A stretch of 64,000 bases of DNA from Candidatus Nezhaarchaeales archaeon (lineage in GTDB: Archaea; Thermoproteota; Methanomethylicia; Nezhaarchaeales; WYZ-LMO8). A model generated the notes under the pieces. The model was not told where the DNA came from, did not search any database, and saw nothing but the letters and a program-made list of their open reading frames with translations. This document shows positions 1-64,000 of this stretch, in pieces (the first letter of the stretch is position 1; the number at the start of each line of letters is the position of its first letter). The stretch is taken from assembly GCA_038887515.1 (NCBI GenBank), contig JAWAKK010000001.1:541836-605835 (forward strand). Direction: 5' to 3'. Position numbers and translations under genes: made by a program.

Positions 1-51
1 CCAAGCAATCTTAATTAAAATCCTCCCACTACATGATATTAGGTCATTGAG

Positions 52-592
52 TTGAACGAAGAAAAGGAAGGAACAAAGATTGAAGATATGGCGGGCGACT
101 TTAGCGTATTAAGTAATCCAACAAGACTCAAGCTTTTGATTAATATTCACGAAAAAGGGCCTTGCACTTTAAGAGAGCTCATAGAAAACGCTCAGCGTGA
201 CGAAAGTACGATTAAGAGGCATTTAAAAGAGCTTATAGACCGTGGCTTCATAGCAAGGTCCTGTGACAAGAAGCCTAAGTACTACATAACTAATAAAGGT
301 ATTTTAGCCATAACGTTTTTAAGAGTTAAGGTCGAGCCAACAATCGTGCAAGACCTAGCGAAGCACGATGAAGTCAAAGTTAAGGTTCGCAGTGGAAGAC
401 CTTTCTCCAACTTTTCTTATGCCATTAAAAAAAGCAGGCTTTAAGAGAATTGCATTATACTCAGTGTCCATTACTTGTATATTTTTAGGTTTATTAGGGC
501 TTGTAGTTTCAAGTGTCGAGCTCCTCTATAGGATTTTATGGTTACTGCTTTGGCTTATCATAGCCTACGTCTTTAAGTCTCTCGCTTCTTAA
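52..592 (+). pseudogene. ArsR-like wHTH regulator with C-terminal membrane helices, split by a +1 frameshift at an A7 run (427-433)
   Basis: ORF 52-444 has an ArsR-type HTH (LSNPTRLKLL...ESTIKRHLKEL). ORF 368-592 in the +1 frame encodes two hydrophobic helices. Removing one A from 427-433 fuses them (YAIKK-AGFKRIAL). Could be an assembly error. Confidence 0.6.
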
Positions 593-595
593 AGT

Positions 596-1771
596 CTAGC
601 TCATCTCTTGAACTGCTTTCTCGATCCTCTCCAGCCCAAGCTCTATATTGGGTATGGAAGTGGCATAACAGAACCTTAAGTATCCCTCACCACTAGGTCC
701 AAAAGCCGAACCAGGAATAGTCGCTACGGCTGCTTTTTCTAGTATAAGCTCTGCAAGCTCTGTTGACTTTACTCCTAGTTCCTTTACGTTAGCGAATACG
801 TAGAAGGCTCCTTTGGGCATTTTAGCCTTAAACCCTGTTATTCTATTTATCCTCTCAACCATGAAACGCCTGCGCTTATCATACTCTTTAACCATTTCAT
901 CGATGAACTTATTTACCTCAGGGTTCTTAAGGCCTTCTAGCACTGCCATCTGAGAAGGGCTTGGAGCGTTGACTATCGTATACTGTTGCAACTTCAACAT
1001 TTCATTCACTAACCTTTTACTTGCAGCTACGTAGCCTATCCTCCAACCGCACATAGCGAAGGTCTTTGAAAACGAGTTAACAGTTATGGCCAACTCTTCC
1101 ATGCCTGGTATTGAAGCTATACTGTAGTGTTTAGCTCCGTCGTATACCAGTTTTTCATATACTTCATCCGATATAACGTATATCCCGTTATCCATAGCTA
1201 TTTCGGCTATCCCTCTGATATCCCTTAGCTCCAATACGGAACCCGTGGGGTTATGAGGCGTATTTAAGAAGATGCACTTTGTCTTCGAGGTAATTAGTTC
1301 ATTTACTTTCTCCGGAATCATTCTAAAATCTTCTTCCTCGTCAAGGGGGACTCTAACAGGCTTGCCGCCAGCCATGATTACCACGGCTTCGTATATTACG
1401 AAGCCGGGATCGGGGATCAAAACTTCGTCTCCAGGTTCGACTAACGCTAAAGTTGACAATAGGAGCCCCATTGAAGCCCCAGCAGTAACCATAACGTTTT
1501 CGGCTTTAGCGTCGACGTTGTTTTCAACTCTAAGCTTCTCGGCTATAGCCTCTCTGAGCTCAAAAAAGCCGGCGTTAGGTGTATAATGCGTATAGCCGAG
1601 GTCTATAGCCCTCTTACCAGCCTCCTTAATACATGGAGGCGTTTCAAAATCTGGTTCCCCTATTCCAAAATTTATTACGCCCGACATTTTTTGGGCTAGG
1701 TCGAAAAGTCTCCTAATGCCCGAAGGAGTTATGATTCTCGTCCTGAAGCTTAGCTCTTTAGGCTTCTTCAA
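596..1771 (-). CDS. PLP-dependent class I/II (aspartate-type) aminotransferase
   Basis: GEPDF, NTPHNPTG, SDEVY, SFSKTFAMCGWRIG (PLP lysine) motifs. Confidence 0.93.
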   Translation of the reverse strand: MKKPKELSFRTRIITPSGIRRLFDLAQKMSGVINFGIGEPDFETPPCIKEAGKRAIDLGYTHYTPNAGFFELREAIAEKLRVENNVDAKAENVMVTAGASMGLLLSTLALVEPGDEVLIPDPGFVIYEAVVIMAGGKPVRVPLDEEEDFRMIPEKVNELITSKTKCIFLNTPHNPTGSVLELRDIRGIAEIAMDNGIYVISDEVYEKLVYDGAKHYSIASIPGMEELAITVNSFSKTFAMCGWRIGYVAASKRLVNEMLKLQQYTIVNAPSPSQMAVLEGLKNPEVNKFIDEMVKEYDKRRRFMVERINRITGFKAKMPKGAFYVFANVKELGVKSTELAELILEKAAVATIPGSAFGPSGEGYLRFCYATSIPNIELGLERIEKAVQEMS

Positions 1772-1852
1772 GTCTAACCCCCTTCACGCGAAGTCTCTCA
1801 ACAACAAGGGTTGTAGCTAGTTAAATCTATCTCAATTCGTTATAGTTGAAGT

Positions 1853-2902
1853 TTAGGTTATTGGCTTTAGGTAGTCTTGACCTCGCGCTTCAGGTGAACC
1901 TATTAGAAGCCTATAATGATCGAGCTTCCCTCTCCAGTAGACTAGCTCCACTTTGCCTCGAGCTTCGAACTTCTCACCTTCCTCTACTATACCCATATAG
2001 AGCCCCTCGTAGCTACATAGCTCCGTCAAACCTTCGACGATAGGTCCGTTTAAGACCTCCACATCTCCTACGAGCCACTTTGAAGGCATGAATATGGATT
2101 CTGAAGAATCCAGCACAACCCCTCTAATAGTGGCTAAGCCTACCGGCTTATACGTAAACTCGCCGAAGACCTCTTTTACCTCGCTCTCCTTCTTTACCGG
2201 ATGAATTGAGAAGTCTTTCCCCTTGAAAAACCCCCTATTCCACTTTCTCGTGCACACTACTTCTGCGTCCCTCTTAGAAAGATAAAATAACCTCTGTCTT
2301 CTCTCTAAAAGCTCTTTAAACCTCTCCTTAGGTAGCCTCTCTATTCCCCCTCTAGGCTCCTCGTAGAGCCTAACGAGGGTCTCTCTTACCTTCATGGCGT
2401 TATCCCTTCCATAGACTACAAGGTCTATATCTGAAAAGGGTTGGTGTATACCTATTAGTAGGGAACCTGTTACTCCTAAGTCACTGACGGATATACTTGC
2501 TTCATCAGCTATCTTCTGTGCCAGGTCCACCGCCATAGCCTCCAACTGGTCTCTAGGTTCTTTAATCATTTCTTGCAGTCTACTTTCAGGCCGATAGTGT
2601 CTGAAAACATTACTTAAAGGTACGGCAGACATCTCTACTCCAAGCTCTTCAAAGAAGGTAACGTAGTGAGGGTAACGTAGCTTTAAGTAACTTATTGTGT
2701 CGAGGAGCATGGGCACCGTGTAGTATGGCAAGGCTCTCTTGAACTTCTTGTCCCTACCCCACTTGCCATCCGGGCTTGGGACGTACTTCAAATAAGCTAC
2801 GACGTGGCTCGTCGGGTGAACATTGCTGACGACCGTAAAAAATAGTCCTTCAACGGTCTCGATATAGTCCCTATCTCTAAAGGAGCGCATCGTGAGTCCC
2901 AC
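1853..2902 (-). CDS. Archaeal Pol-beta-superfamily nucleotidyltransferase (COG1665-like)
   Basis: GVTGSLL...SDIDLVVYG (GS-x-DxD) motif; N-terminal RDRDYIET...YLKY typical of this archaeal family. Confidence 0.8.
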   Translation of the reverse strand: MGLTMRSFRDRDYIETVEGLFFTVVSNVHPTSHVVAYLKYVPSPDGKWGRDKKFKRALPYYTVPMLLDTISYLKLRYPHYVTFFEELGVEMSAVPLSNVFRHYRPESRLQEMIKEPRDQLEAMAVDLAQKIADEASISVSDLGVTGSLLIGIHQPFSDIDLVVYGRDNAMKVRETLVRLYEEPRGGIERLPKERFKELLERRQRLFYLSKRDAEVVCTRKWNRGFFKGKDFSIHPVKKESEVKEVFGEFTYKPVGLATIRGVVLDSSESIFMPSKWLVGDVEVLNGPIVEGLTELCSYEGLYMGIVEEGEKFEARGKVELVYWRGKLDHYRLLIGSPEARGQDYLKPIT

Positions 2903-3052
2903 TAGCTACTCGAAGTTTAAGGTAATAAGCTTACGTCTACAAATATTAGACTTACGTCAAGGTCTCTATCTTCTCAATATTATTGGCTCAACGATCTAGT
3001 TGAATAGCAAGCTTTTCAAGCTAAACGTCGACTCTCTTTCTGAGGAGTTTGC

Positions 3053-3835
3053 ATGGCATTGAGAGAGCTCTTAAAGAGAGTTGCCGAAGGCGTCGTAAGC
3101 ATCGAGTACGCTGAACAGCAATTAAAATTGTTGGCGCTCGAAGAGATTGCTGGAGTCTTAAAGCTAGACGTTGGAAGGGAGCTTCGCAAAAGCATTCCAG
3201 AAATAGTATTTGGAGAATATAAGAGCTCAGACCAGCTAGAACTCGCTATACGAGGGCTTTTAGAGACTCGAGGGAGGGCGATAGTCTCTAGGTTAAGGGG
3301 CGACCAGCTTGAGGTCGTAAAGAAGTTTGAGGAAGGGTATATCGTTGCCTTGAGCGCATCGCGTAGACTCGCTATTATAAAGCAAAGAGGATACGAGACT
3401 TTAAAGATTGGAGGGAAAGTTGGAATAGTTACAGCTGGTACAGCCGACATACCTATAGCCGATGAGGTGAAGCTGATAGTTGAAGAGCTCGGCTGCAATA
3501 CTATCACTATCTACGATGTGGGGATAGCAGGTCTCCATAGGACCGTCGACGCTGCCAAGAAGCTCCTGGAAGAAGACGTTGACGTTGTAGTTGCGGTTGC
3601 AGGCATGGAAGGTGCAATGCCATCGGTCTTAGCTTCAACGTTGGACGTTCCGGTAATAGGTCTTCCAACTTCAACAGGCTATGGCATAGGCGGTGGAGGG
3701 GTCGCTGCTCTTCTATCCATGCTTCAATCGTGTTCCCCAGGTCTCTTAGTAGTAAACATCGATAACAGCGTAGGAGCCGCCGTTGCAGCAGCCCTAATAG
3801 TTAGTAGGGTTGCTAAGTTTAGGAGGGATAAGTGA
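3053..3835 (+). CDS. larB: Nickel-pincer cofactor biosynthesis protein LarB
   Basis: PEIVFGEYK, TAGTADIPIA, DVGIAGLHR, AGMEGAMPS, PTSTGYG, SCSPG, VNIDN motifs; adjacent to larC. Confidence 0.92.
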   Translation: MALRELLKRVAEGVVSIEYAEQQLKLLALEEIAGVLKLDVGRELRKSIPEIVFGEYKSSDQLELAIRGLLETRGRAIVSRLRGDQLEVVKKFEEGYIVALSASRRLAIIKQRGYETLKIGGKVGIVTAGTADIPIADEVKLIVEELGCNTITIYDVGIAGLHRTVDAAKKLLEEDVDVVVAVAGMEGAMPSVLASTLDVPVIGLPTSTGYGIGGGGVAALLSMLQSCSPGLLVVNIDNSVGAAVAAALIVSRVAKFRRDK

Positions 3836-5077
3836 TTGAACTTGTTGATAATAGATTCGAGGTTGGCGGGAGTATCGGGCGACATGATGCTAGCAGCCCT
3901 AGTCGACTTAACAGGAGAAGTGGATTGTCTTCACCGGTTGACTTCAATTATTGAAAGGACTGTTGAGTACTGCGAAGAGGTTGAACTCAAGGTTTACGAC
4001 GTCTATAGGAAGGGGGTCAAAGCGAAGAAAGTCGAGCTTAAAGCTAAAGAGAACCTTGGAGGTGTTACTCCTAGCAAGTTCAAGTGTAATGTCGACAGAG
4101 TCTTAGAGGTAGTAGATATATCAGACAAAGCTAAGAACTTTGTTAAAAAGGTTGTAGAGGAAATCTGCGAGGCTGAGGCGAGAATACACGACGAAGGGCA
4201 CGAAATGTTTGAGGTAGCTTCGGTTGACACGATTTTCGATGTTGTAGGGGTGGCATCATTACTGGACAGGTCGAGGCTCTTTGACTCTGAAATATACGCG
4301 ACCCCGCCAGCTCTAGGTTCAGGGGTCGTCGAGACTAGCCACGGTCTCCTCTCCGTTCCAACGCCAATTACGTTAGAGATCTTACGTAAGCATTGCTTTC
4401 CCTACTCTAATGTTCCTATAAACTATGAACTTACAACGCCAACTGGTGCAGCCTTGCTCGTCAACTTAGCTAAAAGGGTCGTCGATTTTTATCCACCGGC
4501 AAAGGTTAAGGGTGTAGGCTATGGAGCTGGATCCAAGGATCTAACGCTGATACCTAACGTACTTAGAGTTGTCTCGGGAGAAGGGAGCTTAAATTTAGAA
4601 TCTGTAGAAAGGATCGTGGTTATCGAGACGACAGTTGATGATGTGACTGGAGAAATTGTAGGTAACGTTATCGAGAAGCTTCTTGGACTTGGAGCGCTCG
4701 ACGTCGTAGTCCTTCAAGGCATAGGAAAGAAGGGAAGGCCAGTACACCTTGTTAAGGTATTAGCTAGGCTTGAGAACTACGCTGAAATAGCTGAAGCATT
4801 AATCAACGAGCTCGGGACGTTAGGTGTTAGAGTTTTCGAAACCCCCAGAATTAAGGTCGAAAGAATCCAGAAACTAGTTGAGATCGAAGTCCTAGGAAAG
4901 AAGTTTGAAGTGACGGTTAAGGAATCCAAGATGCCGAACGGCAAACTCGTAAGAGTCAAGCCAGAGTATGAAGATCTTAATAGGATATCAAGGGAACTTG
5001 GGATACCGCTAAGGAAAGTGCTCGAGATAGTCCAAAAAAACTTTGGAAGTACGAAGGAGAACATTTCACTTAGTTGA
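3836..5077 (+). CDS. larC: Nickel-pincer cofactor biosynthesis protein LarC
   Basis: GVSGDMMLAAL, EARIH, HGLLSVP, ELTTPTGAA, ETTVDD, KKGRP, KPEYED motifs. Confidence 0.92.
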   Translation: MNLLIIDSRLAGVSGDMMLAALVDLTGEVDCLHRLTSIIERTVEYCEEVELKVYDVYRKGVKAKKVELKAKENLGGVTPSKFKCNVDRVLEVVDISDKAKNFVKKVVEEICEAEARIHDEGHEMFEVASVDTIFDVVGVASLLDRSRLFDSEIYATPPALGSGVVETSHGLLSVPTPITLEILRKHCFPYSNVPINYELTTPTGAALLVNLAKRVVDFYPPAKVKGVGYGAGSKDLTLIPNVLRVVSGEGSLNLESVERIVVIETTVDDVTGEIVGNVIEKLLGLGALDVVVLQGIGKKGRPVHLVKVLARLENYAEIAEALINELGTLGVRVFETPRIKVERIQKLVEIEVLGKKFEVTVKESKMPNGKLVRVKPEYEDLNRISRELGIPLRKVLEIVQKNFGSTKENISLS

Positions 5078-5113
5078 TAGCATTTGTACTTCCTACAACG
5101 TCTAAGCGGTACT

Positions 5114-5536
5114 TTAGAGTTCCACTATGCATGTTGCTTGCTCTCCATTATATCCAATCAATGTTACGACATGGATGCCGTTTAACCCCTTTGGAAGGAC
5201 TAAACTTAGGGGCTTTACGCTCTTAGGCGCTATAACTGCTAACCTTGGTTCAAGTACCTCTAGGAACGTCGCCTCTCCGCCATAAGGTTTATCTATGTAA
5301 GCGTCTACGATAATGGTCTCTTTCTCGCCGAGGTTTCTGATATACACAGTCAGTACGTCGTCTCTTAACATGTAAGCTTCGATCCTTAGGGACGTAGTTG
5401 ATGTACTGTTTAGGCTTGAGGCGTTCATCTTTATTGGTGTAATGTATAAAGTGATCCCAAGTGAGCACAGTGCCATCACTAGGGTTAATGATGTGAGTAC
5501 TTGCGATACTCCAAGAGCTTTCCCTGTCATTACCAA
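5114..5536 (-). CDS. Small type IV pilin/archaellin-accessory-like protein
   Basis: KALG|VSQV followed by a hydrophobic helix (class III signal-like); YIRNLG beta-sandwich motif; directly downstream of an archaellin paralog. Confidence 0.5.
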   Translation of the reverse strand: MVMTGKALGVSQVLTSLTLVMALCSLGITLYITPIKMNASSLNSTSTTSLRIEAYMLRDDVLTVYIRNLGEKETIIVDAYIDKPYGGEATFLEVLEPRLAVIAPKSVKPLSLVLPKGLNGIHVVTLIGYNGEQATCIVEL

Positions 5537-5593
5537 TTACTTCTGGCCAATAATATAAAACCTATTAGGTTGTAGGCGCCCCTTAGACTCCAT

Positions 5594-6250
5594 CTATCCT
5601 AGATCCATTATCCTATCTACTGCTGGCGGAATCTTTTTAGTAATAGTGAGTGGAGCACCTAAATGTGGTATTATTTCGATGGTAAAGGTTTCGTATGCAT
5701 TTAAGAGGGCGTCGTAGCCTATTGCCTTGAGGTTCAAGATTACCATGAATATTTCGCCTTCTTCCAACATTGCATCTTCGTCGCCTTTAACTACAGAAAC
5801 TAAACACCACGATGAAGTTCCACTCTTAAAACATTCTTCCGCTAGGTTTAGGTCGCTCCAAAACGATTGCCCCCCTATACCGTAGGCGTCTGCGACGTGA
5901 ATTCTACCATTGTAGTAGGTTATCGTCAGCTTGCTCTCATTGAAGTCTACGGAGCTACCTCCGGTAATTAACTTTACATAAAATCGAACGGCAACAACCA
6001 TTTGAATCTGGGGATCGCCATGGGCTATTACGTGCCCCGTAGTGACCATAACTGTAGTGACTTGAGCTAAACTCGAAGACGCCGCTTGACTTGCCTCTTG
6101 AGCGAGCTCTGAGCTCGTGTTAAACAGTGTAAACGCTAGAACCGAGGCTGCTACCAGCATAGCAGTTACAACGTTAGCTAGCTCTACGCTCGTAAGGCCT
6201 CTTCTCGATCTTCTAAGCCCTTTCTTATAGTTAGAATTTCCAAAATTCAT
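5594..6250 (-). CDS. arlB: Archaellin paralog, detached from the main operon
   Basis: RRG|LTSVE class III signal; shares GHVIA.GDP, VDFN, NGR.HV.D.Y, FT.EI.P..GA.LTIT..IP blocks with 26432-27085. Confidence 0.85.
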   Translation of the reverse strand: MNFGNSNYKKGLRRSRRGLTSVELANVVTAMLVAASVLAFTLFNTSSELAQEASQAASSSLAQVTTVMVTTGHVIAHGDPQIQMVVAVRFYVKLITGGSSVDFNESKLTITYYNGRIHVADAYGIGGQSFWSDLNLAEECFKSGTSSWCLVSVVKGDEDAMLEEGEIFMVILNLKAIGYDALLNAYETFTIEIIPHLGAPLTITKKIPPAVDRIMDLG

Positions 6251-6336
6251 CTTCTGTATTCGCCTTCAACGGTGGCCTATTTATAATATATTAAGTTTGG
6301 CGCCTAGATAATTTCTTCGCGAGGATTTAGGTAACC

Positions 6337-7695
6337 CTAGTCCTTAGGTTCAACTAAGAGCCTCGGACCCTCTTTACCGACTATTTTTACTTTAGAGCCC
6401 TTAGAGACCTTCTTCAAAGCCTTCGCCACCCAGAGCTCTCCCTGAAATCTTACAAAGCCTTCGCCGCCCTCCTCTATGTCATCTAAGGCTTCAGCGGTCT
6501 CACCAACCATAGCCCCTACGCTTGGTCTCTTCCTCCTAACATTGATGACCTTGTAGGCCATGAAAGCTGCGAAAGCTGTCAAGGGAGCAGTTATTGCGAC
6601 TATGACTAATACGAACGCTCCTACCCACTCTGGGCTTACCGCCCATCGAGTTGGTTCAAGAGTTATCATTAGTAGCCCCCCTAGTGCAATGGATATTATG
6701 CCTGAGATGCCGAAGATGCCGAAACCGGGCGTCAATGCTTCGACCAATAAAAGGATTAGACCTAAAGCTACAAGGGCTAGAGACCCCAAGCTTAAAGGTG
6801 TGGCTCCCAATCCTATTATGCCGAGGACCGTCATTATTGCACCTATTATAGCTGACGGGTAAACTGCTGAGACCAGCCCAAATATGAGGGCCAGCATGCC
6901 GACGGTCATGAGGGTATAGGCTATCTGCGGATCAGATATCGCATTCAATAATGCGACCCTTAGAGATGGGGGATATTCAATTATTTCTGCATCGCCCGTT
7001 TCTAGAGTTATTAACCCGGCTATTGTATCAACTCTCATACCGTGCACTGAATTTAAGAGGTCTTTTAAGCCGTCCACTGGTGGAATGTTAGTTATACCGA
7101 GCTCGTACGCCTCGTCAGCTCCAATGTTTAGGTTCTCGGTTATGAACTTGACCGCGACGTCTACGTTCCTGCCCCGCTCCTTGGCTTTCTCCTTCATCAT
7201 CGCTATTAGGGCATTGATCTGTTTTGTGTTGTTAATTGGTTGACCCATAAAGTCTACTGGCTGGCATGACCCTATGACAGTATAGGGCGCCATAGCTGCT
7301 ACGTGGGAGCCAACAAGTATGTAAGTTCCAGCCGACCAAGCTTTAGCACCCCTAGGGTATACGTAAGCTATGATGGGTATCGTAGATAGCTCGATTTGAT
7401 CTAGTATCCTAATGGTAGAGTCAAGAAGGCCTCCAGGGGTGTTTAGGAGCAAAACTATTGCTGACGCTCTTGCTTTGAGCGCAGCCTTAATGCCCTCTTC
7501 AATGTATACCGCGGTTGCTGGGGTGATTGTCCCTTCAATCCTCAGAACGTAAACAACTGAATCATGTCGATCTAATGCTGTGGAGGAGGGAACCGAAAAC
7601 ATAGTTACTATTAGAAGTATTGAAAAAAGTAAGAGAATGTTTACGTCCCTAACCCTCGTAACCTGCTCACCTTTTTTCCTTCTCTTTTCCTCCAA
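6337..7695 (-). CDS. nfeD: NfeD-type membrane-bound serine protease (stomatin operon partner)
   Basis: LNTPGGL, AWSAG (catalytic Ser), central TM bundle, C-terminal OB-like GELW motif; next to SPFH gene. Confidence 0.92.
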   Translation of the reverse strand: MEEKRRKKGEQVTRVRDVNILLLFSILLIVTMFSVPSSTALDRHDSVVYVLRIEGTITPATAVYIEEGIKAALKARASAIVLLLNTPGGLLDSTIRILDQIELSTIPIIAYVYPRGAKAWSAGTYILVGSHVAAMAPYTVIGSCQPVDFMGQPINNTKQINALIAMMKEKAKERGRNVDVAVKFITENLNIGADEAYELGITNIPPVDGLKDLLNSVHGMRVDTIAGLITLETGDAEIIEYPPSLRVALLNAISDPQIAYTLMTVGMLALIFGLVSAVYPSAIIGAIMTVLGIIGLGATPLSLGSLALVALGLILLLVEALTPGFGIFGISGIISIALGGLLMITLEPTRWAVSPEWVGAFVLVIVAITAPLTAFAAFMAYKVINVRRKRPSVGAMVGETAEALDDIEEGGEGFVRFQGELWVAKALKKVSKGSKVKIVGKEGPRLLVEPKD

Positions 7696-8488
7696 CGCTT
7701 GACGCTAAGCCTATTACTGTACCCATTTCGCCTAACGCTTGAGGAGCAACTATGATCAAGTTCTTCTCTCTAGCTATGTCGAGGAGCGTTTGAAGCTCCC
7801 TAAGCCTAAGGGCTACGGGTTGCTCTTGATATGCCCTAGCAGCCTCAGCCATTATCTTAGAAGCTTGTAGCTCGCCTTCAGCAACTATGATTCTAGACCG
7901 CCTCTCTCTTTCAGCTTCTGCTTGCTTAGCCATGGCCCTCAACATGCTCTCGGGGAGACTTACATCCTTTATCGAGACAGCCGTGACCTTTATGCCCCAC
8001 GGGTCAGTAAGTATGTCTAATGTTTGTGTTAACTTCCTGTTCAACTCTTCCCTCTTGGTTAGCAGTTCGTCGAGCTCTGATTGTCCAAGTATGTCTCTTA
8101 AAACCGTTTGTCCAAGAAGGCTTGTCGCGTAAATGTAGTTTTCAACTGCCGTTACTGCTTTTACCGGGTCAATTACCCGATAGTATATGACCGCGTCGAC
8201 GTCGACTGTAACGTTGTCTTTTGTAACTATCCTCTGTTTAGGGACGTCAATTGTCACAACCCTTAGGTCTACTTTTACGAACCTATCGACTATCGGTATT
8301 CTAAAGAAGAGACCTGGCCCCTTGGCTCCAAGAAGCCTTCCAAGCCTAAATATAACTGCCCTCTCGTATTCGTAGACCATCTTTATTGACGATGCCAAGA
8401 TTATGAGCACTACGATTACTAGGAAGAACGTAGCTATAGCCTGTGCAGGGGTCAACAACAGTGCTTGTTTGATGGGTTCGATAAACAT
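7667..8488 (-). CDS. SPFH/stomatin (band 7) protein
   Basis: YERAVIFRLGR, TKDNVTV, DPWGIKV, AMAKQAEAERERR, LRELQTL motifs. Confidence 0.95.
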   Translation of the reverse strand: MFIEPIKQALLLTPAQAIATFFLVIVVLIILASSIKMVYEYERAVIFRLGRLLGAKGPGLFFRIPIVDRFVKVDLRVVTIDVPKQRIVTKDNVTVDVDAVIYYRVIDPVKAVTAVENYIYATSLLGQTVLRDILGQSELDELLTKREELNRKLTQTLDILTDPWGIKVTAVSIKDVSLPESMLRAMAKQAEAERERRSRIIVAEGELQASKIMAEAARAYQEQPVALRLRELQTLLDIAREKNLIIVAPQALGEMGTVIGLASSVGGKEKEKR

Positions 8489-8632
8489 GGACTTTACACC
8501 ATGCGTTAAATTCGAGGCACTTTAAAAGGTAGTATCCTTGCTTAGGTAAAAAAATGTTTGTCTCGTAGAGTCGAAGAAGTGAGGGGATTTTAGGATTAGG
8601 CGCTTTACTTTGAACCTAAACTTACACGTCAC

Positions 8633-9484
8633 TTAGGAGACGGCATGATGGCTATTTAGATTTGCCCAACCGTTCCGCTTAAGCCTGTTAAGTATATCTT
8701 CATGAAGTTCCATAGTGCAAGTAGCTATTAGAGTTGACCTAGATTTGGGATCCAATTTACAACTCAACTTCTTTCCATTAGAGTCGGTCACTATACCTCC
8801 TGCCTCTTGAAGTATGAAAGTAGATGCAGCAAAGTCTGGAACCCTTAGAAAGCCCCTCAAATCAATAAAAGCATCCGAAGCCCCTGAAGCTATTAAGCAT
8901 AGTTCAAGCGCATCAGAGCCTATGAGCCTTACGTGCCTCGCCTTTTCGATGATTTCTGCGATTCTCAATACGTAGCCGGCTATCTGCCCCCTAACGTTTA
9001 ATTCAAAGGCAATGAAGGCCTCTTCCACTCTACGTACATTGCGGGGCTTTACTTTCGAGTCGTTTAGATAGGCTCCAACGTTTCTTTCAGCATAATATAT
9101 GTCGCCGGTCACCAGATTAATGACCCCCGCGGCGACTATATCGTCCAAAAATTCTCCTTCAGCTATAGCTACTGCTGAGCTACATGCTGGGTAGCCCCTT
9201 AATGCGTTGGAGCTACCGTCCAATGGGTCGAGTATTACTGAATATTTTCCTCTCCCATACTCTTTAATTCCACTTTCCTCGCTAACTAAAGTGAAACGTC
9301 CTAGATCCTTGCTTAAAGATTCTACTACGGCCTTTTCGATCTCGAAATCGAGTACTCTCATTACGTCGCCGCCAGCTCCTATGCCTAGCTCTCTAGAAGC
9401 CTCGTTGGAGCCCTTCAGCTCCATGAAGCGAGCCTTAGCAGAGTTTAAGGCGTTTACTATCGTACGTCTAAGCAATATTCGCAC
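8633..9484 (-). CDS. suhB: Inositol monophosphatase / archaeal bifunctional FBPase-IMPase
   Basis: SEE, ILDPLDGS, EAGGIVTD motifs. Confidence 0.88.
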   Translation of the reverse strand: MRILLRRTIVNALNSAKARFMELKGSNEASRELGIGAGGDVMRVLDFEIEKAVVESLSKDLGRFTLVSEESGIKEYGRGKYSVILDPLDGSSNALRGYPACSSAVAIAEGEFLDDIVAAGVINLVTGDIYYAERNVGAYLNDSKVKPRNVRRVEEAFIAFELNVRGQIAGYVLRIAEIIEKARHVRLIGSDALELCLIASGASDAFIDLRGFLRVPDFAASTFILQEAGGIVTDSNGKKLSCKLDPKSRSTLIATCTMELHEDILNRLKRNGWANLNSHHAVS

Positions 9485-9563
9485 CAGTGATTAAGGATTT
9501 GATACTACGCTAAAAACCTTTTCTTGAAAGGGTTAAATGAGGTTTTGAGGGGTAGGGCCCGCG

Positions 9564-11123
9564 TTAAACGACAAATTGCTGTTCAAGTTTTTCCACGATG
9601 TTATTAGCTATTTTCTTAAATTCTTCGAGGTTAGCCGACAGCTCTTCTATGGCGGCAGTTTGCTCCTCTAGTGCTGCGCTAGTCTCTTCACTTGCGGCTG
9701 CACTTTCTTCAGCAGTTGCAGCCATCTTCTCCATGTCTTGACTTAGCTCCTCCACCTTCTTTAAGCCACTATCTATGTTAGCGGCTATGTCGCTTATCAT
9801 GTCTTCAACTTTTCTAGCTGCTACGACTATATTATTTACGTTCTTGAGCGCGTTTCCAATGACCTCCTTGCCCTCATTTATTGTCGAATGTACAAAGTCA
9901 AAAGCTGACGCTATCTTATTGACGACTTCTTGAATTCCTTCTATGACTTCTCCTATCTTCTCGGTGGACTTCTTAGTTTCATCAGCCAACTTTCTGACCT
10001 CATCCGCCACGACAGCAAACCCTCTGCCATGCTCGCCGGCGCGAGCAGCTTCAATGGCAGCATTTAGAGCTAGTAGGTGAGTTTGTTCAGCTATGTCCTT
10101 TATGGTTTCCGTGACCTTTCCTATGGCCTTTGCGGACCCTATAAGGCTCTTAACTAGATCGGTCATCTTGTTCACGGATTCAGCTATATTGCCTAAGAAG
10201 CTAAGAGCCTTACCAGACTCATCTGAGATCTTGTTGACGAGTCCTACAACGTCACGAGTATAGACAGATATATCCTTAGCCTTGGAGTCTATAATGTTAA
10301 AGAAACCTGCCAACTCCTTACCCTTCTTAGCCGACTCTGAAACTATTTTAGCAAGGCTCTCGCTTCCCTGAGCGACTTGCTGAGCAGCCGACGAAACCTG
10401 CTGCATGCCGGAATTTATTTGTGAAATCGCGTTGACAGAGTCTTCTACGAAGGTTAGTATTCTCTTAGCTTCCTCCTTTATGTTGGCTATAGTCCTCGAG
10501 AATAAATCCATCAGTATATTGAAGTTATCCATTATCTTGCCCATGTCATCGTCCTTCTCTTTAGATAGGCGGATCCTCAGATCTCCCTGCGAAGCTTTCC
10601 GTGTAGCTTCACTAACGCGTTCAGCATTCCTCGACAAGTAATCTAGAAGTTCCTTAAGCTGTCTCTCCCTCTCCTTTAGAGGGGTTATGTCAACTATTAC
10701 TTGGATTCCACCTATTATCCTTCCACTCTTGTCTCTAACTGGTACGGCAGAGGCGAGTGCAGGTATGGTTCTGCCATCTTTTAATATGACGGCAATTTCT
10801 TTATTAATTACTGGTGAACCTGTTTCAAGAGCTACATCGACTTGAGTTTTTTCAATAAACCCCCTCAGCTCGAGTCCGTCCAATAGAAGCTTACCCTTGA
10901 CCTCGTCAGGAGATTTAAGTCTAGTTCCAGCAAATAGTTCGCTTATGAATACCACCTTTCGATGTCTATCTACTAGGACGGCGTACGCTGGCATTTGTTT
11001 AAAAGCTAAATCCACGAGCTCGTAAAGTTCGTCAGGAGTCATGCCACAATAGAGTTTTTGACTACTAGCTTCTTTTCCACGCTCCCGATCGTTAACTTGA
11101 ATTAAATCACTCACGATATCCAA
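9564..11123 (-). CDS. Cytoplasmic methyl-accepting chemotaxis protein (PAS-HAMP-MCP signal)
   Basis: [37 protein letters not shown] hairpin tip; PAS/PAC (KDG...PVRDKSG.IIG...DIT); no TM segment. Confidence 0.95.
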
Positions 11124-11183
11124 GCGTTACCACCTTAAGCTATTAAGGTAAAACTGAGAAGACAAGAGAAAATATCTAGTTAT

Positions 11184-12035
11184 TTAAGGCGACTGCTGAG
11201 ATTCAAGAGGCGTAACGGCCTTTTTTCTGTATATTTTGGCTATAGGGTCAACAAGCTTAAACAAGCCGTAGAAGTCATCGCTTAGACCCTCAGTAAGCCC
11301 TAGAACCAAGTAACCCCCCATAGAAATTGAGTTTGCCAAGGCCCTTATAATCTTCTTTTTAACATCGTCAGATAAATATATTAAAACATTCCTACAAAAG
11401 ACGACGTCAAACCCTTTAGGATACAGACAGGATCTTAAGTCGAGCTTTACAAACCTCACATGCTCTTTAATAAAGTTCTTGATCCTAAACTTTCCGCCTG
11501 CTAGAGGGTCGAAGTACTCGACAAGTATGTTTCTTGGTATATTCATGAGTTCTTTTTCGTCGTAGATGCCGTCCCTCGCCCTCGTAAGGGCATCATCGTC
11601 TAAGTCTATACCAGTTATCGAGTAAGTTACTTTAAACCCCCTACTCCTAGCTATATCCTCTATTGTTATTGCGATACTGTACGGCTCTTCTCCACAAGAG
11701 CAACCTGCACTTAAAGTCCTTAGTATCCCTTTAAGTCTTACCTTAGTTTCTATTAGAGGCTCAAACACGAGTCTCCGGAGCCTAGGCCATACTTGAGGGT
11801 CTCGGAAGAACGCAGAAACGTTAATCATCAGTGATTCGAGGAGCTCTTTAAGCTCATCAGGCTTCTCTTCCAGCATCCTAACATAAGAGAAAACATCACT
11901 GCATTGAGTTGCAAGCATTCGGGAGTGCAATCTCCTCTTTATGAAGCTATCCTTATATGTTGATACGTCTACGTTGAACCTCTTCTTTAACACTACTTTA
12001 AGGTAGTCTACTTCAGAAAATGCCCCAAGGTTCAT
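11184..12035 (-). CDS. cheR: Chemotaxis methyltransferase CheR
   Basis: INVSAFFRD, SAGCSCGEEPYSIA, FDVVFCRNVLIY motifs. Confidence 0.96.
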   Translation of the reverse strand: MNLGAFSEVDYLKVVLKKRFNVDVSTYKDSFIKRRLHSRMLATQCSDVFSYVRMLEEKPDELKELLESLMINVSAFFRDPQVWPRLRRLVFEPLIETKVRLKGILRTLSAGCSCGEEPYSIAITIEDIARSRGFKVTYSITGIDLDDDALTRARDGIYDEKELMNIPRNILVEYFDPLAGGKFRIKNFIKEHVRFVKLDLRSCLYPKGFDVVFCRNVLIYLSDDVKKKIIRALANSISMGGYLVLGLTEGLSDDFYGLFKLVDPIAKIYRKKAVTPLESQQSP

Positions 12036-13150
12036 AGATTGTGGCTCCTCGCGAACTCAAGTATTTTAAGGCCGATCATCTTTGGTGGGAGTATTGAATC
12101 AGCTAGCCCGGCTGATATAACTGACTGTGGCATTCCTTCTACGACGCAGGTCTCAGGATCTTGAGCTATGACGCGACCTCCGGCTCTCTTAACAGCCCTC
12201 GCCCCTTCGCAACCATCCTTTCCCATACCTGTTAATATCGCCACTATCATTAACCCGTCAAAGTTGCTAGTTAAGCTGATCAAAGTGACGTCAGCCGAGG
12301 GTCTTACGAAGTTTACTTTAGGACCTCTGTTAAGCCTTATCTTAAGTATTCCTGAGGGCGCCCTTTCAACTACCATGTGATGGCCCCCTGGCGCTACATA
12401 AGCACGGCCCCCCATTATCGTCTCCCCATCTTCTGCCTCCTTGACGTCGTAGAGGGACCTTGCGTTAAGTTTAGCAGCAAGCTTCCTAGTGAATAGTGGT
12501 GGCATGTGTTGGATTATTAGAATAGCAAGCGTAGGGTTTAAAGGCATATTTGCAAGGACCTCAATCAATGTAGAGGGGCCTCCCGTACTGGTGACTATAG
12601 TTGCAATTGTCTGAGGATACAACTTTGGCGACTTTTTCTTCGATAAAAGGAATTCTTGAGAGGGCTTCGGCTTTCCAAGCTTTCTAGCTATATTAATGTT
12701 TGCCGCGACCTTGACCTTACTTATAAGCTCTTGCTTAACGTCGCATATGTTTAAAGATATGGATCCTCCAGGCTTAGCCAATACGTCGACTGCGCCGTAT
12801 TCCAAAGCCGTTAGCGCCAGCTCGGGATCATCCTTCGTTAAGGCGCTGAATACGATTATCGGTGTTGGGCTAGCCTCCATGATCTCTTTTATAGCATCTA
12901 GCCCGTTCATAACTGGCATCTGGATATCCATTATGACGACGTTGGGTCTCAGCTTTGAAGTCAATTCAACGGCTTCTCTACCATTCTTTGCTTGAGCTAT
13001 GACTTCGATCTCCGGGTCTTCTTGAAGAATTTCTGACAACAGTCTACGCATTAGAGCTGAGTCATCAGTTACCAGTACCTTTATCTTCTTCGACGGACTC
13101 TCTAAGCTAGGAGATGCACTTCGCATTTCATACAACGGAATCCCCTTCAA
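12032..13150 (-). CDS. cheB: Chemotaxis response regulator methylesterase CheB
   Basis: Receiver domain (DDS, MDIQMP) plus esterase triad STGGP / QHMP / TGMGKDG. Confidence 0.96.
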   Translation of the reverse strand: MKGIPLYEMRSASPSLESPSKKIKVLVTDDSALMRRLLSEILQEDPEIEVIAQAKNGREAVELTSKLRPNVVIMDIQMPVMNGLDAIKEIMEASPTPIIVFSALTKDDPELALTALEYGAVDVLAKPGGSISLNICDVKQELISKVKVAANINIARKLGKPKPSQEFLLSKKKSPKLYPQTIATIVTSTGGPSTLIEVLANMPLNPTLAILIIQHMPPLFTRKLAAKLNARSLYDVKEAEDGETIMGGRAYVAPGGHHMVVERAPSGILKIRLNRGPKVNFVRPSADVTLISLTSNFDGLMIVAILTGMGKDGCEGARAVKRAGGRVIAQDPETCVVEGMPQSVISAGLADSILPPKMIGLKILEFARSHNL

Positions 13151-13677
13151 GCTTTAATGGACATAACCGTGCGGGGTTCAGTTTGATGTAAGGTACCTGA
13201 AGTAACTTTACTTAACAGGTTCCTTATGTCTAATAGCATTACGAGGTCCTCACCGGACTTTATGATGCTGTCAACGACCGGGTGTTCACCGGACATTACG
13301 TATGATGGGAGCGGAGCTATGCTGTCCTTATCGATTTGCATAACCCCTATCACTTGGTCTACGAGTAGGCCAAAACTTTCTTCATCAAGCTCTGCTATAA
13401 TTATCCTAGCTTGCTGGGGGTCCCTCGATTTATCATCTCTATTGTTCTCCGAAAAGTTCGTGGAGGAGGTATCTCCCTTCAGTAGCTTCTTTAGATTTAT
13501 AACTGGCAATATCTGTCCTCTTAAATTTATGACCCCCTCAAAGTATGGAGGGGCATTAGGGATCTTTGTATAGCTTTTGGCCTTGATTATCTCCCTAACG
13601 TTCTGAACCGAGATTCCGTACTGCTCGTTACCTAACTTAAATGTCACTACCCTAACTTCGCTCTTTCCTTTCATCAA
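13147..13677 (-). CDS. cheW: Chemotaxis adaptor CheW
   Basis: F.LG.E.YG...V.EII, GVINLRGQILPVI, GLLVDQV motifs. Confidence 0.95.
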   Translation of the reverse strand: MMKGKSEVRVVTFKLGNEQYGISVQNVREIIKAKSYTKIPNAPPYFEGVINLRGQILPVINLKKLLKGDTSSTNFSENNRDDKSRDPQQARIIIAELDEESFGLLVDQVIGVMQIDKDSIAPLPSYVMSGEHPVVDSIIKSGEDLVMLLDIRNLLSKVTSGTLHQTEPRTVMSIKA

Positions 13678-13774
13678 CGACCCCCCGCAGGGTCCCTTAA
13701 TTCATCGAAGGAGGCATGGGCTTTAAAAAGAGAGAGGAGAGGCGCCTACAGGACGTCTTAAGAATAAATGCGTT

Positions 13775-14257
13775 CTACTTCGTGTACTTAACGTATATGA
13801 TAGCATCTGAGACCACATACATAACTCTTCTACCGCAAACCCCTCCGACATCCTTTGCTACCACAGGTATTTCCATCTCTCTTAATAACTCTTCAACAAC
13901 TTCGATATTACGTCTACCGATGTCGATGCCCTTAAGACCTAAGCCAGGCACGTGGGCACCTCCTATCAATGCTGAGACCATATTCGCTTTGATGCCCCCC
14001 CCCCCCCCTTCTCTTCATCTCGTCGATTAGATATGGAATTGCTGTTGACGCGAACTTACATGCTCGACTTTCGAACGCTTCGTGCCCCCTCGACTTCTGT
14101 GTGGGGAGTAGTACGTGGACGAGACCCCCATTTTAAGCTTAAAGTCGTGGATTACTATTGCCACACAAGATCCTACGAGTGTTGATAGGACTTCTTGGCT
14201 CGTCGACGAAATGCAGCACTCTCCAACCCCTACATTAACTACTTTACCTTTCAACAA
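13775..14257 (-). pseudogene. cheD: Chemoreceptor glutamine deamidase CheD, frameshifted twice (G5 at 14125-14129, G14 at 13995-14008)
   Basis: Three frames rebuild VGVGE...LVGSCVAIVIHD...MG[G]LVHVLLP...KFASTAIPYLIDEMKRR[G]IKANMVSALIGGA...IGRRN...DVGGVCGR; probable TTG start at 14257. Confidence 0.88.
13995..14008 (-). repeat. Poly-G14 homopolymer (C14 on + strand) inside cheD
   Basis: gatg-C14-ttctc read directly; longest homopolymer noticed in the window. Confidence 0.95.
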
Positions 14258-14495
14258 TAGCGATGCCGAAGACCTTATTGTCAAGATTCTAAGCTGAGAA
14301 GAACGATCAAGCGCTGAGATCGCCTCCCTAGCTTCGATAATCGGTCTCGTAAGACCTAATTTCTTTAAATTCTCTAGACTCTTGAAGTTGAACTTCAACC
14401 TTCTTTGTAGTAATCTCTCCCTATTACCGGTACTATTTGGAGGACACCGTTCCTTCTTCATGCTTAAAACACCGAGAGGGTTTTAGTAGAAACGT

Positions 14496-16400
14496 TCACT
14501 GCAACGTGAAGGGATCAACTATGAAGCTTACGCTCCCGTCGCCAAGTATCGTTGCGCCAGATAGACCCTTAATTCCTCTTAGCATTCTAGGTAGCTGTTT
14601 TATAACTATCTCTTCTTCTCCTATAACCGAAGAGGCCAGGAGGGCTATCATTTGGCCAGATGACCTTCGTATGACCACAAGAGAGCAATTATCAGATCTT
14701 TGGTCTAAGATGTCCCCAGTGTTCAAAGCCATCGACATATCCAGTATAGGGACTACCTCCCCTCTATACAATATTACTTTCCTGCCGTTCACTGTCTTAA
14801 TCGCATTCTTTGGTACTCTGAGCACGGCCTCTATGTCAGGTATAGGTATAGCGTAAATTCTACTTCCAACAGTTGCAAGCATGGTTTTCATAGTTGCCAT
14901 GGATGTTGGCAAGCGAAGCGATACTGTAGTACCCTTTCCAACTTGCGACGTTATGCTTAGATGTCCGCCAAGGGCTTCAATCTTGTTTTTTACGGTATTC
15001 ATCCCCATACCTCTCCCCGACATTAATGTTGTTGAGCCTTTAGTTGAGAAGCCCGGAAGGCATATTAGCATTAAGGCCTCTTCGTCGCTAAGCTTACTTG
15101 CTACTTCTTGACTTATGAAGCCTTTCTCAACGGCTACGCGCTTAACGTACCCTGGGTCTATGCCTCTACCATCATCTTCAACTTGAATAACTATGTAGCT
15201 GGACTCTTTTTTGGCTGTTATCTTTATCGTGCCGATAGGCGGCTTACCCATAGCAGTCCTTTCTTCGCTTTTTTCTATACCGTGGTCGATGGCGTTCCTA
15301 ATCAAATGGATAAGTGGATCCACAATCTCTTCAAGTATCTTCTTGTCGACAGCTATCTCCCCACCTGTAATTATGAAGTCAACCTCTTTCCCAAGTTCTT
15401 TCGCTGTATCCCTTATGATCCTAGGGAACATGTTAAATATCTGCCTTAATGGAACTAACCTCATGTTCATCACTTCATTTTGCATGTCGGATATAAGTCT
15501 CTCAAGTGTCGAGATCAGTTCCTTCAATTCGTCGTTGTCCATTTTACTTATGATATTGTTTAACCTCGACTTAATGAGGACTATTTCGCCTATTAGGTTG
15601 AAGAGCGCATCGAGATTCTTTATATTGACCTTTACTTCTTCGAGCTTCCTCTCTTCCCCCGCTCTTGATAGAGTTATGGTAGCTACCGTCGACTGGGCTT
15701 GGCTTTCTTCAACGAAAGAGACGAGCTCGTCTATTTGCGACGTTCTTTCTAAGAGACTTATTGAACCCAATAAAGAGACATCCGTTTTTGGCGTGGTATT
15801 TGATATAGCTAGCTCGACCTTAACTACATCAGGTATTTGTTTTATAGACTCCTCGAGTTTGTGCACATCTTTAGTTAATACCTCAGCTTCGACCAGGTTG
15901 CCATATTCGCCTCGCGCCAGAGCATCGCTTGGAGGCTGAGTTCTTACTACGTCTCCGCACTCCGCCAAGGTCCTTAATAGCATGAATGCTCTGAGAGGCT
16001 TTAGGGGCTCCATAGTTTCCAGGAATACCTTTAGATTAACGTCCTTCAGATCGCTCTCGATGTTTATAGGCTTCTCGTCAATTTTATTTGTAATTCCCTC
16101 TAGTAGAGTGTTGATTTTATCTAAGCATTTGAAGAGCGTATCGATAACGTCGCTCGTCGCTCTCCTTCTACCATCTCGGACTTCAATTAATAGGTTTTCA
16201 GCCTCATGAGCTATCTCAGATATTTCATTCAAACCCATCATTCCAGCGGAGCCTTTAATGGAGTGCATTAGTCGAAGAGCCTCCACTATCGCGTTCACGT
16301 CGCCCGGTTTCTTCTCTATGTGCACGAGAAGGTTGTTGAGGGCCTGAATGTTCTCTTTAGCCTCGCTTATAAAGAGGTCCCTATACTTTAGTACATCCAT
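14496..16400 (-). CDS. cheA: Chemotaxis histidine kinase CheA (P1-P5, no receiver domain)
   Basis: HSIKGSA (HPt), P2 domain, HLIRNAIDHGIE, DDGRGID, LPGFST, SGRGMGM, C-terminal CheW-like P5. Confidence 0.97.
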   Translation of the reverse strand: MDVLKYRDLFISEAKENIQALNNLLVHIEKKPGDVNAIVEALRLMHSIKGSAGMMGLNEISEIAHEAENLLIEVRDGRRRATSDVIDTLFKCLDKINTLLEGITNKIDEKPINIESDLKDVNLKVFLETMEPLKPLRAFMLLRTLAECGDVVRTQPPSDALARGEYGNLVEAEVLTKDVHKLEESIKQIPDVVKVELAISNTTPKTDVSLLGSISLLERTSQIDELVSFVEESQAQSTVATITLSRAGEERKLEEVKVNIKNLDALFNLIGEIVLIKSRLNNIISKMDNDELKELISTLERLISDMQNEVMNMRLVPLRQIFNMFPRIIRDTAKELGKEVDFIITGGEIAVDKKILEEIVDPLIHLIRNAIDHGIEKSEERTAMGKPPIGTIKITAKKESSYIVIQVEDDGRGIDPGYVKRVAVEKGFISQEVASKLSDEEALMLICLPGFSTKGSTTLMSGRGMGMNTVKNKIEALGGHLSITSQVGKGTTVSLRLPTSMATMKTMLATVGSRIYAIPIPDIEAVLRVPKNAIKTVNGRKVILYRGEVVPILDMSMALNTGDILDQRSDNCSLVVIRRSSGQMIALLASSVIGEEEIVIKQLPRMLRGIKGLSGATILGDGSVSFIVDPFTLQ

Positions 16401-16410
16401 AATACCACCC

Positions 16411-17205
16411 TCAGTCCACAGGAGGTATCGCTGGCTGGCTTTGGGGGGTCGTTAGCGACAATACGTGCTTTGCTATCTTAAGCATCTTCGAAGAATAGGG
16501 ATGTTGAGGGTGATACAAACAAAAAACCCCCTTGCTTCTATGAGATAAGACCTCATCGTAGAACGGAAGAATACCTATCACTGGGGCATCTATTATTTTA
16601 GATACTTCGTTCGCTAATTCAGGGGCGTTAGCCAAATTTGGCGGAACCATATTGAGGATAACATAGCAGACCTTACCGAACTTCCTCATTACCTGCATAG
16701 TCACGTAGGTTCCAACGATGTCTTGCTTGTCCATTCTCATAAGAAGTAGCGATAGGTCGCTTGAAAGTACGGCTAACAAAGTGTCTTCATTTAGTCCCGG
16801 ATGCGTATCGAAGATCACGTAGTCAACGTCGAACTCTCTACCAAGGGCTAGCGCTATATGCTTGAAGAAGCTTTCGTGATAGCCGTCCTTCATGATTCTA
16901 ACTATGTCTTCCGGCTTCATGCTCGATCCTAAAAAATAAAGTTTACCCCTAGGCAACCTGAGGTGGTTGGTTAAATCGAGTACGACATCCTTTAATTGCG
17001 CTTTGCCGTAGAGGTAGTCGTTAAGAGTGTTCTTTAGTATCTGTTGGGAGACTGCGTATATGACGTGTAGGCCGGGTGAAGTTATGTCTAAGTCTATGGT
17101 AGCAACCTTCTTACCTAAAGCTGCAAGTAACACTGACAAGTTTGCGGTCGTCGTGCTCTTTCCAGTTCCACCGCGGTAAGAATGAATCGCTATTGAAACT
17201 ACCAA
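16411..17205 (-). CDS. minD: MinD/ParA-family ATPase
   Basis: Deviant Walker A HSYRGGTGKS, DLD, FDTHPG; 10 bp upstream of cheA. Confidence 0.88.
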   Translation of the reverse strand: MVVSIAIHSYRGGTGKSTTTANLSVLLAALGKKVATIDLDITSPGLHVIYAVSQQILKNTLNDYLYGKAQLKDVVLDLTNHLRLPRGKLYFLGSSMKPEDIVRIMKDGYHESFFKHIALALGREFDVDYVIFDTHPGLNEDTLLAVLSSDLSLLLMRMDKQDIVGTYVTMQVMRKFGKVCYVILNMVPPNLANAPELANEVSKIIDAPVIGILPFYDEVLSHRSKGVFCLYHPQHPYSSKMLKIAKHVLSLTTPQSQPAIPPVD

Positions 17206-17411
17206 GGTTTGACGACACCTCGCTCACTTAACGCCTTCTCTATCTTTTTTAGCCGCTCTTCGAGTTGTTCAAGCCTACATACTATGTCCTCAAGTTTCTT
17301 CTCGAATCCTTGGATTGCGTCATCGACCCTATTAACATCGGTCTGCATTTCAAGTAGAGCTGACCGTAATCTACTTCTAAGGTTCCCGGGCGTCGTTTTG
17401 CCTGAATCCAT
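17199..17411 (-). CDS. Small coiled-coil protein overlapping the minD start
   Basis: Heptad pattern (LEDIVCRLEQLEERLKKIEKAL); overlaps the next gene by 7 bp. Confidence 0.6.
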   Translation of the reverse strand: MDSGKTTPGNLRSRLRSALLEMQTDVNRVDDAIQGFEKKLEDIVCRLEQLEERLKKIEKALSERGVVKPW

Positions 17412-17622
17412 GCAAAGCCCCGATTAACATGCAATCGCTATGATGCTTAACTCTAAGCCTAGAAAGCGACCCCTAGACCCAATTAATGCCTTAACTTCTA
17501 GGCGCTAAATACTGTTGAAAGCAACATTAAGATAACTGGGGTAGAAACCTTGAAACCTAATGTCGGTCATAAGTCGCCCGATTAACGATGTAATATAGCT
17601 TAGGCAACCAAGTTATGTTCGA

Positions 17623-18426
17623 GTGGTAATGTTGGGAAGGGACCACAACTACAAGGTCGGTAGCTTTAAAAATTATCAGTCGCCCGACTTCCCCCTATTT
17701 AAGGTCGACGGCGAGAAATGCTTCGTCAAGTTTAAATGTAGGCTTCAATCCGATGCTAAGGCTATAAATGACTTCATTAACGCAATGATAAATGGTAGCC
17801 CGGAAGGGCAGCTTTTAGTAGCATATGAAGGCAATGAAGTTCAATTATACGGTATTATTGTATTAAAAGAAGAAGTGAAGAATGTCGAAGAACTACTTCA
17901 AAAGTGCAACTTCAATGATACCGGCATAGTAGTAGAATGTATAAGTAGTGCCGCATACCTCGGCGACGACTTTCCGTTGACTGTTGATGGTCATAGGGTA
18001 GTGGTTTTCTTAAGGGAGTTTGTTCAAGAACTCACAGACCACTTCGTAAATTATTTAGGCTCCGGAGGGGCTGCTCTATTATGGCACTTAGGAAAGAAGT
18101 GGGGAGAGCGCATGGTAGCCAAAGCGTATCAAAAAATAACGATCCCTTCAGTGGAAGAGCGCTTAAGAATCCTCTTCGATACATTGAGAGCAATGGGGTG
18201 GGGGACTTTTAACCTCAAGGATATTGAAACCATAAGCCGTAAGGGTACTATTGTAGTTGAAAATTCGTGCGAACAAAAAGGTAACGGTTGTCACCTAATG
18301 AGGGGGTTGTTAGCTGGAATACTCTCAGAAGTATTTGGAGAGAATGTTAATGTGAGGGAAGTGAGCCACAACAATCACGGTAAATGCAACTTTGTTTTTT
18401 TTTATGGTAGCGATAGCGTACGGTAA
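17623..18426 (+). CDS. V4R-domain protein with N-terminal ACT-like region
   Basis: LWHLGKKWG...MGWG...ENSCE...CHLMRGLLAGILS...VREV...CNF V4R pattern. Confidence 0.8.
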   Translation: MVMLGRDHNYKVGSFKNYQSPDFPLFKVDGEKCFVKFKCRLQSDAKAINDFINAMINGSPEGQLLVAYEGNEVQLYGIIVLKEEVKNVEELLQKCNFNDTGIVVECISSAAYLGDDFPLTVDGHRVVVFLREFVQELTDHFVNYLGSGGAALLWHLGKKWGERMVAKAYQKITIPSVEERLRILFDTLRAMGWGTFNLKDIETISRKGTIVVENSCEQKGNGCHLMRGLLAGILSEVFGENVNVREVSHNNHGKCNFVFFYGSDSVR

Positions 18427-18542
18427 AAACACTAGGATAATGCCGCAGCAGTACAGAAAGATGCTTGAAATTGGCTGAGAGCGATGCACATATTTGTTAG
18501 TAATTTTCCTCTAAAAATATTGTTTAAAAAATGTGAAGAACG

Positions 18543-19127
18543 TTGATCATCATTAAGAAACAACTAATAGGCAGCTCCGGGATAGTTCATGAAGTCGATG
18601 TAGTTGAGATTAACGGTAAGGAATACATCTTTGCAGATCTAAATGAAAGATTTGAAAGTATTCTATCGAAGCTCCTCATAGCAATTGATGCTAGGAAACC
18701 TATCTATTTACTGACCGATAAACCTATACCGCTAGAATTAAGGAGTCTCTTGCACAACGTTGAAGTCAAAATAGGTGCCAGAGGAAAAGTAAAGGCAGTA
18801 CGAGAAGTACTAGCCGAGATAAGTAGCAAAGTGGCGACAGCAAAGTGGTATTTGAAGGCTAAGGGGTTGCAAAAGGATCTTACCCGAAGGGCTATGCTTT
18901 TACTCTCTGATTTTTACGAGGCTCAATTAATGGATGAAGAGATTGTGGAGGTTTTATCAAGTCTACTAGAGGATGTGCCCGAAATGCCGAACGCTCAGTT
19001 CCTATGTGAACTCATAAGAAGGTATGGGTGCCCTAGGTGTGGGAGCAGGAACATAGAGCTTAAGGGTATGCCGGCTATGGAACCCTATAAATGCAGATGT
19101 TTAAATTGTGGTTTTACGGTCGAGTAA
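18543..19127 (+). CDS. Hypothetical protein with GxSGxxH N-terminal motif and C-terminal Zn ribbon
   Basis: GSSGIVHEVD; CPRCGS...CLNCG. Confidence 0.65.
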   Translation: MIIIKKQLIGSSGIVHEVDVVEINGKEYIFADLNERFESILSKLLIAIDARKPIYLLTDKPIPLELRSLLHNVEVKIGARGKVKAVREVLAEISSKVATAKWYLKAKGLQKDLTRRAMLLLSDFYEAQLMDEEIVEVLSSLLEDVPEMPNAQFLCELIRRYGCPRCGSRNIELKGMPAMEPYKCRCLNCGFTVE

Positions 19128-19136
19128 CTTAAATGC

Positions 19137-20273
19137 TCAAGATTCCGAACCTTTAGCTTCTTTAGCCTTTATGTCGAAGCTCTCAAGCTTCTCTTTAAGC
19201 CTTTTGAGGTTAGACGCTAAATCCTTAAAGATGAATGCTAAGTTATTGGAGCCAGCCGTCGCTTCAGGAACCGATGGACCTAGTAAGCTTACGAGTTCGT
19301 TAACGTCTTCATGCGTGGTTTGAGGCACATTGACTTCTTCTAGTGTTTGTTCTTTATGCTTCTCTTCTTTGATCTCAATGATATCAATGAGGTCCTCTTT
19401 AAGCGCAGTACTTACCCTCGGCTCAGGCTGCTTCGGTTGAGAGGTAGGTTCTTCGACTGACGGAGGTATGGAGGGGCCAGCTATTTTGCTTCTACCAGCC
19501 TCTAATGACTCTAAGTTTTTTTCTCCAATTCTTTTAGGTTCCTCCAACTTATTCTCCCTATGTTTTGATCTTTCGCTTTCATGCGTTACTTCAATTTCTA
19601 CGTCTTTTCCTTCCACATCTTTCAAAGATATCTTCGATATGGGAAGGTTCTTTGCATTAACTGGAGACCATTTATCATTTCTTTCACTCACTTGCTTCTT
19701 CGACTCGCCTATCTCATCGACTTCGGTTTGCGCATGCTCCTGAGAACCTCTAAGCTCTTCCACTTTTTCAGGCTCATTATGGGTTGTAGGGGTACTATAT
19801 TCTTTTTGTAACTGTTGCGATTGACCTTGTAGCTCGTCGGTCTTTAAGGGTTGTCCTGCCTCGACATCTAGCTTTTTAGTCTCCATTGCCTCGGATGGTC
19901 CTTGGGAGCTCTCGGTAGTCGTACTTGGTTGAGCCTTGCTTTGGAGAGATCTTGGTTGTTCCGCAATTTGGCTGACTTCCACTGAAGGTTGCTCCTTCAC
20001 CTCAAGGACGTGAGGAGCCCTCTTTCCAAAGATGTGCTTTGATTTCCGTCGCAAATCTCTCCCACCGAATCCTAAAGTCCCGACTTTAATTGATCGCCGT
20101 TGAGCTACCTTCGGCGCGTAAAGTCCCACTCTAGCGAACTTTAGGAGCATGTAGATGGCGCTGAATGATACGATTATCATAGTGGCTACGAGCACTAACG
20201 GTAAAAGTAGCATTGCCACTTCATTTAAGCTACGAATTATAGATATCGGATCCATAAGGTATCCCCTACCCAC
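19137..20273 (-). CDS. Membrane-anchored, largely low-complexity protein ending the archaellum operon
   Basis: N-terminal TM helix, E/Q/S/P/K-rich linker, C-terminal coiled coil; overlaps the arlJ stop by 8 bp. Confidence 0.7.
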   Translation of the reverse strand: MGRGYLMDPISIIRSLNEVAMLLLPLVLVATMIIVSFSAIYMLLKFARVGLYAPKVAQRRSIKVGTLGFGGRDLRRKSKHIFGKRAPHVLEVKEQPSVEVSQIAEQPRSLQSKAQPSTTTESSQGPSEAMETKKLDVEAGQPLKTDELQGQSQQLQKEYSTPTTHNEPEKVEELRGSQEHAQTEVDEIGESKKQVSERNDKWSPVNAKNLPISKISLKDVEGKDVEIEVTHESERSKHRENKLEEPKRIGEKNLESLEAGRSKIAGPSIPPSVEEPTSQPKQPEPRVSTALKEDLIDIIEIKEEKHKEQTLEEVNVPQTTHEDVNELVSLLGPSVPEATAGSNNLAFIFKDLASNLKRLKEKLESFDIKAKEAKGSES

Positions 20274-21786
20274 CTCCCATCATTACGTTTTGAAGGCCAA
20301 CACTCTTGAGGAGACCGCCAACAAAGGTATGTACAGCAAATAAGGTAGCCCATCCGGAAGCTAGAAATAACCCAACATAAAATGTGAAGGCGAATGGAGA
20401 TTGACCGTTAACGAAGTACAACATCATCGCATTGGCTATACTTATAGCTGATAATGCGACGACGAAAATGCCATGTAAGTTCGTTCCTCCAGCTATAATT
20501 AAGGGCATTGGAAGGTTCATTCTACCGAACTGGCTAATGACCTCCGAGAAGCTATTCATTATCACAAGAACTAATCCCACTATTGCGTATAACGTCGGCT
20601 GGAGAGGCAACATTATGCCCTTTAGGAAGGCCGATATCTCCTCTATCCTCCTCCTCCCATCAAGGAGAGTTATGGCAGAGTTCGAAACTAACGAACCTAC
20701 TTTGCTTATTGGCGCTCCCAGCTTCATCGACTCAATAAATATTGTTGTATGGCTAACAATGATGTCACTACAAGTCTCCTTCTGAAACAGCTTCCAACAT
20801 AGAGTCTCGTCTACATCTACATCCAGCCTTGCCTTCATTCTCTTTATTACGTTGTTGAGGGGGCCGAAATCTACTTTTATGATGTCATCGATGACTCTCT
20901 TCATTGATGTGCCAAGAGTCGAAAGCCCGGCGGCAATCATCGAAATAAATTCTGGGAAGCGCTTATCGTAGTTCTTTATCCTAGTGAGCCATCTATTGCC
21001 GAGCCATCCTACTAGGGCAGCGAGACCGCTTACAGCTACTACGATCAAAGTTGTAGTTGTAATATCTAGGAGACCGATGGCGTTTAGGCCTATAGATGAA
21101 AGGCTAATGATTAATGAAAACATCCCTATACCTCTCGAAAGAGCCATCAGGGACTTGAGTCTCTCAAGTCTATAGTCACATGAGACTACCCGGTCTTGTG
21201 GAGAGAGCGAGTAAAAAATGTACGCCATAATGAACTGGATACCCACGATTGCCGCTATTGTACTCAAAATCATTTGTTGCGATAAGCCCCATATCATGGA
21301 AGCGAATACCATTACTGCCATTACTAGAACGGACGAAGATAGCATGGCTGAGTGCGCCTCCGATAGTCGATGTAAAGCAACCATAACTCTATCGAACCTG
21401 CTCTTGAAGGTTGATATGAAGGCGTTGTATTCTCTCGTAAAGAAGTCCTCAGCTTCTTCACCTACTTTTATTGACTGAGAGAGCCTCAATATGAAGTCTT
21501 TAAAGAAGGAAGCTGGAACTTTTTTCGCGATAAGCTCGTAAGCTCTGTTCTGCTCGAAGCCCATGTTGATTAACGCTATTATTCTCTTGAACACCTTAGT
21601 TGCATAACCATAATTGCCTTTAATTAGCGAGCGTACCATTTCTAGGCTGGAGATCTTGGCTGTTGAGCATGCAAGGAAGTGCAACAATACCTTCGGCATC
21701 GAGTACCATATAGCTTTGTTCAGCCGAATGCCCCCAAAAGTGTTTTTAATTGAACCGTATTGAAGTAGTGTCCTTGAAGGGCTCAA
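20266..21786 (-). CDS. arlJ: Archaellum motor platform protein ArlJ (FlaJ)
   Basis: Multi-TM T2SSF-type repeats (FKDFILRLSQSIKVGE; DFGPLN); follows arlI. Confidence 0.9.
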   Translation of the reverse strand: MSPSRTLLQYGSIKNTFGGIRLNKAIWYSMPKVLLHFLACSTAKISSLEMVRSLIKGNYGYATKVFKRIIALINMGFEQNRAYELIAKKVPASFFKDFILRLSQSIKVGEEAEDFFTREYNAFISTFKSRFDRVMVALHRLSEAHSAMLSSSVLVMAVMVFASMIWGLSQQMILSTIAAIVGIQFIMAYIFYSLSPQDRVVSCDYRLERLKSLMALSRGIGMFSLIISLSSIGLNAIGLLDITTTTLIVVAVSGLAALVGWLGNRWLTRIKNYDKRFPEFISMIAAGLSTLGTSMKRVIDDIIKVDFGPLNNVIKRMKARLDVDVDETLCWKLFQKETCSDIIVSHTTIFIESMKLGAPISKVGSLVSNSAITLLDGRRRIEEISAFLKGIMLPLQPTLYAIVGLVLVIMNSFSEVISQFGRMNLPMPLIIAGGTNLHGIFVVALSAISIANAMMLYFVNGQSPFAFTFYVGLFLASGWATLFAVHTFVGGLLKSVGLQNVMMGGG

Positions 21787-21789
21787 GAC

Positions 21790-23601
21790 CTAGACCTCCC
21801 TTATCAATTTATCTATAACCTTGAACGAAGACTTCCCGTAGGCTATGTTCGCTAGTATCGGTGATGCGTATATCTTCGATATTACCCTGTAGACGTCCCA
21901 ATAGTCGAAGATGCCCTCTTCTACCATTTTCTGAAGTATGTAGGTTCTTGCCTCGAGCTCACCATATATTTTCCTTGCATCCTTCGCGGAGAGACCTCTC
22001 GTCGGAGCTATCTTGTATTCAAGAAGATAACTGTTACCAACACCCCTAAACGAGTGAGTATCTGTCGCTGGATCCCAAGAGAATATTTCAATAAAGTTGT
22101 AAGTCTTCTCGACAGGATCTATCCCTACGATCTCACATATCGATGTTACCCTTCTTTCCCTCTGACCAGTTCTTGGGCTCTCTACAGCATTCTGAAAAAC
22201 CACCGCGTTAAGATTATCTATGTAGGCTGGAGGTATGTTTATCGGGTCGCCCGTTATCCTCTGAATTAGCTTCTGCATATCGGCTGCGTGAAAAGTTGCC
22301 ATGACTGGATGGCCCGTCTGCATAGCTTGAAAAGCTACGTTGCCTTCTCTCCCCCTTATCTCGCCCACTATTATGTAGTTGGGTCTTTGCCTTAGAGCTG
22401 CCTTCAAAAGATCGTAGAGTTCTATAGATGACGACTCGCTTTCACCCTTCCTTGTAACTTCACTAATCCAATTTGGATGAGGAACAACAACTTCGGGTGT
22501 ATCCTCGATGGTTATTACTTTCGCCGTAGGCTTAATGAAGACCGCGAGGGCGTTGAGCGTAGTAGTCTTGCCTGAAGCAGTTTCTCCACAGACGAAGATG
22601 CTCATGCCGGCTTCAAGCAACATCCAAAGATATGCAGCCATCTGTGCGGTCATCGTTCCATACTTTATGAGCTGGGTTATGCTTAGTGGCGTTGAAGAAA
22701 ACTTCCTTATAGTAAAGTTGCTACCCCTCCTGCTAACATCGACCCCATATACGACGTTTATTCTAGATCCATCGGGGAGAGAAGCGTCAACTATAGGTCT
22801 TCGAGGACTTACAGGTCTACCTATCCTTTCACACAACCTAACAATGAAGCTATTTAGGTTCTCCTGGCTTCTAAACTCGATTGTCGCTTTTAAGGATCTG
22901 AACACCTTGTGCTCCACGAATATTGGACCTAGGCCATCGCATGATATATCTTCGATGTATGGATCCTTCAAGAAGGGCTCCAAAATACCTAAACCTACCT
23001 TCTCGCGAATGAACTCGTACCTTACGTACTCATAGGCATATGAGCCTAGAGAAATTGCGTTCTTCCTGTACAAGACGGCGTTTTTAGGTGCACCTTCATC
23101 CTTCTTCACGACTTCATCGAATATCGCCATTAAGGCTTCCTGTCTTGCGGTCTCTATTTTTTCAGCGTAATTATCGTCTATCCTTAGGGCTATGAGTTCT
23201 TCAACTTTAAAAATTAGCTCTCGAACCTCCTCAGGCAACCTCGGTTCTATGGGCTGGTAAGTACCATAAGCCTCTTGCTGGGTCTTGTAAACGTGGACAA
23301 AGATGCCGTTACCTATAGGGTAAATGTAGTTGTACTTCTTCGTCCTACCCATTTCTCTAGTCAACTTCTCAGAGTACATCGGAACTCCAAGTAGGTTCTG
23401 GGAATCTAGGAAATCGTGTAGGTGCTTGTGTAGGTGAGGGTGCTTCTCAACGACCTTAGCGAACGAGGGCTCAAGTTGGCTTAACAGTTGGCATGGGGCC
23501 TTCTCGGAAAACACCTCTAAAGGTATCTCTGCCGGAAGCTTCTTTTCTTTCCCTTCATCTTTAGCGTTTTCATTCGACCTTGGCTTTTTTAGCTTTAGCA
23601 A
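21790..23601 (-). CDS. arlI: Archaellum motor ATPase ArlI (FlaI)
   Basis: DPYIEDISCDG, DASLPDGSRIN, GETASGKTT, LRQRPNYIIVGEIRG, MQTGH motifs. Confidence 0.96.
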   Translation of the reverse strand: MLKLKKPRSNENAKDEGKEKKLPAEIPLEVFSEKAPCQLLSQLEPSFAKVVEKHPHLHKHLHDFLDSQNLLGVPMYSEKLTREMGRTKKYNYIYPIGNGIFVHVYKTQQEAYGTYQPIEPRLPEEVRELIFKVEELIALRIDDNYAEKIETARQEALMAIFDEVVKKDEGAPKNAVLYRKNAISLGSYAYEYVRYEFIREKVGLGILEPFLKDPYIEDISCDGLGPIFVEHKVFRSLKATIEFRSQENLNSFIVRLCERIGRPVSPRRPIVDASLPDGSRINVVYGVDVSRRGSNFTIRKFSSTPLSITQLIKYGTMTAQMAAYLWMLLEAGMSIFVCGETASGKTTTLNALAVFIKPTAKVITIEDTPEVVVPHPNWISEVTRKGESESSSIELYDLLKAALRQRPNYIIVGEIRGREGNVAFQAMQTGHPVMATFHAADMQKLIQRITGDPINIPPAYIDNLNAVVFQNAVESPRTGQRERRVTSICEIVGIDPVEKTYNFIEIFSWDPATDTHSFRGVGNSYLLEYKIAPTRGLSAKDARKIYGELEARTYILQKMVEEGIFDYWDVYRVISKIYASPILANIAYGKSSFKVIDKLIREV

Positions 23602-23613
23602 GACGATAGCACC

Positions 23614-24324
23614 TCAAGCCTTGATGGCCGAGAATGGCAGTAGCCTAATCCCAAAGTTAGGCTCAACCTTAAAGAAAGCCATGTTGTCGATGGCTTTCTT
23701 AGCCCCTCTAAGCTTCTTTACTTCAAGACCCCTTATGATCTCCTTACTTGGCGTCGTCTTGACCGAGAAGACTATGTGCCCATCGCATATCGACCTAATC
23801 CTTATCAAGAGGTCATTATTGAATGCAAATGGATGAAGAGTTACTACGACGACTCTCCCTCTATTGTCAACGTAATTTCTAAGCTCCGATAAGAAGCTCA
23901 ACAAGTCTTCCTCCATTGCGTGAGTCGCTATGTAGGTCAAAGAATCTATTACGATTACATCAGCGCCACCCTTCTTCTTTATGAAATTAAGTACAACAAG
24001 TAGGTAATTCTTGGCTACAGCCTTATCCCAACTGATCCCCTTAACATGAAGGTGAGTTACCTTCAAGAGGCCCTTCACAAAGTAGGACTTTACAGTTAAG
24101 GCTAGGCTCTCCATCTGCTCTATTAAAGCCTTTACAGTACTCTCTGTGGTAATGTATCTAACACTATAACCTGCACTAAGGGCCCCCCATGTCAAGTGCT
24201 GTACGAACACGCTCTTTCCAGTATCGTTTTCGCCTTCGATGAGGTTCATTGAGGGGATCGGTATCCCGCCCATTATTCTATCTAGCTCAGCATTGCGTAA
24301 CGATATTACTTTCTCTTTCTCCAC
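23614..24324 (-). CDS. arlH: Archaellum KaiC-like ATPase ArlH (FlaH)
   Basis: ELDRIMGGIP, GENDTGKS, VIDSLT, FKVEPNFG motifs and operon position. Confidence 0.93.
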   Translation of the reverse strand: MEKEKVISLRNAELDRIMGGIPIPSMNLIEGENDTGKSVFVQHLTWGALSAGYSVRYITTESTVKALIEQMESLALTVKSYFVKGLLKVTHLHVKGISWDKAVAKNYLLVVLNFIKKKGGADVIVIDSLTYIATHAMEEDLLSFLSELRNYVDNRGRVVVVTLHPFAFNNDLLIRIRSICDGHIVFSVKTTPSKEIIRGLEVKKLRGAKKAIDNMAFFKVEPNFGIRLLPFSAIKA

Positions 24325-24334
24325 GACTCTTAAA

Positions 24335-24934
24335 CTAGAGCTCGGCGGTAGTAACTACTCCGTCGGGAAGCGCCAGCACGACGCCCAAACCAACATTGGC
24401 GCTTATCGTATCACCAATTCTAACTTCTATCTCTAGAGTTTCGCCCGGATCCCATAATCCAGAAGCCGATTCTACATGTATTGGATTGAGGATATCCCCT
24501 TCTCTATTGCTAACAAAAACTCTAGACAGTCTCCAGCTATTGGGCGACAGCAAGTCGCTATAGTTAAGCCTAACAGCTTTCTTCAGAAGGCCGTCACGGT
24601 ATAGCAGTATCAGGTCGGACTTTAAGAAGTCTCTTACTCTAAGGGAGCCTTCGCCAACGTTCGTGACGTTAAGCTTTACCAAGGTTAAGTTTTCTGAAGT
24701 ATATATCAATACGTTGTCTATCCGTGGTTTTGGTCTAGGCGCAGCTAACCCCTCTATCGAGGACCATTTCCACTCGTATGCTTGCATGCTGGTTATAACC
24801 ACGCCTACTAGGAAACCGAGGGAAGAAGAGATTATCAGTATTATTATCGAGGCTGATACTAAGCCCCCGAAACCACTCACAGAAAACCCATCCTTGTTAA
24901 GGTTAAATGGAAAAGTAATACTCGTCGCTGACAC
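24335..24934 (-). CDS. arlF: Archaellum stator protein ArlF (FlaF); true start probably near VSGFGG
   Basis: N-terminal GF + TM helix, NVTNVG, ILNP...GLWDPGETLEI. Confidence 0.8.
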   Translation of the reverse strand: MSATSITFPFNLNKDGFSVSGFGGLVSASIIILIISSSLGFLVGVVITSMQAYEWKWSSIEGLAAPRPKPRIDNVLIYTSENLTLVKLNVTNVGEGSLRVRDFLKSDLILLYRDGLLKKAVRLNYSDLLSPNSWRLSRVFVSNREGDILNPIHVESASGLWDPGETLEIEVRIGDTISANVGLGVVLALPDGVVTTAEL

Positions 24935-25388
24935 CGTTGTACAATATTAGCTTAGCATAGTAATCACCTAGAGGCAGGGGCTCCCCCCATACTACGAGTA
25001 TTTCTATCGTCTCCGAGGGGTCCCAAACACCGTCACTGTCAAAGTCGCTTACCAAGTAAAACCCCCATAGAGGAGGATTCGATGCATTGTAATTTACAAG
25101 GTAGCATTCAGCGACCGGACCAAATATCAAGGTCGATTTAGTCAAAATGTTGCTATGTATAGCCCTCTGACCTATGTTCTTTACCCAAAGCTTAGCTGTA
25201 GTAGAAGAGGTATTGGTTGCATATATTATCTTTATGTTCGTAACCATCTTGTCTTTTTCAGAATCTATAGTTGCCCTGTAGATGTCGTAAAATGACGAAA
25301 TATTAGAATAGAAGGCGGCTGCTAGGAAGGCGGCTATACTAGCTACCACTACAGTTAGCATGATCTCGGTAAACATCGTGTGGGGCAC
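24903..25388 (-). CDS. arlG: Archaellum stator protein ArlG (FlaG)
   Basis: N-terminal TM helix, IKIIYA, WVKNIG, WDPSETIEI, YNGVSDEYYFS. Confidence 0.85.
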   Translation of the reverse strand: MPHTMFTEIMLTVVVASIAAFLAAAFYSNISSFYDIYRATIDSEKDKMVTNIKIIYATNTSSTTAKLWVKNIGQRAIHSNILTKSTLIFGPVAECYLVNYNASNPPLWGFYLVSDFDSDGVWDPSETIEILVVWGEPLPLGDYYAKLILYNGVSDEYYFSI

Positions 25389-25392
25389 TGGC

Positions 25393-26385
25393 TTACCCCT
25401 CTTTTTGCATCCTAGATTTTAGCTTCGACGTTAAATCAAGCAAGAATAAACATTTCTTAGTTAAAGTATAGAGCGAATAAAGTTCTAATACGTCGGAGCT
25501 ATCGCGCAGGTGCTTTAATACGACAAAGGAGAGTAAGCAGCTCTCTACGTCGTCAAATAGGCTTGACGCGGATCCTCCATTATGATCATGAGATAAGCGA
25601 AGTATCATTGATACGAGCTCTTTATCGACGAGACCTAAATCTATCAAATTGCCGAGAGCCTTGATAAGCCTCTCCTTGCCTAGCAAATTTATTAGACAAT
25701 AAGAACCTAGGAGCTGGGGAAGGGAAAAGCTTCGCGCGCCCTTCTTAACGTTAACACTAAGATTAAAGCCCCTATTTTCCAACCCGTCTTGAAGGCCCTC
25801 GTCGGAGGCCTTCTGCGCGTGAGGATCTACCTTATTCAAAGAGTTTCTTAGAGCATTTAACTTCTCATCCAGTTCCTTCATCAACTCACCGACTATTTCC
25901 TCCTTCATCTTCTCTACGTTAAGAAGTTGCGGCACCTTATCTTGAAGGGCCTTAATGAAGTCTTGACTATTTAGTAGTTCGACTAGTTGCTTCACGTCTT
26001 GGGCTGCCTCGCCTAGGGTCTTCTTAAGCTCTTCGTCGAGTATCTCCTTGACCTTTGAAGTCACGAGCTCCTTAACCTTCCCCTCAACTACAGTCTTTAT
26101 TAATGCCGAAACCTTTCGATCCATGAAATCTCCAAGTTTGGCCTCAGTTATCTGTTCAGCCATGCTGAGCATGACTTCGTCTATTCCGAGTCCCTTAAGG
26201 TAATTCATGGGGTTCTCGAGCTCTGAGAGGACTGTTCTAACGTCCGTTAGCACTTGATTAGCGTCGTTAACCATGTTGTTAAGTGCTTGTTCAAGTGATG
26301 CAACTTTACCCTCGAGCTTGAAGACCTTTGTCTGGATATCCTCTTCCTCTTCTTGTACCAACTCTTCAGCTTCCTTAACGCTCAT
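25393..26385 (-). CDS. Soluble coiled-coil archaellum accessory protein, divergent ArlC/D/E-like
   Basis: Between arlB and arlG; DVRTVLSELENP motif and C-terminal LGKERL...LIDLGLVD resemble ArlCDE; no TM helix. Confidence 0.6.
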   Translation of the reverse strand: MSVKEAEELVQEEEEDIQTKVFKLEGKVASLEQALNNMVNDANQVLTDVRTVLSELENPMNYLKGLGIDEVMLSMAEQITEAKLGDFMDRKVSALIKTVVEGKVKELVTSKVKEILDEELKKTLGEAAQDVKQLVELLNSQDFIKALQDKVPQLLNVEKMKEEIVGELMKELDEKLNALRNSLNKVDPHAQKASDEGLQDGLENRGFNLSVNVKKGARSFSLPQLLGSYCLINLLGKERLIKALGNLIDLGLVDKELVSMILRLSHDHNGGSASSLFDDVESCLLSFVVLKHLRDSSDVLELYSLYTLTKKCLFLLDLTSKLKSRMQKEG

Positions 26386-26431
26386 AGATCATCACCGGGC
26401 ACTTAAAATAAAAGAAGAGGGGGTAACGATT

Positions 26432-27085
26432 TTAGTGTAGATCTATTATCGTAGTCACGGACGCAGGTATGGTCCTCGTTATCGTTAGCGTAGCACCGAT
26501 CTGAGGCTTTATCTCTACGGTGAAGCTGTCATACGGGTTGAGTATAGCATTCTCGTTTATGTTGTCCAGACGCAATAACAGTGCAAAGGTCTCGCCGGGC
26601 TCCAGTAGGTAATTGTCGTTGCCCTGAATTACAACGACCATGCACTTAACTTTCTGGTCCGAGTAGTTCCCGTTTTGGAAAGCTCCTTCGGCTTCAGAGG
26701 CCCTTGAAGCACTCCAGAAGCTAATGTCTGAGGCTTCGTATACATCGGGGACGTGCATCCTACCGTTCTGGTAGGATATAACCATCTTCTCTGGGTTAAA
26801 GTCGACTGGAGCCTGACCGGGCGCTAAGTTCAAGTATACTCTTATACCCCATACCTCTTCGCTGTTTGGATCACCATAAGCAATTACATGGCCTTGTATC
26901 TGTAGGGCTGATGATGCTTGTTGTAGGCCGGTTGTTACAACGCTTTGGGATTGCTGCGTCGTCACCATACCTAAGTTCAGCACAGCGAAGGCAAACACTG
27001 ATGCCACTATTACGAAGGATATCAGTATAATCGCTGTCTCGATGCCCGTCAGACCTTTCCTAGCTAGCCTCCTTGCCCTTATCAT
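26432..27085 (-). CDS. arlB: Major archaellin
   Basis: RKG|LTGIETAIILISFVIVASVFAFAVLN canonical N-terminus; ATG at 27085 preferred over the track's 27115. Confidence 0.96.
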   Translation of the reverse strand: MIRARRLARKGLTGIETAIILISFVIVASVFAFAVLNLGMVTTQQSQSVVTTGLQQASSALQIQGHVIAYGDPNSEEVWGIRVYLNLAPGQAPVDFNPEKMVISYQNGRMHVPDVYEASDISFWSASRASEAEGAFQNGNYSDQKVKCMVVVIQGNDNYLLEPGETFALLLRLDNINENAILNPYDSFTVEIKPQIGATLTITRTIPASVTTIIDLH

Positions 27086-27444
27086 GCCCGATCCGAGGTT
27101 TCTTGGCGAATCCAAGAGATTTGAGGGTGCCTTTGTTAGGCGACTGAGGGGCGATATTCCGAGGAATAAGGAGAACCAAGAAGAGACGCGAAAGTATTTA
27201 GTTTACATTCCATTTGGAGTTGAAAGATCGCCCAACCTTCCATGCTTAAGTAGCTAAGATCGGAGCCGTAAAGTGTCATTCAAGTGGACAAACCTTCTAA
27301 TGCAATAGACAAGTAATCAAGTTGGTAAACAAGGTCGCTTAAGAGTCCTTAAAGCATTAGTACCCAAAGAGTAGGGAGATTTATCTAGAAACGAAAACGT
27401 GATGGCGCGTGGATGCGAACCTCGAATTTAGGGGGTTGTTGAAG

Positions 27445-27458
27445 ATTTATATAAAAAG
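27445..27458 (-). promoter_or_regulatory. Candidate TATA box upstream of arlB
   Basis: Minus strand CTTTTTATATAAA just after the arnR-like stop. It would imply a >300 nt leader; a weaker TAAATA lies near 27195-27200. Confidence 0.35.
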
Positions 27459-27477
27459 ATTTTTGATGTGGTCTAGT

Positions 27478-28359
27478 CTAGAAGCTCTTCTTAAGCCGGC
27501 TCAACACTACTAATATCCCTAGCACATTGAAGAAGATTAGTGACGCTATTAGAGCAATAGGTGATATAAATGCAGCTATAGCTGTGACCGAAACTCCCAA
27601 GTACATTATTAAGGACAGGGTCTGCCAAAGCTCTTTTGGATGACGCGCTTTAGTTAAGGCGGAAAGTAATCTATAGAGTCTCGAAGACCTTAGCTTCGCA
27701 TATTGTGGAGACCTAAGGAAGAGCCTTGAACCCTCCTCCGTAAGCGCATACATTGTTTTTGATCGTCTACAACCTAAGTTCAGTCTTTGTAGAAAGGAAG
27801 AGAGCCTCGTTGGGACTACATACTTCTTGAATAGGCGTGGGCTAGCTTCGCCAGCAAAGACGTCTAAATACGCTTGCAGTCGCTGGGGACTTAGGTTTAC
27901 GATCTCTGCAAGCCTTTGCACATCGACCTTTCCTCCAGCGAGACCCATCGCCACCAGGCAGTCGAAGACGTAGTAAGACATGGTCATGTTCTTGACAGTG
28001 CTTTCAAGACCTTCAAACTTGTAGAGCTCTTGCCTCTGTAATGTAATGCTCTTAAGCCCCGTAGCTTCAAGGAGAGCGGTTAAACATTTTTCGCCGAAAG
28101 GCGAGAGCCTGTAAAGCCTTTCCCCCTCGACTTCAACTTCCTCTACGACGTCTTTAATCTTCAATTTCCTCAAAGCGTCCGTAACCGCCTTCCTGCGTTG
28201 TCCCATCAACCTAGCCATGTCGTGGGCCGTCAGTTCCCCACGAGACGAAAGCAGAAACATTATCTCTAGCTGAATGTTAGAGCGAGATAAATCAACAACT
28301 TTATCTATAGTTTTTAACCTAGAAAGGCGCTCCATGAGACTTTGAATTTCAACAGACAT
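27478..28359 (-). CDS. arnR: ArnR-like membrane-anchored archaellum transcription regulator
   Basis: N-terminal wHTH (SNIQLEIM...GQRRKAVTDALRKL), second helical domain, two C-terminal TM helices; immediately upstream of arlB as in Sulfolobales. Confidence 0.75.
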   Translation of the reverse strand: MSVEIQSLMERLSRLKTIDKVVDLSRSNIQLEIMFLLSSRGELTAHDMARLMGQRRKAVTDALRKLKIKDVVEEVEVEGERLYRLSPFGEKCLTALLEATGLKSITLQRQELYKFEGLESTVKNMTMSYYVFDCLVAMGLAGGKVDVQRLAEIVNLSPQRLQAYLDVFAGEASPRLFKKYVVPTRLSSFLQRLNLGCRRSKTMYALTEEGSRLFLRSPQYAKLRSSRLYRLLSALTKARHPKELWQTLSLIMYLGVSVTAIAAFISPIALIASLIFFNVLGILVVLSRLKKSF

Positions 28360-28598
28360 AAAACTACACCTTTAACGTGCAAGGCGTTGCTTAGCATCTT
28401 AAATTTTTGAGTAATACAAAATAAAAAGCTTCCCACCGAAGTTGACGACAGGTAGTCGTTCCTTACATTAACCCTATAAACAGTGTAGTTCGCTGATGAT
28501 TCGAGTTAAGCTAACAAAGGATTTTAATGTCTGCAAAGAATTTTACGGCCTCACTATAGGAACCAATGGGTCGTCATGAGGTTAAATGTTGAGGACGC

Positions 28599-29348
28599 GT
28601 GAAAAGGCTTAAAGTTTATCATTACACAAATCTTTTACTGTTACCGGGTGCAATGGTGAGCTCAATGATTGAATTAGTTGAAAGCTATACGCATGGGCTA
28701 GACGAAGCTCTTGGCGGAGGTCTCCCTAGACCGGGGCTGACCCTAATAGTTGGTCATCCTGGCACTGGAAAAACAACGCTTTCAGCGCAAATACTTTCGA
28801 ATAGGGCTTTGAAAAATGGCGAAAAGGGAGTTTACTTTTCAGTTGTCGAGCCCGTTAAGTTGCTGACGGCCCAGCTTTCACGGCTCGACATTGGGTTTAA
28901 AGATGCTGTGGATAGGGGGCTCATAACCGTAAGGGAAGCAATAGCTATTAGCGGTAGGGACGTTATCGAAGTCGTAAGTAATCAAATAAACGATCTCGTG
29001 TACATGGGTTATAGGAACTTGGTGGTCGACAGCATTAGTGCATTATTGACATTTACAGCAACGGAGCATGCCCGAACACTAGTATCTCTACTGTCAAAGT
29101 ACGCCGTGGAGAGCAATGCCATGGTTATAGCTATAGACGAGTTACCGCTCTTCTCTCAATCTAAGCCGATCTCCGGTTTCGAAGAATTTGTAGCTGACGT
29201 AGTCATAAGGCTGGGCCTCGTGGAGAGGGGTAATAGGTTATTAAACGTGATGAGCATCGTTAAAAATAGGTTCGCAGAACATAGCAAGGTGATGTATGAG
29301 GTGGCTGTTACCCGAAGAGGGTTCGAGGTTATTGGAGTAATGAGATAG
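28599..29348 (+). CDS. KaiC/RecA-superfamily ATPase (single domain)
   Basis: GLDEALGGGLP, GHPGTGKT, VVDSI, EEFVADVVI, KNR; true start probably about 18-23 codons downstream. Confidence 0.88.
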   Translation: MKRLKVYHYTNLLLLPGAMVSSMIELVESYTHGLDEALGGGLPRPGLTLIVGHPGTGKTTLSAQILSNRALKNGEKGVYFSVVEPVKLLTAQLSRLDIGFKDAVDRGLITVREAIAISGRDVIEVVSNQINDLVYMGYRNLVVDSISALLTFTATEHARTLVSLLSKYAVESNAMVIAIDELPLFSQSKPISGFEEFVADVVIRLGLVERGNRLLNVMSIVKNRFAEHSKVMYEVAVTRRGFEVIGVMR

Positions 29349-29362
29349 CTATGGGATACTAG

Positions 29363-30649
29363 ATGCTACGCAGATCCTTGACCTTCGGCCTCATATTGGT
29401 CTGGATGTCTTCAACTGCAACATCTATAGCGATGCCAGCGTTTCTTGGTTATACCACATTAGCTATCAGAATAGATGTACTGTACCTATTATCCGGGTTC
29501 CTCTACTTAACTTTAAATGCACTTATTGTAGTATTTTCAACACTATTTCTCCGAAGGTTTGAATTCAGGTATGCCGAGTGGTATATAATTCCATTAGGTT
29601 TCACCCTTACACTTTACGGCTCCTCTCTTTACGTGGTTTTCTGCTTTTTGAGATACGTCCACGTCGAACTATTTATGTGGTTGTCTTTCGCCATTGGAAT
29701 ATCCTTAGCCTCTATGGGTATGTACGCGTTTGCCCGCATAGTTTACGAAAGGAGACCTATAAGAGCAAGTTTGTTAAGGAAAACATTCATCGTAACTACT
29801 ATAATTTTAATCCTAGTAACTTCATATTCTACGGTAACCTTAGCTTTAAGGGTGCACATTCATACTATGAACCTCAATTCATTCAGCGTAGCTGTACATC
29901 TCGTTAACTTCTTAGTGTCCGTGGGATTCTTCACCATATTATCCTTGCCTAAAGTGCATACTCCACTTCTTTCAAAGTCCCTTGATCTCTTTGCTTGCGG
30001 AATAGTTTCTTTCGGGCTCTTCGGCTTAACGGATGTTTCGTATATGCTGTCGATGGATGTAGGGTCGAAAATCTTAAGCCAAGCCCTTGGGGTGATTGCA
30101 CCATCAATGGTGCTTGCAAGTATAATCCTGACCTTAAGGGTTGAAACGGAGATTTTAGACGTCTGTAGCTTTAGTAGCTCGCGAGGCGTACTGCTTGAGC
30201 TGAATCCGACCGGCAATTGGCTTGAAGAAGTAGTTAATAGCATAAAGAGAGAGCGTGAAGATAGGCTCCTCGTCCTAATAACAAGACCAGCATCGATTCT
30301 AGCCTCCTATACGAAGAGCGACGTGATAGCGTTAACTGATTCCTCTTTTACGTATCCTCAGAGCGCTGGTGCCAGCATTTATAGAGTCTCGCCCGAAGCC
30401 ACGTATATAGTTAACTTCGTCGATAAGATCAAGAGGGAAGTTAAAAAGCCCGTATGCTTAGTCTTCGATAACCTCACGGACGTGATAGTGACGTTGGGTG
30501 TCAAGGAAGGCTACAAGGTTGCACGTGATGTACTTGGCGTCCTAGATTCCCAGGACGTCGCAATCTTCATAGTATTCCCTAAGGCTCACAGCGAGAGCGA
30601 GATAACGCTAATAAGAACTTTATTTGCTCAGAGAATTGAAGTTACTTAG
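29363..30649 (+). CDS. Polytopic membrane sensor with C-terminal DUF835-like (inactive KaiC-like) domain
   Basis: About 8 hydrophobic helices, then LITRP...LVFDNLTDVIVTLG; 14 bp after the KaiC-like gene. Confidence 0.7.
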   Translation: MLRRSLTFGLILVWMSSTATSIAMPAFLGYTTLAIRIDVLYLLSGFLYLTLNALIVVFSTLFLRRFEFRYAEWYIIPLGFTLTLYGSSLYVVFCFLRYVHVELFMWLSFAIGISLASMGMYAFARIVYERRPIRASLLRKTFIVTTIILILVTSYSTVTLALRVHIHTMNLNSFSVAVHLVNFLVSVGFFTILSLPKVHTPLLSKSLDLFACGIVSFGLFGLTDVSYMLSMDVGSKILSQALGVIAPSMVLASIILTLRVETEILDVCSFSSSRGVLLELNPTGNWLEEVVNSIKREREDRLLVLITRPASILASYTKSDVIALTDSSFTYPQSAGASIYRVSPEATYIVNFVDKIKREVKKPVCLVFDNLTDVIVTLGVKEGYKVARDVLGVLDSQDVAIFIVFPKAHSESEITLIRTLFAQRIEVT

Positions 30650-30673
30650 CCTAAAGAATTATGCGTAAGGGGT

Positions 30674-31123
30674 TTGATGGAATTGTCCAGCAGCAATGTT
30701 GGATGCATATTCTGCAAGATCGTTGCAGGTGCTGAGAAGGCAGTAAAGGTCTACGAAGATAATGTATGCATGGCAATCATGGATATAGCACCTGTCAATA
30801 AGGGCCACTTGTTAGTCATACCCAAGAAACATTACGGTACCGTGCTTGAAATGCCCTTCGATGAGGTAGCTCACGTCTTTGGCGTAGCATGTCTCATAGC
30901 TAAAGCCGCTAAGAAGGCTCTCGGGGCTGAAGGAATAAACATTCTTCAAAACAACGGTAGAGCCGCTTGGCAGCATGTATTCCACGTCCACGTGCACGTA
31001 ATACCTAGATGGTCAGGCGACCTTCTGAACTTATACTGGCCTGCGAGACTAAGTAGCTTCAGCGAACTTGAAGATGTAGCGATAAGTATTAGAAGAGAGC
31101 TAGATACCATAGAGGTTAAATAA
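30674..31123 (+). CDS. HIT-family nucleotide hydrolase
   Basis: CIFCKI, GHLLVIPK, HVHVHVIPR triad. Confidence 0.95.
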   Translation: MMELSSSNVGCIFCKIVAGAEKAVKVYEDNVCMAIMDIAPVNKGHLLVIPKKHYGTVLEMPFDEVAHVFGVACLIAKAAKKALGAEGINILQNNGRAAWQHVFHVHVHVIPRWSGDLLNLYWPARLSSFSELEDVAISIRRELDTIEVK

Positions 31124-31181
31124 AAGAGTAATACATTAGTTTTAACCTTAAATATCTAAGCAGTCCCAAATTGTTTACAGT

Positions 31182-32039
31182 CTATAATTCCTGCTTTAGA
31201 ACCACATAGTTTCTCCTAGAGACCTTTTTGACTTCTACGATCCCCTTACTCTTCAAGGAGCTTATCGCTCTAGACAGCGTGCTTTTAGGTAGTGAAAGTT
31301 CCCTTACAATTTCGTCTTGGAAGGCTGTGCCTCCACGACCTTTAAGGTAACTTACGATGGCTGCTTCGACCCCCGACAAGGTCTTCTTACGCCTCTTCAG
31401 AAACGCTATGGCTGAAACAAAGACTATTAAGACCACTACGCCTATCGGTACTAGATTCCATAGATTCCATGACGGTATCTCGGCGATGCTTGGGGGCTTT
31501 GAGGGTATCGAAGCCGGAATGATGTACTCAACTTGGATAGACCCTCTACTGAAGGATAGAGTCATTTTGCCATCTTGAACCCTTAGGGTTTTTGGTGCAA
31601 CATTCAGATTAACTACTTCAGCTTCTTCCGGTAGAGTTAACTCGAAGTCATATGGTGAGGAAATGCTTATACTCCATATTCCACCAGCCATAGAGCATAG
31701 GCTGTAAGTTACGTACTCCACATTGACTTGCTGTGAGCCTAAGGGGTATATGCGTATAGTACTGGGACTTATGTTGTATGGTAGAGGGATGTAGTTTTCG
31801 TCGTAAACTATGACTTGATCGACTTCGGGAGCTCCTATGAGTTCTAGGCACGCCTTCTCGCTTTTAACATCGCTTAACCTCATGGTTACGTGGGCTGCAC
31901 CGTTGGGGTAGACATCTATACGTACTATAGGTTCCGCTTGAGTCGCCTGAGAAGAACATAAATCTACAGTTGAAGAGCATAACGCGAATACCGCTAAGAA
32001 CACAATTATACATTTAACATGTTTAATATTATCCTTCAA
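31182..32039 (-). CDS. Membrane-anchored regulator: signal peptide, extracellular domain, TM helix, C-terminal wHTH
   Basis: TM helix followed by KRRKK, then QDEIVRELSLPKSTLSRAISSL..KGIV. Confidence 0.78.
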   Translation of the reverse strand: MKDNIKHVKCIIVFLAVFALCSSTVDLCSSQATQAEPIVRIDVYPNGAAHVTMRLSDVKSEKACLELIGAPEVDQVIVYDENYIPLPYNISPSTIRIYPLGSQQVNVEYVTYSLCSMAGGIWSISISSPYDFELTLPEEAEVVNLNVAPKTLRVQDGKMTLSFSRGSIQVEYIIPASIPSKPPSIAEIPSWNLWNLVPIGVVVLIVFVSAIAFLKRRKKTLSGVEAAIVSYLKGRGGTAFQDEIVRELSLPKSTLSRAISSLKSKGIVEVKKVSRRNYVVLKQEL

Positions 32040-32151
32040 GTCGTCATCACCTATTTCAAGCTCCCTGTTAAAAGTTAACGTTCACCAATACGTACTTTAG
32101 TTTTTATAGGCTTAACCTTATATTCACTTTCCGTAACAAAAATGAGGAAGA

Positions 32152-32628
32152 TTATGGTTCTTCCTCTTCTTTAAATTCAGGTTCCTCTTCTTCTGGTGTT
32201 TTGTAGAGTTCTGCTTTGTTGAGAGCAACTTCATTCATTATTTCACTCGATACTAGAATCGGCGCCTTAGCTATGAAAGCTAAGGCAACTATGTCGCCAG
32301 TTCTCCCCTCGATCTCCTTTAGACCTTCATTCGTCTCTAAGGTTATCTTGGTCAAGAACCTTGATTCCTCCATGCCTTCAATAACTGCCTTCTTGACTTT
32401 CACGTTTAATTGGTTTAGAATGTCCATTATGAAGCCGTGAGCCGTTTGTATGGCCTCACCGTTGAGCATATACCTGACGCTCATAGCTTGCGCTCCATCC
32501 ATAACCAATAGTAGAACCCTTTCTCGAGAATCTTCGAGAAAAGCTACCGGAAGAGGTCCTTGAGGTGTCGAGGTCATTGCTATCCCAGTTACCTTTACCT
32601 CTACCAAGTGCTCATCAATATCTTTCAT
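32152..32628 (-). CDS. Bifunctional nuclease family (DUF151) protein
   Basis: V.V.GI...P.AFLED...TAH...IE.R.GD.VALA....API.V pattern. Confidence 0.8.
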   Translation of the reverse strand: MKDIDEHLVEVKVTGIAMTSTPQGPLPVAFLEDSRERVLLLVMDGAQAMSVRYMLNGEAIQTAHGFIMDILNQLNVKVKKAVIEGMEESRFLTKITLETNEGLKEIEGRTGDIVALAFIAKAPILVSSEIMNEVALNKAELYKTPEEEEPEFKEEEEP

Positions 32629-32693
32629 TAGCTCTCTTAGGGAGAGCTCGTTACCCTACTACTTAAATTTATCTCAGCATGTTGGTTCAAGCA

Positions 32694-32750
32694 GCCTCAG
32701 AAGCGCTCGGTTTCTCTCATCAATCGAGAAAGCCGGTGGTCATCATCGAC
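32694..32750 (-). ncRNA. Candidate box C/D (K-turn) small RNA
   Basis: Minus strand gtcg-ATGATGA-ccaccggctttc-TCGA-t-TGATGA-gagaaaccgagcgctt-CTGA-ggc; 50 nt from C to D box; intergenic; TTTTTAA about 30 nt upstream. Confidence 0.55.
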
Positions 32751-32841
32751 AGCGACCTCGACAAGCTATCTGTTACGTCTTAAAAAGCGACGATATTACT
32801 TTTATTCTTTACATCAAAGTTGTGGAAGTTCGTTATTCACT

Positions 32842-33603
32842 TTAAGTCGAGGTTCTCTGCCTAAGTGTCTCCCTAACAATCATGACGATTGACGCTAATA
32901 CGTCCCCTAAGTTGGCGTTAACTACTACGTCTGCTACCTCGTCTAATGGTGTTGGCCCTGAATTCATTATCACTAGCTTCGCTCCTCTAAGTTTCGCAAC
33001 TACGGGTAGATAAGTAGCTGGGTAAGTTCGCAACGATGTACCTACAACCAATATTAGGTCGCAATTCTTACACTCGTAAAGGGCCTTCTTTAACGTTCCT
33101 TGCGGTACCTGGTCGTTGAATAGCACCACCTTTGTCTTAAGAAGGTTGCCGCAGTCTCTGCACCTTGGAGGGAAGGTTCCCCCCTCGATGTCTATTATAA
33201 CTTCCTCTATGGGAACAACTTTACCACAGTTCGTGCATAAAGCCTCCCTCACGTTACCATATAGCTCGATAACGTTTCTAGACCCAGCTTTAAGATGGAG
33301 ACCATCGACACTTTGAGTTATTATGGATTTAAGCTTGCCCAGACGTTCAAGCTCGGCCAAGGCGTAGTGAGCTCTAGTTGGCTGGGCATTTAGAGCCACC
33401 CTTATTACCTCAAGCTGAAAGCGCCAGAAAGCGCTTGGATCCTTCTTAAGGGAATCGGGACCTACTAGTCTCCATAATCCTTGAGAGGGCTCGAAGTGAG
33501 GATATTTGTTCTCACTCGATATACAGTCACCGGTCAATGCTACGACTTTTCTTGAGTCCAATATAACTTTTGCAACGTCTTGAATGTATTCTGCTAGCGT
33601 CAA
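32842..33603 (-). CDS. Sir2/CobB-family protein with degenerate catalytic motifs
   Basis: Sirtuin fold motifs (ITQSVDGLH..AGS, CxxC/CxxC, VGTSL..YPA), but GAGIS>GDCIS, QN>QS and ELHG>ELYG. Confidence 0.85.
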   Translation of the reverse strand: MTLAEYIQDVAKVILDSRKVVALTGDCISSENKYPHFEPSQGLWRLVGPDSLKKDPSAFWRFQLEVIRVALNAQPTRAHYALAELERLGKLKSIITQSVDGLHLKAGSRNVIELYGNVREALCTNCGKVVPIEEVIIDIEGGTFPPRCRDCGNLLKTKVVLFNDQVPQGTLKKALYECKNCDLILVVGTSLRTYPATYLPVVAKLRGAKLVIMNSGPTPLDEVADVVVNANLGDVLASIVMIVRETLRQRTST

Positions 33604-33672
33604 ACCAGTTTCTCCTCAATAACTGAGCCCTGAGAAGCTTTAACTTATCTCCTCTGCACTATTCACGAAGTT

Positions 33673-34080
33673 GTGGAGCCAGTAGTCTACGTCGATTGTA
33701 GAGTTGATGGAAAGCTATGCGGTAAGTGCTGTTATAACACTATGATGCCCCTAACTAAGAGAGATATTGAGAGGATTAAAGGCCTAGGCTTTAGGGAAGA
33801 GTACTTTGTTGATAGGCGCCGCCGCATCCCAAGGCTTAAAAACATAGAGGGGCACTGCGTCTTCCTCGATACTAGCACAAATACCTGCATCATCTACCCT
33901 GATAGACCTGAAGGTTGCCGCTTATACCCGTTAGTTTACGATGAAGAAAGCGACGCAGTCTTAGTAGATCCCTTATGCCCAAGGTCCCACTTAATACCAC
34001 AAAGACGCATAAGGGAACTCAGTAGCGCTCTCCTAAGCTTAATAGACGTGCTGATCAGGGAAAATATGAGCAAAGCGTAG
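33673..34080 (+). CDS. YkgJ-family (CxxCxxCC) cysteine-cluster protein
   Basis: CGKCC, CVFLD, C.IY..RP.GCRLYP. Confidence 0.88.
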   Translation: MEPVVYVDCRVDGKLCGKCCYNTMMPLTKRDIERIKGLGFREEYFVDRRRRIPRLKNIEGHCVFLDTSTNTCIIYPDRPEGCRLYPLVYDEESDAVLVDPLCPRSHLIPQRRIRELSSALLSLIDVLIRENMSKA

Positions 34081-34203
34081 GTTACCAGACGTTCTCAGGA
34101 TTACGGTATTGATCTCTAAACCTCAAAGACGTTTGAAGCTAATTTCAGCCGTTAACGATACAAAAAAAGTGGAAAGATTAATGTAGTGCTTTATTTTTAA
34201 ATA

Positions 34204-35133
34204 TCATTTCTTTTCAACTAATGCTATCAGCCTAACTATTGAGCCGTCTCCTCCGGCCCATCTAAGCGGAAGCCCTATCAAGATGCACCTCTTGCCAGTC
34301 ACCTTGTCTATGTCTCCTCCGACGTTCTCATAACCCATGACTCCGTTGGTTAGTAGGATTCTGTGGCAGGGCTCCCAGTATGGGAAGTCCTCTCTAGGAT
34401 CGCGGCCGAACGTCTTCTTGTATTCCTCAACTAGCCACGGAACTACTATGTTCCTCTCGTCAAGCGTTCCAGGACCTTGAGACCATATTTCCCTCGTGTA
34501 CAGCGGGTGATCGAGTGCTTGTGTATCTAGGCCTACAGCCTTCACCCCTCTCTTAACCAACCACCATGCAGCTTCGATGGATAAGCCAGGTGAATAGCAG
34601 AAGTACTTTACGGTGTCGCCCCAGTACTTGTGCCAGCCAGTGTTTATTATTACCATATCGCCGGGCTCTATCGATGGCTCGGCCTTCTCTAGTTCTTCAA
34701 CAGTTATGAACTCCCACTTGCCCTTAGGTATCGATACAACCACACCTTCACCCATGTACCTTTCGACAGGGATTTGATCGGTTGTAGGGAAGCCCTCCTC
34801 GACGTGGACTGGTGAATCTGCATGGGTCGTTACGTGCATGACTGTCGTAATCCTTTGAGTTAATACGCGTGACTTGCTGTGGTAGTGGATTCTATCGAAG
34901 TGGACGTCCTCGAAGTACGGCCAGAGCGGGGCATGGAAGCCGAAGGGCCATGAGAGGTCGTATACCTCGAATTCTCGGCCGAGTAGCCTTAATGGTGGCT
35001 TCTTAAGTATGTCTTCTGGTTTGCCTATCCACTTTGGATCTAACATTCCATGTATGTAAGGCGTGTCTACGGGAAGGTTCTTGATGTACTTAGGGGATTT
35101 CGGTAGGTCCTTTGGGATTTCGATCTTGCTCAT
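34204..35133 (-). CDS. Cyclase/kynurenine-formamidase-family metallohydrolase; candidate dihydrophloroglucinol cyclohydrolase
   Basis: HVTTHADSPVH (HxxTHxD), INTGWH, DTQALDHP, ENVGG, GDGSIVR; specific function inferred from context. Confidence 0.85.
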   Translation of the reverse strand: MSKIEIPKDLPKSPKYIKNLPVDTPYIHGMLDPKWIGKPEDILKKPPLRLLGREFEVYDLSWPFGFHAPLWPYFEDVHFDRIHYHSKSRVLTQRITTVMHVTTHADSPVHVEEGFPTTDQIPVERYMGEGVVVSIPKGKWEFITVEELEKAEPSIEPGDMVIINTGWHKYWGDTVKYFCYSPGLSIEAAWWLVKRGVKAVGLDTQALDHPLYTREIWSQGPGTLDERNIVVPWLVEEYKKTFGRDPREDFPYWEPCHRILLTNGVMGYENVGGDIDKVTGKRCILIGLPLRWAGGDGSIVRLIALVEKK

Positions 35134-35203
35134 AACCTAATCCCCCTCGACCCTCTACGAGGTACTTCCATATTTAAGTTTTAAGCGGCATTTAACTTCA
35201 ACA

Positions 35204-36088
35204 TTAAGCCCAGACGGTTACTCCTCCGTCCACCAGCAGGACTTGTCCAGTTACAAAGTTCGAAGCATCGGAAGCGAAGAATATTATAGCGCCGACGACG
35301 TCGTCGGGAACTGCCCATCTGCCAAGCAGTATGCGTGACTTCATAGTCTGAGATAACTGCGGGTTCTTCGGTATATGTGCTGTGAGCGGGGTCAGCACGA
35401 CCGTAGGCGCTACGGCATTTACTTGGATATTGTACTTGGCCCACTCGGTGGCTAGCTGCCTCGTTAAACCCACGACCGCCGCCTTACTGGTGCAGTAGGC
35501 CACGTAGTTGCCCGGTAGACCAAAGAATGACCTCACGGAGGCTATGTTAATTATCTTGCCCCTCCTCTGCTTTATCATTACCTTGCCTACTTCTCTACAA
35601 GTCAAGAATACTCCCGTAACGTTAGTTTCTATGACTGAGTGCCAGTTGTTGAGTGGATACTCCTCGGCTGGATTTGATGGTATATTTATTCCCGCAAACG
35701 TAATCAGTACATCTATTCTACCGTAAGCGTCCACGACTTGTTGGGCCAATCTCTTAACATCGTCCTCCTTAGTTACGTCAGCCTGAACCGTAGTAGCTTC
35801 TCCTCCAACCTCTCTTACCATGTCTATAGTTTCCTTCAGTTTCTCCAAGTTTCTGCCCACTAGAACTACCTTAGCTCCAAAGTCTGTTAGGGCGAGAGCT
35901 GTAGGTGTACCAAGACCTCCAGCGCCCCCAGTTATAACTGCAACTTTACCCGTCAAGTCGAATAGCTTCTTGTAATACAATTGCTTCTTTTTGACTCTCT
36001 CGGCCAAGAATTGTTGGTAGGCTTCGTACGACTCAGATATCTTAAACCAGTCGACCTTACTCCAACTAAATTCCTCCGCCAAAGCCAT
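35204..36088 (-). CDS. Short-chain dehydrogenase/reductase; candidate phloroglucinol reductase
   Basis: TGGAGGLG, GRN (NADP-type), SVRS..G...Y..YCTSK, NAVAPTV. Confidence 0.85.
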   Translation of the reverse strand: MALAEEFSWSKVDWFKISESYEAYQQFLAERVKKKQLYYKKLFDLTGKVAVITGGAGGLGTPTALALTDFGAKVVLVGRNLEKLKETIDMVREVGGEATTVQADVTKEDDVKRLAQQVVDAYGRIDVLITFAGINIPSNPAEEYPLNNWHSVIETNVTGVFLTCREVGKVMIKQRRGKIINIASVRSFFGLPGNYVAYCTSKAAVVGLTRQLATEWAKYNIQVNAVAPTVVLTPLTAHIPKNPQLSQTMKSRILLGRWAVPDDVVGAIIFFASDASNFVTGQVLLVDGGVTVWA

Positions 36089-36094
36089 ACACCT

Positions 36095-36451
36095 CTAGTC
36101 GGGGTAACTTACTACTACTAGCATTGAGGCCGGCATATTGGTCTCATTAATTATCCTCCGCTTAACGCCGGAGGGAATGTATATTGAGTCCATAGGACCC
36201 AGCGTGTATTTATTGCCCTCCTCATCGATGACTGTTATCGCCCCCGAAAGGACGAAGTAAACCCGTTCAGGTCCTGAATCCATTTCAGCGCCGCCGCCTG
36301 GCAGGAAGTGGGAAAGCCCTACCCAGAACTTTTGGGTGCCAGTAGTATCTCTACTGTGGAGTCTCAAAGCAACCATGTTGAAGTGCTTTGGTGCCTCGTA
36401 TGGCTTTACGTCCTTTAACTCCACCTTCTTAATCTTGCTCATTAATATCAC
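36095..36451 (-). CDS. Cupin-domain protein
   Basis: SHFLPGGGAE...ERVYFVLSG...DSIYIP; first gene of the cupin-SDR-cyclase operon. Confidence 0.85.
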   Translation of the reverse strand: MILMSKIKKVELKDVKPYEAPKHFNMVALRLHSRDTTGTQKFWVGLSHFLPGGGAEMDSGPERVYFVLSGAITVIDEEGNKYTLGPMDSIYIPSGVKRRIINETNMPASMLVVVSYPD

Positions 36452-36731
36452 CCTTCTTCAAGTTAAAGGGGTCCCCTAGAATTTTTAAGTTTTATTTTCC
36501 TCGATAGCTGCGCGCGGAAGACTTTCCATGGTAGGTTTAAGGCCGTAGGCAAAGTCTCCGCGTAAGTATTGAATGTTAGATGCTCAGTAAAGTGGAGATC
36601 ACGCCTTGTAAGTGTACTTTCATCGGGTATGCCAAGGTCCTTAGCTAGTACGCAAAGAAAGGCAATAGAATAATAGGAGAAATTTTTTAACTCTTCACGA
36701 CTTCAAAGGTGTAGCAATTGAGCTAAAAGGG

Positions 36732-37790
36732 GTGGCAAAATTGCCGTTTCATGGCGAATATAAAGACTTAGAGGTAATTGATGAAGGTCAAGGAGAACTT
36801 CTAAACTGGATGGATCCAGAGGACTTTCGGGAGTGGGTGCGCAAAAACAAAGATACGTCGCTTGTCGAAAAAGTCATGGACCCCAAGGAGGCCGTAAAAA
36901 AATTCATCAATGATGGTACTTACATAGCCTTAGGAGGATTCGGCCAAGTTCGAGTACCAATGGCCTTAATATACGAAATTATCAGGCAGGGCAAGAGAAA
37001 CCTAGTAGCTTCAGGGAAGACGTCAACCCACGATCTCGATGTACTGATAGCGGCTGGATGCGTCAGTAAAGTGGAGGCCTCATATCTTTCAGCCGGCCAC
37101 GAGCTAAGAGGGCTCTCGCCCGCAACTCGTAGAGCTGTTGAAAGCGGCCGCGTTAAGGTTGCAGCTGAATGGAGCAATGCAGCTCTTCAGTGGAGGTTTA
37201 AGGCTGCTGCTAACGGGTTACCGTGGATACCATCCTTTATACTCATGGGAACCGACACCTTTAGGCGAAGCGCTGCGAAAATAGTTAGGGATCCATTCAC
37301 CAAAAGGGCCATATGTTTAATACCTGCATGCTTCCCTGACGTTGCCATCATCCACGTACATAGATGTGATGTGTACGGTAACAGCCAGATAGACGGCATA
37401 ACAATCATGGACTGCGAGCTCGCTAGGGCTGCGAAGAGGGTTATTATAACGACTGAGAAGATAATACCTCACGAGAAGATACGCGAAGAGCCATGGCGTA
37501 CAGTAATTCCATTCTTTGTAGTAGATGCAGTCGTCGAAGTGCCGTTCGGTAGCCATCCCTGTAACATGCCGACGCTCTATTACTACGATGAAGAGCAAAT
37601 GGGCGAATACCTAAACCTTACGAGAACTGAGGAGGGCACAAAGGCTTACTTTGAGAAGTATGTCTATAGCGTTTCGGACCATTACGAATATTTGGAGAAG
37701 GTTGGAGGCGTGAAGAAGCTAATGCGATTAATTATGCTTGAACAAGGTAGAATACCGTTTGAGTACCCGTGGGTTGCGGCTAAGAGGTGA
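36732..37790 (+). CDS. gctA: Family I CoA-transferase, glutaconate CoA-transferase-like subunit A
   Basis: ALGGF...PMALIYEIIRQ, PDVAIIHV..CD.YGN, VDAVVEVPFGSHP. Confidence 0.85.
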   Translation: MAKLPFHGEYKDLEVIDEGQGELLNWMDPEDFREWVRKNKDTSLVEKVMDPKEAVKKFINDGTYIALGGFGQVRVPMALIYEIIRQGKRNLVASGKTSTHDLDVLIAAGCVSKVEASYLSAGHELRGLSPATRRAVESGRVKVAAEWSNAALQWRFKAAANGLPWIPSFILMGTDTFRRSAAKIVRDPFTKRAICLIPACFPDVAIIHVHRCDVYGNSQIDGITIMDCELARAAKRVIITTEKIIPHEKIREEPWRTVIPFFVVDAVVEVPFGSHPCNMPTLYYYDEEQMGEYLNLTRTEEGTKAYFEKYVYSVSDHYEYLEKVGGVKKLMRLIMLEQGRIPFEYPWVAAKR

Positions 37791-37794
37791 TGGT

Positions 37795-38574
37795 ATGAGT
37801 GGAGAACTTAAGTATACTAGGATGGAGCAGATGATTATAGCCTCGGCAAAGATGCTAGAGAACGGAAAAATAGTTTTCGTTGGCACCGGGATGCCCCTAC
37901 TAGCAGCTATGGTTGCAAAAGCACTTTACTCTCCAAAGCTAGTGCTCCTTTTCGAAGCTGGAGGTATAGATCCGCTTCCTGGACCAACGTTACCCATTAG
38001 TGTTGGAGACTCCATGACTACATGGAAGGCTAGCGCTGCGTTAAGCATGGATTACGTAATGACGTTGGCACAAGCAGGATTCATAGAGTACGGAATGTTA
38101 GGCGCGGCTCAAATAGACATGTACGGCAACATTAATACGACGGTTATAGGTCCTTGGGAAAGACCCAAAGTAAGGTTTCCCGGTAGCGGAGGAGCTAACG
38201 ATATTGGATCACTTTGTTGGAGAACTATAGTCATAATGAGACAGGATAAGACTAAGTTCGTTGAAAAGCTTGATTTCCTTACAACCCCAGGCTATTTCAA
38301 TGGCCCTGGAGCTAGGGAGAGAAACGGTCTGCCTAGAAACACAGGCCCGTGGAGGGTCGTAACTCAGCTCGGCGTTTACAGCTTCGACGAGAAGGACAAG
38401 AGAATGACGTTGCTAGCGGTATACCCCGGCGTTAGCCTTGAGGAGATAAAGGAGAATAGCGGCTTCCCCATAAAAATACCGGAAAAAATTGAGGTGCTCC
38501 CGGAGCCGACTGCCGAAGAGTTAAGGGTTCTGAGAAAACTAGATCCTTACGGCCTTGTCCTTGGTAAGGGCTAA
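37795..38574 (+). CDS. gctB: Family I CoA-transferase, glutaconate CoA-transferase-like subunit B
   Basis: FVGTGMP, LFEAG (catalytic Glu), AQIDMYGNINTT, GSGGAND; ATG at 37795 with GGTGA RBS. Confidence 0.85.
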   Translation: MSGELKYTRMEQMIIASAKMLENGKIVFVGTGMPLLAAMVAKALYSPKLVLLFEAGGIDPLPGPTLPISVGDSMTTWKASAALSMDYVMTLAQAGFIEYGMLGAAQIDMYGNINTTVIGPWERPKVRFPGSGGANDIGSLCWRTIVIMRQDKTKFVEKLDFLTTPGYFNGPGARERNGLPRNTGPWRVVTQLGVYSFDEKDKRMTLLAVYPGVSLEEIKENSGFPIKIPEKIEVLPEPTAEELRVLRKLDPYGLVLGKG

Positions 38575-38713
38575 CTTAACCTCCTCTACGAGTTTTATTC
38601 TTTTCCCCTTTTATTAGGTAACCCTCTCGTAGGTAAGATACTTATATTACTGGAAGAAGTCTTGAGAAAGGTTAAAAAACTTCAACGTTCGTTGTATGCT
38701 TTGGTGAGCGTTA

Positions 38714-39670
38714 ATGTCTTGGAACTATAATGATATGCAGGAATGGATTAGGAGGGTGAGGAGAGGGGAGCTACCTCCCCTGATAATAACTGTCGCGATA
38801 ACTGGAGGAATACAGGGAAAAGAGGTCACTCCTTACCTTCCTGAAAGCCCCGAAGAGCAAGCTCAACAAGCATACGAAGCGTATAAGGCAGGTGCATCAA
38901 TAGTACACATTCACGTTAGGGATCCGAAGACTGGCTACGCAACTCCGACAGCCGACCCGGCCCAGATAAGGCTCGTGAACAAAAAGGTTAGAGAGCTATG
39001 TCCCGACATAATAATTAACAATTCAACTGGCATAGGCTTATTCACGTCTCTTGAAGAGAGGCTTAAAGTGCTCGAAGCAGATCCCGAAATAGCTTCGCTT
39101 AACGTTGGGCCTGTTGCCTGGAGAACCCTACTTAAGAAGAGGGAGCCCGTGAGGACGCAAGACGTACAGGTAGACCTTACGTGGCCTCCGAACTTCACTT
39201 GGAGGGAGGCGGAAGTATTAGCTAAGAGGATGTTAGAGAAGAACGTAAAGCCTGAGTTCGAAGTCTATCAGCAAGGACACTTCCACGTGGTATATCATCT
39301 CATCGAAAACAACTTAACCAAAGAGCCGCACATCGTTCAACTAGTACTTGGAGTTACGGGTGGAGAGCTACCCCATTATAAGAACCTGATAAACATGGTG
39401 GAGCATCTACCTCCGAATAGCTTTCCGTTCGTAGTTGGAATAGGTCCATTCCAAGCATACCTAACCACTATGGCTATAGTCATGGGCCTTCACGTCAGAG
39501 TGGGCCTCGAAGACAACATATTCTACCGTAAAGGAGAGCTGGCAAAGAGTAACGCCCAATTAGTTGAGCGAGTAGTAAAGATAGCCAACGAGATAGGGAG
39601 ACCCATAGCGACCCCCGATGAAGCTAGAAAGATGCTTGGACTACCTAAAGAACCTAAGCAATACGACTAA
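38714..39670 (+). CDS. Beta-keto acid cleavage enzyme (BKACE/Kce, DUF849); candidate triacetate acetoacetate-lyase
   Basis: AITGG, AGASIVHIHVR, KPEFEVY, HVRVGLEDN, ATPDEAR motifs. Confidence 0.92.
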   Translation: MSWNYNDMQEWIRRVRRGELPPLIITVAITGGIQGKEVTPYLPESPEEQAQQAYEAYKAGASIVHIHVRDPKTGYATPTADPAQIRLVNKKVRELCPDIIINNSTGIGLFTSLEERLKVLEADPEIASLNVGPVAWRTLLKKREPVRTQDVQVDLTWPPNFTWREAEVLAKRMLEKNVKPEFEVYQQGHFHVVYHLIENNLTKEPHIVQLVLGVTGGELPHYKNLINMVEHLPPNSFPFVVGIGPFQAYLTTMAIVMGLHVRVGLEDNIFYRKGELAKSNAQLVERVVKIANEIGRPIATPDEARKMLGLPKEPKQYD

Positions 39671-39749
39671 CGGCTAACAATTTGAAGGCGATAAGCTTAT
39701 GGGGCTTCTACGATAGCGCGTATTAAGGGACTTAATGGAGGGATAATAG

Positions 39750-40712
39750 TTGAATAAAGTTAACATAAGGAAAGTAGCAGTATTGGGAGCCGGAACCATG
39801 GGTCATGGTATAGCTCAAGTTTGTGCTCAGAGCGGTTACGAAACCGTAATGGTAGCTACTAAGCCAGAGAGTCTGGCGAGAGCCCTAAACAATATCAAGA
39901 AGGATCTCGAAGTCTTCGTAAAGAAGAACCTCATAAATCGAGAGGACGTCGACAGAATAGTTTCAAGGATAACTATCGAGTTAAGCGTAGCAAAGGCCGT
40001 GAGAGAGGCAGATTTCGTGATCGAAAGCGTTGTAGAGGACTTGGAGGTTAAGAGAAAGATATTCAAGGAGGTTGACGATAACGCGCCTCCCCACGCGATC
40101 CTGGGCACCAATACGTCCACTATAAGCATAACTGAGCTTGCTAAAGTCACTCGTAGGCCCCAGATGGTCTTAGGGGTGCACTTCTGGAACCCGCCGCACC
40201 TCATGCCATTAGTTGAGATAGTTAAGACCGAGTACACATCGGATGAAGCCGTCGAGGTCGCAAGAGCGTTTATCGAAGATCTAGGAAAAGTCCCAGTTCT
40301 ATGTAAGAAAGAGGCTCCAGGCTACCTTGGAGTTAGGCTCCAGGCAGCCATAGTCCTAGAGGCTACTAGGATGCTTGAAGAAGGCGTAGCCTCAGCTGAA
40401 GATATAGATATAGCGGTTAAGATGACTCTAGGATTGAGGTATCCTCTATTTGGACCACTACAGGTGGTCGATTTAGGAGGTGTAGACGTCTTCTACTACG
40501 CTTACAGCTACTTGTATAACGCAACTAAAGAGGAGCGGTTTAAACCGCCGAAGATCCTTAAAGAGCTTGTTGAAAAGGGCAAGCTCGGAGTAAAGAGCTA
40601 CGAGGGCTTTTACAAGTACACTCCAGAGCAAGTAGAAAAGATAGTAAAGCTCAGAGACGAGTGGTTAATAGACCAACTCATAAGCAGAGGCCTACTAAAA
40701 ATAAAGAAGTAA
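39750..40712 (+). CDS. 3-hydroxyacyl(-CoA) dehydrogenase family; candidate 3-hydroxy-5-oxohexanoate dehydrogenase
   Basis: GAGTMGHGIA, ESVVE, TNTS, HFWNPPHLMPLVE motifs. Confidence 0.9.
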   Translation: MNKVNIRKVAVLGAGTMGHGIAQVCAQSGYETVMVATKPESLARALNNIKKDLEVFVKKNLINREDVDRIVSRITIELSVAKAVREADFVIESVVEDLEVKRKIFKEVDDNAPPHAILGTNTSTISITELAKVTRRPQMVLGVHFWNPPHLMPLVEIVKTEYTSDEAVEVARAFIEDLGKVPVLCKKEAPGYLGVRLQAAIVLEATRMLEEGVASAEDIDIAVKMTLGLRYPLFGPLQVVDLGGVDVFYYAYSYLYNATKEERFKPPKILKELVEKGKLGVKSYEGFYKYTPEQVEKIVKLRDEWLIDQLISRGLLKIKK

Positions 40713-40981
40713 ATAACAACTTAGCTATCTTCTACACCCTTTTTTTATCAAGCTAGCGAAGCTCTCCTAAAATTCGGTTTTTACGTACATTGCTTGCATT
40801 CTAAAAGCCTACTTAAAGCTATTTAGCAATCCTATCTTCCGTTCCCGCAGGAAATACCGAGAGTTTCTACGCGTTTAGAGAGTCGAGGACCATACGAATG
40901 AGAACAGTTATCGAAGTGAATTCTAGCGACTATTTTTAAAGAAGTTAGGCTTGTTTTGTCGTATATCGTAGTTAGCCGTCG

Positions 40982-41692
40982 TCAGCTTACGCCGACACTT
41001 ATATACCTTATCATATCCGCGACTTCCTCACATCTATCAACTGAGTTCTCTACTTCATCGACTATTTCCTTCGCTATAGCACACCATTTCGGCCCCTTCT
41101 CATCACACTTCGATAACACGTACTCTAAAAGAGCGGTTCTAATGTCGTCGACTTCTTCTTCAATGCGCTCTATCATGTCAGCAGTGGTAAGAGCTTTTCG
41201 AGGGTTGTCCGACATCTCTTTAAACGCTTGGTCTATCAGCATCATAGCCTCACGTAGCTTCAACGCCATGTTCAACAGTTTTGAAATGTACTCCTCGTCG
41301 AAGTAGACACCTATACGCGTCGAAATAAGCAATCTTCTAGCAGCCGCCTTAGAATAGTCAGCAACGTCGTCCAACCTTAGTACGAGCCTCATTATGTAGT
41401 CTCTGTCTAGAGGCAGTAAGGTAGCCTTCGACAAGTCGTATATAAAGTTCCTCTTGGCTTCATCAGCCCTACGCTCGGCCTTCAATACTTCGGAGAACGT
41501 TGAGCTCGCGTCGTCAAACCGCCTTTCCTCTATCGCCTTAAGCATTGAAATTAGACCTTCAATAACTTTCGTTACCTCAACGCCGTGCTCTATGCACTTA
41601 GACACTATACCCTTTTCAACTTTTTTAGATGCCCATATCCAAGTTGACACTAAGACCACCGTAAGGCACGTTCTTAGCTTTCCTCCCTGCAT
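40982..41692 (-). CDS. DUF47/PhoU-like phosphate transport regulator
   Basis: ERRADE...LDDVADY and IEEEVDD...DRCEEVAD repeats; downstream of PiT. Confidence 0.88.
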   Translation of the reverse strand: MQGGKLRTCLTVVLVSTWIWASKKVEKGIVSKCIEHGVEVTKVIEGLISMLKAIEERRFDDASSTFSEVLKAERRADEAKRNFIYDLSKATLLPLDRDYIMRLVLRLDDVADYSKAAARRLLISTRIGVYFDEEYISKLLNMALKLREAMMLIDQAFKEMSDNPRKALTTADMIERIEEEVDDIRTALLEYVLSKCDEKGPKWCAIAKEIVDEVENSVDRCEEVADMIRYISVGVS

Positions 41693-41711
41693 TTATATAC
41701 TTTGTTGTTTG

Positions 41712-42773
41712 TTAAATTGACAATCGTATCAAGGAGTGAGCGAAAAGGCAGAGACATGAAGCTATCCCCATCGTTACCGGGACGGTTAAAAGCCACGACA
41801 TTATTATGTAACCAGTTACCTTCATGTTTAATCCCCGTAAGCACCTAGCCTTCGCTATTCCGGCACCAATTATCGCCGACACACTTGTGTGAGTTGTCGA
41901 AATTGGCATGCCAAACCCCCAGAGCATGTAGGGTATAGTCGTGAATAACCATACAGTTAAAGCTAATGAGAAGCCCGCCGCAACCCCGCTTGGATTATCT
42001 AACCTAGTTATTCTAAACGCGGTGGTCTCCACCACTCTTCTCCCCAAAGTGAAGCCACCTATGGCAATGAATGTGCCTCCCATAAGAGATAAGAGCAACA
42101 TTGTTTCGTGCGTTGGTAACCCGAATTGTCTCTCTGTTATAGTTAAGTACACTCCAGTAGCATTAGCTACGTCATTCGCTCCGAAGGAATAGGCGGCAAA
42201 CGCCAAGGAAACTATGTGAAGCGCTAGGAATATCTTTTCAACGTCGCGTTTCACCCTAAGAGATAACTCGAGTTTTAGGAAGAGAAAGTACAGGAGGACG
42301 GCTAGACTCATGGCTATGGCTGGCGATGTTACCCAACTTAGTATGATCCTCGTCATGACGCTCCAATTTATTTCATCAAATTTAATGGAGCCTATTACAG
42401 CGTACGCTATACCTACCCCCAATATTGACCCCGTTACGCTCTGCGAAGTCGAAATGGGCAAACCGAGAAGAGTTGCAGTAAGTATCCATACGCCGGCCGC
42501 TACGACCGCTATTAGGGCGGCAACTATATCTATCTGAGGTACAATCCCCCTACCTAAGGTCTTAATTACGTAGCTCCCTTGGAGCAGGGCCCCAATGATA
42601 GTGAACATGGAGAATAGCAGGAGAGCCCTCCTTAATGTTAAGGCCCCGGCACCTACAGCGGTATCTATCGGGTTCGCAGCATCGTTAGCTCCTATATTGA
42701 AGGCCATGAAGGCTGACGCTGCCACTCCAATGATATAAAGTATTAGTTCTATCATCTCTTCCACATTTCTCAT
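41712..42773 (-). CDS. PiT-family inorganic phosphate transporter
   Basis: Two GANDxAN motifs and two PISTS/T motifs. Confidence 0.95.
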   Translation of the reverse strand: MRNVEEMIELILYIIGVAASAFMAFNIGANDAANPIDTAVGAGALTLRRALLLFSMFTIIGALLQGSYVIKTLGRGIVPQIDIVAALIAVVAAGVWILTATLLGLPISTSQSVTGSILGVGIAYAVIGSIKFDEINWSVMTRIILSWVTSPAIAMSLAVLLYFLFLKLELSLRVKRDVEKIFLALHIVSLAFAAYSFGANDVANATGVYLTITERQFGLPTHETMLLLSLMGGTFIAIGGFTLGRRVVETTAFRITRLDNPSGVAAGFSLALTVWLFTTIPYMLWGFGMPISTTHTSVSAIIGAGIAKARCLRGLNMKVTGYIIMSWLLTVPVTMGIASCLCLFAHSLIRLSI

Positions 42774-42957
42774 GCTTCACTTTATAACGCTTACTAGCCA
42801 GCATGGAAATTTGTAGTGTGCGGTAGGTACATGATGACTGCGCATAGCGATAGGTTTTGCTAGACAATAGGAGTAGTCCAGCGCGACAAGGGACTTATTA
42901 CGTGCAAATAGAAACGCCTTTAAGCCTAGACGGAAAAAAAGGCATAACGATGTAAAA

Positions 42958-43980
42958 ATGGAAATTTATGACTTTGAAGCCCACTTCTATACGAAAGATT
43001 ACGTTAAAGCTCTGCTTAAAAACAAGGCTTATCCAAGATATAAGAAAGATGAGAAGCAAGATATCTATTGGCTTTTATATACGCCTAGCGTCCAAGAACC
43101 CCACGTAGGAGCGTTGCTTGAAAAGCTCCTCAACGTAGAGGAGAAGAGAATACATGATATGAGGGAGGCCGGCATAAAAGTTCAGATCCTAAGTCTCTCG
43201 GCACCTGGATGTGAGCAGCTAGGACCTAAGTTAGGTTCTAGGATGGCTAGGAAGGTCAACGACGAACTCTCGAGGATCGTTGAGAAAAACCCCGACAGAT
43301 TCATTGGGCTCGCAGCCCTCGCACCTCAAAGTCCCCAAGAAGCTGCGGAAGAGCTTGAGAGGGCTGTTAAGGATCTCGGACTTAAGGGTTGGAAGACCCA
43401 CTCCAACATACGTGGTGAGTACCTAGACAACGAGAAGTTCTGGCCTATACTAGAGAGAACTGAGAGGCTTCGTGTACCAATATTTCTGCATCCTACCGTC
43501 CCGAGGATAAAACAACTCGGAGAACCCTACGGGTACGCAATGGCTGGTCCAGCCTTTGGTTTCGTTTTTGAGACTGCTATGTGCTTAATGAGATTAATAC
43601 TGAGCGGCGTCTTCGATAAGTTCCCTAACCTAAAGTTCGTGCTAGGGCACCTTGGAGAGGCCATGCCGTTTCTCATCAACCGTATAGACTTTCCTCGCGT
43701 GAGGCCATGGGTCTACGAAAGCATGGACGTAAAAATATCGAAGAAGCCCAGCGAGTACTTGAAGAATAATGTGTTTATACTTACGAGCGGCGAATTCCCC
43801 GTACCAGCAATATCCTGCGCCATAGAGATAATGGGCTTAGACAGGGTTCTCTTCGGTTCAGACTATCCCTACGAAAACTCTGTAGATGCTGTGAAGCGCA
43901 TTGAAGCTCTACCTCTCTCAAAGGAGGAAAAAGAGAAGATATACTCTCAAAACGCTAAATCGCTCCTAGGTATACGTTGA
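42958..43980 (+). CDS. Amidohydrolase_2-family metal-dependent decarboxylase (hydroxybenzoate/resorcylate decarboxylase-like)
   Basis: DFEAH (ExH), ILSLSAPG, FLHP, GHLGE, GSDYPY. Confidence 0.82.
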   Translation: MEIYDFEAHFYTKDYVKALLKNKAYPRYKKDEKQDIYWLLYTPSVQEPHVGALLEKLLNVEEKRIHDMREAGIKVQILSLSAPGCEQLGPKLGSRMARKVNDELSRIVEKNPDRFIGLAALAPQSPQEAAEELERAVKDLGLKGWKTHSNIRGEYLDNEKFWPILERTERLRVPIFLHPTVPRIKQLGEPYGYAMAGPAFGFVFETAMCLMRLILSGVFDKFPNLKFVLGHLGEAMPFLINRIDFPRVRPWVYESMDVKISKKPSEYLKNNVFILTSGEFPVPAISCAIEIMGLDRVLFGSDYPYENSVDAVKRIEALPLSKEEKEKIYSQNAKSLLGIR

Positions 43981-44061
43981 GGCGAGGCCCATAATCTCTG
44001 AAGAGTTAATGTCAACTGAAAGCTTAAAGCATAGGTCAAGAAACCAATATTAGCTAAAAAG

Positions 44062-45933
44062 GTGGTAGCATTGGTTTATGGTTATGCTGGTAAGATACTC
44101 TACATAGATCTAACGACCAAAGAAAGCTGGGTCAAAGCTCTCGATGTAGATTACGTCTATCCCGTAATCGGTGGAGCTGGGCTTGGAATAAAGATACTCA
44201 TGGACGAGGTCAACCCGAAAGTTGAACCACTATCCCCTGAGAACAAACTGATCTTTGCTGTAGGTCCACTAACAGGATCCTTAGCCCCCTGTACAAGTAG
44301 GATGGCTGTCGTATCTAAATCACCCTTAACAGGCGCAGTTGGAATGTCGCTTAGTGGCGGGTACTTCCCAGCTGAACTCAAGTTCGCCGGTTATGATGCT
44401 ATCGTAATATCGGGGAAAGCAGATGGACCGTCGTACATATGGATATACGACGATAAAGTGACCATAGGAGATGCATCAGGAATCTGGGGCTTATCGACGA
44501 CCGATACCCAAATAATATTGAGGGAAAAACTGAATCAACCTGAAGCTAAAGTAGCATGTATAGGACCGGCTGGTGAAAGACTAGTACGATACGCATGCAT
44601 AATAAACGAGAGGAGGGCGGCAGGAAGAAAGGGTCTAGGCGCTGTCATGGGTTCTAAGAACCTTAAGGCGATAGCTGTGAGGGGGACGAAAAAAGTTGAA
44701 GTTGCCGACCAAGAGAAGTTCAGAAAAGCTGTCAAGAGGATGTACGACTTAATGAAGGAAAGCCCTGTTCTCTACCCCTCTTTCTCGAAGATGGGGACAC
44801 CTATGACTGTTGAGGTTACGGCCGAGCTTGGAATACTTCCAGCTAAAAACTGGACTGCTACTGGCCTGTTCGCCCCAGTTGAAACTCTTGGTGGAGAGGC
44901 ACAAACTTATTACACCATCACCCGTATGGGTTGCTACAATTGTCCCGTAAGGTGCGGACAGGTAAAGGTTGTTAAAAGCGGTCCCTTCGCCGGCTTTATG
45001 ACTGAAGGGCCTGAGTTCGAGACCACATATAGCCTTGGAACCATGGTCGGTGTCAGCTACCTGCCGGCTGTAATAGCTGCCGACAGGCTATGCGACGAAT
45101 ACGGCTTAGATACCATATCCACTGGAGTATGCATAGCTTTTGCGATGGAGCTCGTCGAAAAAGGTATACTGTCGGCGGATGAGGTCGACGGTATGGACCT
45201 TAGATTCGGCAACTACGAAACCGTGGTAAAGATGATTAGAAAGATAGCCTTCAGAGAAGGGTTTGGAAACATACTTGCCGAGGGGGTTAAGCGTGCCTCA
45301 GAACTCATTGGAAGAGGCTCGGAGAGGTATGCACTTCACGTTAAAGGTCTTGAGCTACCTGGTTATGACGTTAGAGGAGCTAAAGCGCACGGCCTAAGTT
45401 ACGCTACTGCCTATACTGGAGCAGATCACAATAGGGGTTACTCTATACAAGAGATATTCAGTGTCCCAGTACCTTACAAAGTGGATAGGCTAGCGATAGA
45501 AGGTAAAGGAAAGCTTTGCAAGTGGAACCAGGACGTTAGGACTGCCGTCTGCGACTGCATGCCGCTCTGCGTGTTTCCGTTCGACATGGGGCTCGCAGCC
45601 AACGCCTTAGAGCTGATGTCAGAGCTCTACACAGCCTTAACCGGTTTATCCATGACGCCGGAGGAAGTCCAGAAAACTGGAGAAAGAGTCGTCAACATAG
45701 CTAGGGTATTTAACTTTAAGGCTGGCTTTACGAGAGCTGACGACACTCTCCCAGCGAGAGTCATGAAGGAGGGCATACCTGGAGGGGCATCGAAAGGACA
45801 AGTGATAACTCGAGAAGACCTGAATAAGATGCTAGACGAGTATTACGAAGCTCGAGGTTGGGATAAGGAGAAGGGCATACCAACTAAAGAAAAGATGGTT
45901 GAACTTGGCCTACCAATTGAGTGGCTAGCTTGA
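44062..45933 (+). CDS. aor: Tungsten/molybdopterin aldehyde:ferredoxin oxidoreductase family
   Basis: GYAGKIL, KSPLTG, GAVMGSKNLKA, CYNCPVRC, GPEFET, GLDTIS, EYYEARGWD. Confidence 0.94.
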   Translation: MVALVYGYAGKILYIDLTTKESWVKALDVDYVYPVIGGAGLGIKILMDEVNPKVEPLSPENKLIFAVGPLTGSLAPCTSRMAVVSKSPLTGAVGMSLSGGYFPAELKFAGYDAIVISGKADGPSYIWIYDDKVTIGDASGIWGLSTTDTQIILREKLNQPEAKVACIGPAGERLVRYACIINERRAAGRKGLGAVMGSKNLKAIAVRGTKKVEVADQEKFRKAVKRMYDLMKESPVLYPSFSKMGTPMTVEVTAELGILPAKNWTATGLFAPVETLGGEAQTYYTITRMGCYNCPVRCGQVKVVKSGPFAGFMTEGPEFETTYSLGTMVGVSYLPAVIAADRLCDEYGLDTISTGVCIAFAMELVEKGILSADEVDGMDLRFGNYETVVKMIRKIAFREGFGNILAEGVKRASELIGRGSERYALHVKGLELPGYDVRGAKAHGLSYATAYTGADHNRGYSIQEIFSVPVPYKVDRLAIEGKGKLCKWNQDVRTAVCDCMPLCVFPFDMGLAANALELMSELYTALTGLSMTPEEVQKTGERVVNIARVFNFKAGFTRADDTLPARVMKEGIPGGASKGQVITREDLNKMLDEYYEARGWDKEKGIPTKEKMVELGLPIEWLA

Positions 45934-45943
45934 CCTAGATCTC

Positions 45944-46588
45944 CTACTTCTCCTTTTTAATTTCATATATGAACGGTAAGATGACGGCTAGGTTCCTCAT
46001 CTCCTCAACGCAGTGCTGAAACAGTCCCTTAGCCATCTCATAGCTCGCATACTTCGGGTTAAGCCAGAACCTGCTCCTCATCTCGCATCCTACATCCCTG
46101 TCTCTGACGAAGTGAGTCATGAAGCCCGTTTCGACCTCTCCATCTGCTCCTCGAAAGTATATTCGAGCACAGACCGCAGTAGCTTTTGCTTGCTCGAGCT
46201 TAGCTGGATTGAAGTATTGCGAGGGATCCTGAAAGTGTATCCTGAGCTTAGCTACTGGGGGTTTGCCCCCCAGAGTCTCGTCAACTATGTGGCTTGCTCC
46301 AATGTAGCTTCCAGGGCTCCACTTGTCGTCCCACGCACCGTATATGTGGTCAACTGGATGCCAAAGCTTGTAGACCTCAGTATGCTCCTTAGGAGATAGA
46401 CCATAAGCGAACCACCACTCAATCATTCTCCTATTGCAGAGAGGCATTCTCGTAAGCACTGCTACTAAGTAATAGCCATCAGGTAGACGAACGTACCCGC
46501 TCTCTAAAGGCAGGTAGCCGGGCTCTAAAAGTCTACCTATTTCTTCAAGCCGCAACCCAAGACTCTCCAACAATTCATAGACCTCCAC
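45944..46588 (-). CDS. PhlG/phloretin-hydrolase-family C-C hydrolase
   Basis: MIEWWF, YKLWHPVDH, HIVDETLG, MTH...GCEMRSRFW, HCVEEMRNLA..LP (His/Glu/His/Glu metal ligands). Confidence 0.85.
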   Translation of the reverse strand: MEVYELLESLGLRLEEIGRLLEPGYLPLESGYVRLPDGYYLVAVLTRMPLCNRRMIEWWFAYGLSPKEHTEVYKLWHPVDHIYGAWDDKWSPGSYIGASHIVDETLGGKPPVAKLRIHFQDPSQYFNPAKLEQAKATAVCARIYFRGADGEVETGFMTHFVRDRDVGCEMRSRFWLNPKYASYEMAKGLFQHCVEEMRNLAVILPFIYEIKKEK

Positions 46589-46687
46589 AAATTCTAATTA
46601 CTTTCAACTCCTCGATATTATCATCGTAATCTATTTAAATTTAGCTCGAGTAATTATTTTAACTAGCAAGCAAACTATATACAACAT

Positions 46688-48046
46688 ATGGTGGAAAAAT
46701 TGGAGAAGAAAGAAGGCGTTGGGTTAACGAAAGTCCAAGCGATAGCGATAGTGGTCGTTGTCGTCGTTATTGTTGCGGGCGTTGCCGCCTACTTCTTAAC
46801 CCTACCTCCACCAGGTCCAGCTGCCCCCGAGTACATAAAGATCGGCTGGCCAGCTCCAATAACTGGGGGCATAGCAGCCTTTGCTGAGACTACGCCTTGG
46901 ATGGTCGAGCAAGTTGAAAAGTATGTTAACAACGTTATGGGCGGCGTTTACTTAGCTGAGTACGGTAAGAAGGTCCCGATAAAGATCATCTTGAGGGATA
47001 TTAAGAGCGATTCAGATGCTGCTGCTTCAGTTGCTGCTGAGCTAATAACTAGAGAGAACGTAGACTTAATGTTGGCCCTATACTCTCCAGCCATGACTAA
47101 CCCGATAAGCGCCCAATGTGAGAGGTACGGAGTCCCATGTATTGTCTCCCAAACTATAATAGTTTCGTGGTTAATGGGAGGCCCCTACACTTGGTCATAT
47201 TGTATTGGGCTAGCAGAACCAGACTACGCTGTACTATTCTTCGACCTCTTCGATACCATTAAAGACAAGACAAATAAAGTTGTTGCTCTGATAAATTCTG
47301 ATGATCCCGACGGTAGAGCTACTGCGGCTGCCTGGAAGGCACAAGCTGAGAAGCGAGGATATACGATAGTGGATCTTGGCCTAATACCCTACGGTACGAA
47401 AGATTTCAGCACGTACGTGGAAGCATGCAAGAAGGCCGGAGCAGACATACTTACAGGCAACATGATTCCCACGGACTTCGCATCATTCTGGAGGCAATGC
47501 AACGAGATGAGTTACAAGCCGAAGCTCGTGGCGATGGCTAGGTCCCTCCTGTTCCCATCGTGGGTAGCTGCTCTAGGCGGCGACTTAGGGAATGGATTAG
47601 TCGGATACATTTGGTGGACGCCCTACCATCCATACGAGTCTTCGTTAACGGGACAGACTCCTCAAGACCTATGCCAAGCTTGGGAGACCTACTCTGGCAA
47701 ACAGTGGACTCCTGTTTTAGGGATGACTCACGCGGTACTTGAAGTTGCGGTTAAAGCGATCGAGAAGGCTGGAAGTCTCGATAAGGCCAAGATAAGGGAT
47801 GCGTTAGCCAACATAGACTTAAACACTATAGTTGGACGCGTCAACTTCAAGGCTCCTCTAACGTCTAGCCAGCAAGCGAGGTATCAAGCATTTGAGAACA
47901 TGATTAAATACAAGGATCACTACGTCGTCGTACCACCAGTCGCAATTCAGTGGGTTAAGGTAGGGGAACGCTGGGATCCAGTAATAATTTACAATTGGGA
48001 GAGTCCAGATATCCCTGTTACAGGTAAGCTTTTCTTACTGAACTGA
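46688..48046 (+). CDS. Membrane-anchored ABC substrate-binding protein, LivJ-like family
   Basis: N-terminal TM anchor, IKIG...PITG..AAF, AIEKAGSLD...IRDAL...TIVG.VNF; no permease or ATPase adjacent. Confidence 0.88.
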   Translation: MVEKLEKKEGVGLTKVQAIAIVVVVVVIVAGVAAYFLTLPPPGPAAPEYIKIGWPAPITGGIAAFAETTPWMVEQVEKYVNNVMGGVYLAEYGKKVPIKIILRDIKSDSDAAASVAAELITRENVDLMLALYSPAMTNPISAQCERYGVPCIVSQTIIVSWLMGGPYTWSYCIGLAEPDYAVLFFDLFDTIKDKTNKVVALINSDDPDGRATAAAWKAQAEKRGYTIVDLGLIPYGTKDFSTYVEACKKAGADILTGNMIPTDFASFWRQCNEMSYKPKLVAMARSLLFPSWVAALGGDLGNGLVGYIWWTPYHPYESSLTGQTPQDLCQAWETYSGKQWTPVLGMTHAVLEVAVKAIEKAGSLDKAKIRDALANIDLNTIVGRVNFKAPLTSSQQARYQAFENMIKYKDHYVVVPPVAIQWVKVGERWDPVIIYNWESPDIPVTGKLFLLN

Positions 48047-48064
48047 GAGATTAGGCTGCATCTC

Positions 48065-48669
48065 TCATCTTACCTTCAACTTTTTTATGTTTTTAATTAA
48101 GCTTCTAGAGGAAGTGATCCATCCAAACATGTTACTTATATTCCAGAGAGATGACCTTCTAGCGCAGTTAGGTCCTATAGCTTCGCAGCAGTCTGATACA
48201 ACTATTGGCCAGAACTCTCTAAAGAAGGCGTCTCGAACCGTTGATTCCACGCATATGTTTAACGCTATCCCCACGAAAAAAGAGGTACTTGACCTTAAGC
48301 TGTTTGAGTACCTCCTCAAGCTTTGTATTTACGAACCCGCTGTACCTCTGCTTGTTGATTACGATGTCTCCTGCTAAAGGTTTAACTTCATCGATTATCT
48401 CGGGATTCAGGTCCACCGGCGTCGGATAGATCTTGCGAGTATACGTGCCTGACGTAGATTATCTTTAACCCTGCCTCCCTCCAAGAAGCTAAAACTCTCT
48501 TAACTGGTTCAATTATTCTCCGAAGCCTTGAAATGTCGAATCCCAATATGTCAAACATACCGCCATAGCTTAAGAAGGCTTTCTGCATGTCAACAACTAT
48601 TAAGCAGGACCTCGTTAAATCCACGGTCACAGGGCTTGGTTTTGCCGGAAGCCTAATCAAATTAGGCAT
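48065..48669 (-). pseudogene. Isochorismatase/RutB-like cysteine hydrolase, disrupted
   Basis: VVDMQ, KQRYSGF and GIALNICVEST.RDA lie in three different frames; apparent internal deletion after GGPES and an extra T in a T6 run (48276-48281). Confidence 0.85.
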
Positions 48670-48753
48670 TTTTACCACCAAAGCTATTCGATAGAACTTA
48701 ATCTATCGTATTGAATATAAGCTTGCTGAATCCCTAATTAATGGGGTGTAGCG

Positions 48754-49041
48754 TTGATAACCGTCAAGGTACGGCCCCTCTTCAACCTAAAGAGAATTAT
48801 AGGTTCGAGCGAGTTGACGCTGAAGCTGAAAGAGGGATCCACGATAAGAGACTTAATTTATGTGCTAGTTGAACGCTATGGGGATGAGCTTGAGAAGCTT
48901 CTCTTAAAGGGAGGAGATGAAGGCAAAAGGAACATAGCCATTTTTGTTAACGGTAGGCTTATAGATTTCATAGATGGCGACGCTACGAGGCTTTCCGACG
49001 GCGACGTGGTTTCCATGATACCCCCGGCTGGAGGAGGTTAA
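48754..49041 (+). CDS. moaD: MoaD/SAMP ubiquitin-like sulfur carrier
   Basis: IFVNG...L.DGD.V..IPPAGGG with C-terminal GG; near aor. Confidence 0.9.
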   Translation: MITVKVRPLFNLKRIIGSSELTLKLKEGSTIRDLIYVLVERYGDELEKLLLKGGDEGKRNIAIFVNGRLIDFIDGDATRLSDGDVVSMIPPAGGG

Positions 49042-49137
49042 AAAACTTAAGATCGAGCCAAGGTTTTAGTCATGGAGCCTACAGGAAACTACTTAAAAAC
49101 CTCGGGGCATTGACTACTATTTTGGTGTTCTTGGGAA

Positions 49138-50658
49138 TTGCTTAAGCTTAAAGGCGATGTATTTAAGGATGTTATTGAAAAAGATCGAGACGTATACAAA
49201 TTTAAGACCTTCTTAGCTGGTGACTGGGTTAGCGGCGAAGAAAGCGTTGAAGTGAGGAGCCCCATAGATCTCAGCGTGATAGCTAGAGTTCCAAAGCTGA
49301 CGTTCGATGAAGCTGAAAGGACCTTGGACGTCGTATATAAAGCTGGTAGGTGGAAGATCAGGGACGTGCCGGGGTGGAGAAGGCTTGATATGCTAGAAAG
49401 GTTGGCTGACCTAATGGAGGAGTACAGCGAAGACCTCGTAGAGACATTAATAGTCAACACCGGAAAGACTGGGCCCCAAGCGATTGGTGAAGTAAATGCT
49501 TCAATAGATAGGCTTAGAAGAGCCGACTTAGATGCTAGGAAGATATTCGGTGAGTACATACCAGGCGACTGGGATCAGACAACCATGGAGACGGAGGCAA
49601 CCATAAGGAGAGAGCCCCTCGGAGTTGTCTTGGCCATTGTGCCTTTCAACTACCCGCTCTTCGATTCAGCCGCTAAGTTCGCCTACAGCATTGTGGCTGG
49701 AAACGCCGTAATGATAAAGCCTCCATCGGCAGACCCGCTACCAGTCTTACTATTCGCAAGACTAATTGAAGAGGCCGGGTTCCCCAAAGAATCCTTTGCT
49801 GTCCTAACCCTACCAGGCGGGGAGAGCGGTAGACTCGTAGCAGACGAAAGAATCCACGTAATCAGCTTTACTGGAAGTAGCGAGACCGGCAAAAAAGTGC
49901 TAGCTGCAGCTGGGATAAAGCAGTTCGTAATGGAGCTTGGCGGGGGAGACCCAGCAATAGTCTTAGAGGACTCCAACCTAGAGCTAGCCGCAGAAAGGAT
50001 AGCTGCGGGAATATATAGCTACGCTGGACAGAGGTGCGACGCGATAAAGCTCGTCATCGTAGAGGAGAGCATATACGACGAGTTTAAGAGAAAGTTGGCG
50101 AAGGAGCTAGCTAAAGTAGTCGTAGGAGACCCTAGGGATGGCATAACGGTCATGGGCCCGCTGATAAGTCCGGATGCTGTAGATAGGATGCTCAATGCAG
50201 TTGAAGAAGCAGTAAGTAGGGGAGGAACCGTAGTCTACGGTGGCAGGAGGCTTGGATCGACGTACGTGGAGCCGACATTAGTGGAGTTCCTCAATAAGAG
50301 TTCCTTAAAGGATTTAAGACTATATAGGGAGGAAGTCTTCGCCCCCGTAGCGTTGATCACGAGCTTCAAGGAATTGGATGAAGCAGTAGATTTAGCGAAT
50401 GGTAGAAGGTACGGGTTGGACGTATCCATATTTGGCTTCAACATAGAGAGGCTAAGGAGGCTCATTAGGTTCCTCGAGTTTGGAGCCATATACGTAAACG
50501 ACATGCCTAGGCACGGAGTCGGCTACTACCCCTTCGGAGGTAGAAAGGAATCTGGGATTGGGAGGGAAGGAATAGGCTACTCGATAGAGTACGTGACGGC
50601 CTACAAGACCATAGTCTTCAACTTTAGAGGTATGAGAATTTGGAAGTACGCTGGGTAG
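49138..50658 (+). CDS. gapN: Non-phosphorylating glyceraldehyde-3-phosphate dehydrogenase (Thermoproteus-type GAPN)
   Basis: PFNYPLF, SFTGS, ELGGGDP, YAGQRCDA, EEVFAP, PRHGVGYYPFGGRK. Confidence 0.9.
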   Translation: MLKLKGDVFKDVIEKDRDVYKFKTFLAGDWVSGEESVEVRSPIDLSVIARVPKLTFDEAERTLDVVYKAGRWKIRDVPGWRRLDMLERLADLMEEYSEDLVETLIVNTGKTGPQAIGEVNASIDRLRRADLDARKIFGEYIPGDWDQTTMETEATIRREPLGVVLAIVPFNYPLFDSAAKFAYSIVAGNAVMIKPPSADPLPVLLFARLIEEAGFPKESFAVLTLPGGESGRLVADERIHVISFTGSSETGKKVLAAAGIKQFVMELGGGDPAIVLEDSNLELAAERIAAGIYSYAGQRCDAIKLVIVEESIYDEFKRKLAKELAKVVVGDPRDGITVMGPLISPDAVDRMLNAVEEAVSRGGTVVYGGRRLGSTYVEPTLVEFLNKSSLKDLRLYREEVFAPVALITSFKELDEAVDLANGRRYGLDVSIFGFNIERLRRLIRFLEFGAIYVNDMPRHGVGYYPFGGRKESGIGREGIGYSIEYVTAYKTIVFNFRGMRIWKYAG

Positions 50659-51103
50659 GCTCACGCAATCTCGGTGACGAAAGTCTTTGTCGACCAGTAT
50701 ACGCAGTTGAAGCACGTTAAACCTTAACTTTAAGCTGTAGCCTGCCTTTAGGCGTTGAAGCGGGAAAGGTCCTCCAAAGCCACTCGTTAACTTTACGTCT
50801 CATCTCGACGACAAGCGCCGCTACCGCTAGCCGAGGCTACGAAGTTATTCAGGTCGTCCCAGACCGCGACTACCACGTTGCTGAGCTCAGCATATCCCAC
50901 GGCCTTGGGTCTACGGTCAAGACCGCGAGTCGTCGAAGTTAGCCGTCGTACCGTCAACCCCTACGCCCACATAGGCAGGTCCCTAATCGAGCTTCAACGG
51001 CCGACACACCTCATAAGTCCGCAGTAGGTTAATATAGGGTTGCACCATCAAGGTTTAACGGGAAACCTAGACGCAACACAATGCTTGTAGGTGCAGCGCT
51101 CTT

Positions 51104-51811
51104 ATGGCTAAGAGGAGCTCTTTCTCGCGGGTTATAGACATGCTCCGCGCGTTGAACTGCTTCTACAGTTTAAGGGACTTAGAGGAGGTCCTTGACGTCC
51201 CCTTCCAGAACCTGTGGAGGTACGTTAACCTGCTGAGCGTCCCAGAGGAGAAAACTATAGAGAAAATTATGAGTAGGGTCCGAGAGCTCAAGCTCATCGA
51301 GGAAACCATAGGTAGAGTGCTCTCGGACCCAGACGTAGATATATGGAGCCTAGCTAGGGAACCAGGCTTCCTGAGGCTCTTCTCCCTGGTTATCGAGGAG
51401 CTGGCTGAAGGTTTAAAGGTCGACGTCATCGTGCCCCTATCATACTACGCCTTACCTCTAGCGTCCGTAGTGGCTATGGATCTTGAGACGGCTATTTGCC
51501 CGGTAACAACCTATGGTGCTAGGAGCGAGAGGGAGGGGTTCTATACGGCACATTACATTTCCTCGAGGGATGGAGAGCTACGCATGATAGCTATTCCTAG
51601 GAGGAGCCTACACGGAAGGGAGAGAGCGCTACTGATCGACGTGGTAGTGGACGATTTAAACCTCGTTGAAGCAGTTGTAGGGGTGATAAAGAGAGCTAAG
51701 ATTGAGGAGCAGCTGTTGGTAGCAATACAGATGGCGAAGGAGGTACGCTTAAAGCTAGAAGAGAGTAAGCAGGAGCTTCGGATAGTCAAGGTCTTTAAGA
51801 CTCTACAATAG
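51104..51811 (+). CDS. HTH + phosphoribosyltransferase-like regulator with degenerate PRPP loop
   Basis: N-terminal HTH (YSLRDLEEVLDVP..NLWRYV...P); PRTase-like body with LLIDVVVDD in place of the DDxxxTGxT loop. Confidence 0.65.
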   Translation: MAKRSSFSRVIDMLRALNCFYSLRDLEEVLDVPFQNLWRYVNLLSVPEEKTIEKIMSRVRELKLIEETIGRVLSDPDVDIWSLAREPGFLRLFSLVIEELAEGLKVDVIVPLSYYALPLASVVAMDLETAICPVTTYGARSEREGFYTAHYISSRDGELRMIAIPRRSLHGRERALLIDVVVDDLNLVEAVVGVIKRAKIEEQLLVAIQMAKEVRLKLEESKQELRIVKVFKTLQ

Positions 51812-51853
51812 AAAGAAATAAGAAAAGGGGAGGAAAACAGTTATTAGGGGTTC

Positions 51854-51913
51854 TTACTTCTTAGCTTTCTTCTCTTCCTTCTTTTCGGCTTTCTTCTCTT
51901 CCTTCTTGCTCAT
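51854..51913 (-). CDS. 19-aa Lys/Glu-rich micro-protein MSKKEEKKAEKKEEKKAKK
   Basis: ATG at 51913, TAA at 51856-51854; GAGGCGG RBS 5 nt upstream; TTTTAAG box near 51950-51956; T-rich tract downstream. Confidence 0.55.
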   Translation of the reverse strand: MSKKEEKKAEKKEEKKAKK

Positions 51914-52127
51914 CTTTTCCGCCTCGTCTATTCTCTCTTACATTTAAGAGCTTAAAAGGTTTGTACGTTTACGTGGAGATAACGCTTCCTTAAAGCTAGT
52001 TGAAGAACTGTATACTACTGATTAGTTACTGAACGTTTTAGACTCGCGAACTGCCATGTAGTTGCTGTTGCTCCTCCCGCGACGTTAAAATAAAAACTGT
52101 CGCCCCTATCCTCTCTGGGGATTTAGG

Positions 52128-53369
52128 TTGAGGATAGCTTTCGTCACCATGGAGTACCCTCCCAACGTCTACGGAGGTTTGGGGGTCTACTCTCAGGAGG
52201 TAGCAACGCGCCTAGTTAAGCTAGGCCACGAAGTCCACGTCTTCACAATGAATTCAGGGGAGTTACCGAGAGAGGCCAACGATGGAGGGGTCTACGTTCA
52301 TAGGTTTAAGCCGGTAAACGCTGCCTCCTTACTTAAGGTCGTCGTAAACGAGGAGCTGAATAGGTGGGGGCCCGGCTTTAGGTACTTTAACGACGTCCTG
52401 CTTTACAACGTGGAGGCTGCACTCACAATCGTTAAGCCCTTTGAGGGAGGCGAGGGCTACGATGTCGTAGCAGTCCACGACTGGCTATCGGCGATGGCTG
52501 GGCTCATAGTTAAAGATGAGCTAGGGATACCGTTAATCTTCCACGTGCACTCTACCGAGAAGGGAAGGAACTTTGGTGGAGGATCCGCCACTGTGTCAGC
52601 CTTAGAAGTGTTATGTGCCGATAGGGCGGATTCTATAGTTACGGTCTCTAACGCTATGAGGGACGAGGACTTGATCCCCCAAGGCTTTCCGGCGGGTAAG
52701 ATACGCGTAGTATGGAACGGCGTTGATCCCCACAAGTTTTCACCTTCAAGGGTCTCAGAGCACGCAGTTAAGGAAGTTAAGGATAAGTACGCTACAACTA
52801 ATGGACCCCTAATACTTTTCATCGGTAGGCTCGTTAAGGTCAAGGGTGTAGACAAGCTAATAGAGGCTATGCCGTACGTGGTAAAAGAATACCCGGAAAG
52901 CAGGCTACTTGTGGTAGGTCGGGGGGACCTCTACGACTACCTAGTGCATTTAGCCGGTAAACTCGGCGTAGCTGGCCGCGTTAGCTTCATTGATAAGTTT
53001 CTAGGCGACCAAGAGAAGGTTGTTATCTACGCTGCATGCGATGTAGCTGTCTTCCCCAGCCTGTACGAGCCCTTTGGCATAGTAGCCCTAGAGGCCATGT
53101 CCATGGAGAGGCCCGTCGTCGTCGGCGCTAGGGGTTGTAGTGGTCTTCGTGAAATAGTTGTTCCATCAGGCGCTGGCCAGTGCGGCGTACACGTAAACCC
53201 CTACGACCCCAAAGACATAGCTTGGGGTATAACTGCAGTTCTCTCAAGTCAAGACCGTGGTAGGTGGATGGGCTTGAACGGTAGGAGGAGAGTTCTCGAT
53301 AGCTTTACGTGGGATCATACTGTTTCAAGGACTTTAAAGGTTTACGAGGAAGTCGCTAAGAAAGCTTAG
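52128..53369 (+). CDS. GT4 glycosyltransferase (glycogen synthase-like)
   Basis: EYPP.VYGGLG, HDWL, HSTE.GR, GRL..VKG, PSLYEPFGIVALEAM. Confidence 0.9.
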   Translation: MRIAFVTMEYPPNVYGGLGVYSQEVATRLVKLGHEVHVFTMNSGELPREANDGGVYVHRFKPVNAASLLKVVVNEELNRWGPGFRYFNDVLLYNVEAALTIVKPFEGGEGYDVVAVHDWLSAMAGLIVKDELGIPLIFHVHSTEKGRNFGGGSATVSALEVLCADRADSIVTVSNAMRDEDLIPQGFPAGKIRVVWNGVDPHKFSPSRVSEHAVKEVKDKYATTNGPLILFIGRLVKVKGVDKLIEAMPYVVKEYPESRLLVVGRGDLYDYLVHLAGKLGVAGRVSFIDKFLGDQEKVVIYAACDVAVFPSLYEPFGIVALEAMSMERPVVVGARGCSGLREIVVPSGAGQCGVHVNPYDPKDIAWGITAVLSSQDRGRWMGLNGRRRVLDSFTWDHTVSRTLKVYEEVAKKA

Positions 53370-53591
53370 CTACACGAAGTTGACAGCATTATAAGAATCT
53401 ACCCTATTGTTTATCAGACCGTAGGCTAAGGTCGTCTAGCCAAAGTTCTCTTAATTTAAAATGGTCAACGTCTAGGCGAAACCCATAAATCAGCGGAATC
53501 GCTCGCTCGAACATTCTAGAAGGTGATACCGGCTATAGCATTGAGGACGCGGAACAAGAGTGTGCTTTAAACTTCGCGTATAAAGCTACGT

Positions 53592-53924
53592 TTAAATTAG
53601 CGATACGTCGACTGCTAGTTGCGAGTCAAGTCTCTTCAATTCTAGCTTTTTGAGAGGTCTTTCAGAGATGTTGTTTAACGGCTCGCCGCTCTTAACATTG
53701 AACTTTGCGTAGTGAAAGCCACACGTCAAAGTATGTCCTTCTAACGATCCGAGAAATAGCGGGTAGTCCATGTGAGGACATCGATTATCGTAAGCGTAGA
53801 AGTCGTTTTCAAGTCTTATTATTAGGATTTCGAGGTTCCCCATCTTTACTAGCTTCATCCCGTTCCTAGGCACTTCGTCGACCCTACATAGCTCGACAAG
53901 TTTACCGCTCATACTTCCCTTCAC
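53592..53924 (-). CDS. Rieske-type [2Fe-2S] ferredoxin
   Basis: CPH...CGFH...F...SG. Confidence 0.9.
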   Translation of the reverse strand: MKGSMSGKLVELCRVDEVPRNGMKLVKMGNLEILIIRLENDFYAYDNRCPHMDYPLFLGSLEGHTLTCGFHYAKFNVKSGEPLNNISERPLKKLELKRLDSQLAVDVSLI

Positions 53925-53942
53925 AAAAAAGAGGTTAAGAGT

Positions 53943-54524
53943 TCATTCTATGTGTCTAAACTTCTGCGTGTATGGACCTTCTCCAGGTTTCCTACGTCTA
54001 AAGTGCCCGGAAGGCCTTCCTTCTAGGAGTTCTTGGAACCAAGCCTCGTGCTCTATCTCCTCATGTAAGATCGATAGCGATAGGTCGTATGTTCTCGGAT
54101 CCTTGCCGAAGGTCATGTTGCATATCTCCGTATAAACTCTTACTGCACATCTCTCAGCTTCCAGCAAGACCTTGAGGATGGCCTTTAAATCGCTGGGATC
54201 CGCAGGTAAGTAAGCCGCCGGACAGGCGGCGGCGTCGTGGAGTTCTTTAAGGTCCCTATAAAGTTCGCCTCCAAGCTCATATATGCGTGGCACAAGAGCC
54301 TCGAAATGAAGCCTATCTTCAAGCCTAGCGTCCTCTACGACCTCCTTTATAGCTTCTCCTTCTAGCCCTGTACAATGCATTCTCAAAAGGGTATAATAGT
54401 AGTACGTAGTGAACTCGGCGGCAGCTGCCCTCTTCAACTTATCTATCAGGAGGTCGACGTCGACTCCAGCTTTTTCAACCATTTCCCTTCCAACGTTAGT
54501 AGAATACTTCCTCTCTTTTACCAT
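53943..54524 (-). CDS. dps: DPS-like (DPSL, thioferritin) protein
   Basis: [33 protein letters not shown]. Confidence 0.92.
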
Positions 54525-54867
54525 AACTTTGCATCCCTCAATTTTAAAAACAGACCTTTAATCTATTAAATGTGTATTCAGTTTTTTGTATGTCTTAAAA
54601 AACTAATCATTGTACTATTTCGATTTATAAAAATAAAAGAGTATTACGTAGAATGAGAAGCTATATTATAAGTAAAGTAGCTCTCCACCGTAATAGTAAG
54701 TTGTAATTGGAGAACCGTGAACTCAAGTTATCCTGCCTACCTAAGTAAACTTAAGTAAAAATGCAAAACATTTAGCATTGAAACTTGAGTTGCAGTTGAA
54801 GATGGCTGCAATTCTTAGCCCTTGCACCTACGAAGAGGTCCCCCATAAATGGTAAGCCGGTCCTTTA

Positions 54868-55611
54868 TTACTTAATTATGGAGTCTAGGATCATCATTAT
54901 GATGAAGCCTGCTATTAGTCCGAAAGTCGCTTCCCTACCAAAGCCCTTCCTGTGAATCTCAGGGATCATCTCGTCGACCACCACGAAGATCATGGCCCCA
55001 GCCGCGAACGCTAGGCCCCAAGGCAGTAGAGAATGGGAAGCCGACACTAGTATCAGTCCCAGTAGTCCTCCGAGAGGCTCAACTATGCCTGTAAGGGCCG
55101 CGTAGCCGATGGCTCTTAGAGGGCTATACCCTTCCCGTAAGAGGGGGAGCGCTACTGCTAGCCCTTCAGGTAAGTTCTGTAGCCCTATAGCCATAGCGAT
55201 GACTAGCCCGGATTCCACGTTCCCCGTGCCGAAGCTCACGCCTACAGCCAATCCCTCAGGGAAGTTGTGTATCGTTATGGCTATGGTTAGCAACCATACG
55301 TGCGATAGCTTTGACGGCGGCCCCTCAGCACCGGCTACTGGATGGAAGTGAGGGATTAAGCGGTCTATGGCGTGAAGTGCCAGAGCGCCTACTCCGAGAC
55401 CTGCAGCCGATATTAGTGATCCGCCTAACTCGACGGCCGGCACCAATAGGCTGAAGGTGGATGCGGCCAGCATAATTCCAGCAGCGAGCCCTAGAAGGAT
55501 GTCTAGTAAGCTTTCCGAAACCTCCTTTACAAAGAGTACCGGTAGCGCCCCAGCGCCCGTGGCTAGGCCAGCTACTAAGCTGGCCGTGAATCCTATAAGT
55601 ATTGGGTCCAT
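54868..55611 (-). CDS. zupT: ZIP-family (ZupT/GufA) metal transporter
   Basis: HNFPEGLAVG, QNLPEGLAV, AAGAMIFVVVDEMIPE. Confidence 0.93.
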   Translation of the reverse strand: MDPILIGFTASLVAGLATGAGALPVLFVKEVSESLLDILLGLAAGIMLAASTFSLLVPAVELGGSLISAAGLGVGALALHAIDRLIPHFHPVAGAEGPPSKLSHVWLLTIAITIHNFPEGLAVGVSFGTGNVESGLVIAMAIGLQNLPEGLAVALPLLREGYSPLRAIGYAALTGIVEPLGGLLGLILVSASHSLLPWGLAFAAGAMIFVVVDEMIPEIHRKGFGREATFGLIAGFIIMMILDSIIK

Positions 55612-55656
55612 CGGTACCGCTCATCTCGTACCGTATTTCGATAATCCCTAACTCAT

Positions 55657-56859
55657 TTAGCGTAGCCCAAGTCTAGGCTTCCAGGAGCTAGCGGAATATT
55701 CCCGTAAGACTTGTTGGTATACCTTTAAGGTCTTCTCCCCTATAGCGTCCCAAGAGTAAGCTTCTTGCGTGCTCCTAGCGCCGTTCTCGCCCATCCTCCT
55801 CGCCACGTCTTGGTTATCGATCAAGTACTCAATCGCTGAGCTCAGTGCAAGTGCATCGCCTGCAGGTACTTTTAACCCATTGAAGCCGTTAACAACTATC
55901 TCCGACAAGCCTCCAACGTCTGAAACTATGACGGGCTTTCCGGCCGACATGGCCTCTAGGGCTACTATGCCAAAGGGCTCGTACAGGCTGGGGAAGACAG
56001 CTACATCACTTATCCTGTACAACCTCATGAGTTCGAGGTCCTCGACGAAGCCAGTAAAATAGAATTTATGTCTGAACCCAGTCCTATCGACCTTATCCAT
56101 AAGCTCCTTGCGCATTGGCCCTTCACCCACAACAATTACCTTTAAGTCCTGTCTCTTCGATAGTAGCCTTAGTGCCGCTTCTACCAGTACGTGAGGCCCC
56201 TTTTCGTACGTCATCCTCCCCACGAAAAGTACTATCTTCTCCCAGTCCTCAGCGTAGTTCCTCCTTAACTCTTGGAGGCTTACGAAATCCTGCATACGTA
56301 TAGATTCAACCCCGTTGGGTATCACGATGATTTTATCGTCCGGTACGCCTAACGACCTCCTCAGCTCGTCCTTCATGTAGTTGCTGCACACTATCACCTT
56401 CCAGCTTTCGTAAGTTAGCCACCACTCGACTTCGTGGATGTGTCGTTGCAACACGTCCTGTATTAGCCCGCCCCGCCTACCGTACTCGGTCGAGTGCACA
56501 GTCGATATAAGCGGCTTCCTAAGTAAGTGCTTAAGTGTAATGCCAGCCGTCGCCGTCAACCAATCGTGAACGTGAACTACAGAGAAGTCATCTTCCTCTT
56601 CGAGGGCGGCCTCTACCATGTTTAAGTTGAACTGGTGGACCCACGACGGAAAGTCGCTCGATTGGAATCCGCAGCTCGTGACCCTAATGACCTTCAGGTT
56701 CTTCTCCTGCTCTATTGTTGGAACCTCAGGATAATCGAGTGTTATGACGGTTACGCTTACATCTCTACGAGCTAGGGTTCTTGAAAGCCAGTAAACGTGG
56801 CGGGCTAGTCCACCTATAATTCTAGGCGGGTACTCCCAGCTAAGCATTAAGACCCTCAT
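55657..56859 (-). CDS. GT4 glycosyltransferase (glycogen synthase-like)
   Basis: WEYPPRIIGGLARHV, HDWL, HSTEYGR, PSLYEPFGIVALEAM. Confidence 0.9.
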   Translation of the reverse strand: MRVLMLSWEYPPRIIGGLARHVYWLSRTLARRDVSVTVITLDYPEVPTIEQEKNLKVIRVTSCGFQSSDFPSWVHQFNLNMVEAALEEEDDFSVVHVHDWLTATAGITLKHLLRKPLISTVHSTEYGRRGGLIQDVLQRHIHEVEWWLTYESWKVIVCSNYMKDELRRSLGVPDDKIIVIPNGVESIRMQDFVSLQELRRNYAEDWEKIVLFVGRMTYEKGPHVLVEAALRLLSKRQDLKVIVVGEGPMRKELMDKVDRTGFRHKFYFTGFVEDLELMRLYRISDVAVFPSLYEPFGIVALEAMSAGKPVIVSDVGGLSEIVVNGFNGLKVPAGDALALSSAIEYLIDNQDVARRMGENGARSTQEAYSWDAIGEKTLKVYQQVLREYSASSWKPRLGLR

Positions 56860-57440
56860 TTCCTGTTCAGGACCTCCTCAACGGCAGTAGGGACTTCTTT
56901 TGGGCTCGCCGCGACCTTGACCTTGTTGCTAGGCAACTTGTACTCCCGAAGTAACCTGAGAAAAGCTTCGTTGGTCCTTGCAAGTACTAAGTCAGAACGA
57001 TATAGAGATTGCGACTCTAAGCCGCGAATACTTAAGCTTAGGAGGTTCATTTCGCTAGCCCTCATGCTTTCAACGCTGAAGACTGAGGATACCATGGGTT
57101 TCTTCAAGTAACACTTAATTAAGAAGCCAAGAATCGTTCCAGTCCACTCGTATGAGAGTATTAAGTCAATTTTAGGGTGCTCGCAAGATTCATGAATTAT
57201 TGATGAGAAGGCCCTAGAGAAGGCGCCCATGGCTGACAACACGCTCGTCACTATGTTCGTGTTACTCTTTATCGTTATTGCGACCGAATGGTATACAATT
57301 CCATCACTTCTAAATCTTTCATCGGAGTGCCACGGGTATAAAATTACTACTTCGTAGCCTCTATTCACGAGTTCTTGAGCGTCTTCCCTTACTAGTAGGC
57401 CTATCGTACCATCGATATGCCAGGTAACTGCGAGTATCAA
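56856..57440 (-). CDS. Stand-alone GT4 N-terminal-domain-like protein
   Basis: Degenerate equivalents (SYEW for HDW, FSVE..R for HSTE.GR); no nucleotide-sugar-binding half; 4-bp overlap with the full GT4. Confidence 0.65.
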   Translation of the reverse strand: MILAVTWHIDGTIGLLVREDAQELVNRGYEVVILYPWHSDERFRSDGIVYHSVAITIKSNTNIVTSVLSAMGAFSRAFSSIIHESCEHPKIDLILSYEWTGTILGFLIKCYLKKPMVSSVFSVESMRASEMNLLSLSIRGLESQSLYRSDLVLARTNEAFLRLLREYKLPSNKVKVAASPKEVPTAVEEVLNRK

Positions 57441-57457
57441 CAGCGTGCACCCGCCTG

Positions 57458-57703
57458 TTAACTACTTATGGAGAGAGCAGAGATGATCCCCCTGTAGGTT
57501 AGGTAGAATCGACCGCCCTCCTCATTAACGTAGCCGAGCTCCTTACAGCACTTTAAGAGCTCGTTTACTTCGTTCTCGTTCATCATCTTGGAGTACTTCG
57601 CGATTTCGCTTATGCCGACGGCCGTTTCGTCGTTTATTGCCGATAAAAAGTACATGACCGATAAGACCTTATGTATCCTAGATATTAATTCGCACCCGTT
57701 CAT
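57458..57703 (-). CDS. Small winged-helix protein
   Basis: ISEIAK...EVNELL..CKELGYV.E.GGRFYLT.RG; ATG 2 bp after the debranching-enzyme stop. Confidence 0.7.
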   Translation of the reverse strand: MNGCELISRIHKVLSVMYFLSAINDETAVGISEIAKYSKMMNENEVNELLKCCKELGYVNEEGGRFYLTYRGIISALSISS

Positions 57704-57705
57704 AA

Positions 57706-59766
57706 CTAACCCTTCAGCAAGAAGTACTCTACAAAGGGATCGCACCAGTGGCTCCAGTACTGTGCGTAGTTCTTTACTGGCACTGGGTTTAAAGACGTTT
57801 CTCCTAAGTAACTTGGGTTTATGCCTATCGGTAAGCTGAAGAGCTCGTTGCAGTATCCTATAGCGCCTTCAGAGATCATGTGGTCTAAGTTGTTCACTAG
57901 GATCCCGTAAGGGTCTAGACCGAGGACCTTCATGACCTCTACGAGGTATGGAGTATCTCGAGGCCAGATTACCGGACCGTGATACTCCAGGTCTCCTAGG
58001 TATGGTCTTTCTTCGACCCTCCTGGCAATTATACCGAAAGGCTCCCAGGAGCTACCTAAGCTTACCAGCCTCCTCTTAACAGTCATAGCCTCTATTGAGC
58101 TCCACATGCTCGATAGCTCCTCACCATAAGCTATACCTTTGAGTATAGTTAGCGCCACTACGCCAGCCGAGCTTGGGGTTTCGTCCCTTAAGTTGCTTGA
58201 AGGTTCTATGGTAAGCGGCGGTAGGCTACTTCTCGAATAGAACCACTTCTTGTAGCCGTCGAGCAGCTCACATTTCACGTCGTGAAGTTCTTTATCGGCT
58301 TTAACCTCAGAGTCCTGGGCAGCCTTCAGTAAGCTATCTAAACCCTCTATGAATAGAGCGTTAACCTCTACTAGGGCGAAGAGGTCTTGGGGGGAGACCT
58401 TCCACATCCAGTTCAAGGGTAGCCTAGTGGGCCACTTCAGGTCATTGACGGCGTAAATGACGTCCATCCATGAGGAGTTAGCCCTACATAGAATCAAGCC
58501 GTCGCGAATTATGCAACCGGAGAAGCCGTCTCCAGCCCTCATTAGCTTGAGGGCGGTCGACGTGAGTCTTAAAGCTTCCCTCACAAGGGCCTTCTCGCCT
58601 GTTAGATAGTATAGCTTCGCTGCTATGCTCATTAGTTGAGGGAAGGCATCGCTAGAATAGTCTCCTTCGCGTAGGAAGGTCTTTAATCCTTTAAGTTCTT
58701 TGGCTTCTAGGAGCAACTTTCTAACTAGTTCCACAAGCCAACTTGAAAGCCCTAAAACAGTAGTGTAGGTCAGTAAGTTCCACCTTAAGCCTTCGAGGAG
58801 GTCCCTAGCCCACACCCTCTTAAACCACATAGCCCCCGCTTCTGGGGCCAGTATGGAGTTTAAAGGTATGCCGAAGCCCAATAACCTGTCTACCCTTAAG
58901 ACCAGCGCGTCGATTACCTTAACGGACACTTTACCCCTAATCCTCTCCTCAAGTTCCCTACGAAGCCTCTTCAACTTCCCTTTAACTTTGAGGTCTATCC
59001 TCTTGAAGTTCCACGCCTTTAACGGTACTTCGACGTTAATAGTGCCTCCATCGCACTTTAAAGCTATGGGCATCCTTACCCTACGGACGTGCCTTACGAA
59101 GTAAGGCTTGCCTCCCTCTAAGGTCCTAAATCCATCGCCGAGCTTGTAGATCCAATCGAAGGACAACTCTAGCTTATAGACCTCGCTGAAGCCCCTTATC
59201 TTCAAACTTAACGGAATGGTCTCGGGCTCTACAGTAATTGCTTCACCTTCTTGAATCAACTTAAAGTTCGATTCTACGCAAGTATCCATGTCGTAGAAGG
59301 CTAGGAGGGGGGCGAAGATTGATGGTCTAGATGCTGAAGCTTCTAGGACGCCTCGGCCCTCTTCGACCCTTATGGAAACTGTAACCTCGTACTTATCGCC
59401 ACGATCGTCTACATACGCGTAGCGTGCACTTCTCCTTCCAATAGTTACCGTTATCGGTTTAAGGCTTTCAGCTCCAATAGGTTTGTAGTATATTGCATCT
59501 AGGACCTTGTACAGCCTATTGTTAAGGGGGCCCACCAATAAGCCCTGCCAGGAGAAGTCCCTATTACCGCCATGTAGAAGCCCTATGGGCGTCGCTATCG
59601 GGGCGTCGAAGTTGGAGGTAGAGTATTCGAGCAAAATGTCTTTCAATAAAACGTGCTTATTCCTAGCGTAATCCCAATCGGGGTCCTCGTAGGGTTCAAT
59701 TTCGCAGAGAACGTCGAACCTCTTGGTAAGGTGTATTTCAGCCATCATTATCAATTTGAAAAACAC
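57706..59766 (-). CDS. Archaeal glycogen debranching enzyme (amylo-alpha-1,6-glucosidase-like)
   Basis: AGAMWF..VWARD, SDA, SWMD, LVEVNAL, YHG.VIWPRD, ELF, AQYWS. Confidence 0.8.
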   Translation of the reverse strand: MFFKLIMMAEIHLTKRFDVLCEIEPYEDPDWDYARNKHVLLKDILLEYSTSNFDAPIATPIGLLHGGNRDFSWQGLLVGPLNNRLYKVLDAIYYKPIGAESLKPITVTIGRRSARYAYVDDRGDKYEVTVSIRVEEGRGVLEASASRPSIFAPLLAFYDMDTCVESNFKLIQEGEAITVEPETIPLSLKIRGFSEVYKLELSFDWIYKLGDGFRTLEGGKPYFVRHVRRVRMPIALKCDGGTINVEVPLKAWNFKRIDLKVKGKLKRLRRELEERIRGKVSVKVIDALVLRVDRLLGFGIPLNSILAPEAGAMWFKRVWARDLLEGLRWNLLTYTTVLGLSSWLVELVRKLLLEAKELKGLKTFLREGDYSSDAFPQLMSIAAKLYYLTGEKALVREALRLTSTALKLMRAGDGFSGCIIRDGLILCRANSSWMDVIYAVNDLKWPTRLPLNWMWKVSPQDLFALVEVNALFIEGLDSLLKAAQDSEVKADKELHDVKCELLDGYKKWFYSRSSLPPLTIEPSSNLRDETPSSAGVVALTILKGIAYGEELSSMWSSIEAMTVKRRLVSLGSSWEPFGIIARRVEERPYLGDLEYHGPVIWPRDTPYLVEVMKVLGLDPYGILVNNLDHMISEGAIGYCNELFSLPIGINPSYLGETSLNPVPVKNYAQYWSHWCDPFVEYFLLKG

Positions 59767-59792
59767 CTACGAAAATATAAGCATTAAGGGGT

Positions 59793-61289
59793 TTAACGTA
59801 AGCGTTTCGATCCCTCTAGGACCCTAATAGCGGCTTCTAGAGCAGATCCATAGCCCTTCTCTATAGCCAAGTCTATTGTGTTTGCGAGATCTACCCAAAG
59901 AAGGACCTCCCTAATCCACTTTTGCAAATAGCCGCGAGCAACGTGTAGCTCTGCGACCTCCCTATCAATCCTCTTTAGGGACTCTAAAGCCTCTCCAAGG
60001 CTTCTAGCTTCGCATAGTATCATCCCGTTCCACAGAAACCTGAATGAAAGTGCAGGCGGTGTCTTAACCTTCCAAGCGTACTCCTCTATTCTCTTCATGT
60101 ACTCCCTCAAGGTCTCTTCGTATAGCGATGTAAGCAGTGAGACGTAGCTAGCGAAGGCGTCAAGGGGCTTCTTGAATGGACTAAAGTATAAGTGGACTTC
60201 ACCTGAAGAGCCCTTCTTCGAAGACATGTAGTAGAAGTTGTCACTTACGCCGAATAGCCTCCAATGCCTCAGGTACTCGCCTCCAACGGCCTTCGCGTAC
60301 ATTCCAAGCTCTTCGTAGAGCTTTAAAGCTTTAATTTGAAGGTCTGAGCCGATCCATGCGCTCACGTCTTTTTCGACGTCAGCCCAACTTATGGTGCTCC
60401 AGGGTGGAACGTCGTAAACACCCACCGGTCTATACCTTGAAGAGGCCTCCGATACAGTCATGACTTCTATCCTTCTAGCATTGAGTTCGTAGGGAAGCCA
60501 CTTTAAGAACTCGAGTATCCCGGTCTCCGGCCAATGATGTTCTCCAAAGGTCTCGAAATCCATGGCTACGAAGACTACATCGCCAGCGCTATTCAATATC
60601 CAGTCGGCGTACTTGTCGGCGGTGAGCGGGTATTGGTCCCACGCGCTGTTAGAAAACCTGAACGCAACGTCGTCGCTCAACCTATAGTTTCTCAGTAGCA
60701 ACTTTAAGTCGCAGCCGTAGGCAGAGTACACGTAGTTGGGGCTTCTCCAAGCAAGAAGCCTTTCAACGCCCTCCGTAACACATGTTTTAAAGCCCATATC
60801 GTGGAGCGTCTTGCCTATAACGTTGTTGTATATGAACTCCGTAGCTTCGGCAGCCTTAGGCCCTAGGCCGAAGACTTCCGATATTACCTCTACGCATTCG
60901 TCAACCTGCTCCTTAAACTCCTCTAAGTCCGAGAGTAGTGGAGAGATGCTGTGATAATACGTTTGGGCTATTAGTTCTACGTTCCCGGTATCGACGGCTT
61001 TACGTAGGAGGTCTACGAGGTCGCTACAGTACTTAACCGCTTGCTCTATCCAGATTCCACTTATACCTAGCGAGACCTTAAAGTTTTGGGTTTTAATGTT
61101 CTCTAAGATAGTTTGGAGGGCAGGCTTGTAGCACTTAAGTGAGACCCTCTTGAATACCTCCTTGTTTAGCTGTTCATCGTAAGCGGCATCGATGCCCCGA
61201 GAAATAAGGTCCAATAAGCACTTTGCGTTATATGGTCTAAGTCTTACGGGTTGATGTAGCTCGAACATGAAGGCTACGCTTTTAGCCAT
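59793..61289 (-). CDS. GH57 alpha-amylase / glucan-modifying enzyme
   Basis: HQP, QTYYHS, TEFIY, LSDDVAFRFS, MDFETFGEH, SDNFYYM. Confidence 0.93.
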   Translation of the reverse strand: MAKSVAFMFELHQPVRLRPYNAKCLLDLISRGIDAAYDEQLNKEVFKRVSLKCYKPALQTILENIKTQNFKVSLGISGIWIEQAVKYCSDLVDLLRKAVDTGNVELIAQTYYHSISPLLSDLEEFKEQVDECVEVISEVFGLGPKAAEATEFIYNNVIGKTLHDMGFKTCVTEGVERLLAWRSPNYVYSAYGCDLKLLLRNYRLSDDVAFRFSNSAWDQYPLTADKYADWILNSAGDVVFVAMDFETFGEHHWPETGILEFLKWLPYELNARRIEVMTVSEASSRYRPVGVYDVPPWSTISWADVEKDVSAWIGSDLQIKALKLYEELGMYAKAVGGEYLRHWRLFGVSDNFYYMSSKKGSSGEVHLYFSPFKKPLDAFASYVSLLTSLYEETLREYMKRIEEYAWKVKTPPALSFRFLWNGMILCEARSLGEALESLKRIDREVAELHVARGYLQKWIREVLLWVDLANTIDLAIEKGYGSALEAAIRVLEGSKRLR

Positions 61290-61377
61290 AGACAGATAGC
61301 TTTGCTTCGATAGGAAAGTATATAAGCTTTAAGTTAAAAATGGAGCCAATAAACCCCCGCCTAGAGGATGCCTGAAA

Positions 61378-62937
61378 ATGTCGACGAATCAGCGACGGGA
61401 TAGGGCGATCATCAGCATAACTCCGGACTTAGCGCTAGACCTTGGCTACAACTACGCTGGCGGCCTGGGGATTCTTGAGGGAGATAAGTTTTATGCCGCT
61501 TCGAAGCTTGGACTACGTTACTTCGTTTTTTCCCTATTCTATAGAGGTGGGTATGTGGACTATAGCTTTGATACACAGGATTCTCCTATTCCTCTACCAC
61601 AACCACAACCGAAAGAGTTCATTGAGAGGTTAAGGCTCTTCGACGAGCTAAAGCTCAAACTTAAGGGAGAGACCGTATACGTTAGGGCCTTCGAGTATTG
61701 CGAAGGAACCTCAAAAGCACTTTTCTTTAGCGCCGAGAACCCCGAGTGGGCAGCGAAATTAACTGAGAGGCTCTACATAGAGGACTCCGTCGAAGAGCGC
61801 TTCTATAAGTATACTCTGCTTGCCAAAGCTTCGGAGGCATACATACGTCGTGCCATAGCTCTCGACGACATAGAGTACATAGATCTCCAAGAAGCATACG
61901 CAGCTCTACTGCCCTTATTCTTAAGGATACCAGGAAAATATAGGCTCGTAATACATACTGCTGGCCCTTGGGGGCACCCAACGTTCTCTCGAGACTTATT
62001 TAGGAGAGAGTATGGGTACATGTTCGTTGACCAAGATATAGTCCTAACCGAGATAGGCCTATCGGCTTCAAAGCAAGCCTTTGCAGTTTCAGCGAAGCAT
62101 CTAGATATATTGTTGAAAGTCTTTCCACATCACGGCGAGAAGCTCACCTACGTTACCAACGGCATAAACCTGGAGAAGTGGATGGATGGTGAGCTTAGAA
62201 AGAAGTATGAAAACCACGAACTTACGCTAGATAGGTTTATAGACGTTAGGCTTAGATTGAAGGATTCGCTAATAGAGTTATTAAGGAAGTACAAGGACAT
62301 AGACTATGAGGATAAGTTCATAGCTGTATGGTCTAGGAGGATCGTGGCGTACAAGAGACCTGACTTTCCTGTAAGGCTAATCTCCGATTCTAAGGACCTG
62401 CCGATAGTCTTTGTGCTTAGCGGCAAAGCGCACCCCCACGACGTTAAGGGATTAGAGTTCATGAAGTTGTTCAGAAGGATCCACAAGGAAGTGGAGAACG
62501 TCGTATACATACCCAATTACTCAAGGAAAATAGCTAAGATATTGCTAAGCGGAGCCGACTTACTTCTATTCACACCGTTCTCAGGGTGGGAAGCCTGTGG
62601 AACAAGCTACATGAAGGCAGCAGTGAACGGGGTCCCATCACTCTCGTCTAGGGATGGAGGGATTTTAGAGTTCTTGGTGGACGGCATAAACGGCTGGCTC
62701 TTCGGAGAAGATCTTAGAACGTTGATAGATTACTATTCCCCCGAGGCTCAAAAGATTAACGAGGAAGAGTACGCTCAATTCCGAGACCTCTTCTTTAAAG
62801 TGCACGAACTGTACAGGAATAATCCAGAGGGCTACTACAAGGTGGGGTCAAACGCCTTAAGAACATTCGTCGCGCGTGCAAACATGGAGAGGGTGATGAA
62901 GGAGTATTATCCAGGGCTCGTGAAGCCGATAGTATGA
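61378..62937 (+). CDS. glgP: Short-form archaeal alpha-glucan (glycogen/maltodextrin) phosphorylase, GT35
   Basis: YAGGLGIL, VTNGI, RRIVAYKRP, GKAHPHD, EACGTSYMKAAVNG (PLP Lys). Confidence 0.92.
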   Translation: MSTNQRRDRAIISITPDLALDLGYNYAGGLGILEGDKFYAASKLGLRYFVFSLFYRGGYVDYSFDTQDSPIPLPQPQPKEFIERLRLFDELKLKLKGETVYVRAFEYCEGTSKALFFSAENPEWAAKLTERLYIEDSVEERFYKYTLLAKASEAYIRRAIALDDIEYIDLQEAYAALLPLFLRIPGKYRLVIHTAGPWGHPTFSRDLFRREYGYMFVDQDIVLTEIGLSASKQAFAVSAKHLDILLKVFPHHGEKLTYVTNGINLEKWMDGELRKKYENHELTLDRFIDVRLRLKDSLIELLRKYKDIDYEDKFIAVWSRRIVAYKRPDFPVRLISDSKDLPIVFVLSGKAHPHDVKGLEFMKLFRRIHKEVENVVYIPNYSRKIAKILLSGADLLLFTPFSGWEACGTSYMKAAVNGVPSLSSRDGGILEFLVDGINGWLFGEDLRTLIDYYSPEAQKINEEEYAQFRDLFFKVHELYRNNPEGYYKVGSNALRTFVARANMERVMKEYYPGLVKPIV

Positions 62938-63169
62938 CGCTTACGCGGTCGACAATCTTAAGCTTAAGGCGATGTTCGGCGGTCCTGTAACTTAAACATT
63001 CCGCAAGGCTAGATGAGACGTTAACATCTAGGCTCCTTACTTAAGCTTAAGATGGCGAGAACTAAGTTAGCCTATTCTCTAAACCTTTTGTTAGATATAT
63101 TTATATGCTCCGCATAAACATCATTTATTGTATATTTACGGGCACGAATATTACATTAGGTGGCTTCAT

Positions 63170-64000
63170 GTGGGTAAGGTAAGAGTTGCGCTAATAGGTG
63201 TAGGGAATTGTGCTTCAGCGGTCGTTCAAGGGGTATTTTACTATAGGTGCGCCGATGATGACGTTAATATTCCTGGACTTCTTCATCCAAAGCTTGGCGG
63301 CTACCACATAAGCGACGTGGAGTTCGTAACGGCATTCGACGTGTCTAAAGAAAAGATAGGTAGAGACCTTAGCGAAGCCATCTTTGCTTATCCGAACATA
63401 ACCAAAAAGTTTGCTTACGTGCCTAAGCTCGGCGTAGAAGTTAAACCTGGACCCGTGCTTGACGGAGTCGCCCCTCACATGGTTGATTGTTTCAAACCTC
63501 ACGACATGGATATAAGCTTGGACTTCGTGGTCGACGAGCTGAAAAGCTCTCGGGCCGAAGTTGTCGTTAACATGCTTCCAGTCGGTAGCGAAGAGGCTAC
63601 AAGGTTTTATGCGGAGGCTACCGCTATAGCTGGCGCATCGTTCGTTAACGGGATTCCTGTCTTCATAGCCAGCGACCCGGAGGGCTATTGGCCTAAAAGG
63701 TATCAGAAGGCCGGCGTCCCACTACTAGGTGACGACATCAAAGGGCAACTTGGAGCTACGATACTACATACAGCGCTTGTATCGTTATTGAGGGATAGAG
63801 GTGTTAAGCTTGTTGAGACCTATCAGCTTAACGTCGGCGGCAATACGGATTTCCTGAACATGACGGTTGAGGATAGGCTTAAGAGCAAGAGGATAAGCAA
63901 GACGAGGGCTGTAACAAGCTTGGTGCCTGATGGATTTCGCCTTGAAGAGGAAGGAAGGATGAGGATTGGTCCTAGCGACTACGTACCTTTCCTAGGCAAT
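63170..64000 (+). CDS. ino1: myo-inositol-1-phosphate synthase, truncated by the window end (not in ORF track)
   Basis: GTG at 63170 with AGGTGG RBS; reads [21 protein letters not shown]...AFDV...LPVGS...[11 protein letters not shown]...[14 protein letters not shown]...SKRISKT...GPSDYVP. Confidence 0.93.

Follow-up and report, generated by a model that had tools for sequence, protein, structure and literature searches.

A divergent archaeal gene cluster as a candidate anaerobic phloroglucinol pathway

The window, a 64,000-nucleotide stretch of a Nezhaarchaeales genome, carries seven open reading frames between positions 34204 and 40712, all intact and without internal stops. Their layout is that of the first-pass annotation, coordinates and strands included: cyclase, SDR and cupin on the minus strand, and CoA-transferase A and B, BKACE and a 3HCDH-like protein on the plus strand. 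The features of the locus and its surroundings are:

34204-35133, minus strand: cyclase-family hydrolase, candidate DPGC-like enzyme, DPGC being dihydrophloroglucinol cyclohydrolase (PF04199, E 2e-34)
35204-36088, minus strand: NADPH-type short-chain dehydrogenase/reductase (SDR), candidate phloroglucinol reductase (adh_short_C2, E 1e-63)
36095-36451, minus strand: small cupin, 118 aa (Cupin_2, E 4e-12)
36452-36731, no strand: 280-bp intergenic region separating the two divergent operons (sequence inspection)
36732-37790, plus strand: CoA-transferase subunit A, family I (PF01144, E 1.5e-37)
37738-38574, plus strand: CoA-transferase subunit B (PF01144, E 7.5e-33)
38714-39670, plus strand: beta-keto acid cleavage enzyme (BKACE), candidate triacetate acetoacetate-lyase (PF05853, E 6e-87)
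39750-40712, plus strand: 3HCDH-type dehydrogenase, candidate TfD-like (S)-3-hydroxy-5-oxohexanoate dehydrogenase (PF02737 and PF00725)
42958-43980, plus strand: Amidohydrolase_2 family protein (PF04909, E 1e-44)
45944-46588, minus strand: DAPG/phloretin-hydrolase family protein, 214 aa (PF18089, E 4e-47)
46688-48046, plus strand: periplasmic-binding-protein type 6 solute-binding protein (PF13458, E 1e-43)

Within the intergenic region, A/T-rich TATA-like boxes can be read ~30-50 bp 5' of the first start codon of each operon, and the cupin-proximal part is 82% identical in a genome of the same genus. The TTG start listed for subunit B gives a 53-nt overlap with subunit A; an alternative in-frame ATG lies at 37795, 4 nt past the subunit A stop. 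Homologues of subunit A stand beside the cluster in an Archaeoglobus and a Bathyarchaeota metagenome-assembled genome (MAG; 68-76% identity, with 62-72% for subunit B) and in three bacterial loci (46-59%).

In Clostridium scatologenes, phloroglucinol is degraded by an SDR (PGR), a cyclase-family enzyme (DPGC), a 3-hydroxyacyl-CoA dehydrogenase homologue (TfD) and a BKACE (TAL), with a CtfAB CoA-transferase listed as cluster partner, according to the available part of the study of Zhou et al. (mBio 2023, PMC10470551). The first-pass annotation had thus named the four enzyme families correctly, and the window encodes the same four together with a CtfAB-type CoA-transferase.

The 309-aa cyclase is extended at its N-terminus by ~50 aa, a feature conserved in its archaeal homologues. 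Its metal motif (H100/H104/D106/H110) is invariant in all 82 aligned homologues, as is W71, and Y73 is shared by 19 of the 22 archaeal rows and by all 60 bacterial ones. The W71/Y73 pair aligns with W20/Y22 in 17 of the 20 printed bacterial cluster cyclases (248-254 aa), and with the same two positions in 8 of 8 Clostridium-type cyclases (311-316 aa). By the numbering that the paper gives, these are the positions of Trp20/Tyr22, the substrate residues of the C. scatologenes enzyme CsDPGC (PMC10470551). They are conserved across loci of all the SDR classes described below. The identity of the window cyclase is 72-85% to archaeal cluster cyclases (72% for that of A. fulgidus) and 54-65% to bacterial ones. 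It drops to 36-38% for the Clostridium-type proteins; with these as stand-ins, the characterised DPGC probably shares no more than ~36-38% identity with the window cyclase, which is of another subtype.

All the expected catalytic residues of the SDR are present (N156, S184, Y198, K202), as well as the R79-N80 pair after strand 2. The motif proposed earlier holds in its residues (S184-x-R186-S187-x-x-G190...Y198-C-T-S-K202...P228-T-V), but its spacing was off by one residue; it aligns with the same residues of PDB 5G4K via a Clostridium nigeriense homologue. The protein belongs to an archaeal subclass, class C, and not to the 5G4K-like class A found with the C. scatologenes type of pathway. The lid residues are V231/L232/H238 versus F/R/W in class A, and class C also differs at position 258. 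The window SDR shares 64-66% identity with its counterparts in the Bathyarchaeia and Archaeoglobus clusters. For class A cluster SDRs, 5G4K is by a wide margin the top match (252 and 348 bits). The best solved relative of the window SDR is the Thermotoga maritima 'gluconate 5-dehydrogenase' 1VL8 (189 bits, against 133 for 5G4K).

The first-pass annotation had pointed to gluconate dehydrogenases and true kynurenine formamidases as the groups whose inclusion of the SDR and the cyclase would speak against a phloroglucinol pathway; both proteins fall outside them. In a tree with E. coli IdnO (gluconate 5-dehydrogenase), KduD and FabG, but without 1VL8, a 100/97 branch parts all cyclase-linked SDRs, including the window protein and the 5G4K-like class, from these three. 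A constraint uniting the archaeal class with IdnO and KduD was rejected (p-AU 0.025). Classes A, B and C alone are not recovered as a monophyletic group in this tree, and their monophyly is neither rejected (p-AU 0.339) nor shown. For the cyclase, the kynurenine formamidase model TIGR03035 gives 58.8 bits against a cut-off of 223.

Alignment of the dehydrogenase to C. butyricum HBD (4KUG) reveals that Ser117/His138 are kept as S123/H144, and that both CoA contacts are lost (Lys56 to Leu61, Asn221 to Arg230). The 50 aligned cluster dehydrogenases all share Arg230. CsTfD also lacks both CoA-contact residues, according to the available part of PMC10470551. A difference is found at the substrate-recognition Asn (HBD Asn188, CsTfD Asn194), which is Val in the window.

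The BKACE is the only one in the genome. Its best NCBIfam and PDB match is KCE, the lysine-pathway enzyme (257 bits; 2Y7D, 181 bits), but it remains below the cut-off of that model (382), as well as below that of NF053538, the NCBIfam 3,5-dioxohexanoate:acetyl-CoA acetone transferase (213 bits, cut-off 430). Glu14 of KCE, which binds the 5-amino group, is replaced by Ile33, and no lysine-fermentation genes were found adjacent to the cluster. CsTAL also lacks Glu14 and has Trp at this position, as far as the accessible text of PMC10470551 goes, and so do four of the five ~275-aa cluster BKACEs. Among 26 scanned cluster BKACEs, NF053538 is the best model for 19, one of them above the cut-off and 18 at 383-424 bits. 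The window protein has ~318 aa, its relatives of 56-68% identity in Bathyarchaeia and Hadesarchaea lie in cyclase clusters, and by its sequence it is assigned to a separate archaeal subclass. The BKACE family is known from generic modules leading from a 3-hydroxy acid via a beta-keto acid to acetoacetate and acyl-CoA, those for carnitine and lysine among them.

No cluster enzyme reaches the threshold of a curated equivalog model. By their sequences, the SDR, the BKACE and the dehydrogenase are placed in divergent archaeal subclasses.

Archaeal and bacterial clusters alike have the cupin as a conserved partner: 57 of the 80 loci contain a homologue (35-71% identity) no further than 6 kb from the cyclase. 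It is a conserved fifth gene without an assigned role in the pathway. It lacks the classical His metal ligands, and a Val replaces the Glu that at least 90% of the 35 aligned homologues share. Against NF050094, named after the M. tuberculosis beta-D-galactosidase, which we take to be Rv1717, it scores 78 bits (cut-off 175). The word cupin does not occur in the main text of PMC10470551, although Clostridium clusters among the fetched loci do carry one.

Some neighbouring genes may feed the pathway. The DAPG/phloretin-hydrolase family gene lies 5 kb downstream of the cluster, and the best solved relative of its product is the phloretin hydrolase 5XE5 (E 1e-19). Ten of the 80 cyclase loci contain a homologue. 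The family was detected in one of 31 related genomes, namely this one, and in none of 14 control genomes; a cyclase orthologue is likewise absent from the 30 relatives, so that only this genome combines the two. The protein is a candidate feeder, releasing phloroglucinol from acylphloroglucinols. Amidohydrolase_2 homologues (24-53% identity) are present in five of the 80 loci and stand next to the cluster in one from Streptomyces; this protein is possibly another feeder enzyme. The solute-binding protein, with homologues of 26-51% identity in 17 of the 80 loci, is a candidate uptake component.

An alignment of cyclase homologues was used to fetch the 80 loci. For 45 of these, each flank of the cyclase covers 5 kb or more. 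In these 45, a homologue lies within 6 kb of the cyclase in 34 cases for the SDR, 32 for the cupin, 29 for the dehydrogenase and 16 for the BKACE, and all four occur together in 13. The grouping of these genes around the cyclase is not due to chance. Many of the 80 loci combine a 5G4K-like SDR with a BKACE at or near the NF053538 cut-off.

The same cluster has already been noted in Archaeoglobus (PMC10470551, available part), so the novelty of an archaeal cluster had been overstated in the first-pass annotation. In an Archaeoglobus sp. MAG (L169), not necessarily the locus meant in that paper, a single 10.6-kb contig carries homologues of the cupin (71% identity), SDR (64%), cyclase (73%) and CoA-transferase A (68%) and B (62%). 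Its dehydrogenase is of the bacterial type (36%), the gene order is different, and no BKACE was detected on this contig with the window queries. On sequence grounds, the closest full counterpart is found in hot-spring Bathyarchaeia: two MAGs (L247 and L248) have cyclase (77%), dehydrogenase (56%), BKACE (66-67%), cupin (64%) and SDR (65-66%) in one row, and L247 also a CoA-transferase (A/B 76/72%). These form a single co-directional operon, in contrast to the two divergent operons of the window. No literature linking the Bathyarchaeia clusters to phloroglucinol was found. SDR, dehydrogenase, cyclase, cupin and BKACE are also combined in Mycobacterium persicum (L184; compare the Rv1714-Rv1716 region of M. 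tuberculosis, for which a polyphenol link is proposed in the available part of PMC5894108). Mycobacterium cyclases (L184, L186, L225) are 54-55% identical to that of the window, but the SDR is of the bacterial class A and the cupin has just 32% identity.

Three other explanations were weighed. The chemistry could be the same with another substrate, a substituted phloroglucinol or cyclic 1,3-dione (e.g., methyl- or acyl-phloroglucinol), the archaeal subclasses then reflecting altered specificity. The class C lid (231, 232, 238, 258), the BKACE below both cut-offs, the Val of the dehydrogenase, and hydrolase and amidohydrolase neighbours suggestive of decorated substrates all fit. However, class A and B SDRs are interspersed on the cyclase tree, swapping freely among closely related cyclases, and the substrate residues of the cyclase are the same in all classes. 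Moreover, a class B SDR stands together with an archaeal-type dehydrogenase and a BKACE of the NF053538 kind (416 bits) in one Bacillota locus (L045), a combination that speaks for exchangeable components of a single pathway. We consider another substrate unlikely. It is improbable that two unrelated modules meet here, the plus-strand operon being a generic module of the kind mentioned above and the minus-strand genes serving, e.g., sugar-acid or amide metabolism. The best NCBIfam names do point that way (gluconate and KduD dehydrogenases for the SDR, KCE for the BKACE), but a bona fide 5G4K-like SDR (L021) receives the same 'gluconate 5-dehydrogenase' name, which hence carries no weight, and the window BKACE lacks the Glu14 of KCE. 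Similarly, no partner is present in 53 of the 80 loci retrieved with the window BKACE, but their BKACEs are at most 50% identical; at 56% or above, partners occur in six of the eight loci outside the Nezhaarchaeota (L246-L253), and a seventh is on a contig holding a cyclase-cupin-SDR set.

A same-genus genome (G005) bears on this explanation and on the last one. It keeps BKACE and dehydrogenase (78% nucleotide identity) beside saccharopine-dehydrogenase-like genes, without SDR or cyclase, as separate modules would allow. A frameshifted cupin remnant sits at the same divergent position, and this state is therefore a loss, in which the BKACE-dehydrogenase pair can outlive the ring-opening half. 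The window cluster could itself be a decaying relic, with growth on phenolics no longer sustained by it; this loss, the lack of a cyclase orthologue in all 30 relatives and the Val of the cupin are in line with that. Yet all seven frames are intact, catalytic and metal residues are retained, and the seven proteins are similarly diverged from their Bathyarchaeia homologues (56-77%), the cyclase being the most conserved, which gives no sign of selective decay. Such a relic seems still less probable than unrelated modules.

Support for the phloroglucinol reading comes mainly from context: the Trp/Tyr pair of the cyclase, the 80 related loci and the phloretin/DAPG-hydrolase neighbour. The seven genes, the hydrolase-family gene and the solute-binding protein likely represent an archaeal anaerobic phloroglucinol pathway. 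An acylphloroglucinol or phloretin-type compound would be hydrolysed to phloroglucinol, which the SDR would reduce with NADPH to dihydrophloroglucinol. The metal-dependent cyclase-family enzyme would then open the ring by retro-Claisen hydrolysis, yielding 3-hydroxy-5-oxohexanoate, a free acid that the 3HCDH-like enzyme would oxidise to 3,5-dioxohexanoate (triacetate). From this and acetyl-CoA, the BKACE would form acetoacetate and acetoacetyl-CoA, the acetoacetate being activated by the CoA-transferase. Outside the cluster, the genome also encodes two thiolases and a protein of the ADP-forming acetyl-CoA synthetase type, and such enzymes would complete the conversion to acetate and ATP. The cluster, from a hot-spring lineage, is a plausible new archaeal member of a known pathway, of modest novelty.

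The cluster consists of seven intact genes on both strands, placed just as in the first-pass annotation, which had read them as an archaeal phloroglucinol pathway. All seven have Pfam matches with E-values from 4e-12 to 6e-87. From the ORF list and Pfam, in window numbering, they are as follows:

34204-35133, minus strand, cyclase
35204-36088, minus strand, SDR
36095-36451, minus strand, cupin
36732-37790 and 37738-38574, plus strand, CoA-transferase, two subunits
38714-39670, plus strand, BKACE
39750-40712, plus strand, 3HCDH-type dehydrogenase

The two arms diverge from a 280-bp spacer, in which A/T-rich boxes can be read upstream of the first gene of each strand. No island signature was found in the base composition: the GC content of the cluster is 0.46-0.48; of the adjoining 2-kb segments, the two preceding ones have 0.44-0.45 and those that follow 0.45-0.49.

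The O2-free mineralisation of flavonoids and tannins is funnelled through the anaerobic opening of the phloroglucinol ring, which, to our knowledge, has been demonstrated to date in bacteria only. In the C. scatologenes route, according to Zhou et al. (mBio 2023, PMC10470551), the reductase PGR is an SDR, DPGC is a Mn2+ enzyme of the cyclase family, TfD is a 3-hydroxyacyl-CoA-dehydrogenase homologue using the free acid and TAL is a BKACE; the CoA-transferase CtfAB and then a thiolase act downstream. Because the same families are assigned there, the annotation's account of the SDR/cyclase/3HCDH/BKACE scheme was right. Its claim to novelty mostly falls, since the presence of the cluster in Archaeoglobus (sulfate-reducing archaea) is already stated in that paper; the locus therefore extends a known picture. 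No paper was found on phloroglucinol with Bathyarchaeia, Nezhaarchaeota or Caldarchaeales. Judged by sequence and gene context, the locus is likely an archaeal member of the known family of anaerobic phloroglucinol clusters; its SDR, BKACE and dehydrogenase belong to divergent subclasses, and a candidate feeder hydrolase lies nearby.

The cyclase (PF04199, E 2e-34) is the candidate DPGC, predicted to convert dihydrophloroglucinol to 3-hydroxy-5-oxohexanoate. Its metal site, H100/H104/D106/H110, is invariant in 82/82 aligned homologues. The published marks of DPGC are Trp20 and Tyr22, which replace the substrate residues of isatin hydrolase (PMC10470551). In the 82-sequence alignment, the window residue W71 is invariant and Y73 is present in 19/22 archaeal and 60/60 bacterial rows. 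Both align with W20/Y22 of the bacterial and Clostridium-type cluster cyclases, being numbered 20/22 in 17 of the 20 printed bacterial and all eight Clostridium-type (311-316 aa) sequences. CsDPGC, the C. scatologenes enzyme, has the same Trp20/Tyr22 numbering, a likeness that runs through the published numbers, its sequence standing outside the alignment. The Clostridium-type cyclases, 36-38% identical to the window protein, probably stand for the characterised enzyme. Homologues at 72-85% identity occur in A. fulgidus, Bathyarchaeia, Caldarchaeum and Freyarchaeota; bacterial ones of ~250 aa are 54-65% identical. The cyclase falls outside the kynurenine formamidases, as the phloroglucinol reading needs: the KynB model TIGR03035 gives 58.8 bits against a cut-off of 223, the best solved kynurenine formamidase reaches 32.7 bits, and solved kynurenine formamidases and isatin hydrolases score at most 35 bits.

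Two further groups of cyclase relatives were seen. Bacterial proteins of 476-541 aa (e.g., from Pseudolabrys; P0012-P0055) cover 81-91% of the cyclase at 44-51% identity and are long or fused. In MAGs of Bathyarchaeia and Nitrososphaerota, a second cyclase paralogue, divergent at 50-57% identity, is paired with its own class of SDR, class D (loci L024, L029, L031, L053, L065 and L013, at 8046-9679 in the last). This pair may serve a related pathway with another substrate.

The window SDR possesses the catalytic residues S184, Y198 and K202, and G78-R79-N80 lies at the NADPH 2'-phosphate pair, for which the PGR motif is given as TR(S/N) (PMC10470551). By pairwise identity, the SDRs of the cluster loci form four classes: A, the 5G4K-like proteins (31 in the class alignment), B (19), C, which is archaeal (six, the window SDR included), and D, which adjoins the divergent cyclase paralogues. 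At the columns of G78-R79-N80, class A reads T-G-R-N/T. Across 32 aligned cluster SDRs, S184, R186 and Y198 never vary and Y195, S201 and T233 hardly do, while G190, W216 and R257 are common to classes A, B and C. The lid positions 231, 232 and 238 vary between classes: the F, R and W of class A (30/31 each) are absent from the window SDR, which has V231, L232 and H238 instead.

Class A SDRs match PDB 5G4K far best, with 252 bits for the protein of L021 (an SDR/cyclase locus beside a BKACE above the NF053538 cut-off) and 348 bits for that of C. nigeriense. We take 5G4K/5G4L to be the structure of the Clostridium phloroglucinol reductase; a literature search found no paper with these codes, and the 348-bit match of the C. 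nigeriense cluster SDR is consistent with this identity. For the window SDR, the top PDB match is T. maritima 1VL8 (189 bits vs. 133 bits for 5G4K), and a class B member behaves similarly (206 vs. 160 bits). The cyclase tree shows class A and class B partners mixed together (12 and 9 changes), which suggests that the two classes are interchangeable.

Gluconate 5-dehydrogenase and KduD were considered as other identities for the SDR. The protein comes near the gluconate model NF006070 (255 bits vs. a cut-off of 279) and scores 225-236 bits on the KduD models, with cut-offs of 339-369. In a careful tree of 42 rows, a 100/97 branch parts all SDRs encoded near a cyclase homologue from a small outgroup sample (E. 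coli IdnO, KduD, FabG and two unrelated SDRs; 1VL8 left out). On this tree, with that same small outgroup, a topology uniting class C with IdnO and KduD is rejected (p-AU 0.025); this sets the SDR apart from those two E. coli enzymes and upholds the first-pass annotation in this respect. The tree does not recover a clade of classes A, B and C without D, and the test does not reject one (p-AU 0.339). Nothing can be read from the names that family models attach to the SDR and the cyclase, because NCBIfam apparently has no PGR, DPGC or TfD model; the L021 proteins also match generic models only. Foldseek with the SDR model (pLDDT 91.7) against the PDB scores FabG, glucose and gluconate dehydrogenases alike and says nothing on specificity; 5G4K is absent from the best 50 matches listed. 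A tblastn search with the SDR (E 1e-10) against the 1.29-Mb source genome returned its own gene as the sole match; close classical SDRs besides this one are apparently lacking in the source archaeon.

The dehydrogenase is the TfD candidate. Its catalytic H144 and S123 are present and, aligned to the C. butyricum enzyme HBD (4KUG), it has Leu61 for Lys56 and Arg230 for Asn221; the CoA contacts are absent. TfD is described as lacking HBD Lys56 and Asn221 and keeping His, Ser and Asn (His143, Ser122 and Asn194 in CsTfD; PMC10470551). The window protein thus resembles CsTfD in the loss of both CoA contacts and differs from it in having Val at the Asn position (HBD Asn188, CsTfD Asn194), so that the catalytic set is not complete. 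The archaeal class shares this Val with one Bacillota locus, and 43 bacterial-type rows have Asn. The Arg230 position is Arg in 50/50 aligned cluster dehydrogenases, which would fit a carboxylate substrate.

The window BKACE, the TAL candidate, scores 213 bits on NF053538 (3,5-dioxohexanoate:acetyl-CoA transferase), below the cut-off of 430. As a lysine-pathway KCE, it reaches 257 bits on NF052387 (cut-off 382) and carries the non-acidic Ile33 in place of Glu14. The published TAL mark at this position is Trp16 (PMC10470551), so CsTAL and the window protein differ in the residue, neither being acidic. A survey of cluster BKACEs found 27 ORFs, of which 26 were scanned, one truncated ORF being omitted. 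NF053538 is the top-scoring model for nineteen (513 bits in one, 383-424 bits in the other 18) and the KCE model for five of ~275 aa (289-340 bits), and two archaeal ones score like the window BKACE. At the Glu14 position, Ile is found in 17/19 of the NF053538-like proteins, Trp in 4/5 of the ~275-aa proteins and Glu in none. BKACEs at least 56% identical to that of the window sit in cyclase clusters; those at most 50% identical do not.

The association of these genes recurs across lineages. Among the 80 loci retrieved with the alignment of cyclase homologues, 45 have at least 5 kb on each side of the cyclase; within 6 kb of it, these contain a cupin (32), an SDR (34), a dehydrogenase (29) and a BKACE (16), with all four in 13. 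In two Bathyarchaeia MAGs (L247 and L248), cyclase, dehydrogenase, BKACE, cupin and SDR stand in a single row at 56-77% identity to the window, and L247 also has the same CoA-transferase (76/72% for the subunits). An Archaeoglobus MAG shares the cupin (71%), SDR (64%), cyclase (73%) and CoA-transferase (68/62%). The five core genes are present in Mycobacterium loci, which fits a remark in PMC10470551 and, in PMC5894108, an earlier proposal for M. tuberculosis Rv1714-Rv1716.

The window cupin lacks the classical metal ligands. An alignment of 35 cupin sequences has sixteen invariant columns; at a position with Glu in at least 90% of these homologues, the window protein carries Val (within G-V-K-R), and it may be an inactive or altered copy. 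A sequence search of the PDB gave weak matches only, and in the ESM Atlas the protein falls in generic cupin clusters. With Foldseek, its model (pLDDT 93.2) resembles TM1459 (TM 0.79-0.81) and the polyketide cyclase RemF (TM 0.82-0.83, 21-22% identity), the latter a lead and not evidence. A more tentative proposal, which we consider rather unlikely, is that the cupin acts as a fifth, so far unrecognised component of the pathway, with conservation reaching from Mycobacterium and Clostridium to Bathyarchaeia, Archaeoglobus and the Nezhaarchaeota-like source archaeon, and that thermophilic archaea use their own SDR, BKACE and dehydrogenase subclasses. Its role might be, for example, keto-enol tautomerisation of phloroglucinol or dihydrophloroglucinol, or handling of the triketide acid.

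When another 54 ORFs of the window were scanned with Pfam, beyond the first scan, two genes of interest were added to two already known downstream of the cluster:

42958-43980, Amidohydro_2 gene (Pfam, first scan; homologues in 5/80 cyclase loci)
44062-45933, aldehyde:ferredoxin oxidoreductase (Pfam, first scan), between the amidohydrolase and the following gene
45944-46588, DAPG_hydrolase-family gene, 214 aa (PF18089, E 4e-47)
46688-48046, type-6 solute-binding protein (Pfam; homologues in 17/80 cyclase loci)

The PF18089 domain of the hydrolase scores 161 bits against a cut-off of 22.7, and the PhlG equivalog NF047887 gives 55.8 bits against 600. Among solved structures, phloretin hydrolase 5XE5 is closest to the protein (E 1e-19), which is ~45 residues shorter at the N terminus than this relative. 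Homologues are found in 10/80 cyclase loci and also in three Clostridium-type or Brevibacillus clusters. That the aldehyde:ferredoxin oxidoreductase belongs to the pathway is doubtful, because homologues occur in only 2/80 cyclase loci. Elsewhere in the window, a 97-aa ORF (48388-48681) matches only the first 52 of 175 isochorismatase-domain positions and is probably a gene fragment. A glycogen-type carbohydrate cluster (52128-62937) contains two GT4/GT5 glycosyltransferases, a GH57 enzyme and a phosphorylase-like protein. At 3053-5077, an AIR-carboxylase-family gene followed by the nickel-insertion gene PF01969 looks like a LarB/LarC-type pair for nickel-pincer cofactor synthesis.

An archaellum and chemotaxis region (5594-27115), with three archaellin-family genes, FlaI/FlaJ/FlaH-like genes (T2SSE, T2SSF, KaiC), CheA, CheW, CheB, CheR and a PAS-MCP receptor, supports the assignment to an archaeal and presumably motile host. 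The best named relatives of the BKACE come from Ca. Nezhaarchaeota WYZ-LMO8 (90%) and a Nezhaarchaeales MAG (84%). BKACE, cyclase and DAPG hydrolase are each encoded once in the source genome (1.29 Mb, 94% complete), which also has two thiolases and one protein of the ADP-forming acetyl-CoA synthetase type; McrA was not found in it. Among 30 relatives, there is no cyclase orthologue (best 43-44% over part of the length) and no member of the DAPG_hydrolase family. In the same-genus genome G005, the genes flanking the cluster are adjacent, 568 bp apart vs. 6.9 kb in the window. Its BKACE and dehydrogenase (78% nucleotide identity) are intact at another place, with no SDR or cyclase beside them, next to a cupin pseudogene (locus L087, 12723-13000) that a frameshift splits into 68-aa and 39-aa pieces and whose C terminus is cut short. 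By its position next to the BKACE, this remnant indicates that the divergent cupin/BKACE layout is older than the split between the source genome and G005, and its state that G005 lost the ring-opening half.

If the archaeal cluster works, plant phenolics could feed, with carbon and energy, uncultured archaea of hot anoxic habitats, namely Nezhaarchaeota-like lineages, Bathyarchaeia, Caldarchaeales, Hadarchaeota and Archaeoglobus, and thermostable forms of a rare C-C hydrolase would be on offer. The cupin, which accompanies the cluster in most lineages, Mycobacterium included, marks a gap in the four-enzyme scheme as published. Should thermophilic archaea indeed run the pathway with their own subclasses, they would draw on polyphenol carbon in geothermal sediments.

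Follow-up and report, generated by a model that had tools for sequence, protein, structure and literature searches.

An accessory set of genes adjoining a known phloroglucinol-degrading gene set was found in a hot-spring archaeon, within the 64,000-nt stretch of DNA analyzed as a whole (the window). All five genes that the initial annotation had placed in positions 42958–49041 were recovered there by Pfam search with intact catalytic residues, and the core set claimed in their vicinity was likewise identified by Pfam, its end lying 2.2 kb upstream. Five of the six module genes were full length in comparison with their orthologues, and all their catalytic residues were kept. The sixth, overlooked in the initial annotation, was a broken gene of an isochorismatase-family hydrolase (48071–48660, minus strand), recognized by tblastn with the intact orthologues from two PhlG-like loci of other genomes (L016 and L054), by reading of the DNA and from ORF pieces. 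It was distributed over three frames, with about 30 residues missing near 48401–48403 and the reading frame shifted within a T6 run (near 48270–48280); the step served by this hydrolase was probably lost in the host.

The core set (34204–40712; Pfam, NCBIfam, and synteny) was intact and consisted of a DPGC-like cyclase, a PGR-like SDR, a cupin, CoA-transferase A/B, BKACE, and 3HCDH; the BKACE reached 213 bits versus the cut-off of 430 of a related NCBIfam equivalog. As in the phloroglucinol cluster of Clostridium scatologenes (PGR, DPGC, dehydrogenase, and TAL), described in PMC10470551, genes of the SDR, the cyclase, a 3-hydroxyacyl-CoA dehydrogenase-like protein, and BKACE were adjacent, together with the CoA-transferase. 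The same paper (mBio 2023) already reports DAPG_hydrolase in some phloroglucinol clusters, with Archaeoglobus as an archaeal host, and its supplement contains Bathyarchaeota cyclase homologues; the archaeal phylum of the present host is a different one. The main text of PMC10470551 contains no occurrence of amidohydrolase decarboxylases, aldehyde oxidoreductases, binding proteins, or cupins.

Core and periphery had initially been taken for one utilization island. In the synteny with genomes of the same genus, the core was an insertion between native genes, while the peripheral module was located at a breakpoint separate from this insertion; thus, the two do not constitute one island. The genes of PhoU and Pho4 between them were native according to synteny, which had escaped the initial annotation. 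No PhlG-like gene was present in any other genome of the host's class (61 genomes), and neither the core nor the peripheral module was found in close kin.

The gene at 45944–46588 (minus strand) encoded a short form of zinc C–C hydrolases of the PhlG/phloretin hydrolase family (214 aa; 207–216 aa in orthologues). Its assignment to the DAPG-hydrolase family was borne out by profile search (Pfam DAPG_hydrolase, 160.9 bits, cut-off 22.7), while the NCBIfam PhlG equivalog gave 55.8 bits versus a cut-off of 600. The metal ligands proposed as intact (H81, E104, H192, and E196) were indeed invariant in 30 of 30 homologues and, by hand count along the alignment, corresponded to H123, E154, H259, and E263 of phloretin hydrolase 5xe5. 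The best Foldseek matches of the AlphaFold2 model (pLDDT 92.6) were phloretin hydrolases Phy (5xe5/5xey, TMq 0.79–0.82) and PhlG (3hwp, 0.77), with the next folds at about 0.5; the model supports the predicted Phy/PhlG fold and ligands. With Phy (Eubacterium ramulus; Mycobacterium abscessus, 5xe5/5xey) and PhlG (Pseudomonas, 3hwp), the protein shared the DAPG_hydrolase domain, the Bet v1-like fold, the His/Glu/His/Glu positions, and motifs such as LLEPGYL, WHPxxH, and EMRSRFW. However, identity to these enzymes was 25–30%, and the protein was shorter than they are (274–302 aa): their first 50–65 residues are missing, as are about 25 residues inserted ahead of their last helix. It comprised the catalytic Bet v1-like domain alone. 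None of the PhlG-like family hits (142 proteins, E ≤ 0.001), members of the short clade included, bore a functional name, and our literature search found no assay of a short-form PhlG-like protein or of any enzyme of the present module.

The only Amidohydro_2 protein of the host genome (42958–43980, plus strand; 153.8 bits in Pfam) was a metal-dependent decarboxylase of the ACMSD/LigW/γ-resorcylate type with 340 aa (339–340 aa in orthologues). Its N-terminus, MEIYDFEAHF, provided the E7-x-H9 pair, and its ligands E7, H9, H178, and D302 matched the set Glu8, His10, His164, and Asp287 of γ-resorcylate decarboxylase (γ-RSD) given in PMC8187880; H178, D302, and the catalytic H231 were invariant among six homologues. 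The E-x-H/His/Asp metal site and the catalytic His were common to this protein, γ-RSD, and LigW, with E values of 1e-52 to 2e-61 (3s4t, 9.9e-52; 4inf, 2.1e-61) and about 40% identity to LigW. The γ-RSD mechanism associated with this four-ligand site, as described in PMC8187880, requires an ortho-hydroxybenzoate with two atoms bound to the metal, which fits 2,4,6-trihydroxybenzoate as a putative substrate. PMC6031855 names five pocket residues of LigW, of which four were kept in the alignment; the missing one is Arg58, which disfavors 5-carboxyvanillate as a substrate. No NCBIfam model matched the decarboxylase at 1e-5, and no match with a functional name was obtained among more than 1000 environmental members of its clade. 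This clade (1199 proteins, E ≤ 1e-40) is far larger than the PhlG-like family and must therefore have roles beyond the PhlG-like context. The γ-RSD of Polaromonas reportedly accepts 2,4,6-trihydroxybenzoate.

A LivJ-type substrate-binding protein (Peripla_BP_6, 150 bits; 452 aa, as in orthologues) with an N-terminal membrane anchor was encoded at 46688–48046 on the plus strand, divergently from the hydrolase gene, as had been proposed, with 99 bp between them. We failed to find genes of ABC permeases or ATPases in the window, and the nearest ABC permease gene was more than 200 kb away from that of the binding protein, which is an orphan. Elsewhere in the host genome, a pyrogallol-transhydroxylase-like pair was located beside a complete LIV-type ABC system.

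Co-occurrence was analyzed in 79 PhlG-like loci, with neighbors called by our own bit-score cut-offs: a DPGC-like cyclase was present in 33 of them, a LivJ-like protein in 39, the decarboxylase in 12, and an AOR (tungsten-type aldehyde:ferredoxin oxidoreductase) in 6. Forty-two loci from other genomes had flanks of at least 8 kb in either direction. Among these, 27 contained the cyclase (median distance of 3.2 kb), and the decarboxylase accompanied 10 of the 27 cyclase-positive loci versus none of the 15 cyclase-negative ones, so the proposed co-occurrence of the PhlG-like and decarboxylase genes with the core was seen across other lineages. The LivJ gene was present in 22 of these 27 and in 3 of these 15 loci, and the AOR was present in 2 of the 42. 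The SDR and 3HCDH matches in other PhlG-like loci were 31–45% identical and could be paralogues. A single 14-kb run in L054 combined SBP, AOR, isochorismatase, PhlG-like, ThiS, Amidohydro_2, IclR, ABC, SBP, cyclase, and cupin genes, while L016 comprised PhlG-like, AOR, decarboxylase, isochorismatase, and LivJ genes in 4.9 kb. In a phylum sample of 401 genomes, the PhlG-like gene was found in three of the four genomes with a cyclase orthologue, the three being from different families, versus 0 of the 397 without it. In two genomes, G152 and G396, it was located within 13 kb of the cyclase, SDR, cupin, and 3HCDH genes, with no AOR found together with the hydrolase and the core; one in-frame stop was present in each of the PhlG-like and cyclase matches of G396. 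The orthologues of the binding protein (70%), decarboxylase (71%), and PhlG-like hydrolase (75%) stood side by side in G152, adjoining a full ABC system. In G041, the contig with the PhlG-like gene was not that of the cyclase orthologue, and no cyclase was found in G042.

The AOR gene of the host (44062–45933, plus strand; Pfam AFOR_N, 268 bits, and AFOR_C, 452 bits) followed the decarboxylase gene in the same orientation after 81 nt, and their co-transcription is presumed. The protein of 623 aa (616–630 aa in orthologues) contained the CxxCxxxC motif and, by sequence, is closest to the AOR of P. furiosus (1aor, full-length match, 1e-148, 500 bits), likewise of the single-subunit archaeal type, and far from BamB (4z3w, 268 bits). 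A MoaD/ThiS-family protein of 95 aa with a Gly-Gly C-terminus was encoded at 48754–49041 on the plus strand (Pfam ThiS/MoaD, 52.9 bits; NCBIfam moaD_arch, 67.3 versus a cut-off of 49.5), 2.8 kb from the AOR gene with three genes between; it is probably a sulfur carrier for the AOR pterin cofactor. AOR and MoaD genes were also adjacent in the same-genus genome G002, in L054, and at a second AOR of the host genome. According to PMC6365974, MoaD-like aorD/aorE similarly accompany the AOR in the aor operon of Aromatoleum aromaticum; unlike in that operon, no genes of AorA/AorC-type subunits were found near the host AOR.

In the phylogenetic tree, the six AORs adjoining PhlG-like genes and the G002 orthologue formed one clade (support 98/97), separate from the AORs of P. 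furiosus and A. aromaticum; six of its seven sampled members, from archaea and Desulfobacterota-type bacteria, adjoined a PhlG-like gene, and the other AOR paralogues of the host, whose genome has six AOR paralogues, fell outside. The place of the AOR in the funnel proposed by the initial annotation is supported by a distinct PhlG-linked clade in two domains of life and weakened by the restriction of this linkage to 6 of the 79 loci. That scarcity, the G152 trio clustered with the core without an AOR, the number of host paralogues, and the MoaD-like genes at another host AOR would also suit another reading, unlikely in our opinion, in which only the binding protein, decarboxylase, and PhlG-like hydrolase serve phloroglucinol, and AOR–MoaD is a mobile, self-contained broad-range unit (aldehyde detoxification or acid/aldehyde redox balancing) travelling with anaerobic catabolic islands. 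AORs are broad-range enzymes, judging by the substrate table in PMC6365974, and the closest orthologue (87%, G002) keeps its MoaD in a different context, together with acetone-carboxylase-like genes, a CoA-transferase gene, and two genes of MoeA; the G002 genome, 69% complete, yielded no PhlG-like gene. However, a single clade across archaea and bacteria would not be expected if generic paralogues had become neighbors by chance, the decarboxylase gene precedes the AOR gene on one strand both in the host and in L016, and G152 encodes a cytochrome oxidase, which offers an alternative explanation for the missing oxygen-sensitive tungsten enzyme.

The PhlG/Phy chemistry is retro-Claisen cleavage of a β-diketone-like system, and the short protein, in which the N-terminal part of the assayed enzymes is missing, might accordingly be a core β-diketone hydrolase that replaces or supplements the BKACE lyase, for instance with triacetate (3,5-dioxohexanoate) or a related cyclic diketone as its substrate. 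We regard this as quite improbable: although no BKACE match was obtained in 10 of the 27 full-flank loci with a cyclase or in G152 and G396 with their core and PhlG-like genes, both genes were present in the other 17 loci and in the host stretch, the 15 full-flank loci without a nearby cyclase still contain the PhlG-like gene, and the motifs common with phloretin hydrolase reach well past the metal ligands. That the module is a decaying transfer remnant rather than a working pathway, as the isochorismatase-like pseudogene and the remote permeases could suggest, is highly improbable given the five full-length genes, the intact adjacent core, and the existence of orphan binding proteins that share an importer.

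The evidence comes from comparative genomics only, and it partly supports the reading of the module as an accessory funnel: gene co-occurrence across lineages, the Phy/PhlG fold and ligands, the decarboxylase metal site, and the AOR clade linkage speak for the polyphenol funnel initially proposed, while the single island did not stand. We consider it fairly probable that positions 42958–49041 represent an accessory module (an "upper pathway") that was acquired horizontally and converts substituted phloroglucinols to phloroglucinol for the adjacent reductive ring cleavage. The membrane-anchored LivJ-type protein would bind an aromatic compound and deliver it to its presumed partner, an ABC importer of the LIV type with genes elsewhere in the genome. 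The short hydrolase would cut the aryl-ketone C–C bond of an acylphloroglucinol resembling phloretin or acetylphloroglucinol (with phloretin or DAPG as putative substrates), yielding phloroglucinol and a carboxylic acid. The tungsten AOR, serviced by its own MoaD-like protein, would operate in the presumed direction from a ring aldehyde to the acid, a candidate substrate being 2,4,6-trihydroxybenzaldehyde, which stems from the A-ring of anthocyanidins; the γ-resorcylate-type Mn/Zn decarboxylase would then convert an ortho-hydroxybenzoate, such as 2,4,6-trihydroxybenzoate, to phloroglucinol. As judged from gene content, this gene combination recurs in unrelated anaerobes, and in the host the module probably trims plant-polyphenol fragments to phloroglucinol.

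All five genes that the initial annotation had named for the peripheral module were recovered, each at its predicted position, in the ORF listing and in Pfam and NCBIfam scans. The module starts with a decarboxylase of the Amidohydro_2 family (42958–43980, plus strand), followed 81 nt further 3' on the same strand by a full-length aldehyde:ferredoxin oxidoreductase (AOR, 44062–45933), with which it may form an operon. The gene of a 214-aa protein with a DAPG_hydrolase domain (45944–46588, minus strand) is convergent with the AOR gene. As annotated, the gene of a LivJ-type binding protein with an N-terminal hydrophobic anchor (46688–48046, plus strand) diverges from the hydrolase gene, 99 bp separating the two. 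A MoaD-family protein with a C-terminal Gly-Gly (48754–49041, plus strand; NCBIfam moaD_arch) is encoded at the other end of the module, and three short minus-strand ORFs between the binding-protein gene and MoaD represent a broken isochorismatase-like gene. The next gene after MoaD (49138–50658, plus strand), encoding an archaeal non-phosphorylating GAPDH, scored 801.9 bits against an NCBIfam equivalog cut-off of 780 and was treated as housekeeping. Genomes G001 and G002 have orthologues of this GAPDH (66% identity), and a search at E <= 1e-50 gave none in G005, G006, or G009. No window-mapped reads were detected in a sample of about 3% of each of two metatranscriptome runs of the same study.

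The core of phloroglucinol-pathway genes was found upstream of the module (34204–40712) and consists of cyclase (DPGC-like), SDR (PGR-like), cupin, CoA-transferase A/B, BKACE, and 3-hydroxyacyl-CoA-dehydrogenase-family (3HCDH) genes. At the level of gene families, it holds the adjacent SDR, cyclase-family, BKACE, and 3HCDH genes by which an anaerobic phloroglucinol cluster is recognized; the phloroglucinol cluster of Clostridium scatologenes is made up of the same four families (PMC10470551). A structure search with the core proteins found no solved PGR or DPGC structure as a comparator; the best matches were SDRs of a generic kind and either kynurenine formamidase or isatin hydrolase. The cupin (118 aa, 36095–36451, minus strand) is conserved together with the cyclase, occurring in 25 of the 42 PhlG-like loci that are flanked by 8 kb or more on each side (hereafter full-flank loci; from the best 80 of 570 matches) and also in G152 and G396, two genomes of the phylum sample. 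The main text of the pathway paper of 2023 (PMC10470551) does not contain the word cupin.

The HMM check proposed for the hydrolase placed it in the DAPG-hydrolase family (Pfam PF18089, 160.9 bits against a cut-off of 22.7), residues 13–209 spanning profile positions 3–223 of 223. Solved phloretin hydrolase (Phy) matched it at E 1e-19 and solved 2,4-diacetylphloroglucinol hydrolase (PhlG) at E 1e-12. Unlike the assayed PhlG and Phy proteins, it has no N-terminal segment of about 50–65 residues: the alignments begin at residue 54 of Phy 5xe5 and residue 67 of PhlG 3hwp, and the first start codon of the ORF is preceded by a stop codon. The metal site was rightly described as intact, since H81, E104, H192, and E196 occur without exception in the 30 homologues aligned and correspond to His/Glu of 5xe5; we take these residues to be the ligands of a two-His/two-Glu zinc site. 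The AlphaFold2 model (pLDDT 92.6) has a Bet v1-like fold, with a TMq of 0.79–0.82 to Phy 5xe5/5xey and 0.77 to PhlG 3hwp; the next folds were generic Bet v1/START (TMq about 0.5). An assignment to PhlG proper was discarded at 55.8 bits against the cut-off of 600 of the NCBIfam equivalog NF047887. The hydrolase sits in a clade of short proteins (about 195–220 aa), the closest members of which stand under the record titles Bathyarchaeia (73–75%), Caldarchaeum (60%), and, at about 50%, Deltaproteobacteria or Thermodesulfobacteriota.

The decarboxylase, scoring 153.8 bits with Amidohydro_2 (Pfam), is an amidohydrolase, as initially proposed, and belongs to the ACMSD branch. Its matches among solved structures were 5-carboxyvanillate decarboxylase (LigW) 4inf (2.1e-61) and the gamma-resorcylate decarboxylases (gamma-RSD) 3s4t (9.9e-52) and 2dvt (1.6e-45). 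As a candidate LigW it keeps four of the five pocket residues Arg58, Phe212, His241, Arg252, and Tyr317 (PMC6031855), Arg58 facing Pro48/His49 in a stretch aligned less surely, and it was not filed as LigW. Its site, E7-x-H9/H178/D302 plus the catalytic H231, is of the four-ligand gamma-RSD type (Glu-x-His, His, Asp; PMC8187880) and not of the three-ligand LigW type (PMC6031855). In six module-linked homologues, E7 was kept in five, and H9, H178, H231, and D302 in all. Gamma-RSD family enzymes bind an ortho-hydroxybenzoate to the metal, according to PMC8187880. Given this family mechanism and the gene context, 2,4,6-trihydroxybenzoate would be the simplest candidate substrate. The Polaromonas gamma-RSD reportedly takes this compound. 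The clade is large (1199 proteins at E <= 1e-40), and no functional names were found among the 120 matches listed.

The AOR has the architecture AFOR_N + AFOR_C (268 and 452 bits, Pfam), and a CxxCxxxC motif is readable in its translation. Its nearest solved relative is 1aor with 500 bits, against 365 for FOR 1b25 and 268 for BamB 4z3w; the last score excludes a BamB-type dearomatising reductase. The enzyme would presumably work in the direction from aldehyde to acid, as the initial annotation had it. The accompanying small protein, annotated as MoaD/SAMP, proved to be a MoaD (moaD_arch, 67.3 against 49.5) with the C-terminal sequence GGG, while its score for the SAMP1 equivalog was below the cut-off (47.2 against 60; NCBIfam). 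MoaD-like genes occur within aor operons of Aromatoleum, according to PMC6365974. Six AOR paralogues and three MoaD/ThiS genes were encoded in the host genome, one of the latter adjoining another AOR.

The isochorismatase-like gene was overlooked at first reading; its three short minus-strand ORFs jointly encode a hydrolase of the isochorismatase family. Intact orthologues from two related loci align to these ORFs in three frames (tblastn), about 30 residues are absent at one frame junction, and the second frame change falls in a run of six T in the DNA; the gene is therefore broken here. In loci L016 and L054, it is intact within the same module. DNA contigs of the sequencing run X1 contain no indel across this region; as the window may itself derive from X1, they are not independent support for the pseudogene.

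Regarding the binding protein, profile scans revealed no BPD_transp_2 or ABC_tran gene in the 64-kb window, so that its gene does not stand beside permease and ATPase genes, the arrangement of a LIV-type uptake system. The host genome was found to encode two ABC systems of the LIV type, both on the same contig and more than 200 kb from the module, along with five Peripla_BP_6 proteins; a transport partner would presumably be encoded outside the window. In the structure search for a ligand, the best match was weak, a Leu/Ile/Val-binding protein (E 3.7e-17). Within this gene, at 46748–47071, the X1 contigs break into short pieces with a coverage of 30–52x, against 17–20x on either side, and one variant piece carries 7 differences; the stretch is either repeated or variable between strains. 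The connection of the module's left half to its right half depends on it, and the ORF still reads through its full length.

Orthologues of the PhlG-like, cyclase, and decarboxylase genes were not found in close relatives. The PhlG-like gene was found in none of 40 relatives and in none of 61 other genomes of the class; the cyclase was represented in relatives by distant paralogues at most (<=44% identity over about 120 residues), and no decarboxylase match there exceeded 43% identity. Co-occurrence was therefore examined in other lineages. A scan of species-representative genomes gave 570 confirmed PhlG-like matches, the best 80 of which provided 79 loci; neighbours were counted by local tblastn with the window proteins, using bit-score cut-offs set in this analysis. 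Among these 79 loci, a DPGC-like cyclase was near the PhlG-like gene in 33, a cupin in 30, a LivJ-like protein in 39, the decarboxylase in 12, AOR in 6, an isochorismatase-like gene in 2, and MoaD in 1. The cyclase was present in 27 of the 42 full-flank loci within this best-80 set, at a median distance of 3.2 kb. In the same full-flank set, the decarboxylase occurred in 10 of the 27 cyclase-positive loci against 0 of the 15 cyclase-less ones, and LivJ in 22 of 27 against 3 of 15.

In the phylum sample of 401 genomes, a cyclase orthologue was found in four genomes, each of a different family, and the PhlG-like gene in three, all of them among these four. In G152 and G396, the PhlG-like gene is located less than 13 kb from the cyclase, SDR, cupin, and 3HCDH genes. 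The G152 genes for the binding protein (70%), decarboxylase (71%), and hydrolase (75%) are adjacent and downstream of a complete ABC system; the PhlG-like and cyclase matches of G396 contain one in-frame stop each. Thus, the full-flank counts and the phylum sample bear out the expected co-occurrence of module genes with the core in other lineages, as counts from related and hence not independent genomes. Matches to SDR and 3HCDH in other loci (31–45% identity) may be paralogues. In G041, hydrolase and cyclase were on different contigs, and in G042, the cyclase was not found. A role of the PhlG-like protein as a stand-in for BKACE is weakened because 17 of the 27 cyclase-positive full-flank loci (best 80 of 570 matches) carry both.

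Orthologues of the window AOR (57–82% identity) adjoin PhlG-like genes in six of the 79 loci from the best 80 matches, two in Bathyarchaeia- or Bathyarchaeota-titled records and four in Desulfobacterota-type or 'Proteobacteria' records. In L016, hydrolase, AOR, decarboxylase, isochorismatase, and binding protein are encoded within 4.9 kb; L054 contains the run SBP (binding protein), AOR, isochorismatase, PhlG-like, ThiS, Amidohydro_2, IclR, ABC, SBP, cyclase, and cupin. A maximum-likelihood tree built from 21 AORs united the six PhlG-adjacent enzymes and one more in one clade (support 98/97), split into archaeal and bacterial halves (each 100/100), and the remaining AOR paralogues of the host clustered with vertical orthologues of relatives. 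The seventh member is an 87% orthologue in G002, of the same genus as the host, in the genome of which (69% complete) no PhlG-like gene was found. Genome G152, without AOR, encodes cytochrome oxidase. Given the six loci, the tree clade, and the other context in G002, the link between AOR and PhlG-like genes is real but confined to anaerobes and not obligatory. The AOR locus of G002 (L110, G002:C7, 1182–17066) contains an adjacent MoaD (59%), acetone-carboxylase/hydantoinase-like genes, a CoA-transferase A/B pair, and two MoeA genes, one of which carries a fused PBP-like domain.

In G005 and G002, both of the same genus as the host, the HIT, BFN-domain, SIR2, CxxCxxCC, PhoU, and Pho4 genes are contiguous and have 51–81% identity to the window copies. 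The window has the seven core genes as an insertion between CxxCxxCC (flank 33673–34080) and PhoU–Pho4 (40982–42773), and synteny stops right after Pho4, where the peripheral module starts. Core and periphery lie on either side of native PhoU–Pho4 and do not constitute the single polyphenol-utilisation island initially proposed. They represent separate events, each an acquisition or a rearrangement, on the two sides of native phosphate-transport genes, because the core is inserted before PhoU–Pho4 and synteny breaks anew after Pho4. The nearest homologues of all module proteins belong to other archaeal classes, which suggests transfer within archaea, the bacterial relatives being more distant. 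We failed to find a tRNA gene as an integration mark in the window or convincing direct repeats flanking the insertion sites. A 19-nt AT-rich inverted repeat, 84% complementary, at both core ends (34181–34199 and 40696–40714) may well be due to chance. A chemotaxis and archaellum block (9564–30649) and a DUF7343/MarR/TrmB-type HTH gene (31182–32039) are likewise missing in G005 and G002, within a stretch that is syntenic otherwise; the HTH gene could be a regulator gained together with the catabolic genes.

Elsewhere in the host genome (G000:C1, about 249700–258200; locus L135, 5764–14163), a LIV-type ABC system with a binding protein (contig 1, about 249.7–254.5 kb) is followed by a pyrogallol-hydroxytransferase-like pair. 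Its large subunit (908 aa) has 72% identity to a copy adjoining the PhlG-like gene in L015, a locus of a Bathyarchaeia-titled genome, and the matching Fe-S small subunit 57% to its counterpart there. By virtue of this pair, the host has a candidate tannin-to-phloroglucinol route, which by gene content would fit a polyphenol-use lifestyle. Two loci of that Bathyarchaeia-titled genome (L015, 3859–11386; L118, G041:C10, 1297–14458) contain two pyrogallol-hydroxytransferase-like genes, two AORs, a PhlG-like gene, and a 76% cyclase orthologue, along with an ene-reductase-like gene (Oxidored_FMN + Pyr_redox_2) that is divided among three ORFs; this content suggests that its set of polyphenol genes is broader.

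The core pathway, its presence in Archaeoglobus, and DAPG_hydrolase genes in some clusters are already reported in PMC10470551, and Bathyarchaeota cyclase homologues appear in its supplementary list. Neither its text nor literature searches mentioned the clade of short hydrolases as such, the association of this clade with a LivJ-type binding protein and a gamma-resorcylate-like decarboxylase, a dedicated AOR–MoaD clade in anaerobes, or an isochorismatase-like module member. Titles and abstract openings retrieved in a literature search included no paper on the phloroglucinol pathway in Bathyarchaeia/Bathyarchaeota, and none among the literature matches listed dealt with a prokaryotic trihydroxybenzoate/resorcylate-type decarboxylase. 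Counting against a feeder role of the module are the broken isochorismatase-like gene, the binding protein without neighbouring transporter genes, the AOR orthologue of G002 in its other setting, the extent of the decarboxylase clade outside this context, and the state of hydrolase and cyclase in G041 and G042. Phloroglucinaldehyde is the A-ring product of cyanidin, according to a review (PMC13165170). A tentative reading, which we consider possible rather than probable, is that a conserved anaerobe-specific funnel for formyl-, carboxy-, and acyl-phloroglucinols has been exchanged between Desulfobacterota-type bacteria and Thermoproteota-type archaea. This funnel would comprise a LivJ-type binding protein, a decarboxylase resembling gamma-RSD, a C-C hydrolase of minimal PhlG-like form, an isochorismatase-like hydrolase, and a dedicated clade of tungsten AORs that have their own MoaD, and it would let hot-spring archaea ferment flavonoid/anthocyanin A-rings. 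If this funnel reading is true, no tungsten enzyme would have been assigned to polyphenol catabolism before the AOR, and 2,4,6-trihydroxybenzaldehyde:ferredoxin oxidoreductase and 2,4,6-trihydroxybenzoate decarboxylase would be new activities.

Phloroglucinol is the hub of oxygen-free flavonoid and tannin mineralisation, and the genes for cleavage of its ring were reportedly identified only in 2023. To our knowledge, gut bacteria acting on phloretin-type compounds are the only known case of substituted phloroglucinols entering this hub. The present locus and related ones suggest a larger array of feeder enzymes, including a clade of oxygen-sensitive tungsten enzymes and a decarboxylase clade, as yet uncharacterised, of more than 1000 environmental members, which may offer thermostable catalysts for C-C cleavage and (de)carboxylation. 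They place such feeder capacity, gained by transfer, in small-genome archaea, which bears on the turnover of plant-phenolic carbon in anoxic, hot, and sedimentary habitats.
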